From the IMG/VR virus record IMGVR_UViG_3300026290_000001: DNA of 64,000 nt, one strand, 5' to 3'. Source of the stretch: a virus. Under the pieces are notes generated by a model. The model worked only from the letters and a program-made list of their open reading frames with translations, searched no databases and was not told where the DNA came from. Below, one piece after another: positions 1 through 64,000 of this stretch. Positions within the stretch are counted from its first letter, which is position 1. Each line of letters begins with the position of its first letter. The translations under genes and the position numbers were made by a program.

Positions 1-210
1 CATATACAAGTTAATATTGGTATTAATGAGATATGGTTTAATATCTATGAATCGGAAGTATTGATAACTATTGATACAAAAAAGAAAGAAATTTACGTTG
101 ACTGTGAATTATCAAACCATCATTTAACTAGCAGTATGTTATACGAATTATATATGATTACTGAATTATTAGAAACTAAATGGGATGTGTTTGAGGAATT
201 ATTAAAATAG
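1..210 (+). CDS. 3' end of an unidentified CDS (partial, enters from the left edge)
   Basis: Frame 1 is open from base 1 to TAG at 208-210 (..LLETKWDVFEELLK*). No start inside the window and no recognisable motif. Confidence 0.45.
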   Translation, partial: HIQVNIGINEIWFNIYESEVLITIDTKKKEIYVDCELSNHHLTSSMLYELYMITELLETKWDVFEELLK

Positions 211-224
211 AAAGGAAAGGTAAA

Positions 225-896
225 TTGATTAAAGTAGAAAATATAGAAGTGTTCAATTTTCAAGGGGCTTTAAGGGGCATGCGGAATCCTTTAGAATCTT
301 GGGATAAATCAGATAGTTATTGGAATGACACTACTATTGAAAGTGTCAAAGATTTCATCATTGGTGAAAAAGATATGACACTTGCTTTAAAACTTATTAA
401 AGCAGGAAATGAACATGCAAAATTCATGCGTCAAATTTTTGTCTCAATGGATATTACTGCGCCTTTATATTGGTGGAAGGAAGCAGACACATATAAAATT
501 TCTACAGTAGCAAACAGTACATCCACTATGCACAAAATGGGCAGCAGACCATTAATTTATGAAGATTTTTCTTGGGATAAATTCTTTGAAACAAATTTAG
601 GTAATATTACTGATGAATATATCTACAACTCAATTGAAAAATACCGACAGGATACTTTATCTCACTTAAACGAATTGATAGAAATATGGCAGGAACGAAG
701 AGATAAGAAAATATGGCTGGCAATAATTCAAAACTTACCTTCTTCGTTTAATCAAATGAGAACTTGGACTGGTAATTATCAAGTATTAAGAAATATGTAT
801 TTTCAGAGACGTAATCACAAGTTAAAGGAGTGGAAAGATTTTTGTAAGGTGATTGAGGAGTTACCTTATAGTGAATTGATTATAGTGGAAAAATAA
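225..896 (+). CDS. ThyX-fold (flavin-dependent thymidylate synthase family)-like protein, divergent
   Basis: TTG start after AAAGGAAAGG. N-terminal ALRGMRNPLES and C-terminal NYQVLRNMYFQRRNHKLKEWKDF resemble conserved ThyX segments. The canonical RHRxxSxxxxSxR motif is not evident (STVANSTSTMHK in its place). Confidence 0.4.
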   Translation: MIKVENIEVFNFQGALRGMRNPLESWDKSDSYWNDTTIESVKDFIIGEKDMTLALKLIKAGNEHAKFMRQIFVSMDITAPLYWWKEADTYKISTVANSTSTMHKMGSRPLIYEDFSWDKFFETNLGNITDEYIYNSIEKYRQDTLSHLNELIEIWQERRDKKIWLAIIQNLPSSFNQMRTWTGNYQVLRNMYFQRRNHKLKEWKDFCKVIEELPYSELIIVEK

Positions 897-913
897 AAAG
901 AAAGGAAGAATAT

Positions 914-1444
914 ATGAAAATAATAAATATATCGGGCAAGGCGCAACACGGGAAGGACACAACGGCATTAATTTTAAAAAAGAAATTAGAATCAAAAAAT
1001 AAAAAAGTTATAATAACTCACTATGCAGACCTACTCAAATATGAAGCAAAACAATTTTTTAATTGGGACGGAAATAAAGATGAAAAAGGTAGACAAATAC
1101 TTCAGTATATGGGTACTGATGTAATAAGAAAAATAAATCCTGATTATTGGGTTAATTTCATTAAAGAATTTATGTCAATGTTTGAAAATGAATGGGATTA
1201 TGTAATAATTCCTGATTGCAGGTTCCCCAATGAGATTGAAGTGTGGGGCATTGATAATTGGCCTAATGTATCGGTTAGAATTATTAGAGATAATTTTATT
1301 AGTAATCTCACTCCTGAACAATTAAATCATCCATCTGAAACTGCTTTAGATGATTATGAATTTGATTATTACATATTTAATTCTGATGATATAAATTATT
1401 TAAATAAAGAAGTAGATTATTTAGTTGAATGGCTGGAGGTATAA
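914..1444 (+). CDS. deoxynucleoside monophosphate kinase (T4 gp1-like)
   Basis: N-terminal P-loop ISGKAQHGKDTT, followed by LQYMGTDVIR, YVIIPDCRFPNE and HPSETAL. These occur in the same order as in T4 gp1-type dNMP kinases. Confidence 0.75.
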   Translation: MKIINISGKAQHGKDTTALILKKKLESKNKKVIITHYADLLKYEAKQFFNWDGNKDEKGRQILQYMGTDVIRKINPDYWVNFIKEFMSMFENEWDYVIIPDCRFPNEIEVWGIDNWPNVSVRIIRDNFISNLTPEQLNHPSETALDDYEFDYYIFNSDDINYLNKEVDYLVEWLEV

Positions 1445-2002
1445 ATGAAAAGAAAGTTTTTTATTGATTTTGATAATACAATTATAGATACAACCAACGC
1501 TTTCTGCGCAGTTTATAATGAGCTTTATTGCGATCATCCTAATTTTAAAACAGCAGAACCAGATCAAGTTAAGGTTTACAATTTTTCTGACGAATGTCCT
1601 TTAGTTACAAATGTAGAAGAAATTTTTACTCATCCATTATTCTTTCAATTTGCAGAATTTATAAATCACAATACATATGAAACTCTAGAAAAATTAAACA
1701 ATAAATATCAACTTATAGTATGTTCAATAGGTTGGCCTAAAAACTTAGCATACAAGGCACGTTGGTTGGAAGAAAAACTACCTTTTATTAAAGACTATGT
1801 TCTAATCAGTAATCCTACATGCAAAATGAATAAGAGCATTGTAAATATGGAAGGTGCAATATTTTTGGACGATATACCGTCAAACTTATATAGTTCAAAT
1901 GCTGAAAGAAAGATATTATTTGGTAAGAGATATATTTGGAATAAAGAATGGGATGGAGAATGGGTAAGAAGTTGGAGTGAAGTTGAAGGAAGGTTTTTGT
2001 AG
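1445..2002 (+). CDS. HAD-family 5'(3')-deoxyribonucleotidase-like protein
   Basis: HAD motif I FIDFDNTIIDT at the N-terminus and a later FLDDIPSN motif. Size and layout match NT5C-type nucleotidases. Start overlaps the upstream stop (TAAATG). Confidence 0.65.
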   Translation: MKRKFFIDFDNTIIDTTNAFCAVYNELYCDHPNFKTAEPDQVKVYNFSDECPLVTNVEEIFTHPLFFQFAEFINHNTYETLEKLNNKYQLIVCSIGWPKNLAYKARWLEEKLPFIKDYVLISNPTCKMNKSIVNMEGAIFLDDIPSNLYSSNAERKILFGKRYIWNKEWDGEWVRSWSEVEGRFL

Positions 2003-2054
2003 AAGAATTAAAATAGTAATATAAATATATGTTTATATAATAAACATTATTTAA

Positions 2055-2390
2055 GATTTAGTTAAATTTAGTTATAGGACAATCATAGGTGTTCATAAGT
2101 TTATATGGGAAAATGGTGAACCATATAGACCAAATTATTTAAGTGATTTATTTAAAAAGACAGTTACTGATAATAATTTACCACCAATAAGACTGCATGA
2201 TTTAAGACATACATTCGCAAGTGTAGCAAATGAATTAGGAGTTGGATTATATGATATTAGCAAAGCATTAGGTCATAGTCAAATAGGTACTACTAGCGAA
2301 ATATACACACATATGTTTGATAAGACCCATAAGAAAACCATTAGTAAAGTTGCCGATGCCTTTAAAGAAACAGAAAAAAATAAGGAATGA
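2055..2390 (+). pseudogene. C-terminal remnant of a tyrosine recombinase/integrase
   Basis: Open frame with no usable start near its 5' end. It translates to ..IRLHDLRHTFASVANELGVGLYDISKALGHSQIGTTSEIYTHM.., i.e. the HxLRHT box and catalytic-Tyr segment. The N-terminal two thirds of a normal integrase are missing. Confidence 0.7.
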
Positions 2391-2447
2391 TATTTCTACC
2401 ATTCCTTACATTCTTTATACATTTTTTAAAGTTATCCACAGGCTACA

Positions 2448-2511
2448 AATCCCAATATATAGGCATTTGTTTTTCTGAAAATCATGATAAAAACCTTATT
2501 TGGTTCAAATT
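2448..2511. repeat. Repeat A: 16-nt core AATCCCAATATATAGG plus 14-nt arm ATTTGGTTCAAATT
   Basis: The core at 2448-2463 is identical to 5033-5048 (direct). The arm at 2498-2511 is the exact reverse complement of 5065-5078. Lies between the integrase remnant and the holin stop codon. Confidence 0.7.
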
Positions 2512-2512
2512 A

Positions 2513-2872
2513 TTATCTAACTTGTTCTTTCCATGCATTTCCAAATTGCTTTTTCAATGTTTTTAAAGACGATTCAATTAAAATTTGAATTTCACTTTCA
2601 GTTAAAGCAATACCTTTTTTATTCAACATTTCCGATAAAGCAATAAATGCTTCTCTATATTTAGTTTGACCATCAACATCTTTAAAACTCTTTTGAACAT
2701 ATAAAACTGCAAGTCTAGCTAATTCTTGATTAGTCTGAATTTCATGATCAATCTTTTTAAGATTCTCTATACCTAATTTTTTCTTTAAAAGTGCAATTAT
2801 AAAATATGAAAAAATCAATCCTATGATATACATAATATTTAAAAATAATTCACTAATGATTTGATTATCCAT
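2513..2872 (-). CDS. holin, LL-H family-like
   Basis: Single N-terminal TM (IMYIIGLIFSYFIIALL) followed by a helical tail (ARLAVLYVQKSF..GQTKYREAFIALSEML..GIALTESEIQILIES), typical of LL-H holins. It is the last gene of the lysis cassette. Confidence 0.65.
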   Translation of the reverse strand: MDNQIISELFLNIMYIIGLIFSYFIIALLKKKLGIENLKKIDHEIQTNQELARLAVLYVQKSFKDVDGQTKYREAFIALSEMLNKKGIALTESEIQILIESSLKTLKKQFGNAWKEQVR

Positions 2873-2892
2873 ATGTAACCTCCCTCTACCCT

Positions 2893-3609
2893 CTACTTCT
2901 TCAATTCTTTAAGTAAATATTCAACGGCATTATCAATTAAAACAGCACATTCTATTCGTGTAATACTACTATTAGGATCTAAAATCCCATCGCCTTTACC
3001 AGAAAGTATTTTCTTCTCATATAATCTATCTGCACTTTTTGCTCCCCAATGATCTTTAGGCAAGTCTTTAAAATACTTTGACATTTCTTCAATCACCTTA
3101 CCTTTCAACAATTCCTTCTGAACTTCATTTTTAAATTTATCCCATGTCCAACCTAAATGACCTGCTCTTATTAAACGTGGACAATTTTTTCCATTCCAAT
3201 CCCAATGCTGTCTTAATGATTCTACATTTTTATTTTTAGATTTTAATAATTCTGCCACAAGTAAAACTGCATTTTCTAATGTTTTTTGGTAATTCCCACT
3301 TTCACATATTTCAATTCCTATACTACGTCTATTACCAGCACCACTTCCTCCATCTCCTGCGTGCCAAGCATTTTCAAATAAAGGAATACATTCAATTGCT
3401 TGTTTTTCATCAATGGCAATATGATAACCTGTAGAAGATGTATTTGAAGGATTGGTTAAATAATCTCTTTCATTTCTTGCAGTAGATTTTGAATTCCCTG
3501 TGTTGTGAATAGTAATATATTCCCAATCCATTTTATATTTTGGACGTTTATTAGAATTCATAGGAATGTGATCTATTACATAAGGAAAAGGTAAATTAAA
3601 TTTACTCAT
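2893..3609 (-). CDS. endolysin: N-acetylmuramoyl-L-alanine amidase (Amidase_2/PGRP) with C-terminal SLH domain
   Basis: Catalytic domain segments YITIHNTGN, GYHIAIDE, WHAGD and NCP. The C-terminus FKDLPKDHWGAKSADRLYEKKILSGKGDGILDPNSSITRIECAVLI matches the S-layer-homology motif. Confidence 0.85.
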   Translation of the reverse strand: MSKFNLPFPYVIDHIPMNSNKRPKYKMDWEYITIHNTGNSKSTARNERDYLTNPSNTSSTGYHIAIDEKQAIECIPLFENAWHAGDGGSGAGNRRSIGIEICESGNYQKTLENAVLLVAELLKSKNKNVESLRQHWDWNGKNCPRLIRAGHLGWTWDKFKNEVQKELLKGKVIEEMSKYFKDLPKDHWGAKSADRLYEKKILSGKGDGILDPNSSITRIECAVLIDNAVEYLLKELKK

Positions 3610-3873
3610 TTATTTTTCACCACCTTTAACTAATCTCTCAATAAAGTCCGTTCCAGCATATCCAACGGTAATAAAAACTATCATTATCAACTTGCTTGTT
3701 TCAACACCTAGTAAGGCAATAGCAGTTATAGTCCCAATAGCACAACTTACCAATAAACTTATAAATATTTGAGGTAAACTTTTATTGTTATTTACAACCA
3801 TTCGTAAGACTTGACCTGCCATTCCTAAGATTGCACCTAGCAAAATAAATGATTGAACTTCAAAAATATTCAA
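3610..3873 (-). CDS. holin-like small membrane protein
   Basis: 87 aa with three hydrophobic spans and a charged C-terminus (ERLVKGGEK). Its stop abuts the endolysin start, the usual holin-endolysin arrangement. Confidence 0.55.
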   Translation of the reverse strand: MNIFEVQSFILLGAILGMAGQVLRMVVNNNKSLPQIFISLLVSCAIGTITAIALLGVETSKLIMIVFITVGYAGTDFIERLVKGGEK

Positions 3874-3895
3874 TTTACCACCTCAGAATTAAAAA

Positions 3896-4192
3896 TTAAA
3901 TACTAGGAATATTGTCATTATCATCCAAAGTATTTATATCATTTATATTATTACTATAATCAGGTTTATCAGGCCAAGTATTATGTTTACTTAAATTTTC
4001 AAATAATGATTTTACACAATAAATTAATGTCACTCCGATTATTTGAATGACGATTTTTTCTGAAAGATTTTCAGCAATTTGTTCTCTTCCTAGAAAGGCC
4101 AATAAATAAGAAAGATAAACCCAAATTACGCTGTTAATCATTAATAAATAAACTATTCTTTTGCTAAATTCATCTATGTTAAATATTTTCAT
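3896..4192 (-). CDS. small membrane protein in lysis cassette
   Basis: Two hydrophobic spans (IVYLLMINSVIWVYLSYLLAFL and VIQIIGVTLIYCV) and an acidic tail. No family recognised. Confidence 0.4.
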   Translation of the reverse strand: MKIFNIDEFSKRIVYLLMINSVIWVYLSYLLAFLGREQIAENLSEKIVIQIIGVTLIYCVKSLFENLSKHNTWPDKPDYSNNINDINTLDDNDNIPSI

Positions 4193-4203
4193 AACTCACC
4201 TTC

Positions 4204-4428
4204 TCACAAACGTATTTGTTGATGACAACTTGGACAATGTTCAATAGGTGAAGCAGGATAAGTTATTATATAATAAATAACCCATAAAATTACTAATAAC
4301 CAAAACAATGGAGAACGAATAATAGTTGATAATATATTCCAAACTAAAAACAAGATACCTTGAATAAAAGATGTAGTTATATCTGTTATGTTATTAAAAA
4401 ATATATCTACTTTGTTTTTATATTTCAT
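4204..4428 (-). CDS. small membrane protein in lysis cassette
   Basis: 74 aa with two hydrophobic spans and a C-terminal CPSCH motif. No family recognised. Confidence 0.4.
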   Translation of the reverse strand: MKYKNKVDIFFNNITDITTSFIQGILFLVWNILSTIIRSPLFWLLVILWVIYYIITYPASPIEHCPSCHQQIRL

Positions 4429-4435
4429 AATCTAC

Positions 4436-4888
4436 CTACTTTAAAACCATACTTATCACTGCACCAAATCCCATAGACATTGCAATTATAAATAAATTCT
4501 TTAAAATATCTGATAATTTTATTTTATTATCACCACTTACTTCATCAATCTTCTTGCTTAATTTCTCCACACTAACTTCTGTACTGTTCATTCTATTGCT
4601 TAGTACGTCTAATGAATTACTGATCTTCGCTTGATTTTCACTAATTTCAGCAATCAATTTATCTCTTTTAATTCCGTCTTCTCTCTGTAATTTTGTGAGC
4701 AATTGGAGTTCGGACAAAACACTTGTAATATCATATATTTTGTTTGTTTGGCTTTCCAAATCATCTATACGGTGATTTGCCACCTTTATTTTTTCATCAA
4801 CATTCTTAAATACTTCGGCACAAATTTTTGGTTGTTCACATTCTTGATTTATGACCAATTCACAACACCATCCAATCTTTGTATTCAT
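4436..4888 (-). CDS. XhlA-like lysis-associated protein (coiled coil plus C-terminal TM)
   Basis: I place the start at the ATG at 4886-4888, preceded by AGGAGGA; the longer track ORF to 5017 has no RBS. Cys-rich N-terminus, HRIDDLES coiled coil and C-terminal TM FIIAMSMGFGAVISMVL. First gene of the lysis cassette, as xhlA is in PBSX. Confidence 0.55.
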   Translation of the reverse strand: MNTKIGWCCELVINQECEQPKICAEVFKNVDEKIKVANHRIDDLESQTNKIYDITSVLSELQLLTKLQREDGIKRDKLIAEISENQAKISNSLDVLSNRMNSTEVSVEKLSKKIDEVSGDNKIKLSDILKNLFIIAMSMGFGAVISMVLK

Positions 4889-4907
4889 TCCTCCTTTGCG
4901 GTATAAT
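4879..4907 (+). promoter_or_regulatory. sigma-A-type promoter candidate (TTGTAT-17 nt-TATAAT)
   Basis: -35 TTGTAT at 4879-4884, a 17-nt spacer, and -10 TATAAT at 4902-4907. Overlaps the antisense RBS and start of the XhlA-like gene and points away from it. Confidence 0.45.
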
Positions 4908-4913
4908 GGGTAC

Positions 4914-4996
4914 AAGGTAATTAATTTGACCGCAAAATTAATTACCATAACGAATAAGGCAGGATACCTATTTTTATCCTGCCTTATTTTTATTTT
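4914..4996 (+). ncRNA. candidate ~80-nt small RNA, antisense to the leader of the lysis cassette
   Basis: Lies downstream of the 4879-4907 promoter. Perfect 12-bp hairpin GGTAATTAATTT/AAATTAATTACC (4916-4946). Then a 10-11-bp GC-containing hairpin (4956-4985) followed by ATTTTTATTTT on the plus strand, an intrinsic terminator in the plus orientation only. No plus-strand ORF. Confidence 0.4.
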
Positions 4997-5032
4997 ATTA
5001 AATTTAAAAAATCTCAAAAAATCATTTTTAAG

Positions 5033-5097
5033 AATCCCAATATATAGGGATTTCTAAACCCGAAAATTTGAACCAAATTAAAGATTTGTTATGATAC
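5033..5097. repeat. Repeat B: partner of repeat A
   Basis: 5033-5048 equals 2448-2463 (direct). 5065-5078 (AATTTGAACCAAAT) is the reverse complement of 2498-2511, with an imperfect extension to about 5097. Lies 16 nt past the stop of the recombinase gene. Confidence 0.7.
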
Positions 5098-5112
5098 AAA
5101 ATAAAAACATAA

Positions 5113-6117
5113 TTATTGATAGAAATATTGAGTATAACTTTGTTGCTTGTGTTCAAACGTTTGTTTTGCGTAAATGCCCGTAGTTTGAATATCATCATGA
5201 CCTAAAAGTTCTTGTAATACCGACATTGGACAACCGTTATTTAGCATCAAGGTTGCGAAAGTATGTCTGAGCATATGGGGATGAGTTCTCTTGTCAAGCC
5301 CTGCACGTTTACCTATTGCTGCTATTTCTCGTTGAATACCTCGATTGCTTAATCTTCTATATTCCTGCCGTTCTGTTACAAATAATGCTTCACAGTCATC
5401 CTTACGACTTTCAAGATATTTTTTAAGGTAAATTGCAGCTCTAGCAGAATAGAATACAATTCGCTCTTTGTTTCCTTTGCCTAATACCTTAATCGTCCGA
5501 TTTGATTGTCCTATATCATCTTTATTTAGTGCCGATATTTCAGATAATCGACAACCTGTTGAATACATAATTTCAGTTAATGCTTTTTCTCGCAAAGTGA
5601 AACAACTTTCACGGAATAGTTCCAATTCTTCAATTGTTAATGCCTTTGCCATTGCTTTTCCCACTTTATAAGGTTTAATTCTAATCATCGGATTTTCTTC
5701 AATAATCTGTTCCTCACAAAGCCATTCAAAGAAACTGCGAAGTACTGAGCGAATTGTCTCAACAGTACTTTTAGCATTTACTGTTGGGTCGCTTTCCCGA
5801 TCATCCAGATAGTTAATTATGTCCTGCTTGGTTATTTCATTTACTGGTTTTTCTTCGGTTCTATCGGTAAATATTTTAAGATGAAGTCGATAATTATCAA
5901 TAGTTATTGGACTTAATCCTTGCCGTTTTTTATCCTTCAAAAACAGTTTTATGTTTTTCCGCAAATTATAATATTCTGGATCGCTGTTTTGTTTTATAAC
6001 TCTGTATTCATCAAGAATGGAGGCTAATTGATTTTTAGCCTCCATCTTATTCATGCCTTTTTCTATGATTCCATCTACAATTTTAGCATATAGCTCATAA
6101 TTGAGATTAGGGTGCAT
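5113..6117 (-). CDS. tyrosine recombinase (XerC/XerD-like phage integrase family)
   Basis: N-terminal SAM-like core-binding domain (ITIDNYRLHLKIF, TIRSVLRSFFEWL). Catalytic segments TGCRLSEI, HPHMLRHTFAT and LGHDDIQTTGIYA. RBS AAAGGAGG upstream. Confidence 0.9.
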   Translation of the reverse strand: MHPNLNYELYAKIVDGIIEKGMNKMEAKNQLASILDEYRVIKQNSDPEYYNLRKNIKLFLKDKKRQGLSPITIDNYRLHLKIFTDRTEEKPVNEITKQDIINYLDDRESDPTVNAKSTVETIRSVLRSFFEWLCEEQIIEENPMIRIKPYKVGKAMAKALTIEELELFRESCFTLREKALTEIMYSTGCRLSEISALNKDDIGQSNRTIKVLGKGNKERIVFYSARAAIYLKKYLESRKDDCEALFVTERQEYRRLSNRGIQREIAAIGKRAGLDKRTHPHMLRHTFATLMLNNGCPMSVLQELLGHDDIQTTGIYAKQTFEHKQQSYTQYFYQ

Positions 6118-6218
6118 AGAATACCTCCTTTTATTTAGTTGTTACTGAAGGTTCATAGTCTACTGCGAAGTAACTTCTTAATACACATTTGCGAAGTCAG
6201 AAAACTTTTTAACCAATA

Positions 6219-6335
6219 TCAAACAACCCCGACAATTTCTCTAACTTTTTCCCTATACATATTAGGCACAAAATCAATTATAATTCGCCCACTTTCTACT
6301 GCATATACCCACATTCCTAATATAGCTTCACTCAT
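6219..6335 (-). CDS. small hypothetical protein (38 aa)
   Basis: Not in the ORF track (under 60 aa). ATG at 6333-6335 preceded by AAAAGGAG; translates MSEAILGMWVYAVESGRIIIDFVPNMYREKVREIVGVV*. Its position after the fibre genes resembles xkdX-type mini-genes, but the family is not confirmed. Confidence 0.35.
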   Translation of the reverse strand: MSEAILGMWVYAVESGRIIIDFVPNMYREKVREIVGVV

Positions 6336-6385
6336 ATCATTCATCTCCTTTTAGATTAAACAATTCGGTTCTTAACATATCGATT

Positions 6386-6616
6386 TCAGCCATCATCAAA
6401 GTGAGTAGAAGTGCTATTCCTTCTGCATCTTCGTTGAAAGCCAACTTCGATATAGTCATTCTTGTTGAACACTTGCTCATCATATTCCCAACCACTAAAC
6501 CCCTTCATGGCGTCAATATCTTCTTCCTCAATTCGCACTATATTCGTCCGAACATAGACTGTATCAGCATTCACTTCAATGGGCTTAACTGTTTCCTGTG
6601 TCCCTCTTATTCTCAC
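6386..6616 (-). CDS. hypothetical protein downstream of the fibre genes
   Basis: 76 aa with TVYVRTNIVRIEEED..FSGWEYDE, as seen in small post-fibre proteins. The last ~15 residues (RRCRRNSTSTHFDDG) look atypical, so the 3' end may be frameshifted. Confidence 0.4.
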   Translation of the reverse strand: MRIRGTQETVKPIEVNADTVYVRTNIVRIEEEDIDAMKGFSGWEYDEQVFNKNDYIEVGFQRRCRRNSTSTHFDDG

Positions 6617-6691
6617 GCTTTATCACCTCTTTATAGTATTTTCCTTGATAGGCTTCTATTCGACCCATTCGACCAATTACCACTGTTATTA

Positions 6692-7843
6692 TTAAAAATA
6701 CACGAGGCGAGCGCCGATAACCGAATACTTTTCAGACTCCGAATAACCCACATGCAGCCGAAACGCCCCCGCCTTATCCGCAGCCGACCAATCACCACCG
6801 AAACGCGGCAAGCGCGAAACATTCAGAACCGCGGAATCGGGATAATGCGTGCTTTCGCTTCCGTTTGCTGTTTTGACGATAAAACCCGTTTCCGTACCAC
6901 CTTGTATGTCGTCTATGTAACCGACTATATTCGTTGTCGCACCCTGTCCGTAATTTGTATATCCAGAACCAATATCGTTAAAACTTTCATTGCCGATTAG
7001 GATGTTTCGGTCTGCATCACTAAATAATCCGTCAATCCAATAGTAAATATTACCCCAAAAATCTTCTATGCCACAAAATTTTAATTGTTGTTTTCCTGTA
7101 GTTTCACCATAGAACATACCTTTAGCATTTGTAGCACCCGTATTAACTTTGGCACTATTCCCATCGACATAACCTCTGCCTAAAGCAGTTTGCCAATCCC
7201 TACTCTTAAACATCACCGTACCTAAGACTTGCAACATTAAAAGTTGAAAATAAGCCATTTGGTCATAACCACTGCCATTCGCCTGTGCAATAGTTCTAAA
7301 TGCACCGATAGTTTCATAAGCGGTTGTTATTTTTCCGCTTAAACTTCTTAATTTAGAACCGTCAGAATATCCTAAATAAGCTGAAATGTAACACTTGGCT
7401 TTTTCGGTTGTACCCCTCATATGTGCTAAACATTTATACCCACTATCTACCTTTGCATTAGCATATCTTACATACAAGTCAGTCCCAATGGTTTCAAATT
7501 TCCACCAAATCTTAGGAAATTCAATCATTACGTCACCATCTGCACCACTTGTAATGTCTGCATTTGTCCCGTCAATTTTTTTAGTATAATCGTTTGGATT
7601 TAGATAGTATTGCACCACTCCATTTTTAAGTAAACATGGTTTAATCTGATTAAATGGAAACTTGTCTTGCCAACTACCATAAGAAAAATTGCCATTATTT
7701 CCTTGGGCTGGAGTAAAACCTATTGCATTATCTGTATAGGCTAAAGCAGTTTCGGGGTTGCTATTTGTAGTATCAATTTTGATGCCATATATTTTAGGTG
7801 GTGATTTTACTGGTTTTCTTTTCCTAATTAATGCCTCACCCAT
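6692..7843 (-). CDS. receptor-binding protein with C-type-lectin/FGE-like fold and Mtd-like (DGR-target-type) C-terminus
   Basis: FWGNIYYWIDG resembles the GNVWEW motif of FGE/CLec folds. The C-terminus RFGGDWSAADKAGAFRLHVGYSESEKYSVIGARLVYF parallels the Bordetella-phage Mtd variable region (FGGNWNN..NIGARGV). Locally GC-rich and A-poor. Confidence 0.6.
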   Translation of the reverse strand: MGEALIRKRKPVKSPPKIYGIKIDTTNSNPETALAYTDNAIGFTPAQGNNGNFSYGSWQDKFPFNQIKPCLLKNGVVQYYLNPNDYTKKIDGTNADITSGADGDVMIEFPKIWWKFETIGTDLYVRYANAKVDSGYKCLAHMRGTTEKAKCYISAYLGYSDGSKLRSLSGKITTAYETIGAFRTIAQANGSGYDQMAYFQLLMLQVLGTVMFKSRDWQTALGRGYVDGNSAKVNTGATNAKGMFYGETTGKQQLKFCGIEDFWGNIYYWIDGLFSDADRNILIGNESFNDIGSGYTNYGQGATTNIVGYIDDIQGGTETGFIVKTANGSESTHYPDSAVLNVSRLPRFGGDWSAADKAGAFRLHVGYSESEKYSVIGARLVYF

Positions 7844-8686
7844 TTACCTCACCACCTTTAGCTGAATTGGCAAACTAACTTCAGGTTTATCCATCGCATA
7901 TAATGTTATAGAATTATTAGCAGTTGTTACACGATAAATTTTACCCCACTCATTTACTCGTTCTTTATCTGTAGCAAATGTGCCACTCATTACTACGTCA
8001 ACTATAGGATTGTCATTTGACGATATTCCAGTTACCGTTTGCGTTTTCGTATATGGGGCTTCTGTACCTGTCCAAGTAGTATCAAGTGTTGTCGTAAGCG
8101 TAGCGTGATATACGTGTCCTAATTTACTTATTGTCGCACCATCTGCCAGATGGTTAGCAAACTTTTTCCCAACCCCACTAACCAAAGGTCTTTTATCGAC
8201 AATTATATTTACAGTTTTATCCGCATTTGTACTAATAGTACCAATTAATAGACTTCCATCTGTAATTGTTCCATCTATACTACTAGCAAAATTTCCATCA
8301 TTTTTAAGATATATAGTATAGGTTATACTGGCCGATACTGGATTAATAGTAAAAGTTGTATCAGATGTTTTAGTTATAGTATTTATTGTATTTCCACTAA
8401 ATGTTTCACCAGTACCACTAGCAATAACTATACTTAATGTATCTGTACCACTCGTATAAAATGCAGATTTTATTCTAAATGGACTATCCAATTCTAATGA
8501 ATTTAATAAAAATCTCGCATCTTTCCATGTTGCTCCTAAATCTCTAGGATCAGTACCACCTAAAGTAACATTTGCATCATCAGCAACATGGATAATATCT
8601 AAACCACTATATTTATTTCTAATTTCTGCTACTTGCTCATCTGTATGTATAGCAAATACTTTGCTATTTTTAATTACACAAATCAT
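7844..8686 (-). CDS. tail fibre protein (short paralogue)
   Basis: Residues ~70-181 are homologous to residues ~106-219 of the neighbouring 587-aa fibre (..TDTLSI.I.SG.GE.F....NTITKTSDTTF.INPVSAS.TY.IYLKNDGNF..). The C-terminal domain is distinct. Confidence 0.6.
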   Translation of the reverse strand: MICVIKNSKVFAIHTDEQVAEIRNKYSGLDIIHVADDANVTLGGTDPRDLGATWKDARFLLNSLELDSPFRIKSAFYTSGTDTLSIVIASGTGETFSGNTINTITKTSDTTFTINPVSASITYTIYLKNDGNFASSIDGTITDGSLLIGTISTNADKTVNIIVDKRPLVSGVGKKFANHLADGATISKLGHVYHATLTTTLDTTWTGTEAPYTKTQTVTGISSNDNPIVDVVMSGTFATDKERVNEWGKIYRVTTANNSITLYAMDKPEVSLPIQLKVVR

Positions 8687-8705
8687 AAATTTATATCTCC
8701 CTCCT

Positions 8706-10469
8706 TTACACTATTATCCATGAACCTTTATTTCCCTCAGAATTAGGTTCAGGAGAGAAAATAGGACTGCCACTATAATTAGAACAACGTACATATCCAT
8801 TGTTATATGCAAATATATCAATTAAACCTGCATCACCAACATTAGAATTTGAAGCAAATAAAGAACCTTCTTCACAACAATCTATATTGTATTCCACATT
8901 GTTTTTTGCAATAATTCCCGAACTAAATCCTTTTCCACCATTATTAACTGTTAATCCTGATTTATTTCCACAAACACATATATTTTCTGCCATCATACCC
9001 CCACCAGTAGAATCATAAGCACCTTTTTCAGAATTACCATTTGCTATACAATTATTTATATAAATCCCTGCGAAATTGGAACATTCATAACCATTTTCAT
9101 TATTGGAAGATGCTGTATATGGTGCAGTAATACCTGCTCTGTTAGTTACAAAAAAACCAGATTTAAAACCAGATACTCCAACATTTGTACCACAAGTTAT
9201 GCTTGCGCCTGTTGTTGATAATATTCCATAATTAGTACTAGCATTAGAACCAATAATTGCAACATTATTTAATAATCCTAATTCAGAACGGTCAGCAACA
9301 ATACCATTACAATTTGTAAATTTTAACGTTGTAGTTAAAACAACAAAATCTCCACCCGTTAATGCAACAGCAGGGAATGGAGTACCTTGAAAAGTATTTT
9401 TAACCGTTACTACGTTTCCATTTATATTTATAATTTCATACATTCCACGTAAAACTTCATGATTACCTGTGCCTGTAGTATTTTTTATAATAGCATATTG
9501 TCCTACTTGCATACCTACTGCACTAGCAACTGTTATAGGTACAGACCAATTTCCAGCAGTATCAGAAACACTACCTACGTTTGAAACGGTTGTGGCAATA
9601 GGAGTAGCACCAATTATTCTTATATTAGAACCATTAACATGATTTATTTTAAGTTGAGAAGTATGTTCATACATTTCTGTTAATAAAGAAATAGTTACAG
9701 TAGTTGAACTAGTTATACTAGCAGTTTTTATACTATCTAAAGCATTTGGTATTGTAGTAAAATCACATCCAGTAGAGCCAACAGTTATAGTTTTATTGGC
9801 ATCTATAATAGTATCTGTTAAATGTTTAATAAATTCACTACCTACAGCACTAACTAAAGGTCTTTTATCAGTAATTGTATTTATAGATTTATCTGCATTG
9901 GTACTAATTGTTCCTATTAAAATACTTCCATTTGGAATACTACCATTTGTACTTTTATCAAAATTACCATCATTCTTTAAATAAATATTATAGGTCACGC
10001 TAGCACTTACTGGATTAATATTAAAAGTAGTATCAGATGTTTTTGTAATAGTGTTTAAAGTAGTACTATTAAAACTTTCACCTGAACCCGAAGTAATTAT
10101 TATTGATAAAGTATCTGTTACTGAATTATATTCAGCAGATTTTATCTGAAACGGATACCCATATACATCTTCTACATTACTTTTTAAACTATCATGATCA
10201 TATGCTGTAAATAATCTTCCTATTATCGTTCCATTACTCCATGTCTGTGCTGTCCCTTGAAATCCCCTAGTTACACCAACCAAACTACTACCACTTTTAT
10301 CTGTATATAAAATAGTTTCTGCATTATTACCAGTTCCTATAGTAGCAAGATTAGGTGCATTGGGAAAAACTGAAATATCAGTTACGGGGATGGTAGTTGC
10401 AATACTATTTATATCAGAAGAAAGTGTTGTAAGAGGGGAGTTAATTTTAGCATTATACATTGTTTCCAT
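8706..10469 (-). CDS. tail fibre/tailspike with C-terminal parallel beta-helix
   Basis: N-terminus of the widespread prophage-fibre type (ATIGTGNNAETILYTD..VTRGFQGTAQTWSNGT..TAYDH). The C-terminal half consists of Gly/Asn-rich ~22-aa turns (NCNGIVAD, NVAIIGSNAS, GASITCGTNVG, NNCIANGNS), typical of PbH1 beta-helix depolymerases. Confidence 0.7.
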   Translation of the reverse strand: METMYNAKINSPLTTLSSDINSIATTIPVTDISVFPNAPNLATIGTGNNAETILYTDKSGSSLVGVTRGFQGTAQTWSNGTIIGRLFTAYDHDSLKSNVEDVYGYPFQIKSAEYNSVTDTLSIIITSGSGESFNSTTLNTITKTSDTTFNINPVSASVTYNIYLKNDGNFDKSTNGSIPNGSILIGTISTNADKSINTITDKRPLVSAVGSEFIKHLTDTIIDANKTITVGSTGCDFTTIPNALDSIKTASITSSTTVTISLLTEMYEHTSQLKINHVNGSNIRIIGATPIATTVSNVGSVSDTAGNWSVPITVASAVGMQVGQYAIIKNTTGTGNHEVLRGMYEIININGNVVTVKNTFQGTPFPAVALTGGDFVVLTTTLKFTNCNGIVADRSELGLLNNVAIIGSNASTNYGILSTTGASITCGTNVGVSGFKSGFFVTNRAGITAPYTASSNNENGYECSNFAGIYINNCIANGNSEKGAYDSTGGGMMAENICVCGNKSGLTVNNGGKGFSSGIIAKNNVEYNIDCCEEGSLFASNSNVGDAGLIDIFAYNNGYVRCSNYSGSPIFSPEPNSEGNKGSWIIV

Positions 10470-11687
10470 TTACTCTATCACCCCTTCATAATTAACCTTC
10501 CAAACATCATTAACTTTGCCATAGATGCCAATGATAGGTTTCCATTTTCCATTAATTTTTACATAAACATTATTAATATTTTTCCAATTACCATTTACTT
10601 TATAAATCAGCGCAGTATTGTAAACTGAAATATCATTAATATTTAATAATAAATTATCATTAGCATTGGTTTCTACAAATACATTTGTAGTTTCATGTAT
10701 ATTTATATTTAAACTATCATTAGAATTAATATCAACATTTTTGTGAATATAACTTTCATTAATAGACAATCTAATTGAATCAGTTATATTATTAGATGCA
10801 GTTAAATTATTTACATTATCCGTTGAAGAAATATTTAATGTATCACTAACATTTGGCAAGGCAGTAACATTTGCATTGTCAGCACAATAAATATTAATAG
10901 CATCATTTTTATTAAACTCATTAATAGTTAAATCTATGCCATTAATATCTAAATTTTCAGATGTGCTAATATCTACCAATATATTTTTGGTTTCATTTAC
11001 ACCTATATTTAAATTATCACCAGTATTTATATTAGTAATTAATTGACTTTCTTCGGTAATATCTAAATATAAATTGTTTTCAATATCCTTGGATAATACT
11101 AATAAAGAATCTTCTTGTAGATTGATATCTAAAGAATCTTCTAGGTTTAAAGAAATATATGATGATTCATCTATTGTTAAATTAATATCATCTTCTACTT
11201 CAATGTTTTTATCTAAATTATTAGTTTCACTTAATGATAAATCAAGATCGTCATAAGTTTTTATATTGTAAGCATCAGGAGAATCCCATATAGATAATTC
11301 TTGTATATTTATAGACAAAGAATCATTAACATTTATATTTACATTTAATGATTGCGAATCACTTACAGTTAAGTTAAGTGCATCTTGAAGTGTATTAGTT
11401 ACTTCTAAATCCGAAACATCATTTAGTGTAATTATAGGCGGGTCAGTACCTGAAGCATTTACAAGCCTTTCACTTTCCTCTACAGATGTAATAATTAAAT
11501 TGTCAGAAACACTAAAAGTCCAAATTTTATTACTTTCTTCAGTTATAGTTATTGTTAATTCATCATGTACATTTATTTCTATAACTGCTGATTCTGTAAT
11601 ATTTAGTGTTAATTCATCCGAAGAGGAAGATGATATATCGTTTAATGTGTTGAAAGATGTTTGGTTAAAACGTCCTTGATTAAACAA
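10470..11687 (-). CDS. repetitive acidic fibre-like structural protein
   Basis: About 25 iterations of an 11-12-aa unit of the form D-x-L-x-I-x-I-x-E-x-S (DELTITITEES, DSLSINIQELS, DSLDINLQEDS, DSLNINIHETT). The C-terminus has a triple NGxWK motif. Confidence 0.5.
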   Translation of the reverse strand: MFNQGRFNQTSFNTLNDISSSSSDELTLNITESAVIEINVHDELTITITEESNKIWTFSVSDNLIITSVEESERLVNASGTDPPIITLNDVSDLEVTNTLQDALNLTVSDSQSLNVNINVNDSLSINIQELSIWDSPDAYNIKTYDDLDLSLSETNNLDKNIEVEDDINLTIDESSYISLNLEDSLDINLQEDSLLVLSKDIENNLYLDITEESQLITNINTGDNLNIGVNETKNILVDISTSENLDINGIDLTINEFNKNDAINIYCADNANVTALPNVSDTLNISSTDNVNNLTASNNITDSIRLSINESYIHKNVDINSNDSLNINIHETTNVFVETNANDNLLLNINDISVYNTALIYKVNGNWKNINNVYVKINGKWKPIIGIYGKVNDVWKVNYEGVIE

Positions 11688-11747
11688 TAAATATCACCTC
11701 CTCATTAATTAAAAATAGGACTATATATAATTTTTATATTAATAATA

Positions 11748-12128
11748 TTAACTAATATTAATTGTAAGTGTTACGGTAAGAAGCCAGTTTCCACCGGATT
11801 TTGTGCCTAAATTTTCCACCTTCCTATTCAACATAACTCCTCCACTAGAAGCATTAAAAACTCCCCATTCCTGCCATGCAAAATTAGCATCAGTAGTTCC
11901 AAAACTAGATTTAAATACTAACTGATTATTAGTTCTTGTAGGGAAAGTGGCTTCCATGCCCTTTCTTACTTTGTTAGAACTTGCTTGTAAATCAATCTGT
12001 GAAGCTGCAAAAGCAGTAGTAGAATCACCGACTCCGATATGCGAATTTGTCGAATTAAAGAATACGGGTGAATCATCATTAATTATACAAGCTGCTATAA
12101 AATCTCTACCACTATTTGTTAATGCCAT
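11748..12128 (-). CDS. conserved phage tail-associated protein (function unknown)
   Basis: 126 aa with the pattern MALTNSGRDFIA..IGVGDSTTAF..Q.DLQA..NKVRK..ANFAWQEWGVFN..GGVMLNR, recalled from prophage fibre clusters. No named family assigned. Confidence 0.45.
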   Translation of the reverse strand: MALTNSGRDFIAACIINDDSPVFFNSTNSHIGVGDSTTAFAASQIDLQASSNKVRKGMEATFPTRTNNQLVFKSSFGTTDANFAWQEWGVFNASSGGVMLNRKVENLGTKSGGNWLLTVTLTINIS

Positions 12129-12192
12129 TTTTATAATTCCTCCTTAAATTTATATTTGTAAAATAATAAATAATTTAATAAATATTTAAATA

Positions 12193-12372
12193 TTAAATAT
12201 TAAAACCCATATCTTTTAAATTATCTTCTGATGCCATAAAATCATCTTCAGATATAATAACTTCAATGGGTTTTACCAAACCTTTATCAATTTGTTCCTG
12301 TGTTGCCCAATCAGGATATTTTTCTAATCTGAGCGTTGCTTTCATGCTAATTCCCATTTTTTCATTATTCAT
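12193..12372 (-). CDS. small hypothetical protein (59 aa)
   Basis: Not in the ORF track. ATG at 12370-12372 downstream of AAGGAGG; translates MNNEKMGISMKATLRLEKYPDWATQEQIDKGLVKPIEVIISEDDFMASEDNLKDMGFNI*. Confidence 0.4.
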   Translation of the reverse strand: MNNEKMGISMKATLRLEKYPDWATQEQIDKGLVKPIEVIISEDDFMASEDNLKDMGFNI

Positions 12373-12435
12373 AAAATCTAATAATTACCTCCTTATTTTT
12401 CTAGTATATTTATATTAATAAAATAATTAATATCT

Positions 12436-12942
12436 TTATTCTTGATAGACGAACCAAATGTCCCCATCCTCACCGTCTTCATTACTAGGTTGTACAGTAG
12501 AAAATATAAAATGGTGTGCAGAAGTTTGTATTATATCTTCAAGTGTTTCTTTAATATCATAAGAACCACTACCATTAGATTGAAAACTACTATAAATCCT
12601 ACTTGCGGGTATATAAACTCCACCACTACCATAAAAAGAAAATTGTAATATACTTCCACTTACATCAGGATGAAAATAAACGTATCCATATACATAATCT
12701 ACTTTATATGTACCAATTTTACTTTCTGTGTCTAATGTAGGAAAACCATCAACAATTTCATACCACTGGTAAGTTTCCAATCCAAAATTACCCATGACCT
12801 GAACTTTATTTTGCCTATGCGGAATTTCTGATAATATTACTAATCCATTTATTATTTTTTTATATTCACTTAATGAAACTAAAGGTTGCTCATTATTACC
12901 TCTTCGTATTGAAATAAAAGGATCATAAAAAATTTGATTCAA
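12436..12942 (-). CDS. tail/baseplate-associated protein
   Basis: TTG start after GGAGGTG. 168 aa with YKVDYVYGYVYFHPDVSG, resembling N-terminal anchor domains of fibre/baseplate proteins. Call rests mainly on position. Confidence 0.45.
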   Translation of the reverse strand: MNQIFYDPFISIRRGNNEQPLVSLSEYKKIINGLVILSEIPHRQNKVQVMGNFGLETYQWYEIVDGFPTLDTESKIGTYKVDYVYGYVYFHPDVSGSILQFSFYGSGGVYIPASRIYSSFQSNGSGSYDIKETLEDIIQTSAHHFIFSTVQPSNEDGEDGDIWFVYQE

Positions 12943-13104
12943 AATTTATCACCTCCAACCTAATTTTTCAAAAAATAGAAAAATCAAAAATGTTCAAAAA
13001 TTTATCTTCTGTTTTCTCTTGTTTTCTTCCATTTACTCTGTTTTTCAAGCACAAAATTTGAATAAAAGGAATATTTTATTGTTGAGCCAAGAACACTCGT
13101 GACT

Positions 13105-14397
13105 TCAGTCATGAGATGAATTGGCTCTGTTCTGTTCATATATAATCCATGATTTTCTTGCATTAATTCTTTGCATGTTAGATATTTTCGGTGTCTTCAT
13201 ACCTCTGGGTGCATTACTAAAATCTATTTTTTCACCATCTATACCCATAAGAATGGCATAACCCGTAGACATTCTACCTTTAATAAAATATTCATTACCT
13301 ATATACCTTACTTTATCAAACTTCCTAAATCCTTCTATTTTACCTGTAGGTATCTTCTGATGACTTCTTACTCCTTTTGCCTGTTGGTAATCGCCTTTAG
13401 GGATACACTTTTTTAATACAGCTTTTTCAGTTTTAAAGCTTACATCAATTAACCCTATATCTTCAATATTATTTAAACAGGCAATAGCTACAGCATCGTA
13501 GTAATGCTCTTTTGGTAATCCCATTAGCTGTCTATGTTCTTTGGTAATAAATCCAAAGGTTTCTTTTGCATTTGGTAGCTGTCTTAATAATTGTTGTCTT
13601 ATACTATTCATCTGTGTTGTGTGTTTTAATTGTCCTTTAATTTTACCATTCTTCTTTAATTTAATTCCTCCTTTGTGCAAACTATTATGACAAGTTTTAC
13701 AAAGTGTAATTAAATTTTCTGCATCATCTGAGCCACCATTTTTTCTAAAAACTATATGATGTACCTCTAATCTGCTGTCTTTACTTTTTCCTTTGCAATA
13801 CTGGCAAATATATTTATCTCTACTTAATACATAAGCTTTAGTATTAGCAAATCCATAATTAGTTCCTTTTTGATAAAGCCATTTATTACTTAATACTGCT
13901 GGATTTTTTAAAGCATGTGGGTCAAATGTTGCTGTTTCTATTATTATATTTGTAATGGGCATTATTGATTTTGCAAAATCAATTTCTTTTAAGTGTGAAT
14001 TAATTTTACTTGTCATTGTAGGAGAAAATCTATCTTTTTTAATGCTGTTTTTCCTATTATTAAATCTAGGTTCCCTATATCTAGTTTTCCTATTCCTTCT
14101 AGTTCTCCTATATTTAGCTCTTTTGTCCATTTTGTCAGATATATCATTTCTAATTTCTACTTCTGATATATAATACACTTCATTTTCGTCATTTGCTACT
14201 GCACTTCCTATTTTACTACTACCAGTATCAATTCCTAAAGTTAAATCTTGTGTATAGTCTGTAGCATGATATAGTAATTTAATTGTAAATGGAGTTCTTC
14301 TTATGCATTTTGCTTTACCATCTTTTAACAATAATCTTGCTATTGCTGGTTTACAAGGCATTAAAGGACTCCCATCTTCATTAATTACATAAACCAT
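13105..14397 (-). CDS. iscB: IscB RNA-guided endonuclease (PLMP-RuvC-bridge helix-HNH-RuvC)
   Basis: Domains in order: PLMP (SPLMPCKPAIARLLLKDGKA), RuvC-I (LGIDTGSSKIG), Arg-rich bridge helix (RAKYRRTRRNRKTRYREPRFNNRK) and RuvC-II (IIIETATFD). Then HNH (CQYCKG..EVHHIVFRKNGGSDDAENLITLCKTCHNSLH), RuvC-III (EHYYDAVAIA) and a C-terminal beta domain (FDKVRYIGNEYFIKGRMSTGY). Confidence 0.9.
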   Translation of the reverse strand: MVYVINEDGSPLMPCKPAIARLLLKDGKAKCIRRTPFTIKLLYHATDYTQDLTLGIDTGSSKIGSAVANDENEVYYISEVEIRNDISDKMDKRAKYRRTRRNRKTRYREPRFNNRKNSIKKDRFSPTMTSKINSHLKEIDFAKSIMPITNIIIETATFDPHALKNPAVLSNKWLYQKGTNYGFANTKAYVLSRDKYICQYCKGKSKDSRLEVHHIVFRKNGGSDDAENLITLCKTCHNSLHKGGIKLKKNGKIKGQLKHTTQMNSIRQQLLRQLPNAKETFGFITKEHRQLMGLPKEHYYDAVAIACLNNIEDIGLIDVSFKTEKAVLKKCIPKGDYQQAKGVRSHQKIPTGKIEGFRKFDKVRYIGNEYFIKGRMSTGYAILMGIDGEKIDFSNAPRGMKTPKISNMQRINARKSWIIYEQNRANSSHD

Positions 14398-14681
14398 AAA
14401 ATCAAATCCTTTCGGATAAATACTCTGCTTAAAAGCAGGTTATGCGTATCTATATACTATTACCATATATAGAATTCGTCCTCATCTCGACAATGATAAA
14501 ATAGCTTATATGTATATCACACCGAGCCTTACCCTCCAACTCTACTTAGTGATATACGATAGAGCAATGGTCTGATGCGTCAACCAAAGGTATCATAACT
14601 ATTCTATCGTAGTATAAATTTCTCTATACTAAGTCTGGTGAACTTAGACTTTAGAAGCCTCCGACTTTAGTCGGGGGTAGT
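14398..14681 (-). ncRNA. candidate IscB omega-RNA scaffold
   Basis: Non-coding and visibly GC-richer than its surroundings, directly upstream of iscB. Minus-strand helices: CCCCCGAC/GUCGGAGG, AAGUCU/AGACUU, long-range CUACGAUAGA/UCUAUCGUA, CUGCU/AGCAG, and AUCC-GAAA-GGAU just before the start codon. Confidence 0.6.
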
Positions 14682-14927
14682 TCACTCTATTTCAGGATTG
14701 ATAGATAAATCATCTTTGCTTGTACTATTTACATTAGATAAATTATCTTCATTGGACAAATCATCATTAATAATTTGACTTAATTCGTCTATTTTAGAAC
14801 TTAATTTGATAATCTCTATCTGATACATATTATTTTGTAAACATAAAGTGACTACATCTAAGGGCAAATTACTATTGTTTATTAACTCTGCCAGTTTAAT
14901 ATTAAAATCACTTATAATAAAAATCAC
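14682..14927 (-). CDS. hypothetical protein
   Basis: 81-aa acidic ORF in the minus-strand tail array. Its TGA stop (14682-14684) directly abuts the omega-RNA-like region. Confidence 0.4.
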   Translation of the reverse strand: MIFIISDFNIKLAELINNSNLPLDVVTLCLQNNMYQIEIIKLSSKIDELSQIINDDLSNEDNLSNVNSTSKDDLSINPEIE

Positions 14928-14984
14928 TTCCTTTATATTATTTTTTTATCTTATTATATTGTTATTTTTTATCTTACTATCTTG

Positions 14985-15305
14985 CTATATTGTTATCTGC
15001 GCTTTTATTTCAATCCTACAAGTGTTATTAAAAATATCTTTGTTAATATTTATTACTTTTCCATCTAATAATCTATTTATCTCATTTTCGTATTTATCAA
15101 TAAAAACCACATCGATTTTATTATCTAGATTTAATTCTAAAAAACTACAAACATCTGAACTTTTATTTGTTGGGATTTGCCCTATAAATCTGTGATAATA
15201 AATATTTTCCATTTCATGATAATAAACATCTAAAGTTCCTTGTTGAAAATCGTCTGAATAGATATGGTTGTCTAGGCAATTAAATTTTATTTTTAATTTC
15301 ATCAC
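14985..15305 (-). CDS. hypothetical protein
   Basis: 106-aa ORF in the co-directional tail array. No motif recognised. Confidence 0.4.
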   Translation of the reverse strand: MMKLKIKFNCLDNHIYSDDFQQGTLDVYYHEMENIYYHRFIGQIPTNKSSDVCSFLELNLDNKIDVVFIDKYENEINRLLDGKVININKDIFNNTCRIEIKAQITI

Positions 15306-15335
15306 CTTCTTTCAAGTTTATTTATTTTTATATTG

Positions 15336-16262
15336 TTATTGAACTCCGTTTAATTTATCTTCAAGTGTTATAAAATATGAACCATACACTATATCACCTG
15401 GAATCCTATCTGTAATCCCTGTTGAATTCATATTTCCTATTGCTGTTCTTGCAATATTAAATTTCAAAGCAGTTAATGTTTTATTGCTAGATGAAACTTT
15501 TGCATTAGTTATATGATAAGATGTTCCACCTACTGTTACATATTCAGTTAAACCTTTGTAATTCCTAAACTCTACTATTTTATCAACAAACGAATTCCAT
15601 CGATCCCATGTCAAAGTTGTTACTGCACCATGATTATTGAAAGCATTTCTTTCTGCTGTAGTCCAAGACCAATTAGTAGGACGAGATTTTGAAGTAGTTA
15701 AATAAGTATAACCAGACCAATCCGAAACCTCATAATTATAATTACGATCCCTTGCTCTACATCTAAATCCATATTGTGTATTTGGTTGTAAATTATTAAA
15801 TGTGTCTGAAGGAGAATATGGTGAAGCAGTAATTCCATTAGTGCATTGAATATCATAAACATTAGCATTAGATACATTAGAATAGTTTATAGTAATTGAA
15901 TTAGAAGATATTGATGAACTAATATAATATGGTGTAGACAATTTTGATCTTGCTGTAGTTACATATATTGTATCTATTAAATACCAAGTTCCGTTCCATT
16001 TTCCAGATACTGAAACTTTATATTCAGTATTAGGTGTTAATTTTTGATATAAAGGAGGACTAGGCATTGAATTATAAATATCGTGCCATGTATTATAAGT
16101 AGAATTGGTTGATGTCCAATTATTCCAATATACATACTCTTGTGTACTTGACTTTACAAGCACAATCTCAAATCCACCATAATCTTTTGCAGGATATGTT
16201 AATTCAGTAACATTGATTCGCATAGAATTGGAAGTTACATTATTGGCATATATTCTAGCCAT
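15336..16262 (-). CDS. tail protein with two fibronectin type III-like domains
   Basis: Two FN3 signatures (LTPNTEYKVSVSGKW..YVTT and LQPNTQYGFRCRARD..WSGYTYLTT). Confidence 0.55.
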   Translation of the reverse strand: MARIYANNVTSNSMRINVTELTYPAKDYGGFEIVLVKSSTQEYVYWNNWTSTNSTYNTWHDIYNSMPSPPLYQKLTPNTEYKVSVSGKWNGTWYLIDTIYVTTARSKLSTPYYISSSISSNSITINYSNVSNANVYDIQCTNGITASPYSPSDTFNNLQPNTQYGFRCRARDRNYNYEVSDWSGYTYLTTSKSRPTNWSWTTAERNAFNNHGAVTTLTWDRWNSFVDKIVEFRNYKGLTEYVTVGGTSYHITNAKVSSSNKTLTALKFNIARTAIGNMNSTGITDRIPGDIVYGSYFITLEDKLNGVQ

Positions 16263-16345
16263 AAAATCACCTAAATTTCTTTATAATTGAATAAATTATT
16301 TAAAAAAGAATAATAATAATTAATAAGCAAAATAGTTAAATAGTA

Positions 16346-16374
16346 TTGTAAAAAATTAGATAATATGATAGTAT
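16346..16374 (+). promoter_or_regulatory. sigma-A-type promoter with extended -10 for the plus-strand moron
   Basis: TTGTAA (16346-16351), a 17-nt spacer, then TG-n-TAGTAT (-10 at 16369-16374). The 14-mer AATATGATAGTATA (16362-16375) is identical to 62502-62515. Confidence 0.5.
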
Positions 16375-16391
16375 AAATATATATTATTAAA

Positions 16392-16991
16392 ATGAAAGGA
16401 TGTATAATAATGAAAATTAAAAACTTATCTTATCTGTTTATTGGTTTGCTAGTTGGGTGTTTATTTCCCATTCAATCTTTATTTGCCGAACAACCTATTA
16501 CATTAATTATCAATGGTAAAACAATTACTAATGCTTCACCACAAATAGTTTCAGATAGAACGTATGTACCTTTGAGGGTAATATCCGAAGAATTAGGTGC
16601 AACAGTTGAATGGGACGGAGTAAATAGGGTAGTTAGGGTTAATAGTGGGGATGGACAAAAAATTGAAAAGATTAATCAAAATCAAACTCAAAACAATAAT
16701 GATAATAGTAATGTGGAGAGCAACCCTAGAGATAATATCAATTATATTAGTAGTGATGATATGGAAAAATATTACGAAAGAGATACAAATAAAGGTTTTG
16801 TAAAAAATCGTTGGGTAGATGGTAAATATTTTATTGACTATGATAGAAAAATTACACGTTTTGAAGATTATGAATATTATTATGATAGAGAAAGAGATAT
16901 ATTTTATTGGGCAGATTATAAGGCAATTTTAATCTTTGGAGAAACAATAAAAGATTATCCTAAATATAAATTTAACCAAATACAGCAGTAG
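16392..16991 (+). CDS. secreted lipoprotein with copper-amine-oxidase-N-terminal-like (stalk) domain; moron
   Basis: Only plus-strand gene in the tail module. Signal peptide with lipobox LLVGC (the likely start is the second ATG at 16410). Domain motif ITLIINGKTI..PQIVSDRTYVPLRVISEELGATVEWD. Has its own promoter and overlaps the convergent tail gene by 20 nt. Confidence 0.7.
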   Translation: MKGCIIMKIKNLSYLFIGLLVGCLFPIQSLFAEQPITLIINGKTITNASPQIVSDRTYVPLRVISEELGATVEWDGVNRVVRVNSGDGQKIEKINQNQTQNNNDNSNVESNPRDNINYISSDDMEKYYERDTNKGFVKNRWVDGKYFIDYDRKITRFEDYEYYYDRERDIFYWADYKAILIFGETIKDYPKYKFNQIQQ

Positions 16992-19845
16992 AAGAAATAG
17001 CATCTCCTTCAACTAAAACTCTTTTTGCTCCATACCAACTACTACCAACATAAACTTCATCACCTAATAAAACTTGATTAGCACTTATTTGTAAATGTGG
17101 ATAAGTAGAACCACCTGCTGAAATAATAACATTATGACCAGAAGTAGTGTACATTAAAATTTCTTTATTACTACTATTTTTTCCACCTATTTGCAAAGAA
17201 TTAAATGCAGTAAAATCTCCAGCAGTTATTTGATTAGCATATATTTTACCAGTAATAACATAATCTTTTCCTAATTGTGTAGTTAAGGCAGTATTAGTAA
17301 CATAGTTTGCTAAATCACCAGAATATACTAAATCTGTTGGTTTATCTATCACTTTGCCCCATGCTATATAAGCATTCGGACCCATTTGAATATTGTCACC
17401 AACAATTAACTCATTAACTTTTAGTTTATTTGCACCAACACTACCATTGGACAAATAATTACCATTGATTTTATTTAAAGAATCCAATACATTAGTACCT
17501 GCAATTTTTAAACTCGAACAATCTATATTACCTTGAATATCTGCTGATGTTGCCACTAAGTGACCTGAAAGGGAAACCCTGAAGGGTGCATAATTATAGT
17601 TACTACTACCTAAATATATTCCATTCGTGTCGGCTTTAAATATGGCATTACCCGATCCTATCTGCATATGTCCTTTTAATATTAAATTACCATCAATGTC
17701 AGCATATAATTTTTTGTTCCATTGAGAACCTTCATATTTTTCAATAGTGAATCCATCTGTTGCGTTAGATATGGAACGTACTTTATTGTCTGAACGGGTA
17801 ATTGTTAGTCCATCTGTTATATCTATTTTTACACCATTATAGAGTTTATTTTCTAAGAGTACTCCTTCTGCTAATTCTGAAACTGGTAATCCACCATCCG
17901 TTATTTGTAGGGAAAGACCTGAAATTTTTACTCCCGTTTCATTGACGGTGAAGAATTTTTTACCTTCGTTGTTTGATGCGTCTATTATGAGGTTTTGACC
18001 AATTAATAAAGTACCTAAAATTCTTTCTGCTACAATCCGATCTGGCAAAATCGCAGTATGAAATGTATTACCTCCATCTTGGGTAAGAGTAATTACACCA
18101 TGCATCATACGAATAAATTTATCAGAATCGTTCGGATCTATAATACTGATGCCTCTTCTATCAGTAATTACCGTCTCATTACCACAAGCAATTACTGCTT
18201 GTTTAGTAGCATCCCATGCATTATTTATAATTTTCTGTACTTCATTATTAGCATTTTCACCCAATGACCATTTATATTTTTCCATATCAACAGTAGTAGA
18301 TGTGCTCACTGCTTGATTTATTCTCTTTAAAAACAAATCATAATCACGATTAATATTTTCAATATTACTAATTACAAGATTGACACTATTTTCTTCAAAA
18401 TCAAAATCCATTTCAATAATTTTTGCCATAATGCTAATATCAAAAGTTTCATGGTCAATTCTAACCAAATCACCTAAAATCAATTTACCTTTATCTAATT
18501 GACAATCTTCATCTAAATATTGATCAATATTTATCGAATCTATCTCTATTAATATTTGTGGTGTATTTATTTTTACAAACTGTTCTTTACCCCAAGATAA
18601 TAATTCTTTAGCATCAAAGATGTATTGATTTTCAACAGTTTTTACAACTATATAATCAGTAAGTTCAAATAATTCAGATTGAGTAAAATTACTTTCCATA
18701 CGCAATGTGTCACCAAGAGAAATTATATTAGATTGTACAGAATTTATTTGTGATTGTTTATTACTAATTTCAGTGTTTTTATTATTTATTTCATTTTGTT
18801 TGGCAGATTGTTGTGCTAATAAATCATAAGCACTTTGACCCTTAGATTGTGCCAAATCTATATTGTCTTGAATTATTATTAATTCAGATTGTAGTGTAAT
18901 TAATTGACTATTTAAAATTATTAGTTCTGCTTCATATGTTTCTAATTGAGATAAATAACCTTGATATATACCATCATTATCTTGTAATTTTTTATTATAA
19001 GCCAATAAAGCATGACATAATTCATTGGACATATAATGACTACTTTGAATTACATTGCCTTGCTCATCTTCTGTATATGGATAAAGAAAATATCCAAAGT
19101 TATCTAAATAGTCAGTACCAGTTATATTGTATTCATTTATACTTAATCCCGATTTGCCATAAATTTTTAAACGAGTGCAAAAATCTGAATCATCCAAAGA
19201 TTGATTTAGTGATTTCAAATAGATACCATAATTAAAATTTAAACCAGTGTAGTTTCCGATTTGGTCTAATTTATAAAAACTTATCTTTTTATTTTCAGTA
19301 TCCCATTTAATAATTGCACTAAATGTTTCTGAAACTGTAAATATTGCATCTAGTACCGTAGCAGAAGTAATTTCTAACATGCGAAATTTAGTGTCGAACT
19401 CTGAATTCACGTACCCCAAAGACCATGTAGTTTCCTTTAACAAATCGGTCATTATTTGTGATAATGTTTTGGATTCAACTTTATATCCTCTAATTAAATT
19501 ATCTTTTAATTTAAAGGGGAGAGAAAAACATTCCACTTGAAACGAATCTATATCTTCACCCATATTTTGAATTGGTTTTTGTATAATAAACCATTCAATT
19601 TTATTATTATATTCAAATTTTATTAGGTATTTATAACGAATCATATTAAGATGTTTGTTATAAACTAATTCGTTCTCTATTTCAATATATAAAGGAAGAT
19701 CAAACGATAATTCTGAAATATTACCAAGTTTACAGTTATATTGTATATTAAATGCCTGATTAGATAAATCTGCAATAATATTTCTATCAGGTTTTGTAAG
19801 ATATAGTTTTGGTTTTTGTAGTAAGTCTATTATAAATATCACCAC
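16972..19845 (-). CDS. tail-associated minor structural protein (prophage tail endopeptidase / Tal-like)
   Basis: 957 aa immediately after Dit. The N-terminal region is of the phage minor-structural-protein type, followed by a central coiled coil (LETYEAELIILNSQLITLQSELIIIQDNI) and a C-terminal beta-rich domain. Confidence 0.7.
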   Translation of the reverse strand: MVIFIIDLLQKPKLYLTKPDRNIIADLSNQAFNIQYNCKLGNISELSFDLPLYIEIENELVYNKHLNMIRYKYLIKFEYNNKIEWFIIQKPIQNMGEDIDSFQVECFSLPFKLKDNLIRGYKVESKTLSQIMTDLLKETTWSLGYVNSEFDTKFRMLEITSATVLDAIFTVSETFSAIIKWDTENKKISFYKLDQIGNYTGLNFNYGIYLKSLNQSLDDSDFCTRLKIYGKSGLSINEYNITGTDYLDNFGYFLYPYTEDEQGNVIQSSHYMSNELCHALLAYNKKLQDNDGIYQGYLSQLETYEAELIILNSQLITLQSELIIIQDNIDLAQSKGQSAYDLLAQQSAKQNEINNKNTEISNKQSQINSVQSNIISLGDTLRMESNFTQSELFELTDYIVVKTVENQYIFDAKELLSWGKEQFVKINTPQILIEIDSINIDQYLDEDCQLDKGKLILGDLVRIDHETFDISIMAKIIEMDFDFEENSVNLVISNIENINRDYDLFLKRINQAVSTSTTVDMEKYKWSLGENANNEVQKIINNAWDATKQAVIACGNETVITDRRGISIIDPNDSDKFIRMMHGVITLTQDGGNTFHTAILPDRIVAERILGTLLIGQNLIIDASNNEGKKFFTVNETGVKISGLSLQITDGGLPVSELAEGVLLENKLYNGVKIDITDGLTITRSDNKVRSISNATDGFTIEKYEGSQWNKKLYADIDGNLILKGHMQIGSGNAIFKADTNGIYLGSSNYNYAPFRVSLSGHLVATSADIQGNIDCSSLKIAGTNVLDSLNKINGNYLSNGSVGANKLKVNELIVGDNIQMGPNAYIAWGKVIDKPTDLVYSGDLANYVTNTALTTQLGKDYVITGKIYANQITAGDFTAFNSLQIGGKNSSNKEILMYTTSGHNVIISAGGSTYPHLQISANQVLLGDEVYVGSSWYGAKRVLVEGDAISSTAVFG

Positions 19846-19864
19846 CTTTCTAAATAATTAAATA

Positions 19865-20638
19865 CTAATAAAATCTGAATTCATATTTCATGTCCAAAAA
19901 ACACTTGCCATCAACCTTTAGTCTATTTTTACCATAAGGCAAACTCATATAATAATTATTTATAAGTTTGTCATATCTATAAATAGGTGGAGGTGTGCTT
20001 TCTAACGAACTTTCTATATTTCTTCTCTTACAATCGATTTGTACAATTTCATTATCTTCTAATTCTGAAAATCCAAATTCTTTACCGTTAGATAAATTTA
20101 AAATAGATACTTTACCTTTTTCTAGTTTTTTAATTGTTATTATAGGTAAAACATCCACATCTCCTAAATTATTAAATACAAAATGATTAGTACTTTCTTT
20201 GCTAAAATCATAAGATTCTAAATAGATATGCGAATGTGCATAAGAACTCTTACATCTAAATTGACAAGTTATATAACCTTGATTTATACCATTATGAGAT
20301 ATTTGTGGATCAGAAATTAAAATACAATAATAAATTTTATCAGGATTTTCCGAAAAACGCATTTTAGCATAATATGGTTTTCTTAACCATCGTTTAACCC
20401 TTTGTAAAGATTCTTCCGTCCATCCCTTTTTAAAAGCAAAAACTAAATCCAGTATTAAAGGTTTTGGTTTAACTTCTTGAAAATAAGGTTCATTTCTACC
20501 ACGTATTTCAGTTTCAATTATTTCTACTTCTGCTACAAAAGGTTCTTCTGTCATTCCAGAAGAAAGATTACAATTTATAATATCGTAATCATATGAATAT
20601 TCATTATCAAATTCAAAATACGCAGAATCTTTTATCAT
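19865..20638 (-). CDS. distal tail protein (Dit-like)
   Basis: 257 aa directly downstream of the tape measure and upstream of the Tal-like gene, the canonical siphovirus order TMP-Dit-Tal. Confidence 0.65.
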   Translation of the reverse strand: MIKDSAYFEFDNEYSYDYDIINCNLSSGMTEEPFVAEVEIIETEIRGRNEPYFQEVKPKPLILDLVFAFKKGWTEESLQRVKRWLRKPYYAKMRFSENPDKIYYCILISDPQISHNGINQGYITCQFRCKSSYAHSHIYLESYDFSKESTNHFVFNNLGDVDVLPIITIKKLEKGKVSILNLSNGKEFGFSELEDNEIVQIDCKRRNIESSLESTPPPIYRYDKLINNYYMSLPYGKNRLKVDGKCFLDMKYEFRFY

Positions 20639-20652
20639 TGCTGTTCACCACC

Positions 20653-20688
20653 TTAAAACAAAACAGAAGGGGAGTAGATACCCCTTCT
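20653..20688 (-). terminator. intrinsic terminator between tape measure and Dit
   Basis: Minus strand reads TAGAAGGGGTATCTACTCCCCTTCTGTTTTGTTTT: an 8-bp GC-rich stem overlapping the TMP stop codon, followed by a U-run. Confidence 0.7.
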
Positions 20689-23600
20689 ATTTACCAAGTT
20701 TACTCATTCCATTATTTATCCGTTTAAAGAAACCATCAACACCTTTTTCTGTGTTTTCTACTTTATCTATATGAACATTCATATTATAAGTTACGTTACC
20801 TCCACCAGCAAACTGTAATTGTGGAGTTGCATTGGCAATTAATTTTTGCATATTAGGAATTAGATATCTTTCAATATTTTTTGGTGGAATTAAAATTTCA
20901 TTTGTTAGTGCTTTGATTATATGTTCATTGGCACTGGTATTGAAAAATTTATTAAATTTATCAACAAAACCAAATGATTTATCTCCGACTATACCACCTT
21001 CATGATATATCCTAATTTGTCTTTTCTTTTCATCCCATTCTACTTGATGACCTAATGCTTCTGCAACTTCCCTGATAGAAAGATATGTTGTTCCGTCAAC
21101 ATTTTTAGCTGGTTTAAATCTCTTTCCACCAATTATAATTGTCTGGTTTTGTCCATAACCTTCCCAATCAGCAGATGCTCCTAAAAGTGATGCAAGAAGT
21201 CTAGATTGCATAATTGCTCTATTATTGACAAGTTCAAAAGAACCAGAATCCAATACTGCCATAGGTTGTCTACCAGATGTGTTAGAACTAGGATTAGTAC
21301 TTTCCAAAGAGGGAATAGACATATTCGCACTATTTGCACTTTCTAATAATGCTAATGCCTGTTCCATTTTTGTAATTAAATTAGCACTAATACTATTACC
21401 AATAAACTCTAAATTGCCATTTACAAAAGTTTTAAATTCTGCAAAAGCTGATTTAACTTTATCAATATTACCATTTATAATATCAGAACGAATTTGGGCA
21501 AACTTTTGTTCGTCATTAATTAAATCGTCATAGTGTTTTTCGGTTTCTCTTTTAATTCTATCCAACCTATCTTTTTCTAAGTTAAGTTTAGTATCTTCTG
21601 CTTTTTTCTTTGCATCAATATCTTTTTTATAAGCATCTAATTGGTCTTTAAGATTTTCTTTACGTAAATCAATTGAATGGTCATGTTGATATTCATTAAT
21701 TTCATCCTCTTGTTCTGCCAATTGTTTTATTAATTCTGCTTTTTTTGCTTTTGCTTCAAAAGAATCATCTAATGATAAAACGTCAATATTTTTTTGAGTT
21801 TCTAATATTGCTTTTTGTTTCTTTTCCAATTCACGATTATAATCATGCTCATTTTCTTCTCTATCTAGTGCTTTGATTCGTGCATTGATGTAATCTTCAA
21901 ATTGTTTTAATTCATCATCAAGATTATCAGTTGCTTGTTTATGACGTTTTTCTTCTGCTTTCATTTGTTCATCTATGGCATCTAATGCAACTTGTTTTTG
22001 TTTTTCATAGATATTTTTATAGATAGAGATGATTTCGTCTGCTATGGATGCTAGTTGTTGTTTGATAGAGAATTGGAGATTGATATATTCTTGCTTTAGT
22101 TGTTTTAAAGTATTTATCAATTCTTGTTTTTGGTCAGCATTGTATCTATCACTTGCTAATTCCTGTTGAACTAATGCTATTTTATTTCTTAAAATATTAA
22201 CACTTTCAATATTAATTTGATTTTCTCGTTCTAATAATGCAATATATTCAGCAGACCCTTTTTCTAATAAAGACATTTCATTTCTAAGGTTTTCTTTTTC
22301 TTGAGTTAAATCAGATAGTTTAATATCTTCAATTGATAAATTAATTTTAAATTCAGCAAAACTCAAATCTCTTATTTCATCATCTATACCTTGAATTTCT
22401 TTTTTAAGACCTTCTGCACTATCTTTGAGTTTTTTAAAATCTTCAATCGCTTTTGCAATTTTTTCATTCTTTATATCAACTTCAATTGTATCTGTTGAAC
22501 CAGACATTATTTTGTTAAAGTCAGATTCAGACAACCCTTTTCCAATATAAGACCGTAGATTCTGTTCTGCTTGTTTTAGACTTGAATCAAAAGTGTTATT
22601 TATATCTAAAAGCAGGTTTTGTTTTTTTTGTAATAAAAGTATCATTTGGTCATATATTTCTGTTTTTTGTTCAAAAGAAGTTACATCGTCAAGTTGATCT
22701 TTAAAAGTTTCTATTTCTCTGTTAATTGCTTCGAGTGCTTCTTTCCAAACTTCAAAGGTTTTGGTAAAGGATTTGGAGGATTTAGAGGAAGAACCATATC
22801 TATCTAAAGAACTAGATACATTAAGATTTTTAAACTTAGATGCCATATCTCTAGTGGCTTTTTGAAATTCAGCATAATCTTTAAGCATCTGGTTTGTTTT
22901 AGAATCAACAGCTAAAGCACTACCGCTTTCAATACGTCTAAAATCACCCATACTCGAAGGATTTACTAATAGCGTACCTGCATTAAAAGCATCAAAATAT
23001 TTCGCCCATTCAGAACCTAATTTGCTTATTAATTGCAATTCAATTGCTTCTCTTGCTTGAGCTAAATTTGCCCATTGAGTTACATTATTGCCATATAATT
23101 TTGATAAATGATTAAATAATTCAGCATGGTTATTTTTAACACTGTTATAGAAATTAATATCTTGTTCTTTAGTTTTTATAAAGGCATCATAAATTGCATT
23201 TTGGTAATCTTCTGTGTCTTTGACAAGTTGTTGTCTTAATTTGGACTCATCTTCAAGTAGAGGAATATAATCTTGATAATCAGATATTATTTTTTCTATT
23301 GAAGATTGAGTAAGACCTTTGTCAGATAATTCATCAAGAAAACCTTTTAGGTCTTTTATTTTAGATACATTGTCTTTGTAAGTGGTTTGAAAATCGGAGA
23401 GAGCTTTTTCATATTGATTTAAAGTATTAATCGCATTTTTTGAATCAATAGTAGAAGGATATAGTGATGCAAAATTAATAGCAAATTCTTTTAAATCGGG
23501 ATTACCTTTAGTTAATGTATTAATTAAATTAGTTATTTCCTTAGATGTTTTTGATAATCCATCTCTATTTTTCTTAGAATCATCGCCACTATTAATAGCA

Positions 23601-26600
23601 GAAGTTAATTTATTATATTGTTCAATTAAAGAATCTAAATCAGAATTAGCAACTTTAGTAGCAAAATCACTTAATGCTTGTTGTTGAGTTTCTATATCTT
23701 CGGGTTGTAAAGCAAGTGATTTAGCAAATTCGGAAACAACTAATTTGGCAGAATCAGACATTTCCTTACCATTAGATTCTAAAGTTTTAATGGTTTCTTG
23801 CGCTTCGTATTCTAAATATTTTTGTTTGTTTTTAGAAAGATTATATATTTCTTCTTGTTGTCTTTGATATATATCTTTCCAATCTTCTAATTTTCTGAGG
23901 TTATACCATTCAGTTCCTTTATTATTATCAATCATTAATTGATATTCTTCTATACGTTTTTCTGCGGTGTCTCTGAGGTTAATTGCTTTTTTAATTTCTT
24001 TATTAGTTTGTTTATCTGATGCTTTAACTTTAAATTCTAATAATTCCTGTTCTTTTTTTAATTCTTCATCTAAAGCCAAAATTCTTAGTTTAATTACTTC
24101 TATAGAATCAGAATAAGCTTCTCCTTCAAGATTAATACCAGTAGCAGATACACCATATTTATCAACAAGTTCTTTTTGAATTTCTAATAATCGTTTCTTT
24201 TCTTCGGTAGTTGCGGTAAGATTTTTCTCTTTATCTTTAAGAGTTTCATATTCAGAAGTTAATTCTTTTAACCCCTCTTTTTGTTGTTTTAAATTTTGTA
24301 TTTGATTTTGACTTGTTTCTATTTGTTTTTGTTGTTCTTCTCTATGTTTTTTAGTAGCATTAGTGAGTCCATAAATAGCAACCATTGCAGTTGTTGCAAC
24401 AACTGCCAATAATCCTAATGGATTTGTTGCCATCGTTGCTTTTAAAAAATTCATTGCAGCAGTAAGTCCTTGTGTTGTTGTCAATAATGCTAAAAGGGAA
24501 ATATTGGCAGCATTAGTAGTAGTAATGAATGCGATCATTGCTTTTATACTAGAAGTAATAGCAGTTCCTTTCCAAATTAAAAAAGCCGTAGTTAAAAGTG
24601 CTACAACAACTTCTGCATTTCCAAGAACTTCAACTAAAGTTGTCATAGCAATTACAAAACCTTTAATTACGTCAGAATTTAATGCTTCTTGCCATTTCCC
24701 CATTACTGTGTTTTTGAATTGTGCAGATTTTGCCTCAATTGATTCCATATACTTTTCGTTTTCAATTAAAGCAGAATTTGTCGAATTTAAGGCAGTAGTT
24801 AGAGAGTCCTGCATATCCTTGTAATTAGTCATCATAGCCATTACTATGTTTCCTTGTCTTTTTCCTGCGACAAGTTCCGACATATTAGCCCTCTGTACGT
24901 CTGTAAGTTTTTCCCAAACTAAGGCTAATTCTAACATAATGTCATAGGTGGATTTAAAGGTATTTTCATCTTTGCGAATTTGAATACCAATATTTTTAAA
25001 TGATTCTTCAAGTTTAGGAAGATATTCTAAAACATCTTCACCATCTTCGGATACACCTCTAAGTCTCATTGAAATTGTTTTGAGGGCTGTTCCTACGGTT
25101 GCTGGGTCTTGTACCACTGCGTTAGCAGCAGTTATCAATGCAACTGCTTCTTCCATTGTATTGCCAGCAGAATATAATGAAGCAGCAGATCTACGCATAG
25201 CTTCACCAATACCTGCACTTGAAATTGCAAAATTATTTCCAACTTCATTATAAATATCTACAATTTTCTGTATATTTCTACCTTCTTCATCTACTGCAAC
25301 ACCAAAACCTTTTACTGCTGAAATAATTGCTAGACTAGCTTCTTCTACTCCAATATCACCTACATTAGAATATAATAATGCTTGTTTTGCTAATTGAGCA
25401 GATTGTTCAAGGGAATAACCCAAACGGGCAAACTCTGTCGTACTATTAATAACTTCCACACTAGTTTTTGCCAAATTTCGACCTATAGCATTTGCCTCAA
25501 GTGAAAATTTATTTAATGTTTCTCTAGTTTCGTCAGTAACTTTATTCAAATTTGTGAGAGCAGTATCTATGTCGATGATACTTTGAATACCATTTTTTAC
25601 TGCTGTTATTGTTTTGATTATTACATCACCGATGAGCAACCAACTAGCGAATTTCTTGCCCGCTTCAAGTAAACTTTGTCCAAAAAGTCCAGTATATTTA
25701 TTAGCATCTTGAATTTCTTTCTTATAAATACTTGTGGTAGTAGAAATTTCTCTAAGTTTAGAATTGGCTTCTGCCATATTCTTACTGAAATTTTTATTAG
25801 TTGGATCAAAACCACGTATTTGAGATTCAAGAGTATTTAAAGCACTTAAATTATCACCAACAATAAACTTTCCATCTACACCTCTCATGCCCCTGATTCT
25901 ATTTAATAAATCTTGTTGAGCAAGAGATTGTTTATGTATTTCACTTGTTAACTTTTGCTGTTGAATAATATCTTTATCAATATTTTTTGCTTTTATTGTA
26001 CCAACATTCCGTAATGTTTGTTCTCTAATTTTTTCAAGTTGAATTAATTTTTCAGCTTCTATTCCTTCTATTTTGGTTTTTTCACCAATGTCAATTTTTC
26101 TTCTAATAATATTATTATATTGACCTTGATGATAGGTTATTTGTTTAGTTAATTCTTTTGCCTGTTCTGTATCTTTATTTCCTAAACTATGATAATCTTG
26201 TCTTAATTTATTTAATTGTGTTAAATGCTGTTTGGCTTCATTAAAATTTTTATTTTGTGTATTTTTAATAGTTTCTAAATTAGTTTTTTCAAGATTATCA
26301 TAATAATCTGCCATTTTAACCAGTTCATCTGGTTTCTTTGTCATATCACCTACAGTTTCTTTAACTCTCTGTGACCAATATTTGGACTGTTCTTTATTTA
26401 ATTTTTCTAACTCTGTACGTTGTTTTTTATAATTAATAGTAGTTTCTGTTACTTTTTTATATACTTCGTCTGTTCCTGCTTTTAAATGTTCAATTTGTTT
26501 TACACTCTCACCATTTGCTTTTGTCCACTCTTTAGTTCTTTCAGTAATTTTTGCTTCAGCATTTTCAATTTGTACATATTTTTCTTTATACTTGTCTAAA

Positions 26601-26731
26601 CCCTTACTATCAACATCAATTTTTATTTTAGGATTAACTCGTTGTTCAATATCTTTTTTTACTTTATTTAGTTCTGATTCTGATGCTCTATCTAATAACG
26701 TTTTTATTCGGATTACAATATCATCTGCCAC
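20687..26731 (-). CDS. tail tape measure protein (2014 aa)
   Basis: Long coiled coils and a TP901-type core (NEVGNNFAISSAGIGEAMRRSAASLYSAG). Central hydrophobic helices. The C-terminus carries a copper-amine-oxidase-N-like motif (IIIGGKRFKPAKNVDGTTYLSIREVAEALGHQVEWD). Confidence 0.95.
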   Translation of the reverse strand: MADDIVIRIKTLLDRASESELNKVKKDIEQRVNPKIKIDVDSKGLDKYKEKYVQIENAEAKITERTKEWTKANGESVKQIEHLKAGTDEVYKKVTETTINYKKQRTELEKLNKEQSKYWSQRVKETVGDMTKKPDELVKMADYYDNLEKTNLETIKNTQNKNFNEAKQHLTQLNKLRQDYHSLGNKDTEQAKELTKQITYHQGQYNNIIRRKIDIGEKTKIEGIEAEKLIQLEKIREQTLRNVGTIKAKNIDKDIIQQQKLTSEIHKQSLAQQDLLNRIRGMRGVDGKFIVGDNLSALNTLESQIRGFDPTNKNFSKNMAEANSKLREISTTTSIYKKEIQDANKYTGLFGQSLLEAGKKFASWLLIGDVIIKTITAVKNGIQSIIDIDTALTNLNKVTDETRETLNKFSLEANAIGRNLAKTSVEVINSTTEFARLGYSLEQSAQLAKQALLYSNVGDIGVEEASLAIISAVKGFGVAVDEEGRNIQKIVDIYNEVGNNFAISSAGIGEAMRRSAASLYSAGNTMEEAVALITAANAVVQDPATVGTALKTISMRLRGVSEDGEDVLEYLPKLEESFKNIGIQIRKDENTFKSTYDIMLELALVWEKLTDVQRANMSELVAGKRQGNIVMAMMTNYKDMQDSLTTALNSTNSALIENEKYMESIEAKSAQFKNTVMGKWQEALNSDVIKGFVIAMTTLVEVLGNAEVVVALLTTAFLIWKGTAITSSIKAMIAFITTTNAANISLLALLTTTQGLTAAMNFLKATMATNPLGLLAVVATTAMVAIYGLTNATKKHREEQQKQIETSQNQIQNLKQQKEGLKELTSEYETLKDKEKNLTATTEEKKRLLEIQKELVDKYGVSATGINLEGEAYSDSIEVIKLRILALDEELKKEQELLEFKVKASDKQTNKEIKKAINLRDTAEKRIEEYQLMIDNNKGTEWYNLRKLEDWKDIYQRQQEEIYNLSKNKQKYLEYEAQETIKTLESNGKEMSDSAKLVVSEFAKSLALQPEDIETQQQALSDFATKVANSDLDSLIEQYNKLTSAINSGDDSKKNRDGLSKTSKEITNLINTLTKGNPDLKEFAINFASLYPSTIDSKNAINTLNQYEKALSDFQTTYKDNVSKIKDLKGFLDELSDKGLTQSSIEKIISDYQDYIPLLEDESKLRQQLVKDTEDYQNAIYDAFIKTKEQDINFYNSVKNNHAELFNHLSKLYGNNVTQWANLAQAREAIELQLISKLGSEWAKYFDAFNAGTLLVNPSSMGDFRRIESGSALAVDSKTNQMLKDYAEFQKATRDMASKFKNLNVSSSLDRYGSSSKSSKSFTKTFEVWKEALEAINREIETFKDQLDDVTSFEQKTEIYDQMILLLQKKQNLLLDINNTFDSSLKQAEQNLRSYIGKGLSESDFNKIMSGSTDTIEVDIKNEKIAKAIEDFKKLKDSAEGLKKEIQGIDDEIRDLSFAEFKINLSIEDIKLSDLTQEKENLRNEMSLLEKGSAEYIALLERENQINIESVNILRNKIALVQQELASDRYNADQKQELINTLKQLKQEYINLQFSIKQQLASIADEIISIYKNIYEKQKQVALDAIDEQMKAEEKRHKQATDNLDDELKQFEDYINARIKALDREENEHDYNRELEKKQKAILETQKNIDVLSLDDSFEAKAKKAELIKQLAEQEDEINEYQHDHSIDLRKENLKDQLDAYKKDIDAKKKAEDTKLNLEKDRLDRIKRETEKHYDDLINDEQKFAQIRSDIINGNIDKVKSAFAEFKTFVNGNLEFIGNSISANLITKMEQALALLESANSANMSIPSLESTNPSSNTSGRQPMAVLDSGSFELVNNRAIMQSRLLASLLGASADWEGYGQNQTIIIGGKRFKPAKNVDGTTYLSIREVAEALGHQVEWDEKKRQIRIYHEGGIVGDKSFGFVDKFNKFFNTSANEHIIKALTNEILIPPKNIERYLIPNMQKLIANATPQLQFAGGGNVTYNMNVHIDKVENTEKGVDGFFKRINNGMSKLGK

Positions 26732-26767
26732 ATATATCCACTCCTTTCTTTACAAATTTAAAAATAG

Positions 26768-26804
26768 GCAACAAAAAAGAAGTGGATATAATAATCTCAC
26801 TTCT
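26768..26804 (-). terminator. intrinsic terminator upstream of the tape measure gene
   Basis: Minus strand reads AGAAGTGAGATTATTATATCCACTTCTTTTTTGT: a 7-bp stem followed by a U-run. Confidence 0.55.
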
Positions 26805-26845
26805 AAAAATTCAAACTATTAAAATTATTAAATTTTAAATTATAT

Positions 26846-27082
26846 CTAAGTAATCATTCCATGAAACAATCCACCAACCTTAACTTTTCTACCATCTTTC
26901 AATTTAATATACACAATCTTACAGCACATTCTATATCGCAACATACTCTGAGCATATGATCTAGGTGGAGGTGGAGCTAGATATGATTCTTTCCAATGCT
27001 TGTATTCATATTCAATAATTTCATCTTTGTATTTTTCAACTAATTGATTTAATGCTTGTTTATTAGTTTTGTCTGTAGGCAT
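26846..27082 (-). CDS. hypothetical protein
   Basis: Start placed at the ATG at 27080-27082, preceded by AAGGAAGTGATTATT. Translates MPTDKTNKQALNQL.. with a PPPPR stretch. No family recognised. Confidence 0.4.
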   Translation of the reverse strand: MPTDKTNKQALNQLVEKYKDEIIEYEYKHWKESYLAPPPPRSYAQSMLRYRMCCKIVYIKLKDGRKVKVGGLFHGMIT

Positions 27083-27163
27083 AATAATCACTTCCTTTTG
27101 ATTGTATGATTATATTATATGCGAAAAGGGGAGTGAAAATTAAGATAAAATGAAGTTTCTATC

Positions 27164-28201
27164 TTACAAATCACTTAAAGATTTATTTTCTACTTGTTTA
27201 ATCCCATCTTCATCAAAATACTTACCTAATTCCTCATCTATCTCAGTGTCATTATATAATGACACCATATTCGTACTCTCCCAGCCAACTACATCTTTAA
27301 TTACATCTGCTGGAATATTTGCTTGGCAAAGTGCGGTTGTAAAATAATGTCTATTTGAATGCCAATACCAATCTATACCTAAAATATTAGAAAAAGTTAT
27401 TGCCCAAGAATTTAATAAAGATATAGTGCCTGGTTTCCATACACTATTTCTTTTATTCCAAAATAACTCTTCCCCTTCAATGCCTAATTCTTCACGTTGC
27501 TTCATCCATAAATCAAAATAAGGTTTAAATTTAGAAACCAAGATATACCTATAAATCATTTTACCCTTAGAACTTCTACCCTTTGTTTTTATCTTTTCAG
27601 GAGTTTTATATAAAGCACCGTATTTAATATTTTCTTCTGTAAAATGACTTACTTTAAACCTTAATAATTCTGCCTTTCTTGATCCACTACTTACTGCCAA
27701 TGCAACTGCACATGCTTGTTGATATTTGCCTTTTTCAACTAAATAATTAAGCAATTCGTCAACTTGTTCATCTGCAAGGACAGTTTTATCCCTAACATTT
27801 ACTTTTACTGGTGCAGGGATTTTATTAACTATATTGCGAAAATTAGGGTGAATGTCATCTAGCATTGCCTCTATATAATTAGACATACTACTAATTGCTG
27901 ACTTCAATCTTCTTACTCTATTAGGACTAAGATTTTGTGTATTCACAAGCCAATTCTGATATTTTAAAATATCACGTTTAGTAAAATCTATAAAAAATTT
28001 ATTATCATTATATTGTAAATTCCATACCCAACAAATTTCAATATCATTTTCATAACCTTTTATAGTGGCATGAGACATATCTTTCCCTCTGCAATAATCT
28101 AAAAATTCATTAAGTAAATCTTTATTTTCTTTTGAAACTCGTTTCCACAATTCAGGAGTTACAATTGTATGTTGTTCGGTTTTCCTTGCGATTATAATCA
28201 C
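27164..28201 (-). CDS. tyrosine recombinase embedded in the tail module
   Basis: Catalytic segments SSGSRKAELL, WHSNRHYFTT and GWESTNMVSLY, plus a core-binding-like N-terminus (ATIKGYENDIEICWVW). The start is non-canonical: the GTG lies inside the SD-like AAGGAAGTG, and ATC occupies the position where the sibling leader has ATG. Confidence 0.8.
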   Translation of the reverse strand: MIIIARKTEQHTIVTPELWKRVSKENKDLLNEFLDYCRGKDMSHATIKGYENDIEICWVWNLQYNDNKFFIDFTKRDILKYQNWLVNTQNLSPNRVRRLKSAISSMSNYIEAMLDDIHPNFRNIVNKIPAPVKVNVRDKTVLADEQVDELLNYLVEKGKYQQACAVALAVSSGSRKAELLRFKVSHFTEENIKYGALYKTPEKIKTKGRSSKGKMIYRYILVSKFKPYFDLWMKQREELGIEGEELFWNKRNSVWKPGTISLLNSWAITFSNILGIDWYWHSNRHYFTTALCQANIPADVIKDVVGWESTNMVSLYNDTEIDEELGKYFDEDGIKQVENKSLSDL

Positions 28202-28263
28202 TTCCTTATGTTCTATATAATAAAATAGGGCAAGGGATAGATAAAAACATCTACCACTTACCC

Positions 28264-28776
28264 TTACACAACATCTATACCTCTAGTTTTTAAAGCACTT
28301 TTCATCGTTTGAACATGTAACCCTTTACTTCCAATTTCTTCTCGTGTATTCTTAATAAATGGTCTTGGTTTGCTCCAAGGATCATTCCCATATCCAAATT
28401 CTATATTATGTGCCAAACTTTCACCTAAATCAACACCACCATATCCACCATGATTGTATGCAAATGAATGATTAAAATCGGCATTATCAACAACTTCAAG
28501 TACTCCATCTTCAATTAAATGAGAATTCATTTGTCCTGTATCCCCAAGACCGAGTGAACCTTCAATAAAACCTCTACGTTTATACATAACTGGATTAGGA
28601 TATTTATCATAAACATCTGTTTTTACATGATCTGAAATTTTATCTTTAACCATTTCAGACATTTCTTTTTGAAGTGAAGAATTAACTTGTTGTGTAATAT
28701 ACTGCTCAAGTTGTTTTAAACTACTAAAGCTTTTACCCAATTTCCTCACCTTCACTTTGATTGCCATTTGCAACAT
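28264..28776 (-). CDS. HK97 gp10-like tail-component protein (tentative)
   Basis: MAIKVKVRKLGKSFSSLKQLEQ.. N-terminus and a later KPRPFIKNT resemble the gp10 family. The true start may be the ATG at 28765-28767. Confidence 0.4.
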   Translation of the reverse strand: MLQMAIKVKVRKLGKSFSSLKQLEQYITQQVNSSLQKEMSEMVKDKISDHVKTDVYDKYPNPVMYKRRGFIEGSLGLGDTGQMNSHLIEDGVLEVVDNADFNHSFAYNHGGYGGVDLGESLAHNIEFGYGNDPWSKPRPFIKNTREEIGSKGLHVQTMKSALKTRGIDVV

Positions 28777-29296
28777 TCCACATATCCTTCAACATAGGTA
28801 ATTTATCCCAATCTAATTTATTTATATCTTTTACTAAACTTTTACTGAGACTTTTTATTTGCTTATCTGTGGGGAGTTTTTCAACCACTTTATCTAATTT
28901 ACTTGCCAATATTCCCTCAATACTATTATTTAACTTTATAATCTGAGTAAGTTCACAATCCACCAAATCCAATATAAATTCAACTTCAGTTATTGGTATT
29001 TGATTTAAAATCCTTTCTATCCCCACATTCTCACAAAGATAATCATAATCTTCAATAAGATTTTCTGAGAACTCGATATTAGTGTAATTCACCAATAATG
29101 AAACATCACTGGTTAATTTTTTATAAAAGTAATCTATTTTGCTTAAACCATTAATTTCATCTAAGACAATACAACTATCTATAATTTTATTTACTATTAA
29201 ATTTTTTTCTATAATGGATAAATACTGTTTAACTTCAAGCAGATCATCTACGAATTTACCTGCTTCAATTTGTTCTTTTATTTCTTGAACTAACAT
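28733..29296 (-). CDS. acidic hypothetical protein
   Basis: Start placed at the ATG at 29294-29296 after GGAGG (MLVQEIKEQIEAGKF..). Acidic and helical. A chaperone-like role is possible but unsupported. Confidence 0.35.
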   Translation of the reverse strand: MLVQEIKEQIEAGKFVDDLLEVKQYLSIIEKNLIVNKIIDSCIVLDEINGLSKIDYFYKKLTSDVSLLVNYTNIEFSENLIEDYDYLCENVGIERILNQIPITEVEFILDLVDCELTQIIKLNNSIEGILASKLDKVVEKLPTDKQIKSLSKSLVKDINKLDWDKLPMLKDMWNVANGNQSEGEEIG

Positions 29297-29321
29297 ATTA
29301 AATACCTCCAATATATTTATT

Positions 29322-29768
29322 TTAATAATATATAAAAATCTCTGTGCGAGGCCACTCTTTGTCATAGCCACATTTCAAAGTTAAACTTGTTAAATGTAAA
29401 GAATCATCATCAATTATTAATCCTGATTCAGCAATACCGTCTAAAATAAATTTAGGGACAGTATTGTCACAATCTTTACGGATTTTGGTTTTGAAGTAAC
29501 TAACAAATGTCATTTCACACTGTTCTATTTTTTTATTTGTAAGTTTGTTTTCTTCTACAAACCAGATTATGAAATCTTTCCATTTTTGTTTTAAATCATT
29601 CATTTGAGGACGTTTCATTATCATCCATTTATTGATAGATGGATGAGTAGGTTTATCAATAGGAATTTTTTTACGTTTTGGATATTTAGCAAAATAATAT
29701 TTATTGTATTTTTCTAAAACATTATTATCTATAATTAGTTTTATTTCTGAAATAATAAATTCCTCCAA
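29322..29768 (-). CDS. RusA-like Holliday-junction resolvase (tentative)
   Basis: KPTHPSINKWM parallels the RusA PPSxNxYY segment. RKDCDNTVPKFILDGIAESGLIIDDDSL parallels [27 protein letters not shown] of E. coli RusA. Confidence 0.5.
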   Translation of the reverse strand: MEEFIISEIKLIIDNNVLEKYNKYYFAKYPKRKKIPIDKPTHPSINKWMIMKRPQMNDLKQKWKDFIIWFVEENKLTNKKIEQCEMTFVSYFKTKIRKDCDNTVPKFILDGIAESGLIIDDDSLHLTSLTLKCGYDKEWPRTEIFIYY

Positions 29769-29830
29769 ACAAAAAGAGAGATTATTTATAATTTCTAACC
29801 CCTCTTTATATATTAATTTATATTGTTGTT

Positions 29831-30793
29831 TTAAAACACCACATAACTCACACCACTACCAACAATTGCATCTTCACTACCACCAGCAAACGGTACTGGT
29901 TCACTTAAAATATCTAATGGGAAACCTGCTTGATAAGTACCAACCACAAATAATGCTGCTAATTCAGGGGTATTATTAATTATACTTTCTACATTACCTG
30001 GCATTATCTGGTCTGGATCGCCATCAACATTAGTAGGAGAAGTAATTGTTAATAAATTATTAGCAAAACCAACAGTCCCTTGTTGACTTATTCCCGTACC
30101 AGCAACTAATATCACCGAATAATCATTTCCACTTACACCTGCTGTTTTACAATTAATTACCATAGAACCACCTGTTGAACCTGTTACAGTTACACTTGCT
30201 GGAATGGCAAGTTGAGTATCAGCAAATCCTATAGTATCACCAATGGAAGATGTTATTGTTCTTATATATTCAGTGTTATCTACACTGAATTTTATTGTTT
30301 TTGTGTTAAGCGAATCTAATTCAAAATTTTTAGTTGAATCTATTAATGTTGAAGTTGTTCCTATAGAAGTAGATGTACCATGAAGAAGTGCAGTTTGAAT
30401 GGGAGTAGTTATGGTTGCGTTTAGATTAGTAGGGATATTGGTTATTAAACTTGCTCCTACATCAACTACACGACCTGTAATTTTTAATGTTCCTCCACTA
30501 ACGGCAGATACTCGACATCTTACTCCTGCAAAATGTGCTAAATCTATGACGAAAACCTGATTGGCATTACCTGTGACAGATGTAGCAATTGTTAATTCTG
30601 GTAATTTAACAGCAGGAATAGGAAACCAATTAGGTGTAGATGAACCATCACAACCTTCAAAATGTACAGTATAATTAGCCGAACTAATAATATAAACCGC
30701 CATTTGATTGTTTCTACCTGTTTTAAAAGTTACTCCATTACCTGTAGTTGTTACATTATCTTGGAAAATCCAAGAGTTTGTTTGTACGTTCAT
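29831..30793 (-). CDS. structural protein, unknown role
   Basis: 320 aa, Thr/Gly/Val-rich and beta-type in composition. Preceded by a strong RBS (AAAGGAGGC) and the 150-nt CA-rich leader. Confidence 0.45.
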   Translation of the reverse strand: MNVQTNSWIFQDNVTTTGNGVTFKTGRNNQMAVYIISSANYTVHFEGCDGSSTPNWFPIPAVKLPELTIATSVTGNANQVFVIDLAHFAGVRCRVSAVSGGTLKITGRVVDVGASLITNIPTNLNATITTPIQTALLHGTSTSIGTTSTLIDSTKNFELDSLNTKTIKFSVDNTEYIRTITSSIGDTIGFADTQLAIPASVTVTGSTGGSMVINCKTAGVSGNDYSVILVAGTGISQQGTVGFANNLLTITSPTNVDGDPDQIMPGNVESIINNTPELAALFVVGTYQAGFPLDILSEPVPFAGGSEDAIVGSGVSYVVF

Positions 30794-30806
30794 TTTATTT
30801 GCCTCC

Positions 30807-30956
30807 TTTTGATTTATGGATTTATGTTGTTTTGAGTGGTTGGTTGATTGATTGGTTAGTTAGTTGGTTGATTTGATTGGTTGAATGATAGTTGATTTGA
30901 TTTGATTTGATTGTTATTTGAGTGATAGTTGAAAGGTTAATAAAATAGGGTAGATA
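30807..30956 (-). other. 150-nt leader with no G on the transcribed (minus) strand
   Basis: By direct reading, no C on the plus strand from 30807 to 30956. The minus-strand RNA is CAA/CCAA/AUCAA-rich and includes a tandem AAATC run. Confidence 0.6.
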
Positions 30957-30976
30957 CTGTAGGAATGTATCTACCC
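30939..30976 (-). terminator. intrinsic terminator after gene 30983-31273
   Basis: Perfect 9-bp stem GGGTAGATA/TATCTACCC (30948-30976) followed on the minus strand by UAUUUUAUU. Confidence 0.6.
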
Positions 30977-30982
30977 ATGTGA

Positions 30983-31273
30983 TTATTTTTGTGGAATAAT
31001 TTTGTCAAATGTTTTCATTGTTTCTTTTATTGTTTCTTTTACCATTTCCTTTTCTTCTGAAAAATCTACATCAACCCAATCGCAATTTTGGGGAGAAAAA
31101 AGCATTTGAATATACCAGATATCCGAGTCTTTAACATGTTCCATATAATTACCATCTGTAAAATAAAAACCTTTTTTATCTTTACCTATGGTGTAGATTC
31201 TATCCATATAAAGACCAGGGGGTGGGGCGGCAGGACAAGTATAAGTTAATTTAACTTCATTGTATTTCATCAT
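30983..31273 (-). CDS. hypothetical protein
   Basis: 96-aa ORF downstream of the putative major tail gene. No motif recognised. Confidence 0.4.
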   Translation of the reverse strand: MMKYNEVKLTYTCPAAPPPGLYMDRIYTIGKDKKGFYFTDGNYMEHVKDSDIWYIQMLFSPQNCDWVDVDFSEEKEMVKETIKETMKTFDKIIPQK

Positions 31274-31339
31274 TTCGGAATCACCTCTTTTAAATTATAG
31301 GAGATTATGTAAAGACATAACCTCCTATAAAAACTATAA

Positions 31340-32095
31340 TTAAACTTCTACATAATGCATCATATCACCAGTTGAATCAGCGAGAATATCCCATTCAATC
31401 GATAATCTTGCTACGTTATCTGCGTCCATAGTAAGAGATACATTAGATTTTGGCTTAACATTTAATAATTGATACTGTACAAATGTATCAACCTGATTTG
31501 TTCCACGAACAGCACTATCAGCATAAATAGTATAACCACCAGGGAAACTTACATTATCAACGGTAAATGTATTATGAGTTCCTTCTAACATATAATAACA
31601 TACTACTTTTCCTGCGGTTGAAAATGTAGTCGGATTAAAAGTTAAGGCTTTATCTGTTATAGAATACTTATCTTCAGCACTTGCTGGAGTTCCTGCTGTT
31701 TGTTCAGCGTCATGGGTAATACCATCACTATTTAATTTAAAAATAACTAGACTACCAGCTTTGGGAAGTTCAGTTAATGATGCACCTCCACCACCGGCTT
31801 GAACATTTAAAACTTCACGTTTTGCTACAGGCATAGTTTTATTAGACATAGTTGTTCCGAAGAGCAAAGATAACCATTTAAGTTCAAAAACTTCCATCTC
31901 TGTCTTAAATGTACCCTCTCTCTGTTTATCCCATCTAATAGCTTTTGTAGTCTTATTGTAAGCATAAACGGAATCAGCAGTAAAATCTATTGAACTTGTT
32001 TTGGCGTAATCAGCATAAAGAACTGGTTTTAATCCACCACCAGCAACTTGTTCATATACATGAAGATTGGCCGCATCTTTAATACCATATAGCAT
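31340..32095 (-). CDS. major tail protein (tentative)
   Basis: 251 aa with beta-rich composition. Followed by a 14-bp stabilising hairpin (about 31295-31330) and positioned between the neck genes and the tape measure region. Confidence 0.5.
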   Translation of the reverse strand: MLYGIKDAANLHVYEQVAGGGLKPVLYADYAKTSSIDFTADSVYAYNKTTKAIRWDKQREGTFKTEMEVFELKWLSLLFGTTMSNKTMPVAKREVLNVQAGGGGASLTELPKAGSLVIFKLNSDGITHDAEQTAGTPASAEDKYSITDKALTFNPTTFSTAGKVVCYYMLEGTHNTFTVDNVSFPGGYTIYADSAVRGTNQVDTFVQYQLLNVKPKSNVSLTMDADNVARLSIEWDILADSTGDMMHYVEV

Positions 32096-32165
32096 ATTAT
32101 AAATTCCTCCTTTAATTATTTTTGTTTAATAAAAAGAGTAGATAATAGAAATCCAATCCTTACAT

Positions 32166-32885
32166 CTATTCTTTATATTGATAATTTAACTTTAATAAAT
32201 CAGTCCAATGTTTATTTTCAATTAATGATTTTTCACCACTAACTAAATAGATTCTAAAATGATCATTATAAGTACTAATTCCCATTATCGAACTATAGCA
32301 ATTTATTATTCTCCAAATAGTCCACTTTTTTATTTCTTCAATCGGAATATAACTTCTCCCACCAAACTCACAATAGTTTATTATATCTTCTAATTTAACC
32401 TCATTATTTTTAGCATTTCTACGTCTACCTTCTTGAAGTTTTTCCCATATATCTCTTTGTCTATCATTTTTAAATACAGGTTTTTTCTCTTTTACTGGTC
32501 TTTCCCTACCACATATTTTTAATATAATCTCGGCAAATTCATCAAAATTATTTTTATTCAATCTACCTTTAAACCCATCAAAAAAAATACCTTGTTCATC
32601 AACATCGAATTTATTCTTACAGAAAAACTCTAAAGATAAAAATAAGAAACTTACAACATCCTGTGAACTACACAATAAATCAAAAGTGTTTAATCCTTCT
32701 TTTTCTTCCTCTGTTATCTCATCATCAAATAAACTATCAACTGTTATATAATAGGGAAGTAGTAACTTCTCAAATTCTTCAAGACGATAATCTAATATTT
32801 CTTCAAAACTTGGTTGATAAATCATACAAATATCATAAAAAGGAATTGGTTTCTGTAATTTAAGATAAAGATTTAAATTTTCCAT
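32166..32885 (-). CDS. hypothetical protein
   Basis: 239-aa ORF in the neck/tail array. No motif recognised. Confidence 0.4.
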   Translation of the reverse strand: MENLNLYLKLQKPIPFYDICMIYQPSFEEILDYRLEEFEKLLLPYYITVDSLFDDEITEEEKEGLNTFDLLCSSQDVVSFLFLSLEFFCKNKFDVDEQGIFFDGFKGRLNKNNFDEFAEIILKICGRERPVKEKKPVFKNDRQRDIWEKLQEGRRRNAKNNEVKLEDIINYCEFGGRSYIPIEEIKKWTIWRIINCYSSIMGISTYNDHFRIYLVSGEKSLIENKHWTDLLKLNYQYKE

Positions 32886-32899
32886 ATTCTCACTTACTT

Positions 32900-33376
32900 T
32901 TATTGAAATTCCGTAGACCTGTACCCAATATATGCACCTGAATAATAATCATTTACAGAAAAATCTGCCATATCATAAAATTCTAATTTCCCTAAACCAA
33001 TATCTCTTGAATAATTCATTAATTCATCAATCTGATTTATTAAGAAATCATACCTTAAAAAACCATGATCTGTTTTAATCAAAGAATTATGAGAAATCAC
33101 GTAAAAATAAATAGATCCATTTTTATAAGACATACCTTTTGCTCTATAATTAAAAGATGTTGTTATGAATGTTTTAGGTGTTGTTTCAATAGTGGGTATG
33201 TACTTGTATGGATATATATTTTCGTAAATTAAACTACTGGCATCGAAATCTTCTGGTAAAGGTATATCTAAAAAATTAGATTCATTATTAACCAAGCATT
33301 TTACAATTTCTTGATCTTCAATTAATTTTGAAAGAATAATATATTTATTTGTACTAAGTTCAGCAAATCGTCCCAT
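32900..33376 (-). CDS. hypothetical protein (neck/tail-completion position)
   Basis: 158-aa ORF. Call rests on position only. Confidence 0.35.
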   Translation of the reverse strand: MGRFAELSTNKYIILSKLIEDQEIVKCLVNNESNFLDIPLPEDFDASSLIYENIYPYKYIPTIETTPKTFITTSFNYRAKGMSYKNGSIYFYVISHNSLIKTDHGFLRYDFLINQIDELMNYSRDIGLGKLEFYDMADFSVNDYYSGAYIGYRSTEFQ

Positions 33377-33393
33377 TAGATACCCCCCTTTAC

Positions 33394-34566
33394 CTAAAAT
33401 AAATTCCTTATCATAATTCTAAATGCTGGTGTTACAAGACTTCCGCTTTCATTCCTTGCAAAAAGCTTTACATATCCAATAGTACTTCCAGCAGTTATCA
33501 CACAACTATCAGTATCATAACTTGATATAGTTGCTAAATTTGTATTACTCACACCATCATCACTTTTTAGATAAAATAGCATATCTCCAGGCACAATAAT
33601 TCCATTATCACGAACAATACAATTATAATTAGATGATTTACCTTTTATAATTGAATCACTTCCAATAATTTCTGCTGTAATATTGTGTTGGACTTCTTCA
33701 ACCACGGTTACGGTAATACTATCACTTACCCCATTGGCACTTGCAGTTATTGTACAACCACCTGTTTTTATAGCAGTTACCAAACCTGTACTGCTAACTG
33801 TGCAAATTCCTTCGTTTGAACTGATATAGGATAGGGCAGGGGAGGGAGATAATAAAAATTCATTATCATATACATTTACATTAAGTTGAAGGGTATCACC
33901 ATCTTGAAGATTTATGGTTGATCCGTTAAGGATTTCTATAGTGTAAGTGTGAGTTATAACTTCTTCAATGCAATATTCCATTTTTAATACTATTAGACCA
34001 GGCATGACTAAACGATTTATATCAATAACTCTATAATTATCATTTGATATAGAAAATACTTCGCCACGTTCAATCAAAGAAGTTATATTATCATTTTTAA
34101 TATAAACAATAATACTTGACTCAGGTATTGTTAAATATTTATTACTGTTATATCCCATTGAATATAAACGAACATTACCATCTATTACAACGGGATAATT
34201 ATATACAGTATTGTTTTTGTTTAAAGTTATATTTTGTGATGATAAATAAACTGTCCCAAATTCATAAACTGGATTAGTATCATCTATTCCAATGCACAAC
34301 CATGTTTTATTATCAAAAACAATTTTGTCCCCAACACTGATACTATCACCAGGTTTCATTAATACTTTTTTAATAAAATAATCATCAGTATCAATTACTT
34401 GTATGTCAGTTGTAAATATTGAATCATTAAAATATGCTGAACGATAGGATGGATTACTACTAAAATCTTTTGTTATAGAATTTTTCATATAATCAATTTG
34501 CCTATCGTTTATAGTATAACCATTGATTTTCAATTTTCGTTCATATAAATCCCAATTTGTAGTCAA
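33394..34566 (-). CDS. structural protein with Big_2 (bacterial Ig-like) domain
   Basis: ICTVSSTGLVTAIKTGGCTITASANGVSDSITVTV is a typical Big_2 signature. Confidence 0.55.
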   Translation of the reverse strand: MTTNWDLYERKLKINGYTINDRQIDYMKNSITKDFSSNPSYRSAYFNDSIFTTDIQVIDTDDYFIKKVLMKPGDSISVGDKIVFDNKTWLCIGIDDTNPVYEFGTVYLSSQNITLNKNNTVYNYPVVIDGNVRLYSMGYNSNKYLTIPESSIIVYIKNDNITSLIERGEVFSISNDNYRVIDINRLVMPGLIVLKMEYCIEEVITHTYTIEILNGSTINLQDGDTLQLNVNVYDNEFLLSPSPALSYISSNEGICTVSSTGLVTAIKTGGCTITASANGVSDSITVTVVEEVQHNITAEIIGSDSIIKGKSSNYNCIVRDNGIIVPGDMLFYLKSDDGVSNTNLATISSYDTDSCVITAGSTIGYVKLFARNESGSLVTPAFRIMIRNLF

Positions 34567-34590
34567 TAATCCACCCCCTTTTCATTTATT

Positions 34591-35124
34591 TTAATAAGCC
34601 TCAGGAATAAACTTTTTCCAAACAACTGTCGATTCAGAACCTTCTTTTTCACACCAGTAGTAATGTGGTGAAGCATAAACTACCACATTTCTCAACATAC
34701 TTGGAGTACCTAAAGAACCACTGGATAGTTTTTCTACATCATCTCCCCAAGATGCATTAGTGCAGTCTTCCGCAACTGCAACATCATTTCCGTCAGTACC
34801 TATAGTTTTATATTCAACCACAACAGTATCATCTTCTTTAGATGCTACAGCAGTTACTAATACAGAATTAGCATTTATAGCTTTTGCCAATTCTTCAACT
34901 GCCTTATCTGCTGTTAAAGTTTCTCCTAAAACAACTGCAATGTTTCCTTCTTGAGCATTCTCAGCAGCAACAACAAATTCATAAATTTCCGTTCCTCCGA
35001 TAGTAACTGTTTCTGCTACTACGGGAATTCCTTTAAAAGTAAGAGTAGCAGTAGCCTTGTGTGGATTTGTTGGGTGTTCTTCGCTAAACCATTTCTCCTG
35101 CAATTGCAAAGTTCCATATGCCAA
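34591..35124 (-). CDS. hypothetical structural protein
   Basis: 177 aa, Ala/Val/Glu-rich, in the head-tail region. No family recognised. Confidence 0.4.
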   Translation of the reverse strand: MAYGTLQLQEKWFSEEHPTNPHKATATLTFKGIPVVAETVTIGGTEIYEFVVAAENAQEGNIAVVLGETLTADKAVEELAKAINANSVLVTAVASKEDDTVVVEYKTIGTDGNDVAVAEDCTNASWGDDVEKLSSGSLGTPSMLRNVVVYASPHYYWCEKEGSESTVVWKKFIPEAY

Positions 35125-35149
35125 AATTAATTACCTCCTTTTCTTTATA

Positions 35150-35190
35150 AATAAAAAGGAGAGGGAAGGTTATTATCCTTCAAATTCTCC
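35150..35190 (-). terminator. intrinsic terminator (copy 1 of a repeated terminator module)
   Basis: Minus strand reads GGAGAATTTGAAGGATAATAACCTTCCCTCTCCTTTTTATTT. About 35 nt are nearly identical to 39369-39406. Confidence 0.6.
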
Positions 35191-35193
35191 TAG

Positions 35194-35514
35194 CTAGTTA
35201 TATTTATTTATCAATTTCTTAATAATATTAATACTCTTAAATACTTCTCGTTTTATCTCACTATGAGAATATTGATTTTCAGACAACGCTTGCAATGTTG
35301 CTATTAAAGATAAAAAACTAGCATCTTTTTTTAACTTCAAAATCAAATCCTTACTGCCCGTCAACTCAAGAATAAGACTATCCAAATATGATTTTAAAGT
35401 TTCTGGTTCTGACTCACTTATTGGAAGGATTTTGTACACACGACCAATCAAGAAATTCAGATAATTTAGAAAGAATTCATTGTCAATAATATTATCAATA
35501 TGTACTTTAACCAT
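35194..35514 (-). CDS. hypothetical protein
   Basis: 106-aa ORF whose start overlaps the upstream stop (ATGA). No motif recognised. Confidence 0.4.
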   Translation of the reverse strand: MVKVHIDNIIDNEFFLNYLNFLIGRVYKILPISESEPETLKSYLDSLILELTGSKDLILKLKKDASFLSLIATLQALSENQYSHSEIKREVFKSINIIKKLINKYN

Positions 35515-35969
35515 TATGAATCACCATAGGTATATAAAGTATAATCTACTATCATCCTTGAAATCTCTTTATCTAGTTCTTGTGCTAAAACCGTAAGTCT
35601 CAATAAATGTTCTGCCTGGGACGTTAATTTGAAATCCTTCGTTGTCATCCTTTGTTGCAATAATTCAAGATTATAAATCTTATCATTCAACCAATATTTT
35701 CTCATTATTGTAGCAAGAATTAATTTTTCTTCTTCTGTAAGAGTTTCATTAAATTTACCTTCAATTGCTTCTCCAGTTTCACTTTCATCTTCACTAACTG
35801 GTTCAACCCTATCATTTAAATCTTTCTCACATGCTTTAAACCTTGTTATTGCCTTTAATAGTAATCCGTGTAAAATATCATCTCTTTCAGATTCCGTAAA
35901 ATCTAAAAGAGAATCATCTTTTATATCACTAAGAAACATATTATATATTTCAGAATATAGTGAGGACAT
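35514..35969 (-). CDS. hypothetical protein (head-tail joining position)
   Basis: 151-aa acidic ORF downstream of the capsid genes. Call rests on position only. Confidence 0.3.
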   Translation of the reverse strand: MSSLYSEIYNMFLSDIKDDSLLDFTESERDDILHGLLLKAITRFKACEKDLNDRVEPVSEDESETGEAIEGKFNETLTEEEKLILATIMRKYWLNDKIYNLELLQQRMTTKDFKLTSQAEHLLRLTVLAQELDKEISRMIVDYTLYTYGDS

Positions 35970-35983
35970 TATCTTTGCCCCCT

Positions 35984-36706
35984 TTATTTAATGTTGATAA
36001 AATTGTCAACAGGTTTACCTTCAGGTTGTAAAAGAATATCCAATTCAATACCCATTGATTCTTCGATATAATTCTTTATTTTAATAGAATCCAATTCACC
36101 ACTTTTAATCATTTTTGCCGCTTGTTCGACCACTGAATTCTTATATCCACTAGGTAATTTATCAAACTTTTTCTTAAATGAATTAAAATCAAGTCTTAAA
36201 ATATCAGATACATTATTCAATCCAAGAATTTCTTCATAATGTTTGAAAATGTTTGCATATTTCAAAATTTCAATTTCATCATCTTCTATTACTCTAATCC
36301 AAGGCTCTCGTATAAATCTTGAGTCAGTATTTTTAAGATCAATAAATTCACCAAGTTCTATATTATTTGTATCTCCAGGGTTTTCCCAAACAATTTTATA
36401 ACCAATTTTACGTTTGGATTTATAAATCAATCTACCACTGGATATATTTTTTAAGCAAATCATACGATTAAGATCTGGTTTCCAAGGTTCTTCTTTTGGT
36501 TGGATATTTTTTTTAGATGTTTGAGAAGGTTTAGATTCAAGTTGGGAAGTATCGGTATTCAATTCTAAACTTTTTTTAATTCCTTCTACCTGTTCATCAT
36601 CTAGTTTAGTCATGTGACTTTTTACTTCATATCCTAAATCTTGTGCTGTTTCAATAATCTTTTTATTCTCAATATCTAGTTCCTTTGCCAATTCAAATAC
36701 TTTCAT
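35984..36706 (-). CDS. protein with IF2-N/Rho-N-like N-terminal helical motif
   Basis: Likely start at the ATG at 36704-36706. MKVFELAKELDIENKKIIETAQDLGYEVKSHMTKLDDEQ resembles the IF2 N-terminal (vyELAKEL..lG..vks) motif. Function in the virion is unknown. Confidence 0.4.
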   Translation of the reverse strand: MKVFELAKELDIENKKIIETAQDLGYEVKSHMTKLDDEQVEGIKKSLELNTDTSQLESKPSQTSKKNIQPKEEPWKPDLNRMICLKNISSGRLIYKSKRKIGYKIVWENPGDTNNIELGEFIDLKNTDSRFIREPWIRVIEDDEIEILKYANIFKHYEEILGLNNVSDILRLDFNSFKKKFDKLPSGYKNSVVEQAAKMIKSGELDSIKIKNYIEESMGIELDILLQPEGKPVDNFINIK

Positions 36707-36734
36707 ATTAAAATTTACTCCTCTCATTCTTTGC

Positions 36735-36761
36735 AATTAAAAAGAGGGGATTAACCCCTCT
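36735..36761 (-). terminator. intrinsic terminator after the major capsid gene
   Basis: Minus strand reads AGAGGGGTTAATCCCCTCTTTTTAA: a 7-bp GC-rich stem followed by a U-run. Confidence 0.75.
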
Positions 36762-36802
36762 AAATAATTACTATAAAATTATATTGATAATTTATAATTT
36801 AA

Positions 36803-37801
36803 TTAGTCAGATATTTGATATCTGCCATAAAGGTCAGTAATTACAATACCAGTACCGTACCGAGTAGCTGCAAAGTAATCTTGGGTCAAATCTTGGTTGG
36901 CAAGTGCATCACCACTGATAATTCTCATTTCACCTTCGGTTACAAATTTTACAGGTTTTGCATCAACGGATACTATATAAAGATCACTTTCAGAAAGTTT
37001 GAAATTATATGTACCAACGGTGTGAACCTGTTTGATTCTCATCATAGGAGTACCATTAAAGTTACCATAATAACCCATTTTGTACATATCATCTTTTGCA
37101 GCATCAGCTATAATAGCAGTAGTTACTTTCCGTAGTGCTTTTCTAGTTCCTGCAATCATGGCAGATTTGCCAGTGGCGGCTTCAACGTGTTCAATTACAT
37201 CAAGTAAATCTTCTTCATCAAAAGAACCATTGTCGGTGAATCCAGCAGGTAAACCAGAGAAAGCACCAGTGAAAGCGGTGTAAATATCATCGTTAATTTT
37301 CAGTTTGAAAGCCTTATCTAATGCTTCAAGCATTTCGTTAAAGTCTACACGTCCGGCGAGTAAACGAGAAAGATGTTCGTATATTTTGATGCCTTTCCAA
37401 GAGGTGGTGATAGAAACATTAGTTCCAACATCTAAACGCTGTCTACGTAGAGATTGAGTTCCATCGGCAATTTCTGAAATTACCAACATGGTGCGGTCTG
37501 GCGCATAGAAACTATTCTGATCACCAAGGGCAAGGTTCTTATATTCCACAAAATTTTCAAAGAAATTATCATCAGGAAGTCCTTCAAGGACAGTGTTTTG
37601 AAGAATCTCTTCTAATATTTCAAACATTGCTACGCCATTTCTACGGAATGATTTATAATCCAATTTGGTAGAACCACCATTGAGTTCTATAAAATGTTGG
37701 CGCAATGCCTCTGTTGCATCGGATTTACTAAATTTATCATGTGAAAATTTATTTTTATAAATATCTTTCGCTAATTTTACCAAAGTTTTATTATCTTCCA
37801 T
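36803..37801 (-). CDS. major capsid protein
   Basis: 332 aa with a strong RBS (AAAGGAGGAA) and its own terminator. Lies downstream of the portal and scaffold-like genes. Sequence style (..GTQSLRRQRLDVG..TAFTGAF..AMIAGTRKAL..) fits HK97-fold capsid proteins. Confidence 0.75.
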   Translation of the reverse strand: MEDNKTLVKLAKDIYKNKFSHDKFSKSDATEALRQHFIELNGGSTKLDYKSFRRNGVAMFEILEEILQNTVLEGLPDDNFFENFVEYKNLALGDQNSFYAPDRTMLVISEIADGTQSLRRQRLDVGTNVSITTSWKGIKIYEHLSRLLAGRVDFNEMLEALDKAFKLKINDDIYTAFTGAFSGLPAGFTDNGSFDEEDLLDVIEHVEAATGKSAMIAGTRKALRKVTTAIIADAAKDDMYKMGYYGNFNGTPMMRIKQVHTVGTYNFKLSESDLYIVSVDAKPVKFVTEGEMRIISGDALANQDLTQDYFAATRYGTGIVITDLYGRYQISD

Positions 37802-37838
37802 TTAATTTATTCCTCCTTTATTTATATTAATAGATTAA

Positions 37839-38369
37839 TTATCTAACACTAATCATCTCTACCACATTAAGATACTTCGAACCATTGTAGATTTCTCTTG
37901 CAATGATTTTTCCATAGAAAACTTCACTCTTAGCAATGTTGGCTACTTCTGCCCACTTAACACCTGTGGCGTCAGGAGCAACATAGGAATTAACTGCGGG
38001 GATGCCACTACCACTGCTAATCGGAGTAATGCAATCATCGCTGATACTAAAAGTGTCACCAACTTCAAGAGGTATTAGAGTAATATTCGCACCTGCGGCA
38101 TTTTGAAACTTGTCTAATGCCTGACCAGATTTCGTTGATTCATCATAGATGATTTCTGGACTGGCTACAAGGTAACAATTAGGAGTAGTTTCACCCCCAG
38201 GTGCCACACACTTCCAGAGTTCTCTTTCTCCCGTAATTAGGGAATGCAATTTTACGATACATCCATTGTCAATAGCAGTAGGATCAGCACCTACATAGTA
38301 CCGTCCACTCTTGATATTACCTGCTTTAGTAGCCTTGATTGCGTCTGTTCTTACGATTCCGTATGCCAT
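37839..38369 (-). CDS. head protein (scaffold or decoration candidate)
   Basis: 176-aa ORF immediately upstream of the capsid gene. No family recognised. Confidence 0.35.
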   Translation of the reverse strand: MAYGIVRTDAIKATKAGNIKSGRYYVGADPTAIDNGCIVKLHSLITGERELWKCVAPGGETTPNCYLVASPEIIYDESTKSGQALDKFQNAAGANITLIPLEVGDTFSISDDCITPISSGSGIPAVNSYVAPDATGVKWAEVANIAKSEVFYGKIIAREIYNGSKYLNVVEMISVR

Positions 38370-38385
38370 ATTATAAATTCCTCCT

Positions 38386-39336
38386 TTAAATTTTTAGTTC
38401 ATTTTTTAAAATTTCCTCAATATTATCAAATTCCCAATAGGGAATACGAAGCAAAATTATATTATGCTTTTTACAATATTCATTTTTTAGTTCATCATGA
38501 ATTTGTAAAGTTTCAAACTCCTTCTTGGTCATCATACCTTTAACCCATTCATAATGTTGTTTCCCGTCATATTCAATCAACATTCTTAATTGGGTTTTTT
38601 CTTTGTCCCAAAATACAGGAACATCAAATTTAAGTAAACCTCCTCCAACGCCCTTTAAATCATCAAAAGTATATTGGGTGTGATGTGGAATATCATATTT
38701 TGTAAGTAAAATATCTAATTGTTTCTCTCCTTTAGATTCTGCACACTGGGAACAACCTCTATTATTGCAACTTCTACTGAATATTTTTGCTTTCCATTCA
38801 TACCCACATTCTAAACATTTCCACCAAGCGTACTTATTACAACCATAAGTTATATCATAGGGAGTTAAATCGCCATTTTTGGTAGGATGCCACTCTAAGG
38901 TTAGGTCTGGTCTTTTAGTAGCGAGACAGTTTGATAATGTTACTTGCGCCCCTACGCAAACACCACATCCATTACCACTATAAATACCACTCCAATCAGC
39001 TAGAAAAATTTCTCCACAATCTTCTTTTAAACATCTCCATTGCATTTTAGTTTTTGCATTGCTATAATTTGTACTTATTAACTCAAAAGGTTTATTATTT
39101 AATACACACCAATTTTTCATATTTTGAATTGTGTATGGATTAGAAACATCAAATTTCATTGGATTGCTTCTTAAAAATACCGATATACTTTGAAAATAAT
39201 AATAACTATCCATATCTTTAAATGTTAATTTTGAAAGCGCATTCTTATATTTCAAATCAATCAAAATATAACCTTTTGCTAATAAAGTTTCCTTCACTAA
39301 CTCATAAGTCCATTTAGTACCACTTGTATAACCCAT
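38386..39336 (-). CDS. free-standing endonuclease-like protein (zinc ribbons plus Vsr/DUF559-type PD-(D/E)xK C-terminus)
   Basis: Start placed at the ATG at 39334-39336 after GAGGAGG. Treble-clef repeats (WRCLKEDCGEIF, LEWHPTKNGDLTP..WWKCLECGYEWKA..CSQC). The C-terminus FDVPVF..MLIEYDGKQHY resembles the D..(I/V)E.DG..H endonuclease core. It interrupts the scaffold-capsid gene order. Confidence 0.55.
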   Translation of the reverse strand: MGYTSGTKWTYELVKETLLAKGYILIDLKYKNALSKLTFKDMDSYYYFQSISVFLRSNPMKFDVSNPYTIQNMKNWCVLNNKPFELISTNYSNAKTKMQWRCLKEDCGEIFLADWSGIYSGNGCGVCVGAQVTLSNCLATKRPDLTLEWHPTKNGDLTPYDITYGCNKYAWWKCLECGYEWKAKIFSRSCNNRGCSQCAESKGEKQLDILLTKYDIPHHTQYTFDDLKGVGGGLLKFDVPVFWDKEKTQLRMLIEYDGKQHYEWVKGMMTKKEFETLQIHDELKNEYCKKHNIILLRIPYWEFDNIEEILKNELKI

Positions 39337-39361
39337 AAATTCCTCCTCATCCTTGTTTACA

Positions 39362-39406
39362 AACAAAAATAAGGAGAGGGAAGGTTTTTATCCTTCAAAT
39401 CTCCTT
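39362..39406 (-). terminator. intrinsic terminator (copy 2 of the repeated terminator module)
   Basis: Minus strand reads AAGGAGATTTGAAGGATAAAAACCTTCCCTCTCCTTATTTTTG, nearly identical to the module at 35150-35190. Confidence 0.6.
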
Positions 39407-39483
39407 TTATATAAAGAGGTAGTGGGAACATACCCCACCAGGAGTAACCTCCAAATCTTAATTTCTTTTAATTTTTACTCTAC

Positions 39484-40950
39484 TTACTCTTTCTTCGAAT
39501 ACTTCTCTAAAAATTCATCAACTTTACTATGATTCTCTTCAATCTTCTTACTAAAATCCAACTTCACTTTATCATTTTTATTTTTCTCTTTTGGTTTTGA
39601 AAAATTATTAGCACTCTGAATACCTAAAATCATATAACACTCTTTTTCCAAATCTTTAATTTTAAATTCAGATGCGGTTTCTTTCAATTTTTCATATTCA
39701 GGAATACCTTGAAGTTTATCATCGAATCGAGAGAAAAGATTTTGTTCGGATTCTTTGCGTTCTTCGGCAAATTTTATTGCCTGATATTCACGCAGAGCAA
39801 TTACTTCTTCTTCTAGAGCAGAATAATTGTTTCTCATAATATCAATTGCTTCTTTTTCTTCTTTTGTAAGTCTATATTGGAAAAGTTCAATTCTTTCTCC
39901 CACAAAAGATACAACATCTTCTTCCTTTTTATATCCTTGACGATATATTTTTGTACCTTCCCAATTTTCATATTCAAAACGATCATCATAAACCTGATCA
40001 ATAAAATACCATTCATTATCTTCATCTTCCACGGGAGATAATAATTGATATAAAGCATATCTTATCTCTGAATGCGAAAGTTCAAAAGATTTGATGAATT
40101 TTTCTGGTTCGTTATTATCATCGTTTTCTGAATCTAAATCATTGGTAGAATACAATTCTTTTAATTTCTCCTCGATTTCCTCAAATTGCATCTCTTCTAT
40201 ATTAAAAGGTAATTCTTCTAAAGTTACCTTATATTCAGAAAGCAAAGCAATTATCTTTTCATCCACATTACTACCTCCTTTTTCAGTTTTATCTATATCA
40301 TAATTAGAAAGAGTATTTTTTAACTCTTCCATCATTAAGATAAACTTTTGTTTTGTATATTCTTCAAATGTTCCAGTAGTACCCAAAGCATTTTCCATAC
40401 CAGTACCAGAATCTTTATTTAAAAATGTAATACCTTGATATCTATAATCAGTTATATTAAACACCTTATCTTTTGCATTAAAAGTATATCCATCAATAAT
40501 AATTTCCATAGATAATTTTATATTTTCATCTCTTTCAATTATATCTTCTGCATAATTTGAGTACTCACGCCAAATATATGCATCCACAAAAACATAATTT
40601 TTGCCATTAAATTCTTTTATTTCATGATTACAATTTTCTGGCACAAGCCCAATTGGGGTTTCCTGAAATATTACTTTATATTCTCCTTCTTTTATCTTGT
40701 TGGGTTCTAAAGTCATATCATGGCCACCAAATTGAGGTTGTCCATCTTCATCAAAAATTACATTTGCAAGAATTGGAATGTTTTTTATAGAATCTTTTGC
40801 ATTTTCCATATCTGACACTATAAAATTACTCTTATTTGGGTTCACGCCATCATGACACACCCTTAATCGCATTTTTATAAATTTTTCAGAATCAAAAGAT
40901 TCATCCACTTCATATGTGGTAGCAAGTGAAAGATGTTGCAATTCATTCAA
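39484..40950 (-). CDS. scaffolding / capsid-maturation candidate
   Basis: 488 aa downstream of the portal. The C-terminal half is acidic and coiled-coil (EELPFNIEEMQFEEIEEKLKELY..), as in scaffold proteins. The N-terminal domain is unassigned. Confidence 0.4.
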   Translation of the reverse strand: MNELQHLSLATTYEVDESFDSEKFIKMRLRVCHDGVNPNKSNFIVSDMENAKDSIKNIPILANVIFDEDGQPQFGGHDMTLEPNKIKEGEYKVIFQETPIGLVPENCNHEIKEFNGKNYVFVDAYIWREYSNYAEDIIERDENIKLSMEIIIDGYTFNAKDKVFNITDYRYQGITFLNKDSGTGMENALGTTGTFEEYTKQKFILMMEELKNTLSNYDIDKTEKGGSNVDEKIIALLSEYKVTLEELPFNIEEMQFEEIEEKLKELYSTNDLDSENDDNNEPEKFIKSFELSHSEIRYALYQLLSPVEDEDNEWYFIDQVYDDRFEYENWEGTKIYRQGYKKEEDVVSFVGERIELFQYRLTKEEKEAIDIMRNNYSALEEEVIALREYQAIKFAEERKESEQNLFSRFDDKLQGIPEYEKLKETASEFKIKDLEKECYMILGIQSANNFSKPKEKNKNDKVKLDFSKKIEENHSKVDEFLEKYSKKE

Positions 40951-40969
40951 TACTTAATCACCACCTTTA

Positions 40970-41146
40970 CTAAAAAATCATTTTATTACTAAAAATAAAT
41001 TGCTTCTTATCTAGTTGATTGAAATCAAATGATATAGAAGAAGAATTCTCAAAAATAAATAAACTATCGGTAGAAACCAATAGTTTAAATCCATTTTGCA
41101 ACAATTTATTTTTTAGTTCTTGATTAAAACAGTGAATAAACTTCAC
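40970..41146 (-). CDS. small hypothetical protein (58 aa, GTG start)
   Basis: Not in the ORF track. GTG at 41144-41146 lies 9 nt after AAGGAGG; translates VKFIHCFNQELKNKLLQNGFKLLVSTDSLFIFENSSSISFDFNQLDKKQFIFSNKMIF*. Confidence 0.35.
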   Translation of the reverse strand: MKFIHCFNQELKNKLLQNGFKLLVSTDSLFIFENSSSISFDFNQLDKKQFIFSNKMIF

Positions 41147-41181
41147 ATTAGGATACCTCCTTCTTTAAATTAAATATTTAA

Positions 41182-42708
41182 TTATGTCCTATTATCAGGA
41201 TTATTACTATCAACCACCTGACCTGCTTCTGTTGATCCTTCTATATTATCCCCCTTACTTTTTGCCCCACCTTTATTAGAATCCTGATAAGCTGATTTAA
41301 GTGGCACAAATTTATCCGTAATTTTCATCACATCATTTTCAAGTAGTATCGAATTCATCACATCAGAAGGAGATAGTCCCAAAGACGCACAATAATGACG
41401 TTTTACTGGAAGTCCAACTGTACTTGCTTCTCTATACATAGTTGCTAATTCATTTTTGTTATATCTTGTAATGTCCAAGAAAGTAACCTTGAAATTTATT
41501 TTTTTATTTTCATCTTTCAATCTGCGATTTATCCATCTCTCAAATTGCCGTAATAATTGAAATACAGTTGCTTCATCACTCATAATGGCTTTGTTCAAGG
41601 CGGCACCAGATGCTTTATCACTATTAAAAATAAGTTTTGGTACACCAGCCGAATTATAAATTGAATTCTCTGCCAAACTTACTCCATCTAACTCTCTTTC
41701 ACTTTTATTAAGTTTAATGGATTCTACGGAATCAAAAGGGGATAATGCGATTCCGATTTGATTAGGTAAATTACTACCCATAAGCTGATAGTACTCTTTG
41801 GCAATATCTAAACTTAAGGCGAAATTATTGGCAGAATCATCACTTTTGTTATATGGAATCTTAGCAATAAGTAGTAAATAGTTTTCTAATTCAGTTTTAG
41901 ACATCTGAATATCCTTATACTCATAAAGTGAATAAATATCTTCAAATATTCCCGCCAAAGGTGGTATAGAATAATCGGTGTTAGATATTTTAATGCAAAT
42001 AGTTTTACTAGAATCTAACTCTTGCCATTTCATATTCTTTCTATCTTTTTTATAAATTTCATATTTTTCTCTAAATTCAGGAGCATACCTTTCTAAATCT
42101 TTTGGATAGGTGTCAAAATAATTGAACGAAAAACTGTAATTGTAGCACCCATCCTCAATACTACTTATAGCACAATAATCAGGGTTTAATAAATCAAAAA
42201 AGAAAGAATTTTTAGTTGAATAAATATACCCATACGCAACATCATCTATAAATGCCCTATATGTTAATTTTGAAAATTCATGTTTAATATTCATTGTTTC
42301 TAATAAATTTAATGTTGTTATATATTTTTTTTCTATTGTTGTAATTAAATCTTTAGTAATTTCATAATCAGTTTGGTTATATATATCTACCACATAATCA
42401 AAAGTTAACATTGTGGAAAAATAATCAATTAATCTTCTATAATGAGAAGAACTATCTAACAAAAACCTTGATAAATCTCTTAGTTTCTTTTCATATTTAT
42501 GAGGATTTGCTAACCATGCAATTACATCATTTTTTGAAAATGTTTTATTAAAAGTAGAATTTGGTTGAGTATTATTTAAATCTTTTTTTATGTATTTTGC
42601 AAACTCAGCAAAATGAAGCATCATACGTTGAAACTGCATATCTTCTTTACTTAATGGTACATCGGTTTTAATAATTTCTTCTTTAATATCTGTTTTAGTA
42701 TCTGTCAA
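41182..42708 (-). CDS. portal protein
   Basis: 508 aa immediately downstream of the large terminase. Size and position are canonical, but no signature was checked. Confidence 0.65.
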   Translation of the reverse strand: MTDTKTDIKEEIIKTDVPLSKEDMQFQRMMLHFAEFAKYIKKDLNNTQPNSTFNKTFSKNDVIAWLANPHKYEKKLRDLSRFLLDSSSHYRRLIDYFSTMLTFDYVVDIYNQTDYEITKDLITTIEKKYITTLNLLETMNIKHEFSKLTYRAFIDDVAYGYIYSTKNSFFFDLLNPDYCAISSIEDGCYNYSFSFNYFDTYPKDLERYAPEFREKYEIYKKDRKNMKWQELDSSKTICIKISNTDYSIPPLAGIFEDIYSLYEYKDIQMSKTELENYLLLIAKIPYNKSDDSANNFALSLDIAKEYYQLMGSNLPNQIGIALSPFDSVESIKLNKSERELDGVSLAENSIYNSAGVPKLIFNSDKASGAALNKAIMSDEATVFQLLRQFERWINRRLKDENKKINFKVTFLDITRYNKNELATMYREASTVGLPVKRHYCASLGLSPSDVMNSILLENDVMKITDKFVPLKSAYQDSNKGGAKSKGDNIEGSTEAGQVVDSNNPDNRT

Positions 42709-42795
42709 TAAAATTACACCACCTTTCTATGTGAAATTTATATTTATGTTTATTGATTTGTTATTTATATAATTAATTATATTTTTATTTTGTTA

Positions 42796-44670
42796 TTATC
42801 GTTTGCGAATTTGGGGTTTTTTAAATTGAAATAATTCTTGGACATTAATATCGTTGTTGGTTTTTCTTTGTGTAATATGTTTTCTTCTTAATTGTTGCAA
42901 ATACCATGCTAACATGGCAATGCAATATGCACGGTCATCGTGCATGATTCTTTCTTTATCAGGTGGAAGATTATATCTATATCCACCATTAGGACTATCA
43001 AATCTATAAATATTTACCAATTCTTCTTTTGCCAAATCAATATTTTTTAATGCTAATTCTTCATCAAAAGATAATTTATGTATTTTTTGACTAGATTGAA
43101 TATCTTTCTTTTTATTTTTATTATCATCTTCATATTCTACTTCCTGATTCTCAAATAAAGAAATATATCCCTTCATATCATACTCTTCTGTAAATGATAT
43201 TAAATCTAATCCCAACATTTCAACTAATGCATCAAACATTTCATTTTTATATTTTTTAGGACTCATTAATTTTAATTTATCTACTGCATTTGGAAATTTA
43301 GTAATATAATCAGCAGATTCTATTTTATCAATCAACCCTTTATGTGGATTGCCTTGTTGATCAATCCAATCCTCCATAAGATAGTCTGCAATATTTACGC
43401 CAGCACCGCCAGCACCCGAATCAATGAGAATTGCTTCAATATTTTCATAATCAGCACATTGTTTTCCATTGTAATCTAAAATCATTTGTTTTAAATATGC
43501 AATTTGTTCTGGTGTTCTCATTGGTGTTTTTTTCTTCTTACCAATGTCTACAAAACTAACACCATTGCAAATTCTCATTTTATATCCAACTTGTTCATCA
43601 AAATAAATTTCACCAACTAAAGATACCGAATTATCATAACTCCTAGCAGGATCATATCCTATCACAAACTTACTATTATCAGTGTTATATAAAATAGGAG
43701 GTCTAACTTCACTATTTCTAATTATAACTGATCTTTTAATTGCCTGATTTTCTCCGCCTTCATTAGAAAATTTATTATAATACTCTCTTAAGGCTTTAAT
43801 TTTATTCTTTTTCATAGCATCTTCTACAACTTCTTTTTTCAACAAAGATGGGTAAACCTTACCATTATAAGTAGAATTAAATACAATTTCTACATTTATA
43901 TCTGCAACAAAATAATTTTTATTACCTAAAAACATCTCTTTGGCATAATCTCTATATACCTTGTAAAAATATGTGTCCGTACCAGATGCTGAAGATGCAA
44001 ATATTGCTTGGTTAGGAAACTCTTTAGGTAATAAATCTAAGTTTATATCTCCACCTAATTTAAAGTTACTATCTTGTGTAATAAAGGGTAGGGAAGTAAT
44101 AAACAATTCTTCTGGTGCAAAACCACTTTCATCATAAATATTTAAATTACTTCTTTTACTTCTATTATGATCAAAAGCACCATTTAGTGAATTTAAAGCA
44201 CTTCCATTATAAAGTTTATATTGAAATGAAGAAGGATTATGTGTAAATCCATCAGTATCAGACCTACTTTTAACTGTTTCATTATAAAAAACATCTGTTA
44301 ATCCAGTAAAAGAAGCAATTTCTCTTTTTGCTATTTTTTCTATTTTCATAAATGCTTCTTGTGCTTGACTACCAACTCCACTCATTACATATGCTTGAAA
44401 ATTAGATATTAAATTAGTCTTTGCCATTGCAAAAGGTGCAATCATTGTAGTTTTACCACTACCCCTACTCTGACACCATACACAAAAAGGAGTTGTCCAA
44501 CTCATCATAAAAACATACTTTTGACTATCTAAAAAATCAATTCCATAGAAACGTTCACAAAAACGAATGGGGTATTGCCTCCCCCATTGTACAATTTGTA
44601 CTAAACGCATATATCCTTCTAATTTTCTTTGAGACATTTCTTGTTTTGTTTTTTGAATAATATATTCCAT
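42796..44670 (-). CDS. terminase large subunit
   Basis: Walker A CQSRGSGKTT and Walker B LNIYDESGF. C-terminal nuclease-type segments GYDPARS and LIDSGAGGAG. Confidence 0.9.
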   Translation of the reverse strand: MEYIIQKTKQEMSQRKLEGYMRLVQIVQWGRQYPIRFCERFYGIDFLDSQKYVFMMSWTTPFCVWCQSRGSGKTTMIAPFAMAKTNLISNFQAYVMSGVGSQAQEAFMKIEKIAKREIASFTGLTDVFYNETVKSRSDTDGFTHNPSSFQYKLYNGSALNSLNGAFDHNRSKRSNLNIYDESGFAPEELFITSLPFITQDSNFKLGGDINLDLLPKEFPNQAIFASSASGTDTYFYKVYRDYAKEMFLGNKNYFVADINVEIVFNSTYNGKVYPSLLKKEVVEDAMKKNKIKALREYYNKFSNEGGENQAIKRSVIIRNSEVRPPILYNTDNSKFVIGYDPARSYDNSVSLVGEIYFDEQVGYKMRICNGVSFVDIGKKKKTPMRTPEQIAYLKQMILDYNGKQCADYENIEAILIDSGAGGAGVNIADYLMEDWIDQQGNPHKGLIDKIESADYITKFPNAVDKLKLMSPKKYKNEMFDALVEMLGLDLISFTEEYDMKGYISLFENQEVEYEDDNKNKKKDIQSSQKIHKLSFDEELALKNIDLAKEELVNIYRFDSPNGGYRYNLPPDKERIMHDDRAYCIAMLAWYLQQLRRKHITQRKTNNDINVQELFQFKKPQIRKR

Positions 44671-44678
44671 TAATTATT

Positions 44679-45833
44679 TCACACCTTTAAATCACCTTCA
44701 TAATTATATATTTTTGTTTTTAATAATCTATTTTCTTCTTCTAATTTATCATTAGACTCGGTAAGATTTAAAATCATTTCACGTTGCTTAGTAATCATTT
44801 CAGTATAATCATTTTCGTCAAATATTAATTGTTCAATAATACTTTTATTGCTTATATCAGCAACTTGCTTTATACCCTTGCAAGTTTCTATATCAAATAA
44901 ATTAACTTCTGAACCTGGTATTTTTTTTTCATGCAAATCTTTAATTATTCCTGATAATGTACCTGCTCCTTTTGATTTATTAGTTGCATGATTTACTGAT
45001 ATACCATTATCTTTAGCCAATGCTAATAATGAACGATACATCTTATCTTTTGCTTCAAATAATGATTTAACTCCACCTACAGAATTTGCAACATTATTAA
45101 CATCTGCTGTCATAATTGCTAACGCTTGATTAATTTTATCTATTTGATTAAAACTTTTAACTATTTCTATGACGGTTGGCAGTTTGAACGAATCCTCAAG
45201 TGTGCTTTCGTCAAGAAAATCAACTAAAGTATTATAAAGATATTTTTTATCCATAGGGTTTTCATTCTCAAATGGATCATAACCAACCATACGAATTACA
45301 TCTTCTTTATTTCTTTTATCCAACTCATTAGTATCTAAATCAATTTCCGTTTGAAATATATTTGGATCAACATTTGTATCTAATGGTACAGATTCAGAAA
45401 ATGTTTTTGATTTCCATTGTGGTAAACTATTAATTTTTTGAAAGTAGATTTGAGCTATATTACTATTACTGTTACTTGCTTGTTGTTCAGCAGTTAAATA
45501 TACCGATGAATCAAAATAATAATCTAATAATCTACATAAAAAATATAATGCCACTTTACAATCATCATGTTTTTCAACAAGATAAGCATATAAATCAATT
45601 ACACATTGTTTACAAATGACTGTACGTTGGTTATTCCCCTTTAATATTATAGAATTTGACAAATAGTAGTTTCTTTCTTGCTCTTTTTCTTCTCCACAAC
45701 AAACGCATTTAAACATAATTTTTTCTTTTTTTTCTTGTGGTACTTTTTTAGTACCAGATTTTACTTTAGGAATAAGTACCACTCCTTTTATCCTTTGATC
45801 TAAAATAAATTTTCCCAATTCAATACACAACAA
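44679..45833 (-). CDS. zinc-ribbon protein upstream of terminase (small-terminase candidate)
   Basis: CVCCGEEK..CKQC zinc ribbon and a C-terminal coiled coil. The call rests on position only and the start is uncertain (TTG at 45833 or ATG at 45716). Confidence 0.3.
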   Translation of the reverse strand: MLCIELGKFILDQRIKGVVLIPKVKSGTKKVPQEKKEKIMFKCVCCGEEKEQERNYYLSNSIILKGNNQRTVICKQCVIDLYAYLVEKHDDCKVALYFLCRLLDYYFDSSVYLTAEQQASNSNSNIAQIYFQKINSLPQWKSKTFSESVPLDTNVDPNIFQTEIDLDTNELDKRNKEDVIRMVGYDPFENENPMDKKYLYNTLVDFLDESTLEDSFKLPTVIEIVKSFNQIDKINQALAIMTADVNNVANSVGGVKSLFEAKDKMYRSLLALAKDNGISVNHATNKSKGAGTLSGIIKDLHEKKIPGSEVNLFDIETCKGIKQVADISNKSIIEQLIFDENDYTEMITKQREMILNLTESNDKLEEENRLLKTKIYNYEGDLKV

Positions 45834-45897
45834 AACACTTTCAAAATCCCAATAGAGTAGGGAAGTGAAAGTGTTTAATGTAAATTGAATTATTTAT

Positions 45898-46206
45898 TTA
45901 ATTATCTTCCAAACTTTCTATTACAATATGATCTACCATCGTCTCAAAGAAAGATTCAAGAACGTCATGTACGCACCCAGGGCATATTTGACCATCGGCA
46001 AGTTCATAAATCATTTCAACATATCTATCTATGGTACAATTCACACAATCACAACCATCGTCTTCATCATCATAATCACTAAAATTCAATTCTTCAAACA
46101 TTTCATCAAAATCATTTTCACTACATGGTTCATCATTAATAGCATACCTAGAACCTACAAATTCTCCTGTACGATCATCATAATATTCGTCAATACTTAA
46201 TTTCAT
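45898..46206 (-). CDS. acidic Cys-containing hypothetical protein
   Basis: 102 aa, very acidic, with CDCVNC and CPGC pairs. No family recognised. Confidence 0.4.
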   Translation of the reverse strand: MKLSIDEYYDDRTGEFVGSRYAINDEPCSENDFDEMFEELNFSDYDDEDDGCDCVNCTIDRYVEMIYELADGQICPGCVHDVLESFFETMVDHIVIESLEDN

Positions 46207-46258
46207 AAATTAATCTCCTTTAATTCATTTATATTTATTTTAATAATTTAATTAAAAT

Positions 46259-47227
46259 TTAAATTGGTATCAACATCAACTTAGTTTTATCATAAATTAA
46301 TTCACCATTGTCATTCTGACACACATATATAAATCCTTGCTGTTGTGGTACAGTTAATAATCCATCGGTATAATCCATTGCTTCTGTTTCACAACAACAA
46401 CCTTGTTCATACATATATATATCACCTTGAATATAAGAACCAAGTTTATGAGTGTGGGCTAATATAATTGAATCAAAATCCCTATCAATCCTAAAAAAAT
46501 AATCAATAGCTTTTTCAGTAGTTTTTAACATTCCATTTGAAGATGTTCTAGGATGTGCAAACCATGTTTTCCCTATTTTACATTTCCAATCTTTTGTATA
46601 TTCAATATCAATATCAAAAACATTTTTAATAGGTTCATACCAAATTTCTGTTTTTTGCCTTTTATCATAATTTTTAAAACCATTATCAATAATCATATCT
46701 AAAGAAGTATCAGGCATTAATTGAAGTAAATCATCGTGTATTTTATCACTAAAATATTTTTGTAATCTCAATTCATGATTCCCATAATTTAAAATCACTT
46801 TCTTTGGTTTTAAATATTCAATTAAATCAATTATGTATTGCCTAGTTTCAATCATTTCTTCAACAAAATTAACTCTATATTTTTTACTAAATTTACTAAT
46901 TGATTGACAATCAGATATGTCTCCATTTAACTGTAAAACGTCAACTTTATTTATATATTCTCTAAAAGTTTTTACTGGAAGTTGAAATGGAACGTGAGTG
47001 TCAGATATTGATAAAATTCTAGTAGCAACACCATTGCTTTTAAGATAGTTGTCATACTCAATTAAACCATAAGCAGTTTTTCTTAAATGATCTGCACTAC
47101 AATCTAACTTTAATAAATCAACAATTTCTTGCCATTCAATATCATATTTTTCTATAAGTTTTAATTTGCATAATCTTAATTTCCATTCAAAACCCGATTC
47201 TGAATCTTTCTTATTTAAAAATTCCAT
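46259..47227 (-). CDS. calcineurin-like metallophosphoesterase
   Basis: Motifs in order: SISDTHVP, LNGDISD, NYGNHE and ILAHTHK. Confidence 0.8.
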   Translation of the reverse strand: MEFLNKKDSESGFEWKLRLCKLKLIEKYDIEWQEIVDLLKLDCSADHLRKTAYGLIEYDNYLKSNGVATRILSISDTHVPFQLPVKTFREYINKVDVLQLNGDISDCQSISKFSKKYRVNFVEEMIETRQYIIDLIEYLKPKKVILNYGNHELRLQKYFSDKIHDDLLQLMPDTSLDMIIDNGFKNYDKRQKTEIWYEPIKNVFDIDIEYTKDWKCKIGKTWFAHPRTSSNGMLKTTEKAIDYFFRIDRDFDSIILAHTHKLGSYIQGDIYMYEQGCCCETEAMDYTDGLLTVPQQQGFIYVCQNDNGELIYDKTKLMLIPI

Positions 47228-47255
47228 AAGACCTCCTTTAATTCAAAGGTTAATT

Positions 47256-47331
47256 TGGAGCCGAGTATAGGATTTGAACCCATAATCTGTTGTTTACAAG
47301 ACAACTGCCTTATCAATTTGGCTAACCCGGC
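47256..47331 (-). tRNA. tRNA-Thr (anticodon UGU), CCA encoded
   Basis: Minus strand folds by hand as GCCGGGT-TA-GCCA..AGGC-A-GTTGT-CTTGTAA-ACAAC-AGATT-ATGGG-TTCAAAT-CCTAT-ACTCGGC-TCCA. It has a 7-bp acceptor stem, a TTCAAAT T-loop and an anticodon loop with U33 followed by UGU. Confidence 0.85.
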
Positions 47332-47533
47332 AAATTAGAAAGTTGGTATCTGCCTAACTTAATAGGTCAAATCCCACTTTCTTTGTTATTAATATTAATT
47401 CAGTCGGCGTAAAGCCTTTATAATAAAATTCAAACTTTAGTAGATTGGCACTCGCTATATCTCTTCAAAGAGCATAATTTTAATAGTTTGATAGCTGTCC
47501 ATTCTACCCTCAAAGTTTAAATTTATTAATATA

Positions 47534-47920
47534 TTATTCTTTTTCAATCAAAATCTTTTTCTTTTCAGGTCTATCTAAAATTAAAGTAATAAAAGTTAAA
47601 CCATTTTTACTTTTAACTTTTATTTTTTCAATCTCATTCATAATACTATCAGCAATGGGTAATTCAAAATATGTGTCATAAGTATATCCTTCAACCTCAG
47701 TTGAACCACTTACTTTCAGGCCAAAGTTTGTTTCTTCAACCTTTACATCACTAGGATCAATACCAATCGTTTTACAAACACACATATAGGTTTTATCGTC
47801 TTTTTTGCTCCAGTATGTAGGAAGCATGTCCTTCACAATTGAATTAAAAACTAATTTTCTAGGCTTTCCAAAACCTAAAGTAAATAAATCCTCAAAAACA
47901 TCATCAAAAATCCTACTCAT
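47534..47920 (-). CDS. Hsp20/alpha-crystallin-like small heat-shock protein
   Basis: Layout P.Y..kkDDKTYMCVCKTIGIDPSDVKVEE..LKVSG....Y...FELP..I....I.VKSKNGLTFITL matches the ACD beta-sandwich pattern. Confidence 0.55.
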   Translation of the reverse strand: MSRIFDDVFEDLFTLGFGKPRKLVFNSIVKDMLPTYWSKKDDKTYMCVCKTIGIDPSDVKVEETNFGLKVSGSTEVEGYTYDTYFELPIADSIMNEIEKIKVKSKNGLTFITLILDRPEKKKILIEKE

Positions 47921-48017
47921 AAAAATTCCTCCTTAAAATAATTTTAAAAAATATTGATAAAGTGGAATACCACATTTATCCTAAAAAATAAATAATAAAA
48001 TAATTTTAATTTTTATA

Positions 48018-48227
48018 TTAATAACCTAAAAAATATTCCTCCTCATCTATTTTAAATTCTTCTCCATTTTTAATTGCTAAATATTTTTTAAATTTAAACT
48101 CATCCACATATTTCTTTTTTCGCTTGCTTTTCTTTTTTACACTTGTAGTTACCCAATTTTTATTTGTTTCTTTAAGGATACCTAAATCTATCATTTCCTG
48201 AAATTGTGCTTTTGTTATTTGGATCAA
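48018..48227 (-). CDS. hypothetical protein
   Basis: 69-aa lysine-rich ORF followed by a hairpin and U-run (about 47955-47995). Confidence 0.4.
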   Translation of the reverse strand: MIQITKAQFQEMIDLGILKETNKNWVTTSVKKKSKRKKKYVDEFKFKKYLAIKNGEEFKIDEEEYFLGY

Positions 48228-48380
48228 AGTTAATCTATAACTCCTTTATTATTTATTGTAATAAAAAATAAAAACTAATAAACATATCGACCAAATATTT
48301 ATTAGCAATATTTATATTGATACTATATTCATTACATACAAATACTTATTTTTTTAAATAGTGTTGATATATTGGGATTG

Positions 48381-49202
48381 TTAAGGATTTTCTATTACTT
48401 TAGCAGGTCTATATTTATCTTTATAATTATGCCATGCTTTTCTCTGCCATTCTAATTGTTTTTCCCTCCAACAACTCCTACAAAATTTTCTTCTATTAGA
48501 TGTTGCTTTTATTAATTTTCCACATTCATTACAATTAATAATTTTTGGATTACCATTATACAAATCAAAGTAATATCCAATATTATCAAAGGTAGTTATT
48601 TCAAAAACTACTATTCCATTTTCCTTGATATTATTCATAAATATAAGATGAATTTTCCCCTTCATTCTAACATCAACCAATCCTAAAATCTCTAATTCAT
48701 TAATTATGGCATTTATTTTATACTCATTATTAGATATTTTAGACACTTCTAATATCTCATTATATGTATTTTGATTACCACTTATATAATTATATTTTAA
48801 AACATTTCCGTATTTTAATTTATGTATTTCTTTATATATCTTCATTTCTACTAACAAAACAAACAGAATTTTTTTATAATTATACTCTATATCTAAATTA
48901 TTAATGTATTCAATTTCTTCGTTTGTTATAGGAATACTATCAATAATTATTAAAGGGTTATCTTTTCTACCTCCTTTTTTGAGTGCAGTATTAATTTGTT
49001 TGAAATATAAAACATCATTGAAATTAACTATATACTTCTTGCAAAATTCATATAATTTTTCTTTTCGTTGTTTAGGTTTTATGCCAAGTTTTTTCCAATA
49101 TTTAACTAACAAAACCAATTCATAATTATGACGTTCAGTTAAAAATCCATGTTGTTCAATTTGTTTTGCATATTCTTCTTCATTGTATTTTTCTTGAATC
49201 AA
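48381..49202 (-). CDS. hypothetical protein with C-terminal zinc ribbon
   Basis: CNECGKLIKATSNRRKFCRSCW at the C-terminus. Lies directly downstream of the RNA polymerase gene (4-nt overlap). Confidence 0.4.
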   Translation of the reverse strand: MIQEKYNEEEYAKQIEQHGFLTERHNYELVLLVKYWKKLGIKPKQRKEKLYEFCKKYIVNFNDVLYFKQINTALKKGGRKDNPLIIIDSIPITNEEIEYINNLDIEYNYKKILFVLLVEMKIYKEIHKLKYGNVLKYNYISGNQNTYNEILEVSKISNNEYKINAIINELEILGLVDVRMKGKIHLIFMNNIKENGIVVFEITTFDNIGYYFDLYNGNPKIINCNECGKLIKATSNRRKFCRSCWREKQLEWQRKAWHNYKDKYRPAKVIENP

Positions 49203-52003
49203 ATAATCACTTCTTCCAACTTGTACTTTTTATTCAAGTAAACAATACCCCCTTCTTTATTAGGCATGGGAAAAAATATAGATTCTTTTGTGTTTGATTT
49301 AATATTTGAAAAAATATACTTACCAAAGGAATTCCATAAAATATCTTTGTTTGAACTTTTATATTCACAATAAAATATTTCAACTAAATAATTAGTTAAT
49401 TCATATGCGTATGAACATATTTCAAACATTCTACTTTTAAAGTCATCATAAATATTATTTACAATACGATCAGATTCTTCATCAAATTGCTCTTTGTTGG
49501 CATTTTGATTAATACCCATAGTATTCAAGTCTTTTAATTCTTTCATAAATTTTTTATACTCATTTAATACTTTCTGATAGGTTTCTTGATTTTTAGGAAT
49601 ATCATTTTTCATATATAATTTATACAAATCACCTATTTTACTTGTTTTTAATTTACTTTTAATATCAAAATCAACATTTTCAATATGTTTACACAATAAA
49701 TTCATTACACTGTCACTATCAATTACTGGTAAAAATCTATAATATGCATCCACAAAAGACTGTTCTTTTTCATTACAATTTTCCTTAATTAATAGTTCAT
49801 TTAATGTTAATCCAAATTTTTGCTGACTAGACAAATCGTTACTTTTGACATATTTTTTATATTTATTATAGGTATTTTTATAAAGATGAATAAAAAAATA
49901 TGGATGTTTATCCAATAATATTTTATTTAAAAATTCCTTTTCTTTTTTAACTTTTTCATCATCATCTTTATAAATTTTTTGCCTTTCAATCCAAATCTTA
50001 GGAATGCCCTTAACTTTTTTACCTATTTTTGCTTTATCAATTTGAGCAGATTGAAGTTTCGTACACATTTTTAATCTATTTATCAATGTTTGATATTCCA
50101 AACTTTCTTTATTAAAAAGAGGGAGTAAGGCATAAGCACTTGTACTTTTATTTGTTATAGAGCCTATAGTGGAACCAAAGGCGAAAAGATCAGCTTTATA
50201 TAAATCTTCTTCTGTAAATACCATAGATATAGATTTAGGTGCATCATAAACCACTGGCAACTCATCTTGAAATATTGAATTTAATATTGTTTGATCAGAA
50301 GTAGTTGCAATAATATCAAAATCCCAATCACTTCCAGCCCAATTAAGAGTTTCATAACCATGTATATTTACTATTACTCCACCATCATCACAATACTTAT
50401 ACCATTTATTTAATTTATCATGATTAATTAAATTTAATTTCAAATGTTCTGATTTATAAGTAAGTGGTGCTCTCATTGAATCTACGATACAAACATTTTT
50501 TTTATTCCAATAATTACAATAATACTCTTTTTCTTTAAGCAATCCAGTAACCTTTTGCCCGCAAATATGTTGCATCATAGCATAGGGATCACTTACTAAA
50601 ACCTGAAAATTTCCATCTAAAATAATTTCACCAAGACAACCTCTTTTTATGATATTGTTAGTATATTTATAAACTTTATCTCTGATATATTTATCATTTT
50701 TTAATTCATGATTAACTATCAAACTTTTTAACCAATAATTATTACTATACTTTAAAAAATATTGAATACTTTCTTGAGTTATATTTTCTCCTAATAAAAA
50801 TAATAACGTATAATATATATTATCAAAATTGACCCCAGTAACCCAATCAACAAAAGGAGTACAAATCTTCTTAATATCTTTTTGGTTTAAATCCAAAGTC
50901 TGTAAAAATTGATAATTCATTTTTAATATATCATTAGGTTTTTTAGGAGAAGTTAAACTAACACCCCATTTTAAATCATTCATCTCGCAATTATGTATAT
51001 ATTCTTCTAAACTACCAAACGCATTCCAAAGTTTAAATTGACTTTCCGATACAACCACATCGATATCCCTTAAATCAACCTGTATTGGATTATTATTGTC
51101 TTTGTATATAGTATTTATTATATAATTACCATGATTTTCATTTTCACAATATTCATCTATATCAAATACGCAGAGCATCCCTTTCAGAAAATTCTGCCTG
51201 ACACAAAATTGACCAGGAATATAATCTAATCCTAATTCTTCTGCCCATTCTTTAGCTTTACTTGGTTTAATCAACCCTTGACCATCAAACCTATTAAAAC
51301 TCAACTCTACTTCTTTAATTACAATATCATCATCTTTATTTTCTTCTGTTTCAGTTACAAAATTAACATTAACTTTTTGCTTAATTTCATAATCAGGCAC
51401 TACACAAAATTTAGGCGTACTTACTATTTTTGTAGATGAACCCGACAATCCTTTATATGCATTGTATTTAGAAGGGCATAGGGGTATATTTTTATCTCTA
51501 TTATTATCTAAAATTTCATTAAGTTGATTTAAAATTTTCTCGTTGCAAAATACCACTGTTGAAACTCTGGATTGACTGGCAGATGATGATAATCTAAAAT
51601 ACCGTTCAGAATTTAATAATAATCCATTTTTAAATAAATAATTATAATGTGAGTTATGTTCCATTACTATAGTTATGTACTCAGGAATAAAAAGCATATC
51701 TAAAATATTATTTTGTAATTCTATTATTCTACTTGAGTTTTCCTTTGAATATATTTGTTTTTTTAACCTATCTCTTTCTTTATACCATTGTTCAAGTTGT
51801 ATATAATTAATTTCTTTACCAGTTATTTTTCTAATACTTCTAAGAATTTGATTGTCTGATAAAGCAATTAACTCACCATTTTGTTTAGCTTGTTGTGGAG
51901 TTAATTGTATATCATACCCATATTCTTTAAGCCTAGATGATTTAAATTTCATAGTATATAATTGTCTATTTATCAATATTTTTTGCCTCCAATAAATCTT
52001 CAT
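49199..52003 (-). CDS. single-subunit two-barrel RNA polymerase, YonO / cellular-RdRP-like
   Basis: GQFCVRQNFLKGMLCVFD parallels the RdRP Q.R...aKGml.vD barrel motif. VDSMRAPLTYKSEH parallels v.RnP.lhpgD. NWAGSDWDFDIIATT supplies a DxDxD metal-binding loop (coding 50315-50329). The start is uncertain (ATG at 52003, TTG at 51979 or ATG at 51952). Confidence 0.75.
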   Translation of the reverse strand: MKIYWRQKILINRQLYTMKFKSSRLKEYGYDIQLTPQQAKQNGELIALSDNQILRSIRKITGKEINYIQLEQWYKERDRLKKQIYSKENSSRIIELQNNILDMLFIPEYITIVMEHNSHYNYLFKNGLLLNSERYFRLSSSASQSRVSTVVFCNEKILNQLNEILDNNRDKNIPLCPSKYNAYKGLSGSSTKIVSTPKFCVVPDYEIKQKVNVNFVTETEENKDDDIVIKEVELSFNRFDGQGLIKPSKAKEWAEELGLDYIPGQFCVRQNFLKGMLCVFDIDEYCENENHGNYIINTIYKDNNNPIQVDLRDIDVVVSESQFKLWNAFGSLEEYIHNCEMNDLKWGVSLTSPKKPNDILKMNYQFLQTLDLNQKDIKKICTPFVDWVTGVNFDNIYYTLLFLLGENITQESIQYFLKYSNNYWLKSLIVNHELKNDKYIRDKVYKYTNNIIKRGCLGEIILDGNFQVLVSDPYAMMQHICGQKVTGLLKEKEYYCNYWNKKNVCIVDSMRAPLTYKSEHLKLNLINHDKLNKWYKYCDDGGVIVNIHGYETLNWAGSDWDFDIIATTSDQTILNSIFQDELPVVYDAPKSISMVFTEEDLYKADLFAFGSTIGSITNKSTSAYALLPLFNKESLEYQTLINRLKMCTKLQSAQIDKAKIGKKVKGIPKIWIERQKIYKDDDEKVKKEKEFLNKILLDKHPYFFIHLYKNTYNKYKKYVKSNDLSSQQKFGLTLNELLIKENCNEKEQSFVDAYYRFLPVIDSDSVMNLLCKHIENVDFDIKSKLKTSKIGDLYKLYMKNDIPKNQETYQKVLNEYKKFMKELKDLNTMGINQNANKEQFDEESDRIVNNIYDDFKSRMFEICSYAYELTNYLVEIFYCEYKSSNKDILWNSFGKYIFSNIKSNTKESIFFPMPNKEGGIVYLNKKYKLEEVII

Positions 52004-53210
52004 ACTCTAAAAAATTAAGTCCTAATTCTTTAAAATCATTCATTACATTATATTTATAATTACGTACTTTATAATGTGAATACAATAAAGAACCACTTCT
52101 ACTTTCTCGAATTCGTTTTCTAGGCATCATTAAAATATATCTATTTGCACCTTTTGATTCAACAAATTTTAATTCCTTTAATATCAATTTTGCAAGATTA
52201 AGAATATTATCAGGATAATTATTAACCATTTTAAATCTAATATTATCAAGTTTATGATCATCTTCTAAAAATAATAGATAAATAGGTTTATTATTAAATC
52301 GAGATAGTTCTTGCTTTAATTTATTTAATTCTAATTTTCTTTCTTCTTTATGTTTTTGGAATTGTTTAAAATATGATTCTTCATTTTTTCTAATAGTTTC
52401 TTGTCTTTTTAACTCTTTTTCCTTCTTTTTATCAGAATATTGTTTATTTTTATTAAATACTTCTTCTGAAAGTAAAAAATTATTATTTTTAAAAATGAGT
52501 CCATTAATATCAATAATATATTTCTTAATATCTTTATCAAAAGATATTAATTTATTATGCAACAAATGTCTTTTCTCGTTATCATAATATTTACCATTTG
52601 CAATTTTAAATCTAAAATCACTTAAGCCCAATATATTCAAATGAGTATAATTAAACATAAATAATTTGTACATTGGATCAAAATAAAAACCTGTAAATTG
52701 TTCTATTGCTTTATCTCTAAACCTATTTCCTATTTCTGCTTTTTCAATATATTTATCCGTCCCTAAAATCCAAATATCATTTATATCTGCTAATTTATAT
52801 AATTCATGTCTTTCTAAACATTCTGTTGCTATTGGACTACATTGAAATTCGAAAACAAATCTTTTATCACCTATTTCAAAATACAAATCAGGTCTTTGCC
52901 TAGTTTCTGGTATATATGATTCTAACTTTATATTTGATAAACCATCTTGCTTTAACAACCAATTATAAAGCATTATTTTACCTTTAATATGTTCGTCTGT
53001 TTCAGGTTCATAATAAATACCTTCACAATTAATATTTTTTTCTTTATGTCTAAAATATGGATAAACTATTTCTCCGTGACAATACTCATAAAAATTACCA
53101 CAATCGGGACAAAGTAATCTATTTTCTTCAGACCATTTTTTTAGAATAAATTTATCATATTTACCATCAAAACAATTAATAATTGTATTACCAATCTTAC
53201 AAGTTAACAA
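51966..53210 (-). CDS. CoiA-like nuclease-family protein
   Basis: LLCPDCGNFYEYCHGEIVYPYFRHK..ETDEHIKGKIMLYNWL..LESYIPETRQRPDLYF..FVFEFQCSPI..ERHELY..DIWILG follows the CoiA pattern (CP.C..HF.H..ES.EH...K..E..qRPD..iE.Q.S..eR...Y...Wil). Confidence 0.7.
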   Translation of the reverse strand: MLTCKIGNTIINCFDGKYDKFILKKWSEENRLLCPDCGNFYEYCHGEIVYPYFRHKEKNINCEGIYYEPETDEHIKGKIMLYNWLLKQDGLSNIKLESYIPETRQRPDLYFEIGDKRFVFEFQCSPIATECLERHELYKLADINDIWILGTDKYIEKAEIGNRFRDKAIEQFTGFYFDPMYKLFMFNYTHLNILGLSDFRFKIANGKYYDNEKRHLLHNKLISFDKDIKKYIIDINGLIFKNNNFLLSEEVFNKNKQYSDKKKEKELKRQETIRKNEESYFKQFQKHKEERKLELNKLKQELSRFNNKPIYLLFLEDDHKLDNIRFKMVNNYPDNILNLAKLILKELKFVESKGANRYILMMPRKRIRESRSGSLLYSHYKVRNYKYNVMNDFKELGLNFLEYEDLLEAKNIDK

Positions 53211-53226
53211 TAAAATTATTCCTCCT

Positions 53227-53466
53227 TTAAACAGACAATATAAAAGCTAAAAAACAAAATGCGATAATGCCAATCACTATATTTGCAGTTGTATTTGCAA
53301 CCGGATCAATAGTATTATTATTATTTTGCTTTACACTTGAATTTAAATAAAAATTACTATTCCTTTTTGCATTTCTCTTTTTTCTATCATTCTCTCTTAA
53401 TGCATAAGTAACTCCTCTTGCTATTGACCTATTTAAAACTCCATAATTTCTGGGTCTCATCATCAT
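53227..53466 (-). CDS. tail-anchored small membrane protein
   Basis: Basic N-terminus and a single C-terminal TM (IVIGIIAFCFLAFILSV). Confidence 0.4.
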   Translation of the reverse strand: MMMRPRNYGVLNRSIARGVTYALRENDRKKRNAKRNSNFYLNSSVKQNNNNTIDPVANTTANIVIGIIAFCFLAFILSV

Positions 53467-53486
53467 AATTTTTATTCCAACCTTCC

Positions 53487-53702
53487 TTAATTAATACCCA
53501 CAATATCATCCATATCCTGTGCCAACTCACTATAATATTCTTTCTTACATTCCCAATCACACCAAGGTGTTTCTGATCCTTCAGGTAATTGTTTAGAACA
53601 TTTCCAACAGTATTTAAACAATTTTTCCTTAACTTTAAATCTACCGAAACTAGTATTATTAATACCATTATTATATTTATCTTTTATTTCTCTCATTTCC
53701 AT
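53487..53702 (-). CDS. small zinc-finger protein
   Basis: CWKCSKQLPEGSETPWCDWEC. Preferred over the overlapping ORF at 53429-53668. Confidence 0.4.
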   Translation of the reverse strand: MEMREIKDKYNNGINNTSFGRFKVKEKLFKYCWKCSKQLPEGSETPWCDWECKKEYYSELAQDMDDIVGIN

Positions 53703-53997
53703 ATTTCCTTCTCTTTCTAATTACTATTTGCAATACCTCATCTGTATTATTAAACAACAATAAATCTAAATTATTGCCACATACAAAATTAGATACAATT
53801 CCATCTTTGTCTACTTTTTTCATAACCGCCCCATCTTCCTCAAAAAGCAAACTGCTCCCTTTAATTATTTTTATGTATGCTTGTTCTTTTGCCATATATA
53901 TACCATCTAATAAATTTGAAATATTAATTATACCTGTCTCATCTTCCAATTCAAATTCTGCATTATCGTTATAAATTAACTGACCGTATAATATCAT
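53677..53997 (-). CDS. hypothetical protein
   Basis: 106-aa ORF preceded by RBS GGAGG. No motif recognised. Confidence 0.4.
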   Translation of the reverse strand: MILYGQLIYNDNAEFELEDETGIINISNLLDGIYMAKEQAYIKIIKGSSLLFEEDGAVMKKVDKDGIVSNFVCGNNLDLLLFNNTDEVLQIVIRKRRKYGNERNKR

Positions 53998-54102
53998 ATA
54001 TAAACCTCCAATTTTTTATTTAATTCTCAGCCTACATTCTTAAACTTTAAATCTTACCTAACCCCCCTAAATTTTTATACACATTTTTACTATACTTACT
54101 GT

Positions 54103-54188
54103 AGAATTTCACTCTAAATTCAACGTGAATATGTTTTATGAAGTTCTATATGGTTAGAGTAGCAAAAGCGTTTTTAGAGTGAAATTCT
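54103..54188. repeat. perfect 16-bp inverted repeat with 54-nt spacer
   Basis: AGAATTTCACTCTAAA (54103-54118) pairs with TTTAGAGTGAAATTCT (54173-54188). The right arm overlaps the methyltransferase stop codon. Confidence 0.8.
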
Positions 54189-55014
54189 ATTGATTAGATA
54201 GTAATTTTTCTTTATGTTCCCTTACACGTTTAATTGCTAAATTAAAATATTGATCATGTGGTTCACTCAGACTCCATTCAAAACCTATGTAATTTCTTTC
54301 AGTATTTAAACAAGCTATCGCTGTTGTGCCTGAACCTATGCAATTATCTAAGACTAAATCTCCTTCATTTGTATATGTTTTAATTAGATATTCAAATAAT
54401 TTTACTGGTTTTTGAGTGGGGTGTGGTAATTTTTCTTTAGAATTTGAATTAACTATAGGATTATATATTACAGTTGATGGATTTTTTAATTTTGCATTGT
54501 ACACATCATAACTTCTTCCAGCATAATCTGTATTAAAAACAATTTCATTATCTTTTCTTTTTGAGATAGAACTTCTAAAATTAATATTATTATTTTCTTG
54601 CATTTGTTTCATTCTTTCGCTTTTACGTTCTATCATTTGTCTATTATATGTATATTTATTTTTTGCAAATATTAATATATTTTCATGATATTTTAAATGT
54701 CTATATTTTGCATTTGCAAAATTACTCGCTCTATCTTTTTCCCATATTAGTTCTTCTTTAAACCAATCAATATTACTACAAATTAATTTGCTTGTAAATG
54801 GTTGACTTGCTGTTAATACTATAGCACCATTATCTTTTATAATTCTTTTATACTGTTCCCAAAGTTTATCAAAAGAAATTAAACTATCCCATTTTGCTAT
54901 TGTAGTTCCATAAGGTAGATCACATAAAATCATATCTATACTTTTATCAGGTAATAAACACATACCATTTTCACCAATACAATCTTCGTTATAAATAGTA
55001 TTTAATTTAATCAA
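54187..55014 (-). CDS. DNA methyltransferase (beta-class N6A/N4C type), orphan
   Basis: Motif IV CDLPYGTT comes first, then HPTQKPVKL and motif I DNCIGSGTTAIAC. No adjacent restriction gene. Confidence 0.85.
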   Translation of the reverse strand: MIKLNTIYNEDCIGENGMCLLPDKSIDMILCDLPYGTTIAKWDSLISFDKLWEQYKRIIKDNGAIVLTASQPFTSKLICSNIDWFKEELIWEKDRASNFANAKYRHLKYHENILIFAKNKYTYNRQMIERKSERMKQMQENNNINFRSSISKRKDNEIVFNTDYAGRSYDVYNAKLKNPSTVIYNPIVNSNSKEKLPHPTQKPVKLFEYLIKTYTNEGDLVLDNCIGSGTTAIACLNTERNYIGFEWSLSEPHDQYFNLAIKRVREHKEKLLSNQ

Positions 55015-55089
55015 TTATGTATTATTCCTCCTATATTTATATTACTAAAATAATACTACGACTCAAAATTAAAAAATTATTTCTTACTC

Positions 55090-55413
55090 TTAATCTTTTT
55101 TCTCTTTCTTTTCCTTAGATTTTTTTGCCTTTTGTAATCTTTCTCCCATTTCTTTCTTTTGAGCCTCAGTTAACTTTTTCTTTTTGGTTGGTGCTCTAAA
55201 TGAAATCAACTTCTTATCACAAACAAATTCTTTTCCCACTAATTCATTATCTTCATCAAATTGATCACTAACATGCTGATATGATTCAGGATACTGTTTA
55301 CAAAGTTTATCCAGTTTGTTTAAATCTGCACGAATAAAAGTTATTATTTGTGCTTTTTTAGAATCTTCATCAATCCCTACGCAAGTATAACGCTCCATTT
55401 TTTCTAATGCCAT
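55090..55413 (-). CDS. hypothetical lysine-rich protein
   Basis: 107 aa with a basic C-terminal tail (KKKKLTEAQKKEMGERLQKAKKSKEKKEKKD). Confidence 0.4.
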   Translation of the reverse strand: MALEKMERYTCVGIDEDSKKAQIITFIRADLNKLDKLCKQYPESYQHVSDQFDEDNELVGKEFVCDKKLISFRAPTKKKKLTEAQKKEMGERLQKAKKSKEKKEKKD

Positions 55414-55454
55414 ATGTATAAATTCCTTCTTTCATTTTTATATTAATAAAATAA

Positions 55455-56204
55455 TTAAAATTCCACTAATCTATTTTTCGCTATTTCACAATATTTTTCT
55501 TCTAATTCAATTCCAATACATTTACGTTTAAGATTTCGTGCCGCCAATAAAGTTGTTCCTGAACCACAGGTAAAATCTAAAATAAGATCGTTTTCATTTG
55601 TGTATGTATTAATTAAATATTCCATTAATTCTAATGGTTTTTGTGTAGGATGAAATAAATTATTATTTGGATTTGCAAAATTTAATATATTTTTAGGATA
55701 ACCTTTAGCATTACTATTTCCAAAATGCTTTTCTTTCCCAAAAGTATATTCTCCATCCACTTTATTTTCTCTACTTGGTCTATTATTATTAAATTCTCCA
55801 TAAATTAACCCTTGCGGATTATAAATGCATTGATTTTTATAAAAAACTAAAACATCTTCTATTGCTCTCATTGGTTGTTTTTTAGCATTTAAATGACCAC
55901 TTGGTTTAGTTTTTATCCATTTCCAATCATATTTATATTCTTTAATATTACTAATTCTTAAAAAACTACTAAAAGGTTCTCCTCCAAACAATAATGTAGG
56001 TGTTGTATTTTTTGTTAATTTATGTAATCTATCCCACATGTCATTAAATTTGATAATTTCATCCCATTTACATTTAGTAGTACCGTATGGTGGGTCAGTA
56101 ATTATTGCATCAAATTTAATACCTTTCTCAATAATCTTATCCATTACCTCTAAACAATCACCTTGAAATAATCTTATGTATTCGTCTTTATAGTATAATT
56201 TCAA
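55455..56204 (-). CDS. DNA methyltransferase (beta-class), tandem paralogue 1
   Basis: ITDPPYGTT, HPTQKPLEL and LDFTCGSGTTLLAA. TTG start. The N-terminal ~48 aa and C-terminal ~66 aa are near-identical to the gene at 56249-57034, while the centre differs. Confidence 0.9.
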   Translation of the reverse strand: MKLYYKDEYIRLFQGDCLEVMDKIIEKGIKFDAIITDPPYGTTKCKWDEIIKFNDMWDRLHKLTKNTTPTLLFGGEPFSSFLRISNIKEYKYDWKWIKTKPSGHLNAKKQPMRAIEDVLVFYKNQCIYNPQGLIYGEFNNNRPSRENKVDGEYTFGKEKHFGNSNAKGYPKNILNFANPNNNLFHPTQKPLELMEYLINTYTNENDLILDFTCGSGTTLLAARNLKRKCIGIELEEKYCEIAKNRLVEF

Positions 56205-56248
56205 TTTATGTAAATATATCTCCTTTCATTTTTATATTAATAAAATAA

Positions 56249-57034
56249 TTAAAATTCCACTAATCTATTTTTCGCTATTTCACAATATTTTTCTTCTAAT
56301 TCAATTCCAATACATTTACGTTTAAGATTTCTTGCCGCTAACAATGTTGTCCCTGAACCACAGGTAAAATCTAAAATAAGTTCGTTTTCTTTTGTGTATG
56401 TATTAATAAGGTATTCTAATAGTTCAATTGGTTTTTGAGTCGGATGTAATTTTTTCCCTGACATACTAGCGTTGCTTAAAGTATAAATACTTGTTGGATG
56501 TCTATCTTTATATTCTTTATGCCCCAAGTCTTTTATGGTATGTCCTTCTCTTAATGTGCTATTTCTTGAACCATAAAATGTTTTATTAACTTTTTTTATA
56601 TCATCTCGTTTTGTTTTTTGAGGATAATAATTCATTTCATTACCTTTTGAGAAAACTGCTTTTGCTTTACTAAAAATTAAAATATTTTCATGTACTCTAC
56701 CTACTTGAAAATTCATCATTTGAAAATTAGATGGTTTTACTTTATCCCAAATAATTTCATATCTAAATAGTTGAGGATTACTCATAATTAAAGCACTCGT
56801 AAAAGGTTGAGAACCATTCAATACTATTGCACCTTTATCTTTGATTAATTGAGTAATTTTATCCCACATCTTATCAAAAGGAATTATCGTGTCCCATTTA
56901 CATGCTGTAGTACCATAAGGTGGATCAGTTATTATCGCATCAAATTCAATACCTTTCTCAATCAATTTATCCATCACTTCTAAACAGTCACCTTGAAACA
57001 ATCTTATGTATTCATCTTTATAGTATAATTTCAT
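56249..57034 (-). CDS. DNA methyltransferase (beta-class), tandem paralogue 2
   Basis: ITDPPYGTT, HPTQKPIEL and LDFTCGSGTTLLAA. The last 43 aa are identical to paralogue 1. Confidence 0.9.
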   Translation of the reverse strand: MKLYYKDEYIRLFQGDCLEVMDKLIEKGIEFDAIITDPPYGTTACKWDTIIPFDKMWDKITQLIKDKGAIVLNGSQPFTSALIMSNPQLFRYEIIWDKVKPSNFQMMNFQVGRVHENILIFSKAKAVFSKGNEMNYYPQKTKRDDIKKVNKTFYGSRNSTLREGHTIKDLGHKEYKDRHPTSIYTLSNASMSGKKLHPTQKPIELLEYLINTYTKENELILDFTCGSGTTLLAARNLKRKCIGIELEEKYCEIAKNRLVEF

Positions 57035-57107
57035 TTATGTAAAAATTTCACTTCCTTTTTATATTTATATTTATAAAATAATAAAATCCTAAAATCTAAT
57101 AAATAAA

Positions 57108-57293
57108 TTATATATATCTCCTACTATCACGTTTTCCCAACTTGTCAAATAATCCACATAGTTTTAAATACCTAACCCCCTCTCTTGTTAGTTTATTATT
57201 TAAAATTAAATAGGTTTTTGGTTTGGGTGTAGTGTTAGTGTTTATTGTATTTATCATATAGTTATTCCTTTCTATATTTTGATGTTTTGTCAC
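57108..57293 (-). CDS. hypothetical protein
   Basis: 61-aa ORF with weak support. Confidence 0.3.
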   Translation of the reverse strand: MTKHQNIERNNYMINTINTNTTPKPKTYLILNNKLTREGVRYLKLCGLFDKLGKRDSRRYI

Positions 57294-57377
57294 TTGGTTA
57301 TTTAGTTACTTAATTACTTGTATTTATTATAGCAGGGAAGAGGTGAAAAATCAAGGGTATTTATATTAAGAATTTAA

Positions 57378-58139
57378 TTAATTTTGATTATTATTTTTTT
57401 GTGTTTCACTTCTTTGTAAATTAGATTGAATTTTATCAGTGTAGACCAAACCTTGTACTTCTACCTCGCATTTAACTTGGTTATTAAAATTCTTTTTGTC
57501 GTCATATAGACCAATAAAAGTAGTGCAATAATGCTTTTCTTTTGTCCAAAAATCATTATTGTACCTAATTAAATGCAATTCATCTTGAAGTATTTTATTA
57601 TATCGTTGGATGGTACGGGAATCAGTCACCAATTGTTTTAATTTTCCTTGTGTTAAATATCCAAAATTGTTTTGAGTATTAGTTGCTCTTCTACAGGCAA
57701 TGAAATATCTTATCAAACTAAATTTTCCCAAATTGGAACTGCTCAAATATTCAAATATACTATCTATCTCTTTATTTTTAATAATCAAATAATCATTAGC
57801 AGGGGTAGGTGGCAATTCAACATAAAAAAGAAAATTTTTATTAATAATATCATCTGTAGAAATAATATTATAACGTAAATCATAAAAATTAATTATTATT
57901 TTTTTATCTTTCAAAGAAGATAGTACATTTATTAATGTTTTTACAATTCGTTTGTTAGAATTACTATTTATATACATATAATCACAAAGCATTTCTATAT
58001 TACATAAACTAATTGAATGATAATATATATAATTTCTATATAATAAAATAAGTACTGTTAATTCTTCGTTAGATATATTTAAGTCATCATACCATTTATT
58101 AGGTATTATAATAGTTGACTCTTGTAAATTGCTATTCAT
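57378..58139 (-). CDS. hypothetical protein
   Basis: 253-aa ORF in the early/middle region. No motif recognised. Confidence 0.4.
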   Translation of the reverse strand: MNSNLQESTIIIPNKWYDDLNISNEELTVLILLYRNYIYYHSISLCNIEMLCDYMYINSNSNKRIVKTLINVLSSLKDKKIIINFYDLRYNIISTDDIINKNFLFYVELPPTPANDYLIIKNKEIDSIFEYLSSSNLGKFSLIRYFIACRRATNTQNNFGYLTQGKLKQLVTDSRTIQRYNKILQDELHLIRYNNDFWTKEKHYCTTFIGLYDDKKNFNNQVKCEVEVQGLVYTDKIQSNLQRSETQKNNNQN

Positions 58140-58156
58140 ATAGTATAAAATCTCCT

Positions 58157-58351
58157 TTAATAGTTTTTATATTTTTCTTTAAGTAAAAGAAGATCACTAA
58201 CTGCATTATTAAATGCTGTAGTTTCAACAAATGAATATTTAATGATTTCTTTTCGAGAATTATTATCAATTTCATTAAATTTATAATATCTAAATCCTAA
58301 AAATGAAAGTGCTTCGGCCAGATATTTTTTATGTATTACCCGATAAGTCAT
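58157..58351 (-). CDS. hypothetical protein
   Basis: 64-aa ORF preceded by RBS AAAGGAG. It is the first gene downstream of the operator cluster. Confidence 0.4.
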   Translation of the reverse strand: MTYRVIHKKYLAEALSFLGFRYYKFNEIDNNSRKEIIKYSFVETTAFNNAVSDLLLLKEKYKNY

Positions 58352-58392
58352 GTTTTGCAGATACTCCTTTATTGTTAAAATTTTTATTGCAT

Positions 58393-58480
58393 CACCATTT
58401 TGGTGTCAAAATCTTAGGTTTGAATGTAAAGTAACACCATTTTGGTGATGCAATACGCAGAAAGTAACACCAAAAAGGTG
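58393..58480 (-). promoter_or_regulatory. three CACC-N5-GGTG operator-like palindromes overlapping a TTGACA -35
   Basis: CACCATTTTGGTG at 58393-58405 and 58435-58447, and CACCAAAAAGGTG at 58468-58480. Centres are 42 and 33 bp apart. On the minus strand, TTGACA (58404-58409), 17 nt, then TAAAAA overlaps site 1. Confidence 0.5.
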
Positions 58481-58602
58481 ACAAGAACACAGTGAATATA
58501 TTATTAAATAGTATATATTATTAAATTAATTATAAATTAATATTTTTTGCTTACGCAATAACCAAATTGTTTTATGTATATATTTATATTAATGAAATAA
58601 TA

Positions 58603-59526
58603 CTAAGGAATAATACCGTATTGTTCATATAAATGTTTTTGCGGAGCAAATTCACCGAAATATTTCTTTTCTGCTTCTAGTCTTGCTTTGATTGCATCAT
58701 CTTTATTTATAAATGAACCCAAATATATTTGTTGTTTATTACATGTTATTTTAGCAACCCATTTATTATTTTGATTAAAAGAAACACCAATAAGTCCAGA
58801 AAATTTAGATACTTCTTTATTCATTCCATTTTGACTTTTAGTTGCAATTCTTAAAAATTCTTTTCTATTATCATTTACATTATGGAATATATGATCAACT
58901 TCTACTTTTTTATCATCTAAACAATTCATTACAAATCTATGCATAAAGACAATACGAGTTTCGTTTAAGTGTGTTATTAAATATCCATCTTTATCAGTAA
59001 ACCAATAATAATTTTTTATTTTATGATAATCTTCTAAATCAAAATAAAATTCTTCTCCTTTTAAAGTGTATCCAATTCCGTATTCTCCAGATAAATCATA
59101 TGTATTATATTTTTTATTAGTTTTACTTACTATTTCTTTTTGTAAACAACCGCAAGATTTAGTTTTATTTGCTCTTAATCTATTACCTGAAACTAATATT
59201 AAACTATTTTCTCCTCCGCAATCACATTGACACCACCATTGAATTTCTTTAAAACCACTTGGAGAAATATAATCTTCTCCTCGTTTTAAAACTGTCAATC
59301 TTTCAAATTTTTGTCCTGTTAAATCTTGAAAATATTTAGATGTACAACCACATGATTGAGTATTGCCTGATTTTAAATTACCTCCTTTAACAATAATTTC
59401 TTTTCCATCACAATCACATTTACATAACCATTGAGTAGAACCTTGTACATTGTTTTCTGCTCTTTCTATCACTGTTAATTTACCAAACTTTTGTCCAATT
59501 AAATTTTTAACTTTACCTTTAGGCAA
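58603..59526 (-). CDS. HNH homing endonuclease with AP2 DNA-binding domain
   Basis: Two N-terminal GQKF(G/E)(K/R)LTV..CxCDC modules. HNH_3 core VEVDHIFHNVNDNRKEFLRIATKSQN. AP2-like GVSFNQNNKWVAKITCNKQQIYLGSF..DDAIKARLEAE. TTG start after GAAGGAGG. Confidence 0.85.
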   Translation of the reverse strand: MPKGKVKNLIGQKFGKLTVIERAENNVQGSTQWLCKCDCDGKEIIVKGGNLKSGNTQSCGCTSKYFQDLTGQKFERLTVLKRGEDYISPSGFKEIQWWCQCDCGGENSLILVSGNRLRANKTKSCGCLQKEIVSKTNKKYNTYDLSGEYGIGYTLKGEEFYFDLEDYHKIKNYYWFTDKDGYLITHLNETRIVFMHRFVMNCLDDKKVEVDHIFHNVNDNRKEFLRIATKSQNGMNKEVSKFSGLIGVSFNQNNKWVAKITCNKQQIYLGSFINKDDAIKARLEAEKKYFGEFAPQKHLYEQYGIIP

Positions 59527-59644
59527 TAGTAAACCTCCTTCAAATATATAATATATTTATATTAATAAATTAATTTTATATTTTCATATTTTCATATTTT
59601 CATAATTATCACCTCGCAATCTATATAATTAATAGTATTATAAT

Positions 59645-59693
59645 ATAAAAATAAAAATACGTCAATACTATAATTTAATTAGTTTGACGTATT
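59645..59693 (-). terminator. intrinsic terminator after the recombinase gene
   Basis: 10-bp inverted repeat AATACGTCAA/TTGACGTATT (59656-59693) followed on the minus strand by TTTATTTTTAT. Confidence 0.55.
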
Positions 59694-59713
59694 AATTTAT
59701 AATTTGTTCCATA

Positions 59714-60592
59714 TTAAATAGCACAATTATTCATACTTTTTCTTATATCATCTTGTGAAGGATGTAAATATATTTGAGTAGTAGAAAGCGAACCATGACC
59801 AAGTATCTGCTGAAGAGCCTTGAGATTCCCACCATTTTCTAAAAAATTAGTAGCAAATACATGTCTTAATGAATGACAAGTTATTACATTACTATGTTTG
59901 TTAAATATTCTTTCAACACTACTACTTTCTAATTTTTCACTTTTGTTGCTTAAAAATAAATATTTACTTCCTAATACATTATAAGCATACTTATAATTCT
60001 TTCTATCATCAATCGCTTTTTTAATAATCTCAATAGCAGTTTCATTCAATGGTATTATTCTTTGCTTACTTCCCTTACCAATAACTTTAAGATTCTTTCT
60101 TTTAAAATTAATATCATCCAACTCAATATTTAATGCTTCAGATATTCTTAAGCCAGTATTCAGAAGTAAAGCAACTATATAATAATTCCTATCACATTCA
60201 TTCTTCCTTATTCTTTCCATAAATTTTATTGCTTCAGATTTAGTAATACTAGTTGGAGATGTTAATTGTTTTTGTATGCGTATATAATCCTGTCCCAATA
60301 TCACCAAACTATCCTGATACCCCATCTTAACCAAAAATTCATTATAACTTTTCAAAGCACTTAACCTTCTATTTATTGTCTTAGCATCAACATTTCTTTC
60401 TTTAAGTAAATATTCCTTATACTCCGCAATCTGATCTCTACTAATAATCTGGGGTTCAATTCCAAAATACTCAAAAAACAAACCAATATCATGAGAATAA
60501 GATTTTATTGTATTGATAGATTTACCTTGTTCTACTAGGTGGTTGATGTATTCGGTTAAATAATTTTCATTTGCAACGAGATTCATATTCAT
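59714..60592 (-). CDS. tyrosine recombinase (XerC/XerD-like)
   Basis: Core-binding N-terminus (SINTIKSYSHDIGLFFEYF). Catalytic segments TGLRISEAL, HSLRHVFAT and LGHGSLSTTQIYLH. Confidence 0.9.
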   Translation of the reverse strand: MNMNLVANENYLTEYINHLVEQGKSINTIKSYSHDIGLFFEYFGIEPQIISRDQIAEYKEYLLKERNVDAKTINRRLSALKSYNEFLVKMGYQDSLVILGQDYIRIQKQLTSPTSITKSEAIKFMERIRKNECDRNYYIVALLLNTGLRISEALNIELDDINFKRKNLKVIGKGSKQRIIPLNETAIEIIKKAIDDRKNYKYAYNVLGSKYLFLSNKSEKLESSSVERIFNKHSNVITCHSLRHVFATNFLENGGNLKALQQILGHGSLSTTQIYLHPSQDDIRKSMNNCAI

Positions 60593-60826
60593 AATTTATC
60601 TCTCCTTTAGATTAATAATATAATTTAATATAAGTATATGCTTTGGTTAAATTAATCATACAATATAATTTAAATTATTGCAAGTAAAATATAAAAATAA
60701 ATATAAATATTTTATTTCAATGAATAATATCCTTTCTATTGGTTAATTTATATGAAACAAGTTTCTTATGTAGTGGGTTGGGATAAACCCAATCGCAAGG
60801 AGAACACAGGTTTTATAATATTCATA

Positions 60827-61060
60827 TTAACAGATTTTGCTAGGTTCAATAGTTTGACGGTAATCAGAGAGATAAACGACTTTAGGATGGTTAATACGTT
60901 GCCATTTAAGTTGTTCTTCTCTGATCCGTCTTTTTTCTTCTATTTTAATGTTCTTGTTGTATTGCTTTATTTCTTTTCTAAATCTCTTATCTCTTTCAGC
61001 AACAATTTGAAAGTAAATCCAGGTAATTATTAGAATACCTATTCCAATTAAAATTTTCAT
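60827..61060 (-). CDS. small membrane-anchored basic protein
   Basis: N-terminal TM ILIGIGILIITWIYFQIV followed by a Lys/Arg/Glu-rich helix. RBS AAAGGAAG. Preferred over the antisense ORF at 60752-61033. Confidence 0.45.
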   Translation of the reverse strand: MKILIGIGILIITWIYFQIVAERDKRFRKEIKQYNKNIKIEEKRRIREEQLKWQRINHPKVVYLSDYRQTIEPSKIC

Positions 61061-61262
61061 TTACATCTTCCTTTCTTAAATTTTGCTCCAATCATTATCA
61101 TAATGTTTATATCCTTGTGGTTTATTTAGTAATGCTTCTTTTATAGTTGCATGTTCAGAGATAATTTTTCACTTTCAGTTTCCTATACATAACCGTTTTC
61201 ATTGATGATAAAGTTATACCAAGGTACTAATAATGCTATTGGCATTGCAACTCTCCTTAATA

Positions 61263-61424
61263 TCATTTCCATTCATTAACATCTCCTTTATGATTTGATC
61301 TATATGGATTGTTTGAATTTCTGGAGTAAGGATTTGTGTGGGTGAACCACCATTGTTGAATGTAGAAAGAAAAATAGGATATCGTTTCTTGTGGATTAAT
61401 ACCTATCCAGTCTAGAAAAAACAT
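61263..61424 (-). CDS. small hypothetical protein (53 aa), first gene of the leftward operon
   Basis: Not in the ORF track. ATG at 61422-61424 lies 8 nt after AAGGAGG; translates MFFLDWIGINPQETISYFSFYIQQWWFTHTNPYSRNSNNPYRSNHKGDVNEWK*. Confidence 0.4.
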   Translation of the reverse strand: MFFLDWIGINPQETISYFSFYIQQWWFTHTNPYSRNSNNPYRSNHKGDVNEWK

Positions 61425-61440
61425 TGTAGGTAAACCTCCT

Positions 61441-62100
61441 TTCTATGTGGAAATGTGTGTAGAAATATATATGGAATTTATATAGTTAAATGTGTTATTT
61501 GATTGATTAATAATATGATTTATTTTTAGATTTTAGAAATGGTAAGTTGTGGATTGTAGGATGGGTTATAAATATGTTTTTAAAGCAAATTTAATTATTT
61601 AGTTTATTTGTAGTCGGGAAGGTATGTGGAACAGGAAGGAATAATTGAGCAGAAAGTAGAATGAATATTGATATATTGGGAGTTTAGATAGTTTTTAGGC
61701 ATGAATTTTGTGTTAATTTTGATTATTGGAAGATTGATACAGAAGGTTGATTTTTTGTTGTCGGGGAAATTGAGATGAAGTGGTGAATTTTTAGGGTGGT
61801 TTTTTATTGAGTTTATAAAGGAATTTGAGTGTAGAAATGGTGATTAGGTGGGAGGTAAGGGGTAAGGGTAGGGAGAGAGGAAATAGGGTGGTTTTAGAGT
61901 GGATTTTGTTGGAGTTTTGTTATAAAGATTGTGGGATTTTTGTTTTTGGGAGTGGGAGGATATTGGGAGAATGTAGATGGGATGGATGTAGGTGAGATGG
62001 ATGGTTTGACGAGTGAGAGACGATGTGAATTTTGGTGGTTTTAGGGATATTTTATGTTGTCGGTATGGAATTTTTGTTTATGTGTGGAATAGATGTGATA
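61441..62100. other. 660-bp cytosine-depleted (plus strand) non-coding tract
   Basis: Hand count finds 11 C in 660 nt, and none from 61763 to 62009 (247 nt). G-rich, with the G4 motif GGGaggtaaGGGGtaaGGGtaGGG at 61850-61873. No ORF on either strand. Confidence 0.8.
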
Positions 62101-62101
62101 G

Positions 62102-62115
62102 CGAACATATGTTCG
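62102..62115. promoter_or_regulatory. LexA (Cheo/SOS) box, perfect consensus
   Basis: CGAACATATGTTCG, the 14-bp palindromic consensus of Gram-positive LexA/DinR operators. Confidence 0.7.
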
Positions 62116-62283
62116 ATTAAAGTGACCGGAAATTTGTAAACTGGGGGTGGTATGGGTAGGTATATATAATACTGATATAATAATAGCACATGACAGGCTA
62201 TAACTCCCGGTATAATGGCATTAGCAAGCTATCTGATAATGCAATATAATGTATGATTATATTGTATTGGGTGAATTGGATCG

Positions 62284-62337
62284 GGGAAATAGCAGGGAAA
62301 ATAAGTGGGAAATAACCTGGGAAGCTGGTAGGGAAAT
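62284..62337 (+). repeat. iteron-like array: five GGGAA(A/G) repeats at 11-12-bp spacing
   Basis: Repeats start at 62284, 62295, 62307, 62319 and 62331 (GGGAAAT, GGGAAAA, GGGAAAT, GGGAAG, GGGAAAT). Further single copies lie at 61764 and 62440. Confidence 0.65.
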
Positions 62338-62426
62338 GACTGATCAGGAAGCATCAAAAAAACTGGTAGTATCGGTAATGAAAATAGTAAAGATAATAAG
62401 TTGTCGTGGAAATCGTTTTTAATAAC

Positions 62427-62440
62427 AGAACAGATGTTCG
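62427..62440. promoter_or_regulatory. LexA (Cheo/SOS) box, one mismatch
   Basis: AGAACAGATGTTCG has the GAAC-N4-GTTC core. It lies 46 nt upstream of the -35 of the rightward promoter. Confidence 0.55.
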
Positions 62441-62485
62441 GGAAATGATTATAAATTAATAAAATAAAAATAATTATAAAAATAC

Positions 62486-62514
62486 TTGCATCTATGTTGG
62501 CAATATGATAGTAT
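62486..62514 (+). promoter_or_regulatory. sigma-A-type promoter with extended -10 for the rightward operon
   Basis: TTGCAT (62486-62491), a 17-nt spacer, then TG-n-TAGTAT (-10 at 62509-62514). Shares the 14-mer AATATGATAGTATA with the moron promoter. Confidence 0.5.
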
Positions 62515-62600
62515 AGTATATAGATATGATCTTTGATAATAGCATAGTAACCTTAGTTTGCCTTACGCAAGCTATCTTTACAAGAAAGGAGGTGGCACGA

Positions 62601-62726
62601 ATGATAATGACTGAAAAAATGAACATAGAAATTGAAAACATTGAAAACATTTTAGCTGATAATGAACTATCCGATACAGAAAAAATCAAGCTTATTGAAC
62701 AGACTATAAAAGCAATAAGAAGGTAA
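62601..62726 (+). CDS. 41-aa helical peptide, copy 1
   Basis: ATG at 62601 lies 8 nt after AGGAGGTG; translates MIMTEKMNIEIENIENILADNELSDTEKIKLIEQTIKAIRR*. The longer track ORF starting at 62526 lacks an RBS. Confidence 0.5.
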   Translation: MIMTEKMNIEIENIENILADNELSDTEKIKLIEQTIKAIRR

Positions 62727-62751
62727 TACCTTAAATAAAAATAGGAAGGAG

Positions 62752-62940
62752 GTGAAAAAAATGAAATTATCAAAAATTGATAACAACGGCATAACCTTAT
62801 ATCTAACAATCATAAACGGCATTAACATGCTAACCGGAAACCCTGCTAAAGCTCTAAAATTTGAAACAGCTAAAGCAGCAAACAATTATAAAAACAATCT
62901 CACTCATCCAAACTTGCAGGGATTACAAGTAAGTCTATAA
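62752..62940 (+). CDS. hypothetical protein
   Basis: 62 aa with RBS GGAAGGAGGTG. Sits between the two copies of the 41-aa peptide gene. Confidence 0.5.
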   Translation: MKKMKLSKIDNNGITLYLTIINGINMLTGNPAKALKFETAKAANNYKNNLTHPNLQGLQVSL

Positions 62941-62979
62941 AACCGAGATTTTATCTTAACAGGAAAAGAGGTGAAAAAA

Positions 62980-63105
62980 ATGATAATGACTGAAAAAATG
63001 AACATAGAAATTGAAAACATTGAAAACATTTTAGCTGATAATGAATTAACAGATAGTGAAAAAATCCAGTATATTGAACAGACTATAAAAGCAATAAGGA
63101 GGTAA
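62980..63105 (+). CDS. 41-aa helical peptide, copy 2
   Basis: Not in the ORF track. ATG at 62980 after AAGAGGTG; translates MIMTEKMNIEIENIENILADNELTDSEKIQYIEQTIKAIRR*. It differs from copy 1 at 4 residues. Confidence 0.5.
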   Translation: MIMTEKMNIEIENIENILADNELTDSEKIQYIEQTIKAIRR

Positions 63106-63199
63106 TACCTTTTACCCGATAGCACTCACACCATAACAGAGTGCTATTCGTAAAGGGTATTAAAAACCCTAAAAATAAAATTAGAAGGGAATTGATAAA

Positions 63200-63670
63200 A
63201 TGGCAAAGCAAATAACGAGTGAATTAGAGGGTAAATGGTATAAAATTCCAGATTATAAAATAATGTTAGTGCGAGATAGCAATATAACAGCCGACAAAAA
63301 AAGAATATCTCATCCTAATGATGTTGTCAATGTATTCCAAACATATTTAGAAGGTTTAGACAGAGAACATTTTTGCATTGCTATGCTAGATAGAAAAAAT
63401 AATATTTTAGGTATTAATACGGTATCAATAGGTAGTATAAGTGCAAGTATAGTTCACCCGCGCGAAGTTTTTAAACCAGCTATTATAATTGGTGCATCAA
63501 GTATTATCCTTTGTCATAATCACCCAAGTGGTGATACAATGCCAAGCAATGAAGATATAACAATAACAAGAAAATTAGTAGAAGGCGGAAAACTACTAAA
63601 TATTGAAATACTTGATCATGTTATTATTGGCGATAATTATTACAGTATGAAGGAAAAAGGAATTATTTAA
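63200..63670 (+). CDS. radC: RadC-like JAB/MPN-domain protein
   Basis: HNHPSGDTMPSNEDITITRKL is the RadC (UPF0758) JAMM-like signature, and LDHVIIG occurs near the C-terminus. Confidence 0.85.
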   Translation: MAKQITSELEGKWYKIPDYKIMLVRDSNITADKKRISHPNDVVNVFQTYLEGLDREHFCIAMLDRKNNILGINTVSIGSISASIVHPREVFKPAIIIGASSIILCHNHPSGDTMPSNEDITITRKLVEGGKLLNIEILDHVIIGDNYYSMKEKGII

Positions 63671-63778
63671 TAACAATAAAATACTAGCAGGAAATAAAAT
63701 CCTGCTACATGGTATAACAGCAATGCTATATCATGTAAGAGGATTTTAAAAAAAACATTAAGGAGGTGAATAATAACA

Positions 63779-63979
63779 ATGAGTAGAAAAACCTATATTG
63801 ATAATAACGGATTTTTGCGGTATGAAGATACATGTAAGATAGTACCAAACCAACCAGACAACAAACTAGCATTAAACGAAATGTATAATATTTTTGGTAA
63901 CAGCAGTAAGAACCAACCAGAATTATCCATAGACGAAATGAATTATCTTGAAGGTAGATGTATTAAAGACTTTAATTAA
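63779..63979 (+). CDS. hypothetical protein
   Basis: 66 aa with RBS AAGGAGGTG. No motif recognised. Confidence 0.45.
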   Translation: MSRKTYIDNNGFLRYEDTCKIVPNQPDNKLALNEMYNIFGNSSKNQPELSIDEMNYLEGRCIKDFN

Positions 63980-64000
63980 TACCTTGTTAAAGTGCATTAG

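What the first reader, a model, noticed from the sequence alone, without database searches (positions are those of the whole stretch)
16346..16991. Plus-strand lipoprotein moron shares its domain type with the tape-measure C-terminus: candidate injection-blocking (Sie) factor
Seen in sequence:
- This is the only plus-strand gene in the 45-kb structural array. It has its own sigma-A-like promoter.
- It carries a lipobox signal peptide (LLVGC).
- It has a copper-amine-oxidase-N-terminal-like domain (LIINGKTI..SDRTYVPLRVISEELGATVEWD).
- The same motif type occurs near the C-terminus of the 2014-aa tape measure protein (IIIGGKRF..DGTTYLSIREVAEALGHQVEWD, coding about 21005-21142).

Established knowledge: prophage lipoproteins such as Ltp of S. 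thermophilus phage TP-J34 block DNA injection by interfering with the incoming phage's tape measure protein.

Inference: the moron may mimic the TMP terminal domain at the membrane or wall and exclude superinfecting relatives.
Basis: partly seen in the sequence, partly recalled or inferred. Interest (0 to 1): 0.55.

Follow-up and report, generated by a model that had tools for sequence, protein, structure and literature searches.

The report
Secreted stalk-domain accessory gene beside tail tip
A large SPbeta-like phage carries, on the opposite strand inside its tail genes, a separately transcribed gene for an exported cell-envelope protein with a conserved "stalk" repeat and a swappable head; the tape measure protein has the same domain type, but nothing shows that the small protein copies it.

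Summary
The sequence observations hold.
- 16410-16991(+) is the only credible plus-strand gene in about 58 kb of minus-strand genes.
- It has an extended -10 promoter that is conserved across relatives.
- It has a signal peptide and one Cu_amine_oxidN1 (PF07833) repeat.
- The 2014-aa tape measure protein (TMP) carries a two-repeat PF07833 domain at aa 1821-1911.

New findings:
- The gene belongs to a family with a near-identical N-terminal module (signal peptide plus stalk repeat), a linker, and at least seven unrelated C-terminal heads.
- A secreted stalk gene lies convergent with the 3' end of the Tal gene (the YomG-like tail-tip gene) in four phage lineages (25-45% GC).
- A second insertion site lies near the portal gene.

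- The lipobox Cys is missing in about half of the relatives, while a signal peptidase I site is always present.
- The stalk repeat is closer to bacterial proteins than to the TMP domain, and shows no within-phage co-evolution with it.
- The gene has no Ltp domain.

My best reading is an exported envelope protein whose variable head, not the stalk repeat, sets specificity. Superinfection exclusion is plausible but untested, and TMP mimicry is a minority possibility. The C-terminal head is an orphan domain. Interest is moderate.

The parts
16346..16374 (+). Sigma-A-type promoter with extended -10: TTGTAA, 17-nt spacer ending in TGA, then TAGTAT. It ends 35 nt before the ATG.
   Evidence: The same architecture is found upstream of homologues in 10 of 14 loci examined, including non-alignable ones. 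The strict pattern occurs 0.023 times per 150 nt in the window. In the 45% GC locus L015, similarity to the window starts at the -35 element.
16396..16400 (+). Ribosome-binding site AAGGA, 9 nt before ATG 16410.
   Evidence: Read directly from the sequence. AGGAG-like motifs sit at the same place in homologues.
16410..16487 (+). Signal peptide, aa 1-26. It contains lipobox LLVG-C17 (Cys codon 16458-16460) and an SLFA|EQP signal peptidase I-type site.
   Evidence: The lipobox pattern matches, but the Cys is not conserved. A26 is invariant and the cleavage-type site is present in all 24 relatives.
16488..16649 (+). Single Cu_amine_oxidN1 (stalk) repeat, aa 27-80. This is the conserved module of the family.
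   Evidence: Pfam PF07833 scores 54.5 bits. Nucleotide identity to L006, L009, L102, L104 and L105 is 92-99% and stops at about 16650. The AF2 topology is b-b-b-b-a-b-b at pLDDT 64-73.
16650..16724 (+). Asn/Gln-rich low-complexity linker, aa 81-105.
   Evidence: pLDDT is below 50. Relatives have N/Q-rich or Pro-rich linkers at the same place.
16725..16991 (+). Aromatic-rich, beta-rich C-terminal head (aa 106-193) and stop codon. It is an orphan domain and the swappable part of the gene. Its last 20 nt overlap the 3' end of the Tal gene.
   Evidence: Among 1.84 billion representatives there is only one real relative (P0023, 45% identity, same architecture). Close copies are P0002 and P0006. At least seven unrelated heads occur in relatives. 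Similarity to L107 ends at the stop codon.
16972..19845 (-). Tal, the tail-tip protein (YomG_N plus Prophage_tail domains), convergent with the stalk gene. Its last 75-160 aa (about 16975-17450) vary between relatives, apart from the ..AVFG end.
   Evidence: Pfam and PHROG hits. Variable and conserved blocks mapped by blastn. Tal tips compared across loci.
19865..20638 (-). Dit-like distal tail protein.
   Evidence: Pfam DUF6558_C/SPP1_Dit.
20687..26731 (-). Tape measure protein, 2014 aa.
   Evidence: PhageMin_Tail scores 89 bits.
20999..21271 (-). Two-repeat stalk domain of the TMP (aa 1821-1911), followed by an invariant IYHEGGI motif.
   Evidence: PF07833 scores 31.5 bits on repeat 2. BLASTP finds both repeats. 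AF2 gives two b-b-b-a-b-b units at pLDDT 65-85. The domain is conserved in L009, P0025 and L195/L196.
15336..16262 (-). Divergent neighbour: a 308-aa fibre-like protein with a weak fn3 hit. Its N-terminus is conserved and its C-terminus varies among relatives.
   Evidence: fn3 E=0.0019, below the cut-off. Block structure.

Best explanation
The gene is a separately transcribed accessory gene, moron-like but conserved within its clade. The clade is a group of about 135-kb SPbeta/Sundance-like siphophages of low-GC anaerobic Bacillota.

The product is exported by the Sec pathway. In this phage it may also be lipid-anchored at Cys17. It consists of:
- one stalk repeat, which by analogy with the single-repeat domain of Paenibacillus lautus SOD most likely makes a homodimer, and/or tethers the protein to the wall as stalk domains of wall hydrolases are presumed to do;
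- a flexible N/Q-rich linker;
- a small aromatic-rich head.

The promoter, signal peptide and stalk repeat form a constant chassis. Recombination exchanges the head, and the adjoining Tal tip is exchanged as well.

Inferred function: the protein sits on the envelope of the infected or lysogenic cell and changes how phage tails meet that envelope. This would be superinfection exclusion in the broad sense, by blocking adsorption or DNA entry, or by preventing progeny from binding debris. Specificity would reside in the variable head, as in the wall-anchored, variable-C-terminus protein CwpV.

Shown: anatomy, export signal, promoter, family mosaicism and synteny. Inferred: dimerisation or wall tethering, surface location and the exclusion function.
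For: - Domain, signal peptide and coordinates.
- Promoter conserved by architecture.
- Constant N-terminal module (92-99% nucleotide identity) against unrelated heads.
- A secreted stalk gene convergent with, and abutting, the Tal 3' end in four lineages: the window group (L009, L102, L104, L105, L106, L112), L120/L128, L195/L196 and L129. Tal identity between lineages is 33-41% and GC ranges from 25 to 45%.
- Further copies in morphogenesis modules near the portal gene.
- Stalk domains sit N-terminal to glucosaminidase wall hydrolases (L016 and L136 by Pfam; L019 by its close similarity to L016). [quoted passage not shown] PF07833 is also listed among the predicted wall-binding modules of Paenibacillus wall hydrolases.
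- A single-repeat PF07833 domain drives homodimerisation in a crystal structure (PMC10432803). 8imd is the top, non-significant, hit by sequence and fold.
- Precedent for a conserved wall anchor plus a variable C-terminus that blocks siphophage DNA entry: CwpV (PMC4737114).
Against: - There is no functional data.
- No known defence or Sie model matches.
- The head is an orphan and its model has low confidence (pLDDT about 50-64), so nothing indicates what it binds.
- The head type does not strictly co-vary with the Tal tip. L104 and L106 share a tip but differ in head. L105 and L106 share a head type but differ in tip. L107 has the window-type head at the portal site.
- A family member lies in a non-phage mobile-element context (L014), so the protein need not act on phages.
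- Four samples carry a copy with the stalk repeat deleted, so the gene is dispensable.
- It is not shown that the phage is temperate or that the gene is expressed in lysogens.
Confidence: 0.4

Rival explanations
1. The exported stalk repeat imitates, or pairs with, the stalk domain near the TMP C-terminus of an incoming related phage. This blocks channel formation or DNA injection, making the protein Ltp-like in effect.
For: - The domain type is shared within one tail module.
- A TMP stalk domain and a stalk gene convergent to Tal co-occur in the window, L009 and L195/L196.
- The part of the small protein conserved across phages is exactly the stalk repeat.
- Single stalk repeats can pair with one another (PMC10432803).
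- Ltp and HK97 gp15 show that exclusion proteins can target the TMP.
Against: - The TMP repeat is closer to bacterial stalk proteins than to the small protein.
- There is no within-phage co-evolution.
- The TMP already has two repeats, which AF2 models as one compact unit.
- Diversification lies in the head, not the stalk.
- The lipid anchor is not conserved.
- There is no Ltp domain.
- Co-occurrence in two or three related lineages can be shared ancestry.
Confidence: 0.12
2. A lysogenic-conversion or cargo surface protein that benefits the host and is unrelated to phage exclusion. Possible roles include adhesion or aggregation, wall remodelling, or binding of an environmental ligand by the variable head. 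It would be carried by phages and other mobile elements.
For: - Stalk-domain secreted proteins are abundant bacterial surface proteins.
- The closest non-phage relatives (55-61% identity, including the signal peptide) are in Syntrophomonadaceae MAGs. One of them lies next to a relaxase, an SLH protein and an LRR-stalk protein.
- The gene has its own sigma-A-type promoter.
Against: The position immediately convergent to the Tal 3' end is kept in four diverged phage lineages, and other copies lie inside morphogenesis modules. This argues for a phage-related role. Cargo genes usually sit at genome ends or in lysogeny modules.
Confidence: 0.22
3. An egress helper. The protein is exported during lytic growth and coats wall receptors of the dying cell, so that released virions are not lost on debris. 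This resembles T5 Llp in logic.
For: - The gene is adjacent to the variable, presumably receptor-binding Tal tip and to a variable fibre-like gene.
- The variable block spans both the head and the Tal tip.
- The endolysin has an SLH module, which implies abundant wall-polymer ligands on debris.
Against: - There is no strict head-tip co-variation.
- The head shows no similarity to any virion protein in the same locus.
- The sigma-A-type promoter, opposite to the late operon, suggests expression independent of late genes.
Confidence: 0.14

Closest known systems
Ltp of Streptococcus thermophilus phage TP-J34 (Pfam PF07553, Sie lipoprotein; PMC3952083)
   Same: A small phage-encoded protein with an N-terminal export or lipobox signal. 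It is proposed to act outside the membrane against incoming phage, and it has moron character.
   Different: There is no Ltp repeat domain (no Pfam hit at E<=1). The gene sits in the tail module convergent to Tal, not in the lysogeny module. The lipobox Cys is not conserved among relatives. The target is unknown.
CwpV of Clostridioides difficile (PMC4737114)
   Same: The architecture is a conserved N-terminal part plus antigenically variable C-terminal types. In CwpV the C-terminal part carries anti-siphophage activity that blocks DNA entry.
   Different: CwpV is host-encoded, large and phase-variable, and is anchored by its N-terminal domain (the CWB2 assignment is from memory). Here the protein is 193 aa and phage-encoded, with a PF07833 repeat and no CWB2 hit. 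Its function is untested.
T5 Llp, phi80/N15 Cor and HK97 gp15 (exclusion genes embedded beside tail, RBP or fibre genes; recalled from general knowledge, gp15 also cited)
   Same: A gene with its own promoter beside the host-recognition genes. It encodes an envelope protein, and it lies next to a variable receptor-binding region.
   Different: Those are Gram-negative outer- or inner-membrane proteins with no sequence relationship. Strict pairing with the receptor-binding protein was tested here and not found.
Bacterial secreted PF07833 'stalk-domain' proteins, such as P. lautus PaSOD (PDB 8IMD; PMC10432803) and the wall hydrolases of D. reducens (PMC4137172)
   Same: A signal peptidase I signal followed directly by a stalk repeat and then an unrelated functional domain. 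In PaSOD a single repeat acts as a dimerisation module.
   Different: The C-terminal head here is an orphan domain. The gene is phage-borne, has a fixed position next to Tal, and shows cassette-like head exchange.
SPbeta YomI/CwlP-type tape measure proteins with C-terminal wall-hydrolase domains (the Sundance TMP is annotated 'SPbeta phage protein, lytic transglycosylase')
   Same: A very long TMP of a 120-170 kb siphophage with a wall-related globular domain near its C-terminus.
   Different: This TMP has a non-catalytic two-repeat stalk domain and no detectable hydrolase domain. No cultured-phage TMP matches this region.

Membership tests
Cu_amine_oxidN1 / stalk domain (PF07833) | Score above the Pfam gathering threshold (24.2 bits) | tested here: met
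   Small protein 54.5 bits; TMP 31.5 bits.
Cu_amine_oxidN1 / stalk domain (PF07833) | Complete two-repeat domain (profile about 1-108) | tested here: not met
   The small protein matches profile positions 2-75, and only one b-b-b-b-a-b-b unit is folded. The TMP has two repeats. Full-length examples for comparison: L136, L095, L096.
Bacterial lipoprotein (signal peptidase II substrate) | Lipobox [LVI][ASTVI][GAS]C after a positive n-region and a hydrophobic h-region, with the Cys at position 15-35 | tested here: met
   MKIK-NLSYLFIGL-LVG-C17.
Bacterial lipoprotein (signal peptidase II substrate) | The acylated Cys is conserved among orthologues | tested here: not met
   The Cys is present in about 12 of 24 relatives and replaced by S, I or L, or absent, in the rest. 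Some near-identical signal peptides differ only in having LLVGS. The xFA|E/D site is present in all.
Bacterial lipoprotein (signal peptidase II substrate) | Actual lipidation and globomycin-sensitive processing | not testable with these tools
   This needs labelling or mass spectrometry. SignalP and LipoP were not available.
Ltp-type superinfection exclusion lipoproteins (PF07553) | Ltp repeat domain | tested here: not met
   Pfam scan at E<=1 lists only PF07833 and two sub-threshold hits. No PADLOC or NCBIfam hit.
Ltp-type superinfection exclusion lipoproteins (PF07553) | Blocks DNA injection, with escape mutations in the TMP | not testable with these tools
   This requires a cultured host-phage pair.
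Moron (independently transcribed insert between conserved phage genes) | Own promoter | tested here: met
   Extended -10 promoter architecture conserved in 10 of 14 loci examined. The module boundary in L015 lies at the -35 element.
Moron (independently transcribed insert between conserved phage genes) | Own terminator | tested here: not met
   No terminator-like site in 15300-17600. The gene's 3' end overlaps or abuts the Tal 3' end in all loci.
Moron (independently transcribed insert between conserved phage genes) | Absent at that position in otherwise syntenic relatives | tested here: inconclusive
   It is absent after Tal in Brevibacillus phage Sundance. Within its own clade it is present at this position in four diverged lineages, so it behaves more like a conserved accessory gene.
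Receptor-blocking partners of receptor-binding proteins (T5 Llp / Cor type) | Encoded next to the receptor-binding tail gene | tested here: met
   It is convergent with the variable Tal tip and next to a variable fibre-like gene.
Receptor-blocking partners of receptor-binding proteins (T5 Llp / Cor type) | Variant type co-varies with the receptor-binding variant | tested here: not met
   L104 and L106 have a similar Tal tip but different heads. L105 and L106 have related heads but different tips. L107 carries the window-type head at the portal site. The sample is small.

The most novel reading that the evidence does not exclude
Half-domain poisoning. The exported protein carries one stalk repeat, a unit known to pair with a second repeat to form the complete fold. 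The TMP of this phage clade must refold a two-repeat stalk domain outside the cytoplasm once it leaves the tail. On this reading, the resident phage's single repeat, concentrated at the membrane or wall, would pair with a repeat of the incoming TMP and stop it maturing into a conduit. That would be exclusion by domain complementation. The variable head would add a second, lineage-specific contact. If so, the stalk domain would be a previously unrecognised functional element of tape measure proteins in anaerobic Bacillota phages.
Probability: 0.1. Interest if true: 0.75.

Novelty: new variant of a known kind. Interest (0 to 1): 0.45.

Why it matters
Exclusion and surface-conversion genes of phages infecting strictly anaerobic Bacillota are almost unknown. 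This locus has four points of interest:
1. It defines a compact, recognisable cassette (promoter, signal peptide, stalk repeat, exchangeable head) that recurs at fixed places in the morphogenesis modules of a phage clade.
2. It shows that PF07833, a very common but functionally obscure surface-protein domain, has been recruited into a tape measure protein. Full-text searches found no paper linking copper amine oxidase domains with tape measure proteins. No cultured-phage TMP matched this region.
3. It offers a natural set of head variants for testing specificity.
4. If the protein does exclude phages, it would be a new Sie type for Gram-positive anaerobes.

If the protein does not exclude phages, it is still a marker of modular exchange at the tail tip.

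Tried and rejected
- Cultured-phage comparison. The region (megablast), the small protein and the TMP C-terminus (tblastn) found nothing in 50,697 phage records. A two-repeat stalk protein found only one unrelated Moorella phage gene, in a replication module.
- Structure. The AF2 model of the small protein is poor (pLDDT 55.6). Foldseek against the PDB gave no significant hit for it or for the TMP C-terminus. No fold is claimed for the head.
- Head as a decoy copy of a receptor-binding domain. Rejected: no head type resembles any virion ORF in its own locus.
- Strict pairing of head with Tal tip. Rejected on the few loci available.
- Carry-over of a Tal fragment with the cassette in L107. A tblastx hit suggested it, but the nucleotide alignment shows similarity stops at the stop codon.
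- Polymorphic-toxin reading (constant N-terminus, variable toxic C-terminus). Rejected: no toxin domain, no adjacent immunity gene, and the gene abuts Tal.
- Known defence systems. No PADLOC or NCBIfam hit.
- Metagenome scan with the N-terminal profile. It returned mostly generic stalk proteins and only a few useful loci.
- Composition. The gene has the same GC content as its surroundings, so there is no sign of recent foreign origin.
- Weak hits of the head to choline-binding and WW-like hairpins (E=0.2-0.7) are not significant.

Full report
**1. What is in the window**

The window is a 28.7% GC phage genome segment in which almost all genes are on the minus strand.
- Around the finding, on the minus strand, lie a 2014-aa tape measure protein (TMP; 20687-26731, PhageMin_Tail), a Dit-like protein (19865-20638), a Tal protein (16972-19845; YomG_N plus Prophage_tail; phrog_6211) and a YomF_N protein further on.
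- The exact gene occurs on metagenomic contigs of 135-138 kb.
- The nearest cultured relatives of Tal are 120-170 kb siphophages: Brevibacillus phage Sundance, Tsamsa-like phages and SPbeta-like phages, at about 34% identity.
- The endolysin (2893-3609) is Amidase_2 plus SLH.

**2.

- *Gene.* ORF 16410-16991(+) encodes 193 aa. AAGGA lies 9 nt before the ATG.
- *Strand.* It is the only plus-strand ORF between about 2 and 60.7 kb with coding-like codon bias.
- *Domains.* Pfam gives Cu_amine_oxidN1 (PF07833) at 54.5 bits for the small protein and 31.5 bits for TMP aa 1876-1911, against a cut-off of 24.2. Pairwise BLASTP gives 40% identity over 47 aa (E=4e-7) and reveals a second, weaker repeat just upstream in the TMP. 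No third copy exists in the window.
- *TMP structure.* An AF2 model of the TMP C-terminus folds aa 1821-1911 into two b-b-b-a-b-b units at pLDDT 65-85. The rest of the model is disordered.
- *Promoter.* In AT-rich DNA a generic promoter scan is uninformative: 11 sites against 17 expected. Comparison settles it. TTGTAA, a 17-nt spacer containing TGA, then TAGTAT at 16346-16374 has counterparts (TTGNNN, 17-nt spacer, TGn-(T/A)AnnnT) upstream of homologues in 10 of 14 loci examined. Several of these do not align with the window. The strict form of the pattern occurs only 0.023 times per 150 nt in the window.
- *Terminator.* None is present. The gene's last 20 nt overlap the end of Tal.

**3. The lipoprotein claim is only half right**

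LLVG-C17 fits lipobox rules. Among 24 relatives the Cys is replaced by Ser, Ile or Leu, or is absent, in about half. Some of these signal peptides are otherwise identical (LLVGSLFPIQSLFAEQP). An xFA|E/D signal peptidase I-type site directly before the first beta-strand is present in all, and A26 is invariant. Export is therefore the conserved property. Lipid anchoring may apply in this phage but does not define the family.

**4. The gene belongs to a mosaic family**

- Twenty-two homologues share aa 1-80 at up to 96% identity but carry at least seven unrelated C-terminal parts.
- At the DNA level, similarity to relatives runs up to about 16650 (aa 80). It disappears across the head and the last 75-160 codons of Tal (16650 to about 17200-17450), then resumes.
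- All Tal proteins end in ..AVFG.
- The window's head (aa 106-193) is rich in Tyr, Trp and Phe and is predicted to be beta-rich. It is an orphan: among 1.84 billion representatives, only one genuine relative was found, with the same overall architecture and Ser instead of Cys.
- The cassette boundaries are sharp. In the 45% GC locus L015, similarity starts at the -35 element. In L107 it ends at the stop codon.

**5. Position is conserved**

- A secreted stalk gene convergent with, and overlapping or within about 130 nt of, the Tal 3' end is found in the close group L009, L102, L104, L105, L106 and L112.
- The same holds for L120/L128 (stalk repeat 38-41% identical, Tal 33-37%, with one small extra ORF between), for L195/L196 (Tal 37-41%) and for L129 (44.5% GC).
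- A second site lies between the portal gene and a YomX-like gene (L006-8, L107, L011-13). In an isolate prophage a two-repeat version lies between terminase and portal.
- Sundance has no such gene after Tal.
- One relative lies in a non-phage mobile-element context in a Syntrophomonas MAG.
- Four samples carry a copy in which the stalk repeat is deleted.

**6. Testing the TMP-mimicry idea**

*For the idea:*
- The TMP stalk domain is itself conserved in L009 (about 80%), P0025 (32%) and L195/L196 (35-40%), and is followed by an invariant IYHEGGI motif.
- Every lineage in which both genes are visible has both.

*Against the idea:*
- The TMP repeat scores 25-27 bits against bacterial stalk proteins and only 21 bits against the small protein, even though the comparison set was collected by similarity to the small protein.
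- Smith-Waterman scores show no within-phage convergence. The L195 protein scores 37 against its own TMP but 67 against the window's TMP.
- The closest non-phage relatives of the small protein match it at 55-61% identity, signal peptide included.
- The family diversifies in the head, not in the stalk.
- There is no Ltp domain and no hit to any PADLOC or NCBIfam model.

**7. What the stalk repeat probably does**

- PF07833 is listed among the predicted wall-binding modules of Paenibacillus wall hydrolases.
- Here it precedes glucosaminidase domains in L016 and L136, and apparently in L019.
- In P. lautus SOD a single-repeat PF07833 domain forms the homodimer interface, and the dimer partly reproduces the two-repeat amine-oxidase domain (PMC10432803). 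That entry (8imd) is the best, though non-significant, match to the small protein by sequence and fold.
- The single repeat here is therefore most simply a dimerisation and/or wall-tethering chassis that presents two heads on flexible linkers. This is inference.

**8. Most likely mechanism and rivals**

I favour an exported envelope protein that alters phage-envelope encounters, with specificity in the exchangeable head. This is architecturally like CwpV, whose variable C-terminal part blocks siphophage DNA entry (PMC4737114). By position it also resembles exclusion genes embedded beside tail genes. Confidence in this reading is 0.4.

The rivals are:
- a host-benefit surface cargo protein (0.22);
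- an egress or debris-masking helper (0.14);

None can be settled without expression data or a cultured system.

**9. Novelty**

Full-text searches found no paper that combines copper amine oxidase domains with tape measure proteins, and little on this domain in phages. The cassette, its fixed position next to Tal and the stalk-bearing TMP appear undescribed. The general category, a separately transcribed phage gene for an envelope protein beside tail genes, is well known. I therefore rate it a new variant of a known kind, of moderate interest.

Noticed in passing
window 13080-14686 (-): An IscB-type gene (RRXRR plus HNH, 430 aa, 13105-14397) with its HEARO/omega RNA (14475-14685, Rfam 121.7 bits). 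The whole element is a precise insertion relative to locus L104 and is absent from L009. It is therefore a recently mobile IscB element inside a phage tail module.
   Followed up: partly
window 5113-6117, 27164-28201, 59714-60592 (all -): Three tyrosine recombinase genes in one phage segment. One lies between the TMP gene and the upstream tail genes.
   Followed up: no
window 2893-3609 (-): The endolysin has Amidase_2 plus a single SLH domain, which implies a host with SLH-binding secondary wall polymers.
   Followed up: no
window 20999-21271 (-) and L009, L195, L196, P0025: The TMP stalk domain and the following invariant IYHEGGI motif are conserved down to 32-40% identity. No peptidoglycan hydrolase domain was detected in this TMP, whereas the TMP of the related phage Sundance is annotated as a lytic transglycosylase.
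   Followed up: partly
L108-L111 (about 880-1370): Four independent samples carry a version of the stalk gene with a deletion of about 107 nt. It removes the stalk repeat and leaves the head as a separate 109-aa ORF (P0006).
   Followed up: partly
L120 3970-4305 (-), L128 4337-4687 (-): An extra 111-116 aa minus-strand ORF lies between Tal and the stalk gene. It has no signal peptide and only a weak stalk-like motif (7 bits), and might be a virion-side partner.
   Followed up: partly
L096 10016-10864 (+): In an isolate prophage (IMG/VR), a secreted two-repeat stalk protein lies between the terminase and portal genes. This shows that stalk genes are inserted at several points of morphogenesis modules.
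   Followed up: partly
L014 9968-18713: A Syntrophomonas MAG region has a family member next to a MobA/MobL relaxase, an SLH protein and an 864-aa BspA-LRR protein with a stalk domain. The context is a non-phage mobile element.
   Followed up: partly
window 47259-47331 (-): A phage-borne tRNA gene (Rfam 65 bits).
   Followed up: no
window 15336-16262 (-) and L102, L104, L106: The fibre-like gene divergent from the stalk gene has a conserved N-terminus and a variable C-terminus. The stalk gene therefore sits between two variable host-recognition regions.
   Followed up: partly

Follow-up and report, generated by a model that had tools for sequence, protein, structure and literature searches.

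A YonO/cellular-RdRP-like RNA polymerase gene and its coupled ribbon-protein gene at the head of an SPβ-like late array

The window analysed here is a stretch of 64,000 nucleotides from the virus record IMGVR_UViG_3300026290_000001, and at its centre of interest lies a gene (49199..52003, (-)) for a single-chain two-barrel RNA polymerase of the YonO family. The open reading frame encodes 934 aa from the first ATG, contains GQFCVRQNFLKGMLCVFD, VDSMRAPLTYKSEH and NWAGSDWDFDIIATT, as the preliminary description had reported, and is matched by phrog_8308 at 8e-166 in a PHROGs scan. The true start is probably the in-frame TTG at 51976 (codon 10), which gives a product of 925 aa. We favour this codon because a GGAGG ribosome-binding site (51986..51990, (-)) lies 9 nt upstream of the TTG (51974-51976), the homologue in phage BUCT082 and the gene called on the source contig of 138 kb (L039) begin at the same position, and residues 1-9 have a pLDDT below 50 in the AlphaFold model. 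The overlap of 38 nt originally proposed with the upstream CoiA-like gene rests on the first ATG; with the TTG start it shrinks to a more likely 11 nt.

That upstream gene (51966..53210, (-), 414 aa) was correctly named, for its product contains a CoiA nuclease-like domain (Pfam CoiA_nuc, PF06054, 3e-27); the match to the CoiA N-terminal domain is weak and below the cutoff (E 0.01). By tblastn or gene lists, a CoiA-like homologue precedes the polymerase gene in only three of the 44 other distinct loci, namely L001 (BUCT082), L016 and L031, with L039 and L040, contigs of the same phage, counted apart. We therefore rejected it as a functional partner and regard it as an occasional neighbour. The gene that is both coupled to the polymerase gene and conserved is the one downstream, which encodes a 273-aa ribbon protein.

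BLASTP aligns the window polymerase with SPβ YonO over 600 aa (E 3e-25), and tblastn with the same query matched SPβ yonO (E 7e-16) and 39 other phage records. In the protein collection searched, the clade of the window polymerase numbers more than 1000 relatives, and an hhalign comparison of this clade with the YonO clade extends over 705 columns at 100% probability and E 2.2e-47. In a search against Pfam the window polymerase gave no PF05183 match at E<=1 and nothing significant from any family; many relatives at 52-69% identity carry precomputed PF05183 matches.

The catalytic motifs had been assigned by eye, and the BLASTP alignment with SPβ YonO bears the assignment out: FCVRQNFLKGMLCVFD pairs with FMVRLPWVKGLLVPFD, VDSMRAPLTY with IDILRSPHLF, and SDWDFD with FDNDGD. 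The residues invariant in all two-barrel RNA polymerases are, in QDE-1 numbering, D709, R738, K743, R962, P964, D1007, D1009 and D1011 (PMC2919709). The glycine of the DxDGD motif is not among these eight universal residues. The eight catalytic residues of the window polymerase are D240, R269, K274, R511, P513, D559, D561 and D563, each of them kept in 74/74 relatives. The catalytic segment of the first double-psi beta-barrel (residues 240-280; 51164..51286, (-)) comprises D240-G241, with the fourth acidic residue, R269 and K274-G275, all invariant in the 74 relatives, and the codons of its RQNFLKG stretch were confirmed at 51179-51199. This segment aligns with D249, R266 and K271 of YonO in BLASTP, and in a weak sequence match with the DGIG...IR...KG stretch of RDR2. 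The distance from the aspartate to the arginine is 29, equal to that between D709 and R738 of QDE-1 (PMC2919709). In the second barrel, the RxP motif R511-A-P513 (50465..50473, (-), coordinates checked) has an invariant arginine and proline, which align with R492 and P494 of YonO and correspond to R962 and P964 of QDE-1. The metal-binding loop D559-W-D561-F-D563 (DWDFD; 50315..50329, (-), coordinates checked) aligns with DNDGD of YonO. All three aspartates are present in 74/74 relatives, and the canonical glycine of DxDGD is replaced by phenylalanine; position 562 is Y, F, M or L and never Gly in 74/74 members of the window clade, whereas it is Gly in 40/40 members of the YonO clade. In YonO the Asp triad is essential, as the 3D>3N mutant is inactive (PMC5467207).

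From sequence alone, no significant PDB match to the polymerase came up, either with phmmer (best E 0.43, a designed protein) or in a profile search, which gave RDR2 at E 0.17; a fold search was needed. The AlphaFold model has a pLDDT of 89.5 and a pTM of 0.85. According to Foldseek against the PDB, the top 21 matches, which are all the significant ones, are all to RDR2 or QDE-1 (E 5e-16 to 3e-12), cover the whole chain with probability 1.00 and have TM values of 0.4-0.49; the matches that follow are weak and are to RNAP beta'. The model thus predicts a cellular-RdRP-like fold with both double-psi beta-barrels in one polypeptide, a call drawn from model confidence and the whole-chain Foldseek matches. 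QDE-1 and RDR2 share with the window polymerase the catalytic residue set and its spacing, and their weak sequence match extends over DGxG...IR...KG. They differ from it in their DYDGD loop, in an identity of only ~12-14% and in belonging to PF05183, and their role is in RNA silencing, with RNA or single-stranded DNA as template, and not in phage late transcription. The similarity anticipated to YonO, QDE-1 and crAss gp66 was recovered for YonO (by hhalign) and QDE-1 (by Foldseek), but gp66 is absent among the 50 PDB matches listed. Unlike crAss gp66, the 925-aa polymerase ORF of the window stands alone, away from the structural module, and is not part of a giant virion protein. The identification as a YonO/cellular-RdRP-like single-subunit RNA polymerase at the head of a late array is thus supported by sequence, profile, fold, invariant residues and synteny.

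The downstream partner gene (48381..49202, (-)) begins with a TTG that overlaps the TGA stop of the polymerase gene (TTGA, 49199-49202). Of the 44 other distinct loci, 38 have it directly after the polymerase gene, with overlaps typical of translational coupling, and this adjacency with overlapping stop and start extends from Bacilli to Lachnospiraceae, down to ~28% polymerase identity. The protein is predicted to consist of an N-terminal helical domain, a winged-helix-like domain, a C-terminal Cys4 ribbon and a basic helix; structural matches of the winged-helix type were obtained, and matches outside the ribbon are weak. Archaeal TFE, eukaryotic TFIIE-alpha and RPC62 of RNAP III, which also combine winged helix and zinc ribbon, resemble the partner in domain type and by analogy only: there is no sequence homology, and the partner differs in its domain order and in its basic C-terminal helix.

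The Cys4 ribbon of the partner, CNECGKLIKATSNRRKFCRSC (48471..48533, (-)), is homologous to the ribbon at the C-terminus of SPβ YonO. BLASTP aligns it with residues 799-819 of YonO at 57% identity (pairwise E 1e-5), and a family against family hhalign comparison of ribbon and basic tail reaches 96.9% probability and E 1.8e-10 over ~50 residues, taking in non-Cys positions (SNxxKYC). Generic zinc-ribbon Pfam families matched the proteins carrying this ribbon with E 0.0075 at best. The four cysteines of YonO (C799, C802, C816 and C819) are invariant in the YonO clade, and a CxxC...CxxC pattern is absent from every polymerase of the window clade. A separate partner gene is missing in SPβ, Perkons and TR-TP1, and the polymerases of SPβ and Perkons carry the ribbon themselves. 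A natural full-length fusion of polymerase and partner (P0380) occurs in identical form in five contigs, three of which come from three different sequencing runs. Our literature search, with most subscription journals beyond its reach, turned up no publication on an accessory factor for YonO.

SPβ YonO and the window polymerase are homologous over ~700 residues, have both barrels in a single chain and share the eight residues of the catalytic site, and their genes lie ahead of a yonJ/yonG/terminase late array in SPβ-like siphovirus genomes of large size (125-138 kb). On the other hand, the window polymerase is only 23% identical and ~85 residues longer, its loop reads DWDFD where YonO has DNDGD, and it is without the 78 N-terminal residues and the C-terminal Cys4 ribbon of YonO, the ribbon residing on the separate protein encoded directly downstream. 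The stretch of the window that separates polymerase and late genes yielded no homologue of HU (yonN) or of yonK. Bacillus phage BUCT082 (UAW07825.1, 'hypothetical protein') has the same arrangement, with a CoiA-like gene, a polymerase of 54.6% identity and a partner of 43% identity. Clostridium phage c-st, listed among the carriers of a YonO-like enzyme (PMC7824862), is also similar in its genes CST179/178/177, as CST177 belongs to the partner family over its full length (E 1.7e-26). In the c-st record, however, the polymerase annotation is divided between two ORFs, and CST177 is labelled 'YonO-homolog (C-ter only)', that is, as a fragment and not as a separate conserved protein.

The presumed template of the polymerase is a co-directional SPβ-like late array (2513..47227, (-)), delimited by Pfam and PHROGs matches and by gene order. 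All its genes lie on the (-) strand, and those identified code for a yonJ-like metallophosphoesterase (46259-47227), a YonG_N-domain protein (44679-45833), the large terminase (42796-44670), portal (41182-42708), tape measure (20687-26731), Dit (19865-20638), tail proteins (16972-19845 and 6692-7843), endolysin (2893-3609) and holin (2513-2872). The polymerase gene was thus rightly placed at the head of a packaging, head, tail and lysis array, and the order matches yonO...yonJ...yonG of SPβ, followed by terminase, portal, tail and lysis genes. The reported absence of a sigma factor gene holds as well: a scan with Pfam and/or PHROGs, which took in every one of the 52 ORFs from 110 aa upwards and several shorter ones, found neither this nor a beta/beta' gene. 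A DNA-level search against known phages found no close one, with a single 96-nt match, and the portal protein shares no more than 38% identity with its counterparts in known phages.

How YonO-type enzymes recognise promoters was a question left open in 2017 (PMC5467207). A scan for sigma-70-type promoters and terminators between 44.5 and 61.5 kb, at 25% GC, returned 145 sites where 143 were expected, and the sigma-70-type hits were discarded because their number is that of chance. A search for shared k-mers (9-11 nt, at most one mismatch) within 2.5 kb downstream of the partner gene at 30 loci gave nothing beyond low-complexity words rich in A, which scarcely exceeded shuffled controls, and no conserved late promoter emerged from these loci. 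In the window, a 19-nt AT-rich motif, ATTTTATTAATATAAATAT, recurs ahead of many genes; it is present in 18 copies, 16 of them on the coding strand, against 2.3 expected, and lies on both sides of the polymerase gene. We did not assign it as the promoter of the polymerase, because it is not conserved in related loci and is often in direct contact with a Shine-Dalgarno sequence, an awkward position for a classical -10 element. The published transcription start of SPβ (2225998 in the B. subtilis 168 genome) could be mapped only approximately on the SPBc2 record and was kept out of the evidence.

We consider it likely that the product of the ORF is catalytically competent as a single-chain two-barrel RNA polymerase of the YonO family and, together with its partner, transcribes the late array. 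Points that weigh against this reading are the identity of only 23% with YonO, the lack of a significant Pfam match, the Phe in place of the loop glycine and the failure of the scans to reveal a late promoter. The precedent is SPβ YonO, a processive DNA-dependent RNA polymerase, without which 37 late genes, transcribed as one operon, are silent (PMC5467207). By analogy, we infer that the window polymerase would act as a DNA-dependent, host-independent RNA polymerase that reads the ~46 kb of co-directional late genes, an array that begins a few hundred bases downstream, and that these genes would depend on it. Polymerase and partner would be made from an early or middle transcript, with translational coupling through the TTGA overlap. 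The partner would most likely bind both the polymerase and DNA, as a subunit for initiation or promoter recognition or one for clamping DNA, and of this module SPβ YonO may have kept no more than the ribbon and the basic tail, fused to the polymerase. More tentatively, we hypothesize that most YonO-type polymerases are two-component enzymes, in which the coupled subunit of ~270 aa provides promoter recognition or initiation as a minimal counterpart of sigma or TFE/TFIIB, and that SPβ YonO with its ribbon-only tail is derived.

Could the protein be an RNA-dependent RNA polymerase that copies or amplifies phage or host RNA, for example double-stranded or antisense RNA? By fold alone either template would fit, as the structural relative QDE-1 also has RNA-dependent activity. 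The nearest solved structures, RDR2 and QDE-1, are indeed eukaryotic RNA-dependent polymerases, and many homologues with PF05183 (RdRP) matches bear source names such as 'RNA dependent RNA polymerase', but these names are automatic transfers from Pfam. YonO, the one member from bacteria or phages that has been characterised, uses DNA as its template and is responsible for late transcription (PMC5467207), the window gene sits at the yonO position of an SPβ-like genome, and a partner of DNA-binding type suits a DNA template, so that we regard an RNA template as very improbable. It is also quite unlikely that the polymerase serves another step (early or middle transcription, replication priming or a small gene set) while the host RNA polymerase reads the late array from the AT-rich motif. 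The excess of the motif upstream and downstream of the gene would suit such a division of labour, as would the failure to find a YonK homologue or a conserved late start site; its contact with Shine-Dalgarno sequences and its lack of conservation in related loci speak against it, as do the lack of a phage sigma factor among the ORFs scanned and an arrangement of polymerase and late genes like that of SPβ, where the late genes are YonO-dependent.

The partner might, finally, have no functional tie to the polymerase and be, for instance, a common type of phage transcription regulator whose ribbon resembles that of YonO by convergence of short Cys-rich motifs. This would agree with the shortness of the homologous stretch, the weak structural matches of the remainder and the three phages without a separate partner gene. 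We consider it unlikely nonetheless, since the gene stays adjacent with overlapping stop and start over a wide range of hosts and polymerase divergence, the ribbon match spans non-Cys positions and the basic tail at an E-value that generic zinc-ribbon families do not approach, a full-length fusion occurs in nature, and the polymerases of SPβ and Perkons, without a partner, bear the ribbon themselves. Physical association of the two proteins, and with it the proposed role of the partner, is what we infer from these observations.

A phage YonO-like polymerase ahead of late genes is not new in itself; what the window contains is a variant of this known enzyme family that is split over two genes. 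No simpler relatives of the multisubunit RNA polymerases of cells are known than YonO-type enzymes, which have been discussed as models for the single-chain ancestor of those polymerases. The partner is a previously undescribed gene for a small DNA-binding-like protein that may tell the polymerase where to start, and it is a concrete candidate for an initiation or specificity factor in a large sister clade of YonO. If the two-component reading is true, it would answer the 2017 question of how YonO-type enzymes find their promoters. Polymerase and partner would form a compact two-gene, putatively rifampicin-independent transcription module, which could serve as an orthogonal expression system.

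The 934-aa ORF at 49199..52003 (-) contains all three peptides on which the preliminary description had based its reading of a YonO / cellular-RdRP-like RNA polymerase, and translation of the exact codons places DWDFD at 50315-50329, RAP at 50465-50473 and RQNFLKG at 51179-51199. The start codon of this polymerase needs correcting. An in-frame TTG at 51976, codon 10 of the ORF, has a GGAGG (51986-51990) 9 nt on its 5' side, and three other findings favour the same codon: the closest annotated homologue, that of Bacillus phage BUCT082, starts at the equivalent position, the gene caller on a 138,134-bp metagenomic contig with the same sequence also chose this TTG, giving 925 aa, and the structure model shows residues 1-9 as disordered. 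With this start, the overlap with the upstream CoiA-like gene (51966..53210 (-)) amounts to 11 nt instead of the 38 nt originally proposed.

A scan of the polymerase against Pfam and NCBIfam gave nothing significant; in PHROGs it belongs over its full length to phrog_8308 (E 8e-166), a family of unknown function. Of 50,697 phage records searched with tblastn, 40 contain homologues, among them BUCT082 (54.6% identity, 99% coverage), Clostridium phage c-st, and Enterocloster and Thomasclavelia phages whose homologues bear the annotation “RNA-dependent RNA polymerase”. The yonO gene of Bacillus phage SPβ and its relatives were also matched (E about 1e-16), and the matched Goe11-14 records are annotated “yonO: DNA-directed RNA polymerase”. 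In a direct BLASTP comparison with SPβ YonO (E 3e-25, 600 residues, 23% identity) the three motifs, previously assigned by eye, all align with their YonO counterparts. We then compared profiles of 74 relatives of the window protein (alignment A1, 52-90% identity) and 40 YonO-clade members (alignment A2), which match with 100% probability and an E-value of 2.2e-47 over 705 columns. The AlphaFold2 model built from A1 is confident (pLDDT 89.5, pTM 0.85), and its 21 significant Foldseek matches in the PDB are all plant RDR2 or fungal QDE-1, both cellular RdRPs (E 5e-16 to 3e-12, probability 1.00, TM 0.4-0.49), followed by weak matches to the largest subunits of bacterial and eukaryotic RNA polymerases. 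Neither a YonO nor a crAss gp66 structure is among the 50 matches listed.

Ruprich-Robert and Thuriaux described eight residues common to all two-barrel RNA polymerases, which in QDE-1 are D709, R738, K743, R962, P964, D1007, D1009 and D1011 (PMC2919709). Their equivalents in the window polymerase, D240, R269, K274, R511, P513, D559, D561 and D563, are each invariant in 74/74 relatives, and the D-to-R spacing is 29 residues, as in QDE-1. Homology, active-site residues and fold therefore bear out the structural reading of the preliminary description, and we assign 49199..52003 as a polymerase with high confidence. The metal loop of the window clade, with the consensus G-S-D-[FWY]-D-[YFM]-D, differs from that of the YonO clade at the position (F562 in the window polymerase, G538 in YonO) where the latter has Gly in 40/40 members and the A1 relatives have Tyr (35), Phe (22), Met (16) or Leu (1), but never Gly. 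A glycine at this position is also found in QDE-1 and all multisubunit polymerases. The three Asp of the loop are unaltered in the window clade, and the strong conservation argues for an active enzyme.

The polymerase gene does lie ahead of a co-directional packaging, head, tail and lysis array. On the same (-) strand it is followed by three ORFs, namely a 273-aa protein (48381-49202), hereafter the partner, and two small ORFs (48018-48227 and 47534-47920). A tRNA-Thr with anticodon TGT (47256-47331) then lies between this polymerase cassette and a yonJ-like gene, just 5' of the late array. Further downstream are the metallophosphoesterase corresponding to SPβ yonJ (46259-47227), a YonG_N-domain protein (44679-45833), the large terminase (42796-44670), portal (41182-42708), tape measure (20687-26731), Dit (19865-20638), tail proteins (16972-19845 and 6692-7843), endolysin (2893-3609) and holin (2513-2872). 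This gene order is that of SPβ, with yonO, yonJ, yonG and late genes in succession. In SPβ, the absence of YonO leaves 37 late genes silent, the late genes form one operon with its start site upstream of yonK, and the Asp triad of YonO is essential; the promoter and any accessory factor are not known (PMC5467207). By extension from SPβ, late-gene specificity of the window polymerase is a reasonable inference. Neither a sigma factor nor a beta/beta' homologue was found with Pfam and/or PHROGs in all 52 ORFs of at least 110 aa and several shorter ones, in agreement with the earlier statement. On the 5' side of the polymerase gene are the CoiA-like gene, small ORFs, three DNA methyltransferases and a tyrosine recombinase. 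A DNA-level search matched the window to no named phage, and the portal encoded in the window shares at most 38% identity with those of known large Bacillota siphoviruses. The GC skew flips at both window ends, bordering the minus-strand block with plus-strand segments at 1-2002, which encodes a dNMP kinase and a 5'-nucleotidase, and at 60600-64000, with a gene for a RadC-like JAB protein at 63200-63670 (+).

To examine the neighbourhood, 36 fetched loci encoding polymerase relatives (L003-L038), together with BUCT082 (L001) and SPβ (L002), were queried with the neighbour proteins of the window. The CoiA-like gene was rejected as a conserved neighbour, as it adjoins the polymerase gene in only three of the 38 loci (BUCT082, L016 and L031); the conserved neighbour is the downstream 273-aa gene. 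BUCT082 thereby shares the cassette of the window. In 32/38 loci the polymerase gene is directly followed on its 3' side by a tblastn match to the partner exceeding 150 aa. These loci carry the labels Bacilli, Paenibacillus, Lachnospiraceae and Clostridia, and several MAG contigs among them are assigned to other phyla; polymerase identities range from 32% to 69%. The intergenic distance is mostly -10 to +2 nt, and in the window the TTG start of the partner and the TGA stop of the polymerase overlap as TTGA. The most distant loci (L034, L036 and L037, with polymerases about 28% identical) and the phages c-st (CST177), PMBT24 and MT835481 also have the gene right after the polymerase, as detected with a partner-family profile. 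In c-st (3489-7422 of its locus) the annotation divides the polymerase between two ORFs (CST179 and CST178), and CST177 (276 aa) comes next. The record labels CST177 “YonO-homolog (C-ter only)”, but hmmsearch (E 1.7e-26) identifies it as a partner-family member over its full length. When 1.84 billion cluster representatives were scanned in full with HMMER, 1390 belonged to the family at E<=1e-3.

The partner ends in a Cys4 ribbon, CNECGKLIKATSNRRKFCRSC, followed by a basic helix, and SPβ YonO ends in a 21-residue ribbon followed by a basic tail. The two ribbons share 57% identity, and the four Cys are invariant in the YonO clade (A2). When the partner family was aligned with the YonO clade by hhalign, the last 50 columns of each matched with 96.9% probability and an E-value of 1.8e-10. 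Generic zinc-ribbon Pfam families, run as a control, reached at best E 0.0075 against the ribbon proteins. No ribbon of this kind occurs in the window-clade polymerases. SPβ and Perkons, the two examined polymerases with a ribbon of their own, both lack a separate partner gene. Polymerase and partner are naturally fused in the cluster representative P0380 (1173 aa), whose residues 2-913 align at 40% identity with the window polymerase over its full length and whose residues 918-1169 are recognised by the partner profile. Its ORF is identical on five contigs, three of which (Logan contigs L042-L044) come from three different sequencing runs (SRR18474652, SRR18474653 and SRR18474588), and its context is SPβ-like, with a GIY-YIG gene and a YonV_C-domain gene upstream. 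If these three contigs are treated as a single locus and L039-L041, which derive from the phage of the window itself, are excluded, a member of the partner family is located 3' of, or fused to, the polymerase in 38/44 other distinct loci; among the loci examined it was undetected in SPβ, Perkons, TR-TP1, L032, L038 and the relatives of L049. Gene linkage, ribbon homology and natural fusion constitute standard split/fusion evidence, which suggests that polymerase and partner work together.

Neither a sigma-70-type scan nor a cross-locus word search downstream of the partner gene identified a late promoter; the former was uninformative in the AT-rich DNA of the window, and the latter found no word common to the loci. 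Within the window, the 19-nt motif ATTTTATTAATATAAATAT is strongly over-represented (18 matches with at most three mismatches vs. 2.3 expected) and strand-specific, with 16 of the 18 on the coding strand. Sites on the (-) strand include 12406-12424, 37818-37836, 46231-46249, 48009-48027, 48308-48326 and 55033-55051, and further ones are located at 55434-55452, 56228-56246, 57061-57079, 58580-58598 and 59553-59571. The motif usually lies 17-27 nt 5' of start codons, on either side of the polymerase gene, often directly abuts AGGAGG, and is absent from the related loci. It could serve as a promoter initiating at its 3' edge, as a processing site or as a translation element.

The window harbours several other elements, whose genes are all on the (-) strand. 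An IscB / omega-RNA (OMEGA) element lies within the late array at 13105-14685 (-); its IscB ORF (13105..14397, 430 aa) matches Pfam RRXRR (2e-54) and HNH (4e-14), and directly 5' of it is a HEARO RNA (Rfam RF02033, 14475-14685, 121.7 bits, E 1e-24). Three N6/N4 DNA methyltransferase genes are arranged in tandem (54187-55014, 55455-56204 and 56249-57034); the last two, 74-91% identical in DNA including their upstream regions, are recent duplicates. Two of the three tyrosine-recombinase (phage integrase family) genes (5113-6117, 27164-28201 and 59714-60592) lie within the structural and lysis array. A homing/HNH-type endonuclease gene (38386-39366; PHROG 559, Pfam DUF4379 treble-clef finger) lies among the head genes, and a 36-nt repeat, AAGGAGAGGGAAGGTT.TTATCCTTCAAAT, occurs in two 92% identical copies, just 5' of this gene (39365-39400) and upstream of ORF 34591-35124 (35150-35185).

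The placement of a YonO-type polymerase gene in front of phage late genes, the interpretation supported here by homology, fold and synteny, is already known, because the recognition of YonO-like proteins in phages and prophages of Firmicutes dates back to 2003-2010 (PMC2919709), YonO was shown in 2017 to be the SPβ late-gene polymerase (PMC5467207) and c-st has been listed among the phages encoding such enzymes (PMC7824862). In the searchable literature we found no description of the near-universal coupled partner gene, of the homology of its ribbon to the YonO C-terminus or of the Gly-less metal loop of the window clade. What, then, could the partner do? It has no family in Pfam, PHROG or NCBIfam. 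Its AlphaFold model, built from 22 sequences, is good (pLDDT 86.2) and comprises an N-terminal helical domain, a helix-helix-helix-strand-strand unit, a two-hairpin ribbon and a long basic helix; given these predicted domains, a DNA-binding role is plausible, if weakly supported. The domain types and the obligatory linkage to the polymerase, together with the fact that no specificity factor is known for YonO, lead us to the testable hypothesis that the partner takes part in promoter recognition or initiation.

What the first reader, a model, noticed from the sequence alone, without database searches (positions are those of the whole stretch)
61441..62100. 660-bp tract almost free of cytosine on one strand, with a G-quadruplex motif, in the divergent control region
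Seen in sequence:
- I counted 11 C in 61441-62100, and none at all in 61763-62009 (247 nt). G is abundant.
- No ORF is present on either strand.
- A canonical G4 motif GGGaggtaaGGGGtaaGGGtaGGG lies at 61850-61873, with further G-runs at 61948-61990.
- TGTGGA(A/T) strings, which are DnaA-box-like on the complement, occur at 61446, 61548, 61625 and 62083, all in one orientation.
- The tract separates the first leftward gene (start at 61424) from the LexA boxes, the iterons and the rightward promoter.

Inference, alternatives:
- An R-loop or G4-type replication origin. A G-rich non-template strand is the classic R-loop promoting configuration.
- A long G-less leader or ncRNA of the leftward operon.
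- A tract shaped by selection against a C-targeting (or, on the other strand, G-targeting) host system.

I know of no standard phage feature that explains such extreme strand asymmetry.
Basis: partly seen in the sequence, partly recalled or inferred. Interest (0 to 1): 0.65.

Follow-up and report, generated by a model that had tools for sequence, protein, structure and literature searches.

The report
Cytosine-free DNA arm beside phage control centre
A 660-base stretch with almost no cytosine on one strand is real. It is one case of a conserved, apparently undescribed feature of SPbeta-like phages: strand-polar "arms" that flank the genome's control and packaging centre and probably mark DNA that is repeatedly left single-stranded.

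Summary
Window 61444-62101 has 1.7% C and 31% G, with a 247-nt C-free core, and is identical in five independent assemblies of a ~135-kb SPbeta-like Clostridia phage.

It is not a one-off:
- At least 12 diverged relatives carry 0.45-1.2-kb arms at the same position, often two of opposite skew around a normal-composition centre.
- Bacillus phages SPbeta, phi3T, Goe11 and BUCT082 show the same pattern around the published genome opening point.

One rule fits every case: the strand running 5'->3' toward the centre lacks C.
- The bias fades over 0.3-3 kb.
- It overrides coding. ALP genes reach G3 = 0.01, and a conserved protein family is encoded without C and lacks Pro, Ala and His.
- It ignores gene orientation.

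This argues against a G-less leader RNA as the general explanation. The G4 motif is unique to this phage, and the skew polarity is terminus-like, not origin-like.

Best reading (confidence about 0.4): a footprint, and possibly an adaptation, of recurrent single-strandedness of the 3'-ending strand next to a fixed DNA end, as in the mitochondrial deamination gradient. Single-strandedness itself, and the position of the ends in this phage, were not tested.

The parts
61444..62101 (+). Strand-polar arm. The + strand is 1.7% C, 31% G, 39% T and 29% A; the complementary strand is G-free and C-rich.
   Evidence: Identical in 5 assemblies. Compositional counterparts at the same position in at least 12 relatives.
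61763..62009 (+). Completely C-free core (247 nt).
   Evidence: P = 3e-20 per start position.
61850..61873 (+). Canonical G4 motif. It is specific to this lineage and is not part of the conserved feature.
   Evidence: 0 of 16 other arms have one.
61757..61770 (+). Retained-C motif GTTGTCGG(GG). It recurs at 61611-61618 as GTAGTCGG, at 62056-62063, and outside the arm at 62400-62413. It holds three of the few surviving Cs and is a candidate protein site.
   Evidence: GTCGG: 3 observed against 0.12 expected. Related TTCGACA repeats occur in the centres of relatives.
61423..61451 (-). Promoter-like TCCACA-N17-TACAAT at the outer edge of the arm. Its -35 hexamer is the first 'TGTGGA' site. It may be the proximal promoter of the leftward operon.
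   Evidence: 9 of 12 matches; consensus match only. By analogy, proximal promoters lie outside the arm in the subgroup and in SPbeta.
61263..61424 (-). 53-aa ORF with a Shine-Dalgarno sequence; doubtful gene. Its C3 is 0.19 against about 0.05 in ordinary genes, so the bias leaks past the arm.
   Evidence: Not among the genes called in L003-L007.
62102..62143 (+). Inner boundary of the arm: LexA (Cheo-type) box CGAACATATGTTCG overlapping a rightward promoter-like TTCGAT-N17-TGTAAACT. It fires away from the arm.
   Evidence: Read. The same composite element occurs in relative L010, on the other strand. LexA-like boxes are listed.
62280..62345 (+). GGGAAAT-type iterons inside the 'centre'.
62428..62440 (+). 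Second LexA-like box, GAACAGATGTTCG.
62486..62514 (+). Rightward promoter-like TTGCAT-N17-(TGa)TAGTAT ahead of the small rightward genes.
   Evidence: Read.
59714..60592 (-). XerC/MrpR-like tyrosine recombinase. It is the first well-supported gene of the leftward operon, which runs on to the YonO-type RNA polymerase (49199-52003) and the structural genes.
   Evidence: PF05183 is recorded for the homologue in L008.

Best explanation
The tract is one arm of a conserved, position-defined strand asymmetry that flanks the control and packaging centre of SPbeta-like phages. In every arm, the strand that runs 5'->3' toward the centre has lost nearly all C and is enriched in G and T.

The most likely cause is that this strand is repeatedly left single-stranded, starting from a fixed DNA end or nick at the centre. 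In Bacillus SPbeta phages that centre is the mapped genome opening (pac) point.

Proposed mechanism:
- 5'->3' resection of that end during re-circularisation or recombination-dependent replication exposes exactly this strand, most often close to the end.
- Cytosine deamination in single-stranded DNA (C->U->T), and the slower A->I->G, then erode C and raise G. Vertebrate mitochondrial H-strands show the same process.
- Selection may keep the result, because a C-free strand is deamination-proof and cannot fold.

Shown here: the composition, its conservation, the geometry, the distance gradient, the override of coding, and the coincidence with the opening point in Bacillus phages.

Inferred: the single-strandedness, resection as its source, any adaptive value, and that this window's centre (62102-62600) contains the DNA end.
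For: (1) The feature is real and conserved in composition rather than sequence.
- The window arm has 1.7% C.
- Arms of 450-1166 nt with 1-2% of the depleted base occur in L008, L018-L021, L024, L028, L031, L032, L039 and L042.
- Within the aligned subgroup, A/C/T on the G-poor strand interchange freely at 25-30% divergence. Differences involving G are about 1-8% of all differences, against 35-50% in the adjacent centre.

(2) Many loci have two arms of opposite skew around a centre of normal composition (250-650 bp where it could be measured, about 0.9 kb in L018):
- L024;
- L018 and L063;
- L010;
- SPbeta, phi3T and Goe11.

(3) The polarity follows position, not gene sense.
- Outward genes are G-poor in sense: L010 ALP has G3 0.01 and C3 0.21; L008 ALP has G3 0.06 and C3 0.17.
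- Inward genes are C-free in sense. L018 3092..3382 has 1.0% C, belongs to a family conserved at 63-99% identity, and all members lack Pro, Ala and His.

(4) The bias follows a distance gradient.
- In L018 the sense-strand C of the genes rises from 1% to 5% to 10% over about 3 kb.
- In L010 the bias decays over about 3 kb.
- In the window, C3 is 0.19 and 0.15 in the first two ORFs and 0.05 beyond.

(5) In SPbeta the arms end at L057:14531 and begin again at 14782.
- The 250-bp gap equals the '~250 bp block' reported at the genome opening point between yonP and yonR (bioRxiv 10.1101/2021.11.22.469490).
- The BUCT082 genome record starts at the equivalent of 14781 and ends in a 330-nt arm with 3-7% C.

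(6) In most relatives the shift from the synonymous-site baseline resembles G->A plus T->C on the complementary strand, that is C->T and A->G on the exposed strand.

(7) As ssDNA the C-free strand is essentially unfolded: -4.8 kcal/mol over 658 nt, against -66 for a control stretch.
Against: - No physical-end data exist for this phage. Its three ~135-kb contigs break at different places.
- The window and L008 have only one arm.
- In L008 there is almost no separate centre.
- Clostridium phage c-st has defined 404-bp terminal repeats but lacks strong arms.
- T7 and SPP1 lack inverted arms, so the effect is not general to phages with terminal repeats or pac sites.
- SPbeta phages are described as headful packagers, so only some virions would carry an end at pac.
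- G at 31% in the window, with purines at only 41% on the complementary strand, is more than deamination of typical intergenic DNA would give. Some selection or a different starting composition is needed.
- Pairwise differences in the arms are rich in A<->T and A<->C rather than transitions, although alignment of low-complexity DNA is noisy.
- A transcript running from the centre into the arm exists in SPbeta: ncr1052 (PMC2965217).
Confidence: 0.4

Rival explanations
1. The tract is an RNA-level element. Outward transcripts from the SOS-controlled centre would be G-free, C-rich, unable to fold and unable to be translated, since every start codon and the Shine-Dalgarno sequence need G. Such RNA would serve as a very long Rho-loading and insulating zone, or as a nuclease-resistant leader, ahead of the 58-kb leftward operon.
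For: - The G-free strand folded as RNA gives -1.5 kcal/mol over 658 nt, against -123 +/- 16 for random windows.
- C-rich, G-poor, untranslated RNA is the textbook rut composition (PMC6144790 and PMC6407284, listed).
- In this window and in L008 the arm runs right up to the Shine-Dalgarno sequence.
- L008 has a sense-strand TTGAAC-16-TACAAT at the upstream end of its arm.
- A second 150-nt G-less stretch precedes an internal late gene at 30807-30956.
- SPbeta ncr1052 (183 nt, same sense as yonP) maps from the centre into the arm, and no intrinsic terminator was predicted there.
Against: - In L018, L063 and L065, genes in the arms are on the other strand, so their mRNAs are C-less.
- The only sigma-A promoter conserved in 9 of 9 subgroup members, and the best one in SPbeta, lie between the arm and the first gene.
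- The bias extends into translated genes and changes amino-acid usage. Rho loading does not require that.
- Complete exclusion of G is far more than rut function needs.
- No promoter upstream of the window's arm points into it. The LexA-box promoter fires the other way.
Confidence: 0.2
2. The cause is single-strand exposure, as in the best explanation, but from replication. Forks moving toward the centre stall there, for example at Rep-iteron or other protein complexes, or at a terminus. The lagging-strand template just behind the stalled fork then stays single-stranded. Unidirectional theta replication would give one arm and convergent forks two.
For: - The geometry and the kb-scale gradient are the same.
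- The window's centre has iterons, an AT-rich stretch and LexA boxes.
- Relatives encode plasmid-type functions next to the arms: ALP/ParM, FtsK-like, Replic_Relax and a Xer-like recombinase.
- The + to - skew switch is terminus-like.
Against: - SPbeta is an integrated prophage with arms at its packaging or opening point, not a plasmid.
- There is no evidence for fork barriers.
- The replication mode of these phages is unknown (PMC8270828).
Confidence: 0.15
3. The tract is an R-loop or G4-type replication origin. Inward transcripts would be G-rich and C-free, form stable RNA:DNA hybrids and prime replication at the centre. The displaced strand would be the one that loses C.
For: - The geometry is compatible.
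- A G-rich non-template strand favours R-loops (PMC3787257, listed).
- One G4 motif is present.
- Weak + strand promoter-like sites lie at 61239-61294.
- Antisense -10-like elements lie at the outer boundary in some subgroup members.
Against: - The G4 motif is absent from 16 of 16 other arms.
- The inward promoter-like sites are not conserved (4 of 9 at best) and are no more frequent than in shuffled sequence.
- The model needs inward transcription on both sides regardless of gene orientation.
- The skew polarity is opposite to that expected around an origin.
Confidence: 0.07
4. The arms are arrays of polar G-rich motifs, like KOPS/SRS or Chi. They would steer a DNA translocase or recombination machine (FtsK/SpoIIIE-like protein, terminase, AddAB) toward a site in the centre used by the neighbouring Xer-like recombinase.
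For: - KOPS and SRS motifs also point 5'->3' toward dif on the G-rich strand (own knowledge).
- A Xer-like recombinase and FtsK-like genes lie nearby.
- TGTGGA(A/T) and GTCGG are over-represented in the window's arm.
Against: - No 6-mer is shared and enriched across independent arms.
- There are no iteron arrays.
- Periodicity near 11 bp is at best weak.
- Motif arrays do not require total exclusion of C, or C-free coding.
Confidence: 0.06

Closest known systems
Strand-asymmetric deamination gradient of vertebrate mitochondrial DNA (H strand exposed during strand-displacement replication)
   Same: One strand loses C and gains G and T, so its complement is A/C-rich and G-poor. The strength scales with exposure. 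Synonymous sites and amino-acid usage are both reshaped. The compositions are very similar.
   Different: Here the effect is confined to 0.3-3 kb next to one site in a 135-kb dsDNA phage. It reaches near-total exclusion (0-2%). The source of single-strandedness is inferred, not known. The comparison rests on my own knowledge of that literature.
Replication GC skew and its sign change at a terminus or dif site
   Same: The skew changes from + to - across the centre, and a Xer-type recombinase lies nearby.
   Different: Chromosomal skews are a few percent over megabases. These arms have skews of 0.8-1.0 over hundreds of bases.
pac region or 'genome opening point' of SPbeta-like phages (Fink & Zahler 1982; Kohm et al., bioRxiv 10.1101/2021.11.22.469490), and SPP1 pacL-pacC-pacR
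   Same: In SPbeta, phi3T, Goe11 and BUCT082 the arms flank the mapped opening point and its 250-bp block. SPP1 pac also has two flanking arms bound by small terminase.
   Different: No strand asymmetry is mentioned in the passages of the two SPbeta papers I searched. SPP1 shows none in the 800 bases after its record start. The packaging site of the window's phage is unmapped.
Rho utilisation (rut) sites / C>G bubbles
   Same: The outward transcript would be C-rich, G-poor, unstructured and untranslated.
   Different: rut sites are about 80 nt and merely G-poor. Here the tracts are 0.5-2.7 kb with almost no G (0-5%), extend into genes, and in some phages lie antisense to them.
GC-skewed R-loop zones (CpG-island promoters, ColE1 RNA II, mitochondrial CSB II)
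   Same: Strong G-over-C asymmetry, plus one G4 motif in this window.
   Different: No conserved promoter drives a G-rich transcript, and the G4 motif is not conserved.
Eukaryotic telomeric G-strand
   Same: A G/T-rich strand that is nearly or wholly C-free runs 5'->3' toward a DNA end and would form the 3' overhang.
   Different: There is no short tandem repeat and no telomerase. The resemblance is geometric only.

Membership tests
Rho-dependent attenuator / rut site | The RNA is C-rich, G-poor and unstructured. | tested here: met
   The sense strand is 31% C and 1.7% G. Its MFE is -1.5 kcal/mol over 658 nt.
Rho-dependent attenuator / rut site | The region is transcribed in that sense from an upstream promoter and lies in the untranslated part of the transcript. 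| tested here: inconclusive
   No sense-strand promoter was found upstream of the window's arm. The conserved promoters in the subgroup and in SPbeta lie downstream of the arm. SPbeta ncr1052 enters the arm.
Rho-dependent attenuator / rut site | The feature always lies on the sense strand of the regulated transcript. | tested here: not met
   L018, L063 and L065 carry genes on the opposite (C-free) strand inside the arms.
Rho-dependent attenuator / rut site | Termination depends on Rho. | not testable with these tools
   Needs a rho mutant or in-vitro assays.
R-loop / G4 replication origin | G-quadruplex or G-cluster motifs are conserved. | tested here: not met
   One motif in the window and none in 16 other arms.
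R-loop / G4 replication origin | A promoter sends a G-rich transcript into the region. | tested here: not met
   There is no conserved inward promoter (at most 4 of 9 members). Promoter-like hits are at chance level.
R-loop / G4 replication origin | Skew polarity is origin-type (- to +) around the site. | tested here: not met
   The polarity is + to - in all two-armed loci.
DnaA-box cluster | Several close matches to TTATCCACA. | tested here: not met
   The four TGTGGA(A/T) sites each have at least 2 mismatches in the 9-mer. The hexamer itself is enriched.
ssDNA-exposure (deamination) strand asymmetry | C is lost and G/T gained on one strand only. | tested here: met
ssDNA-exposure (deamination) strand asymmetry | The bias grades with distance from a fixed point and is independent of transcription sense. 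| tested here: met
ssDNA-exposure (deamination) strand asymmetry | Synonymous sites and amino-acid usage shift in the predicted direction. | tested here: met
   G3 is 0.01 in L010 ALP. The C-free genes are rich in Val, Ile, Tyr and Phe and lack Pro, Ala and His. The conserved residual C in the three orthologues of the 96-aa gene sits in the Gln codon CAA/CAG, where C->T would create a stop codon.
ssDNA-exposure (deamination) strand asymmetry | The depleted strand is actually single-stranded in vivo. | not testable with these tools
   Needs ssDNA footprinting.
Flank of the packaging site or terminal repeat of SPbeta-like phages | The arm lies next to mapped virion DNA ends. | tested here: inconclusive
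   Met for Bacillus SPbeta-type phages through the literature and the BUCT082 record ends. Unmapped for the window's phage. Not met in c-st.
Iteron or centromere array (parC-like) | Regular arrays of direct repeats. | tested here: not met
Known RNA family (Rfam) | A covariance-model match. | tested here: not met
   No relevant hit at E<=1. The centre has no conserved fold.

The most novel reading that the evidence does not exclude
The arms are functional, telomere-like end structures of SPbeta-type phages, in which cytosine is actively excluded by selection from the strand that becomes the 3' single-stranded tail. Possible benefits are resistance to spontaneous or enzymatic ssDNA deamination and uracil excision, an inability to fold, and repair by gap-filling that needs no dGTP. 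The exclusion would be strong enough for whole protein families to have evolved to be encoded without C. If so, genome ends and packaging direction could be read from sequence alone.
Probability: 0.2. Interest if true: 0.85.

Novelty: new variant of a known kind. Interest (0 to 1): 0.7.

Why it matters
If the reading is right, a plain composition scan would locate the physical ends or packaging origin of a large group of temperate Firmicutes phages and phage-plasmids, including relatives of the botulinum-toxin phage. It would also give the polarity of end processing, directly from metagenomic contigs.

It would be a viral parallel to the mitochondrial deamination gradient, and would point to a long-lived single-stranded intermediate in the life cycle of SPbeta, a classic model phage whose replication and packaging are still uncharacterised.

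The C-free genes are interesting in their own right. They are a natural experiment in building conserved proteins from a reduced codon and amino-acid alphabet. In practice, the arms are easy targets for inversion or recoding experiments in SPbeta or phi3T.

Tried and rejected
- DNA similarity of the tract to cultured phages: no match in near or distant mode.
- Single-protein locus searches with the recombinase and RadC returned nothing or unrelated GC-rich contigs.
- Rfam at a permissive threshold found nothing relevant on the window's control region or on the L024 arms and centre.
- The conserved centre is not a structured RNA: consensus energy -4 kcal/mol.
- Iteron or centromere arrays in the arms: none.
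- A boxA-like antitermination motif: the pattern was too degenerate and at chance level.
- Helical periodicity of A-tracts: weak, about 11-11.5 bp, barely above shuffles in a few arms.
- A shared polar 6-mer (KOPS or Chi-like): none.
- Simple C->T hypermutation of ordinary DNA was rejected for the window because G is doubled.
- Transcription-associated deamination of the non-template strand was rejected because outward operons show the opposite sign.
- Origin-type replication skew was rejected on polarity.
- Generality to other end-defined phages: c-st, T7 and SPP1 lack inverted arms.
- An exact-pattern scan for the B. subtilis 168 locus in genome contigs found nothing. The position of ncr1052 was therefore calibrated from other SPbeta ncRNAs to +/-38 nt.
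- Pfam and PHROG scans could not name the genes flanking the arms or the 320-aa gene behind the second tract.

Full report
**1.

Positions 61441-62100 contain 258 T, 202 G, 189 A and 11 C, and 61763-62009 has no C at all. This 247-nt run is the longest C-free run in the window. At the window's C frequency its chance is 3e-20 per start position. A log-odds segment score delimits the tract as 61444-62101.

G is about twice its background level. Overall GC content is therefore kept, but it sits on one strand. This is not plain C-to-T decay.

The hexamer is enriched: 4 sites against 0.57 expected. All four are poor DnaA boxes (read).

The sequence of 61200-62600 is 100% identical in five assemblies from three sources, so the tract is not an assembly artefact.

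**2. Genomic context**

Almost all genes from 2.9 to 61.4 kb lie on the minus strand. They include:
- a Xer/MrpR-like tyrosine recombinase;
- an HNH endonuclease;
- several N6/N4 methyltransferases;
- a 934-aa protein whose homologue in a relative carries the YonO-type RNA-polymerase domain PF05183;
- terminase and portal.

Complete-looking contigs are 134-138 kb. The only cultured relatives of the 253-aa anchor protein (57378-58139) are the Clostridium botulinum phages c-st and D-1873, which are annotated with many SPbeta homologues. The window therefore comes from an SPbeta-like phage, or phage-plasmid, of Clostridia.

The tract lies between the head of the long leftward operon and a control region. 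That region holds two LexA boxes, GGGAAAT iterons and rightward promoters.

**3. The tract is one member of a conserved class**

I used the anchor protein to collect related loci. At least 12 diverged relatives carry tracts of 450-1166 nt with 1-2% of the depleted base at the equivalent place. Most are non-coding.

Far relatives share composition but not sequence. Within one subgroup the tracts align at 65-85% identity. On the G-poor strand, A, C and T interchange freely there. Differences involving G are about 1-8% of all differences, against 35-50% in the adjacent centre.

Many loci have two arms of opposite skew around a centre of ordinary composition. In the aligned subgroup the centre is 500-650 bp. 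It carries conserved protein-site-like blocks and is not a structured RNA.

**4. The rule that fits every locus is positional**

The strand that runs 5'->3' toward the centre is the C-free, G/T-rich one. This holds in three situations:

- **Non-coding arms.** This applies to the window and the aligned subgroup.
- **Genes pointing away from the centre.**
  - In L010 the ALP (ParM-like) gene has G3 = 0.01 and C3 = 0.21.
  - The bias there decays over about 3 kb.
  - In L008 the ALP gene has G3 = 0.06 and C3 = 0.17.
- **Genes pointing toward the centre.**
  - L018 3092..3382(-) has a Shine-Dalgarno sequence and 1.0% C.
  - It belongs to a family conserved at 63-99% identity, and every member lacks Pro, Ala and His.
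  - Neighbouring genes in L018, L063 and L065 behave alike.

In L018 the sense-strand C of the genes rises from 1% to 5% to 10% over about 3 kb from the centre. In the window the first two ORFs beyond the arm have C3 of 0.19 and 0.15, against 0.05 further on.

A feature that overrides coding, ignores gene sense and fades with distance from a point acts on the DNA strand. It is not specific to one transcript.

**5. Link to a mapped DNA end in Bacillus phages**

In SPbeta the yonP-yonR intergenic region has a C-poor, 31%-G segment ending at L057:14531 and a G-free segment starting at 14782. phi3T and Goe11 show the same two arms.

This intergenic region holds the genome opening (pac) point of SPbeta-like phages. 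Reads there show a sharp '~250 bp block', and packaging proceeds toward yonP (bioRxiv 10.1101/2021.11.22.469490; PMC8270828).

The gap between the SPbeta arms is 250 bp. The BUCT082 genome record starts at the equivalent of 14781 and ends in a 330-nt arm with 3-7% C. In these phages the arms therefore flank the terminal block. The C-free strand is the one whose 3' end would lie at the DNA end.

**6. Mechanism (inferred)**

5'->3' resection from a fixed end exposes exactly this strand, most often close to the end. Forks stalling at the centre would do the same.

Single-stranded DNA deaminates C->U, and more slowly A->I. This is the process held responsible for the G/T-rich H strand and the G-starved coding strand of vertebrate mitochondria (own knowledge). 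In most relatives the shift from the synonymous-site baseline matches this: G->A plus T->C on the complementary strand.

The window's 31% G, and the retention of 0.66 kb of non-coding DNA, suggest that selection also acts. As ssDNA the C-free strand is essentially unfolded: -4.8 kcal/mol against -66 for a control stretch. It also cannot be deaminated at C.

**7.

- **R-loop/G4 origin.**
  - The G4 motif is absent from 16 other arms.
  - Inward promoters are not conserved.
  - The skew polarity is terminus-like.
- **G-less leader.**
  - It is attractive in this window. As RNA the G-free strand folds at -1.5 kcal/mol against -123 +/- 16, and it can contain no start codon.
  - SPbeta does make a small RNA, ncr1052, running from the centre into the arm (PMC2965217).
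  - The conserved promoters, however, sit between arm and gene.
  - The window's LexA-box promoter fires away from the arm.
  - The inward C-free genes contradict the idea as a general rule.
  - I keep it as the main rival, possibly a secondary use of the same DNA.

**8. Weak points**

- No end mapping exists for this phage.
- The window and L008 have a single arm.
- c-st, T7 and SPP1 lack such arms.
- Headful packaging would dilute exposure at pac.
- Substitution patterns in the arms are not transition-dominated.
- The single-strandedness is entirely inferred.

**9. Novelty**

The literature searches aimed at such a feature and the passages I read in two SPbeta papers found no description of cytosine-free arms or C-free genes at a phage packaging site.

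The principle, asymmetric decay of exposed single strands, is known. Its appearance as near-absolute, kb-scale, inverted arms around a phage centre appears to be new.

Noticed in passing
window 30807-30956 (with hairpin 30950-30980; gene 29831-30793 on -): A second C-free stretch (150 nt; T 48%, G 28%) made of GATTG/GGTTG-like repeats lies just upstream of a 320-aa late gene inside the unidirectional operon. A G+C-rich hairpin precedes it. In mRNA sense it is a G-less CAA/CAAT-rich leader, reminiscent of unstructured translational enhancers. Alternatively it may be another exposed-strand site.
   Followed up: partly
window 13105-14685 (-): A HEARO (IscB omega-type) RNA at 14475-14685 (121.7 bits against a gathering score of 83) lies next to a 430-aa ORF at 13105-14397. 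Together they look like an IscB-like mobile element inside the phage.
   Followed up: no
L018 2690-3879, L063 54-1036, L065 486-2553: This is a conserved cassette of small genes encoded almost without cytosine (0.6-5% C). The products have essentially no Pro or Ala and few His, Thr or Gln. The best-sampled family (96 aa, MIINVQNMGGYYLVMEFIEGSVVNL...) keeps this at 63-99% identity.
   Followed up: yes
L010 4391-6761; L008 2173-3093: Actin-like (ALP/ParM) partition genes and their neighbours at the head of the operon are recoded to avoid G. In L010, G3 is 0.01 and G1 is halved. The proteins are rich in Thr, Ser, Leu, Ile, Asn, Gln and Pro.
   Followed up: partly
L057 14531-14781 (SPbeta record 64531-64781): The distance between the two SPbeta arms is 250 bp. 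This matches the unexplained '~250 bp block' of raised read coverage at the opening point in Kohm et al., and it might be a short direct terminal repeat. Phage c-st has a 404-bp one.
   Followed up: partly
window 62601-62726 and 62980-63105: Two near-identical 41-aa genes (MIMTEKMNIEIENIENILADNEL...) lie about 380 bp apart. Two independent contigs end inside the first copy, so this repeat breaks assemblies.
   Followed up: partly
window 54187-57034 compared with L003 and L004: A tandem set of N6/N4 DNA methyltransferase genes varies in copy number between otherwise identical assemblies: one gene in L003, four in L004.
   Followed up: no
window 1903-2079: Another C-poor stretch on the + strand (177 nt, 1% C) spans the 3' end of a 5'-nucleotidase-like ORF (1445-2002) and the spacer after it. 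It is unexplained.
   Followed up: no
window 62102-62143 and L010 about 2150-2200 (-): The same composite element is shared by two diverged phages: a LexA box overlapping the -35, a 17-nt spacer, TGTAAACT and then a G or C run. It is probably the SOS-controlled early promoter.
   Followed up: partly
L024 7002-8490: Directly downstream of the arm, L024 has two genes with Pfam matches. The radical-SAM match is weak and below the curated cut-off. The match to a class-II aminoacyl-tRNA-synthetase core domain is above it. These genes are absent from the window's phage.
   Followed up: no
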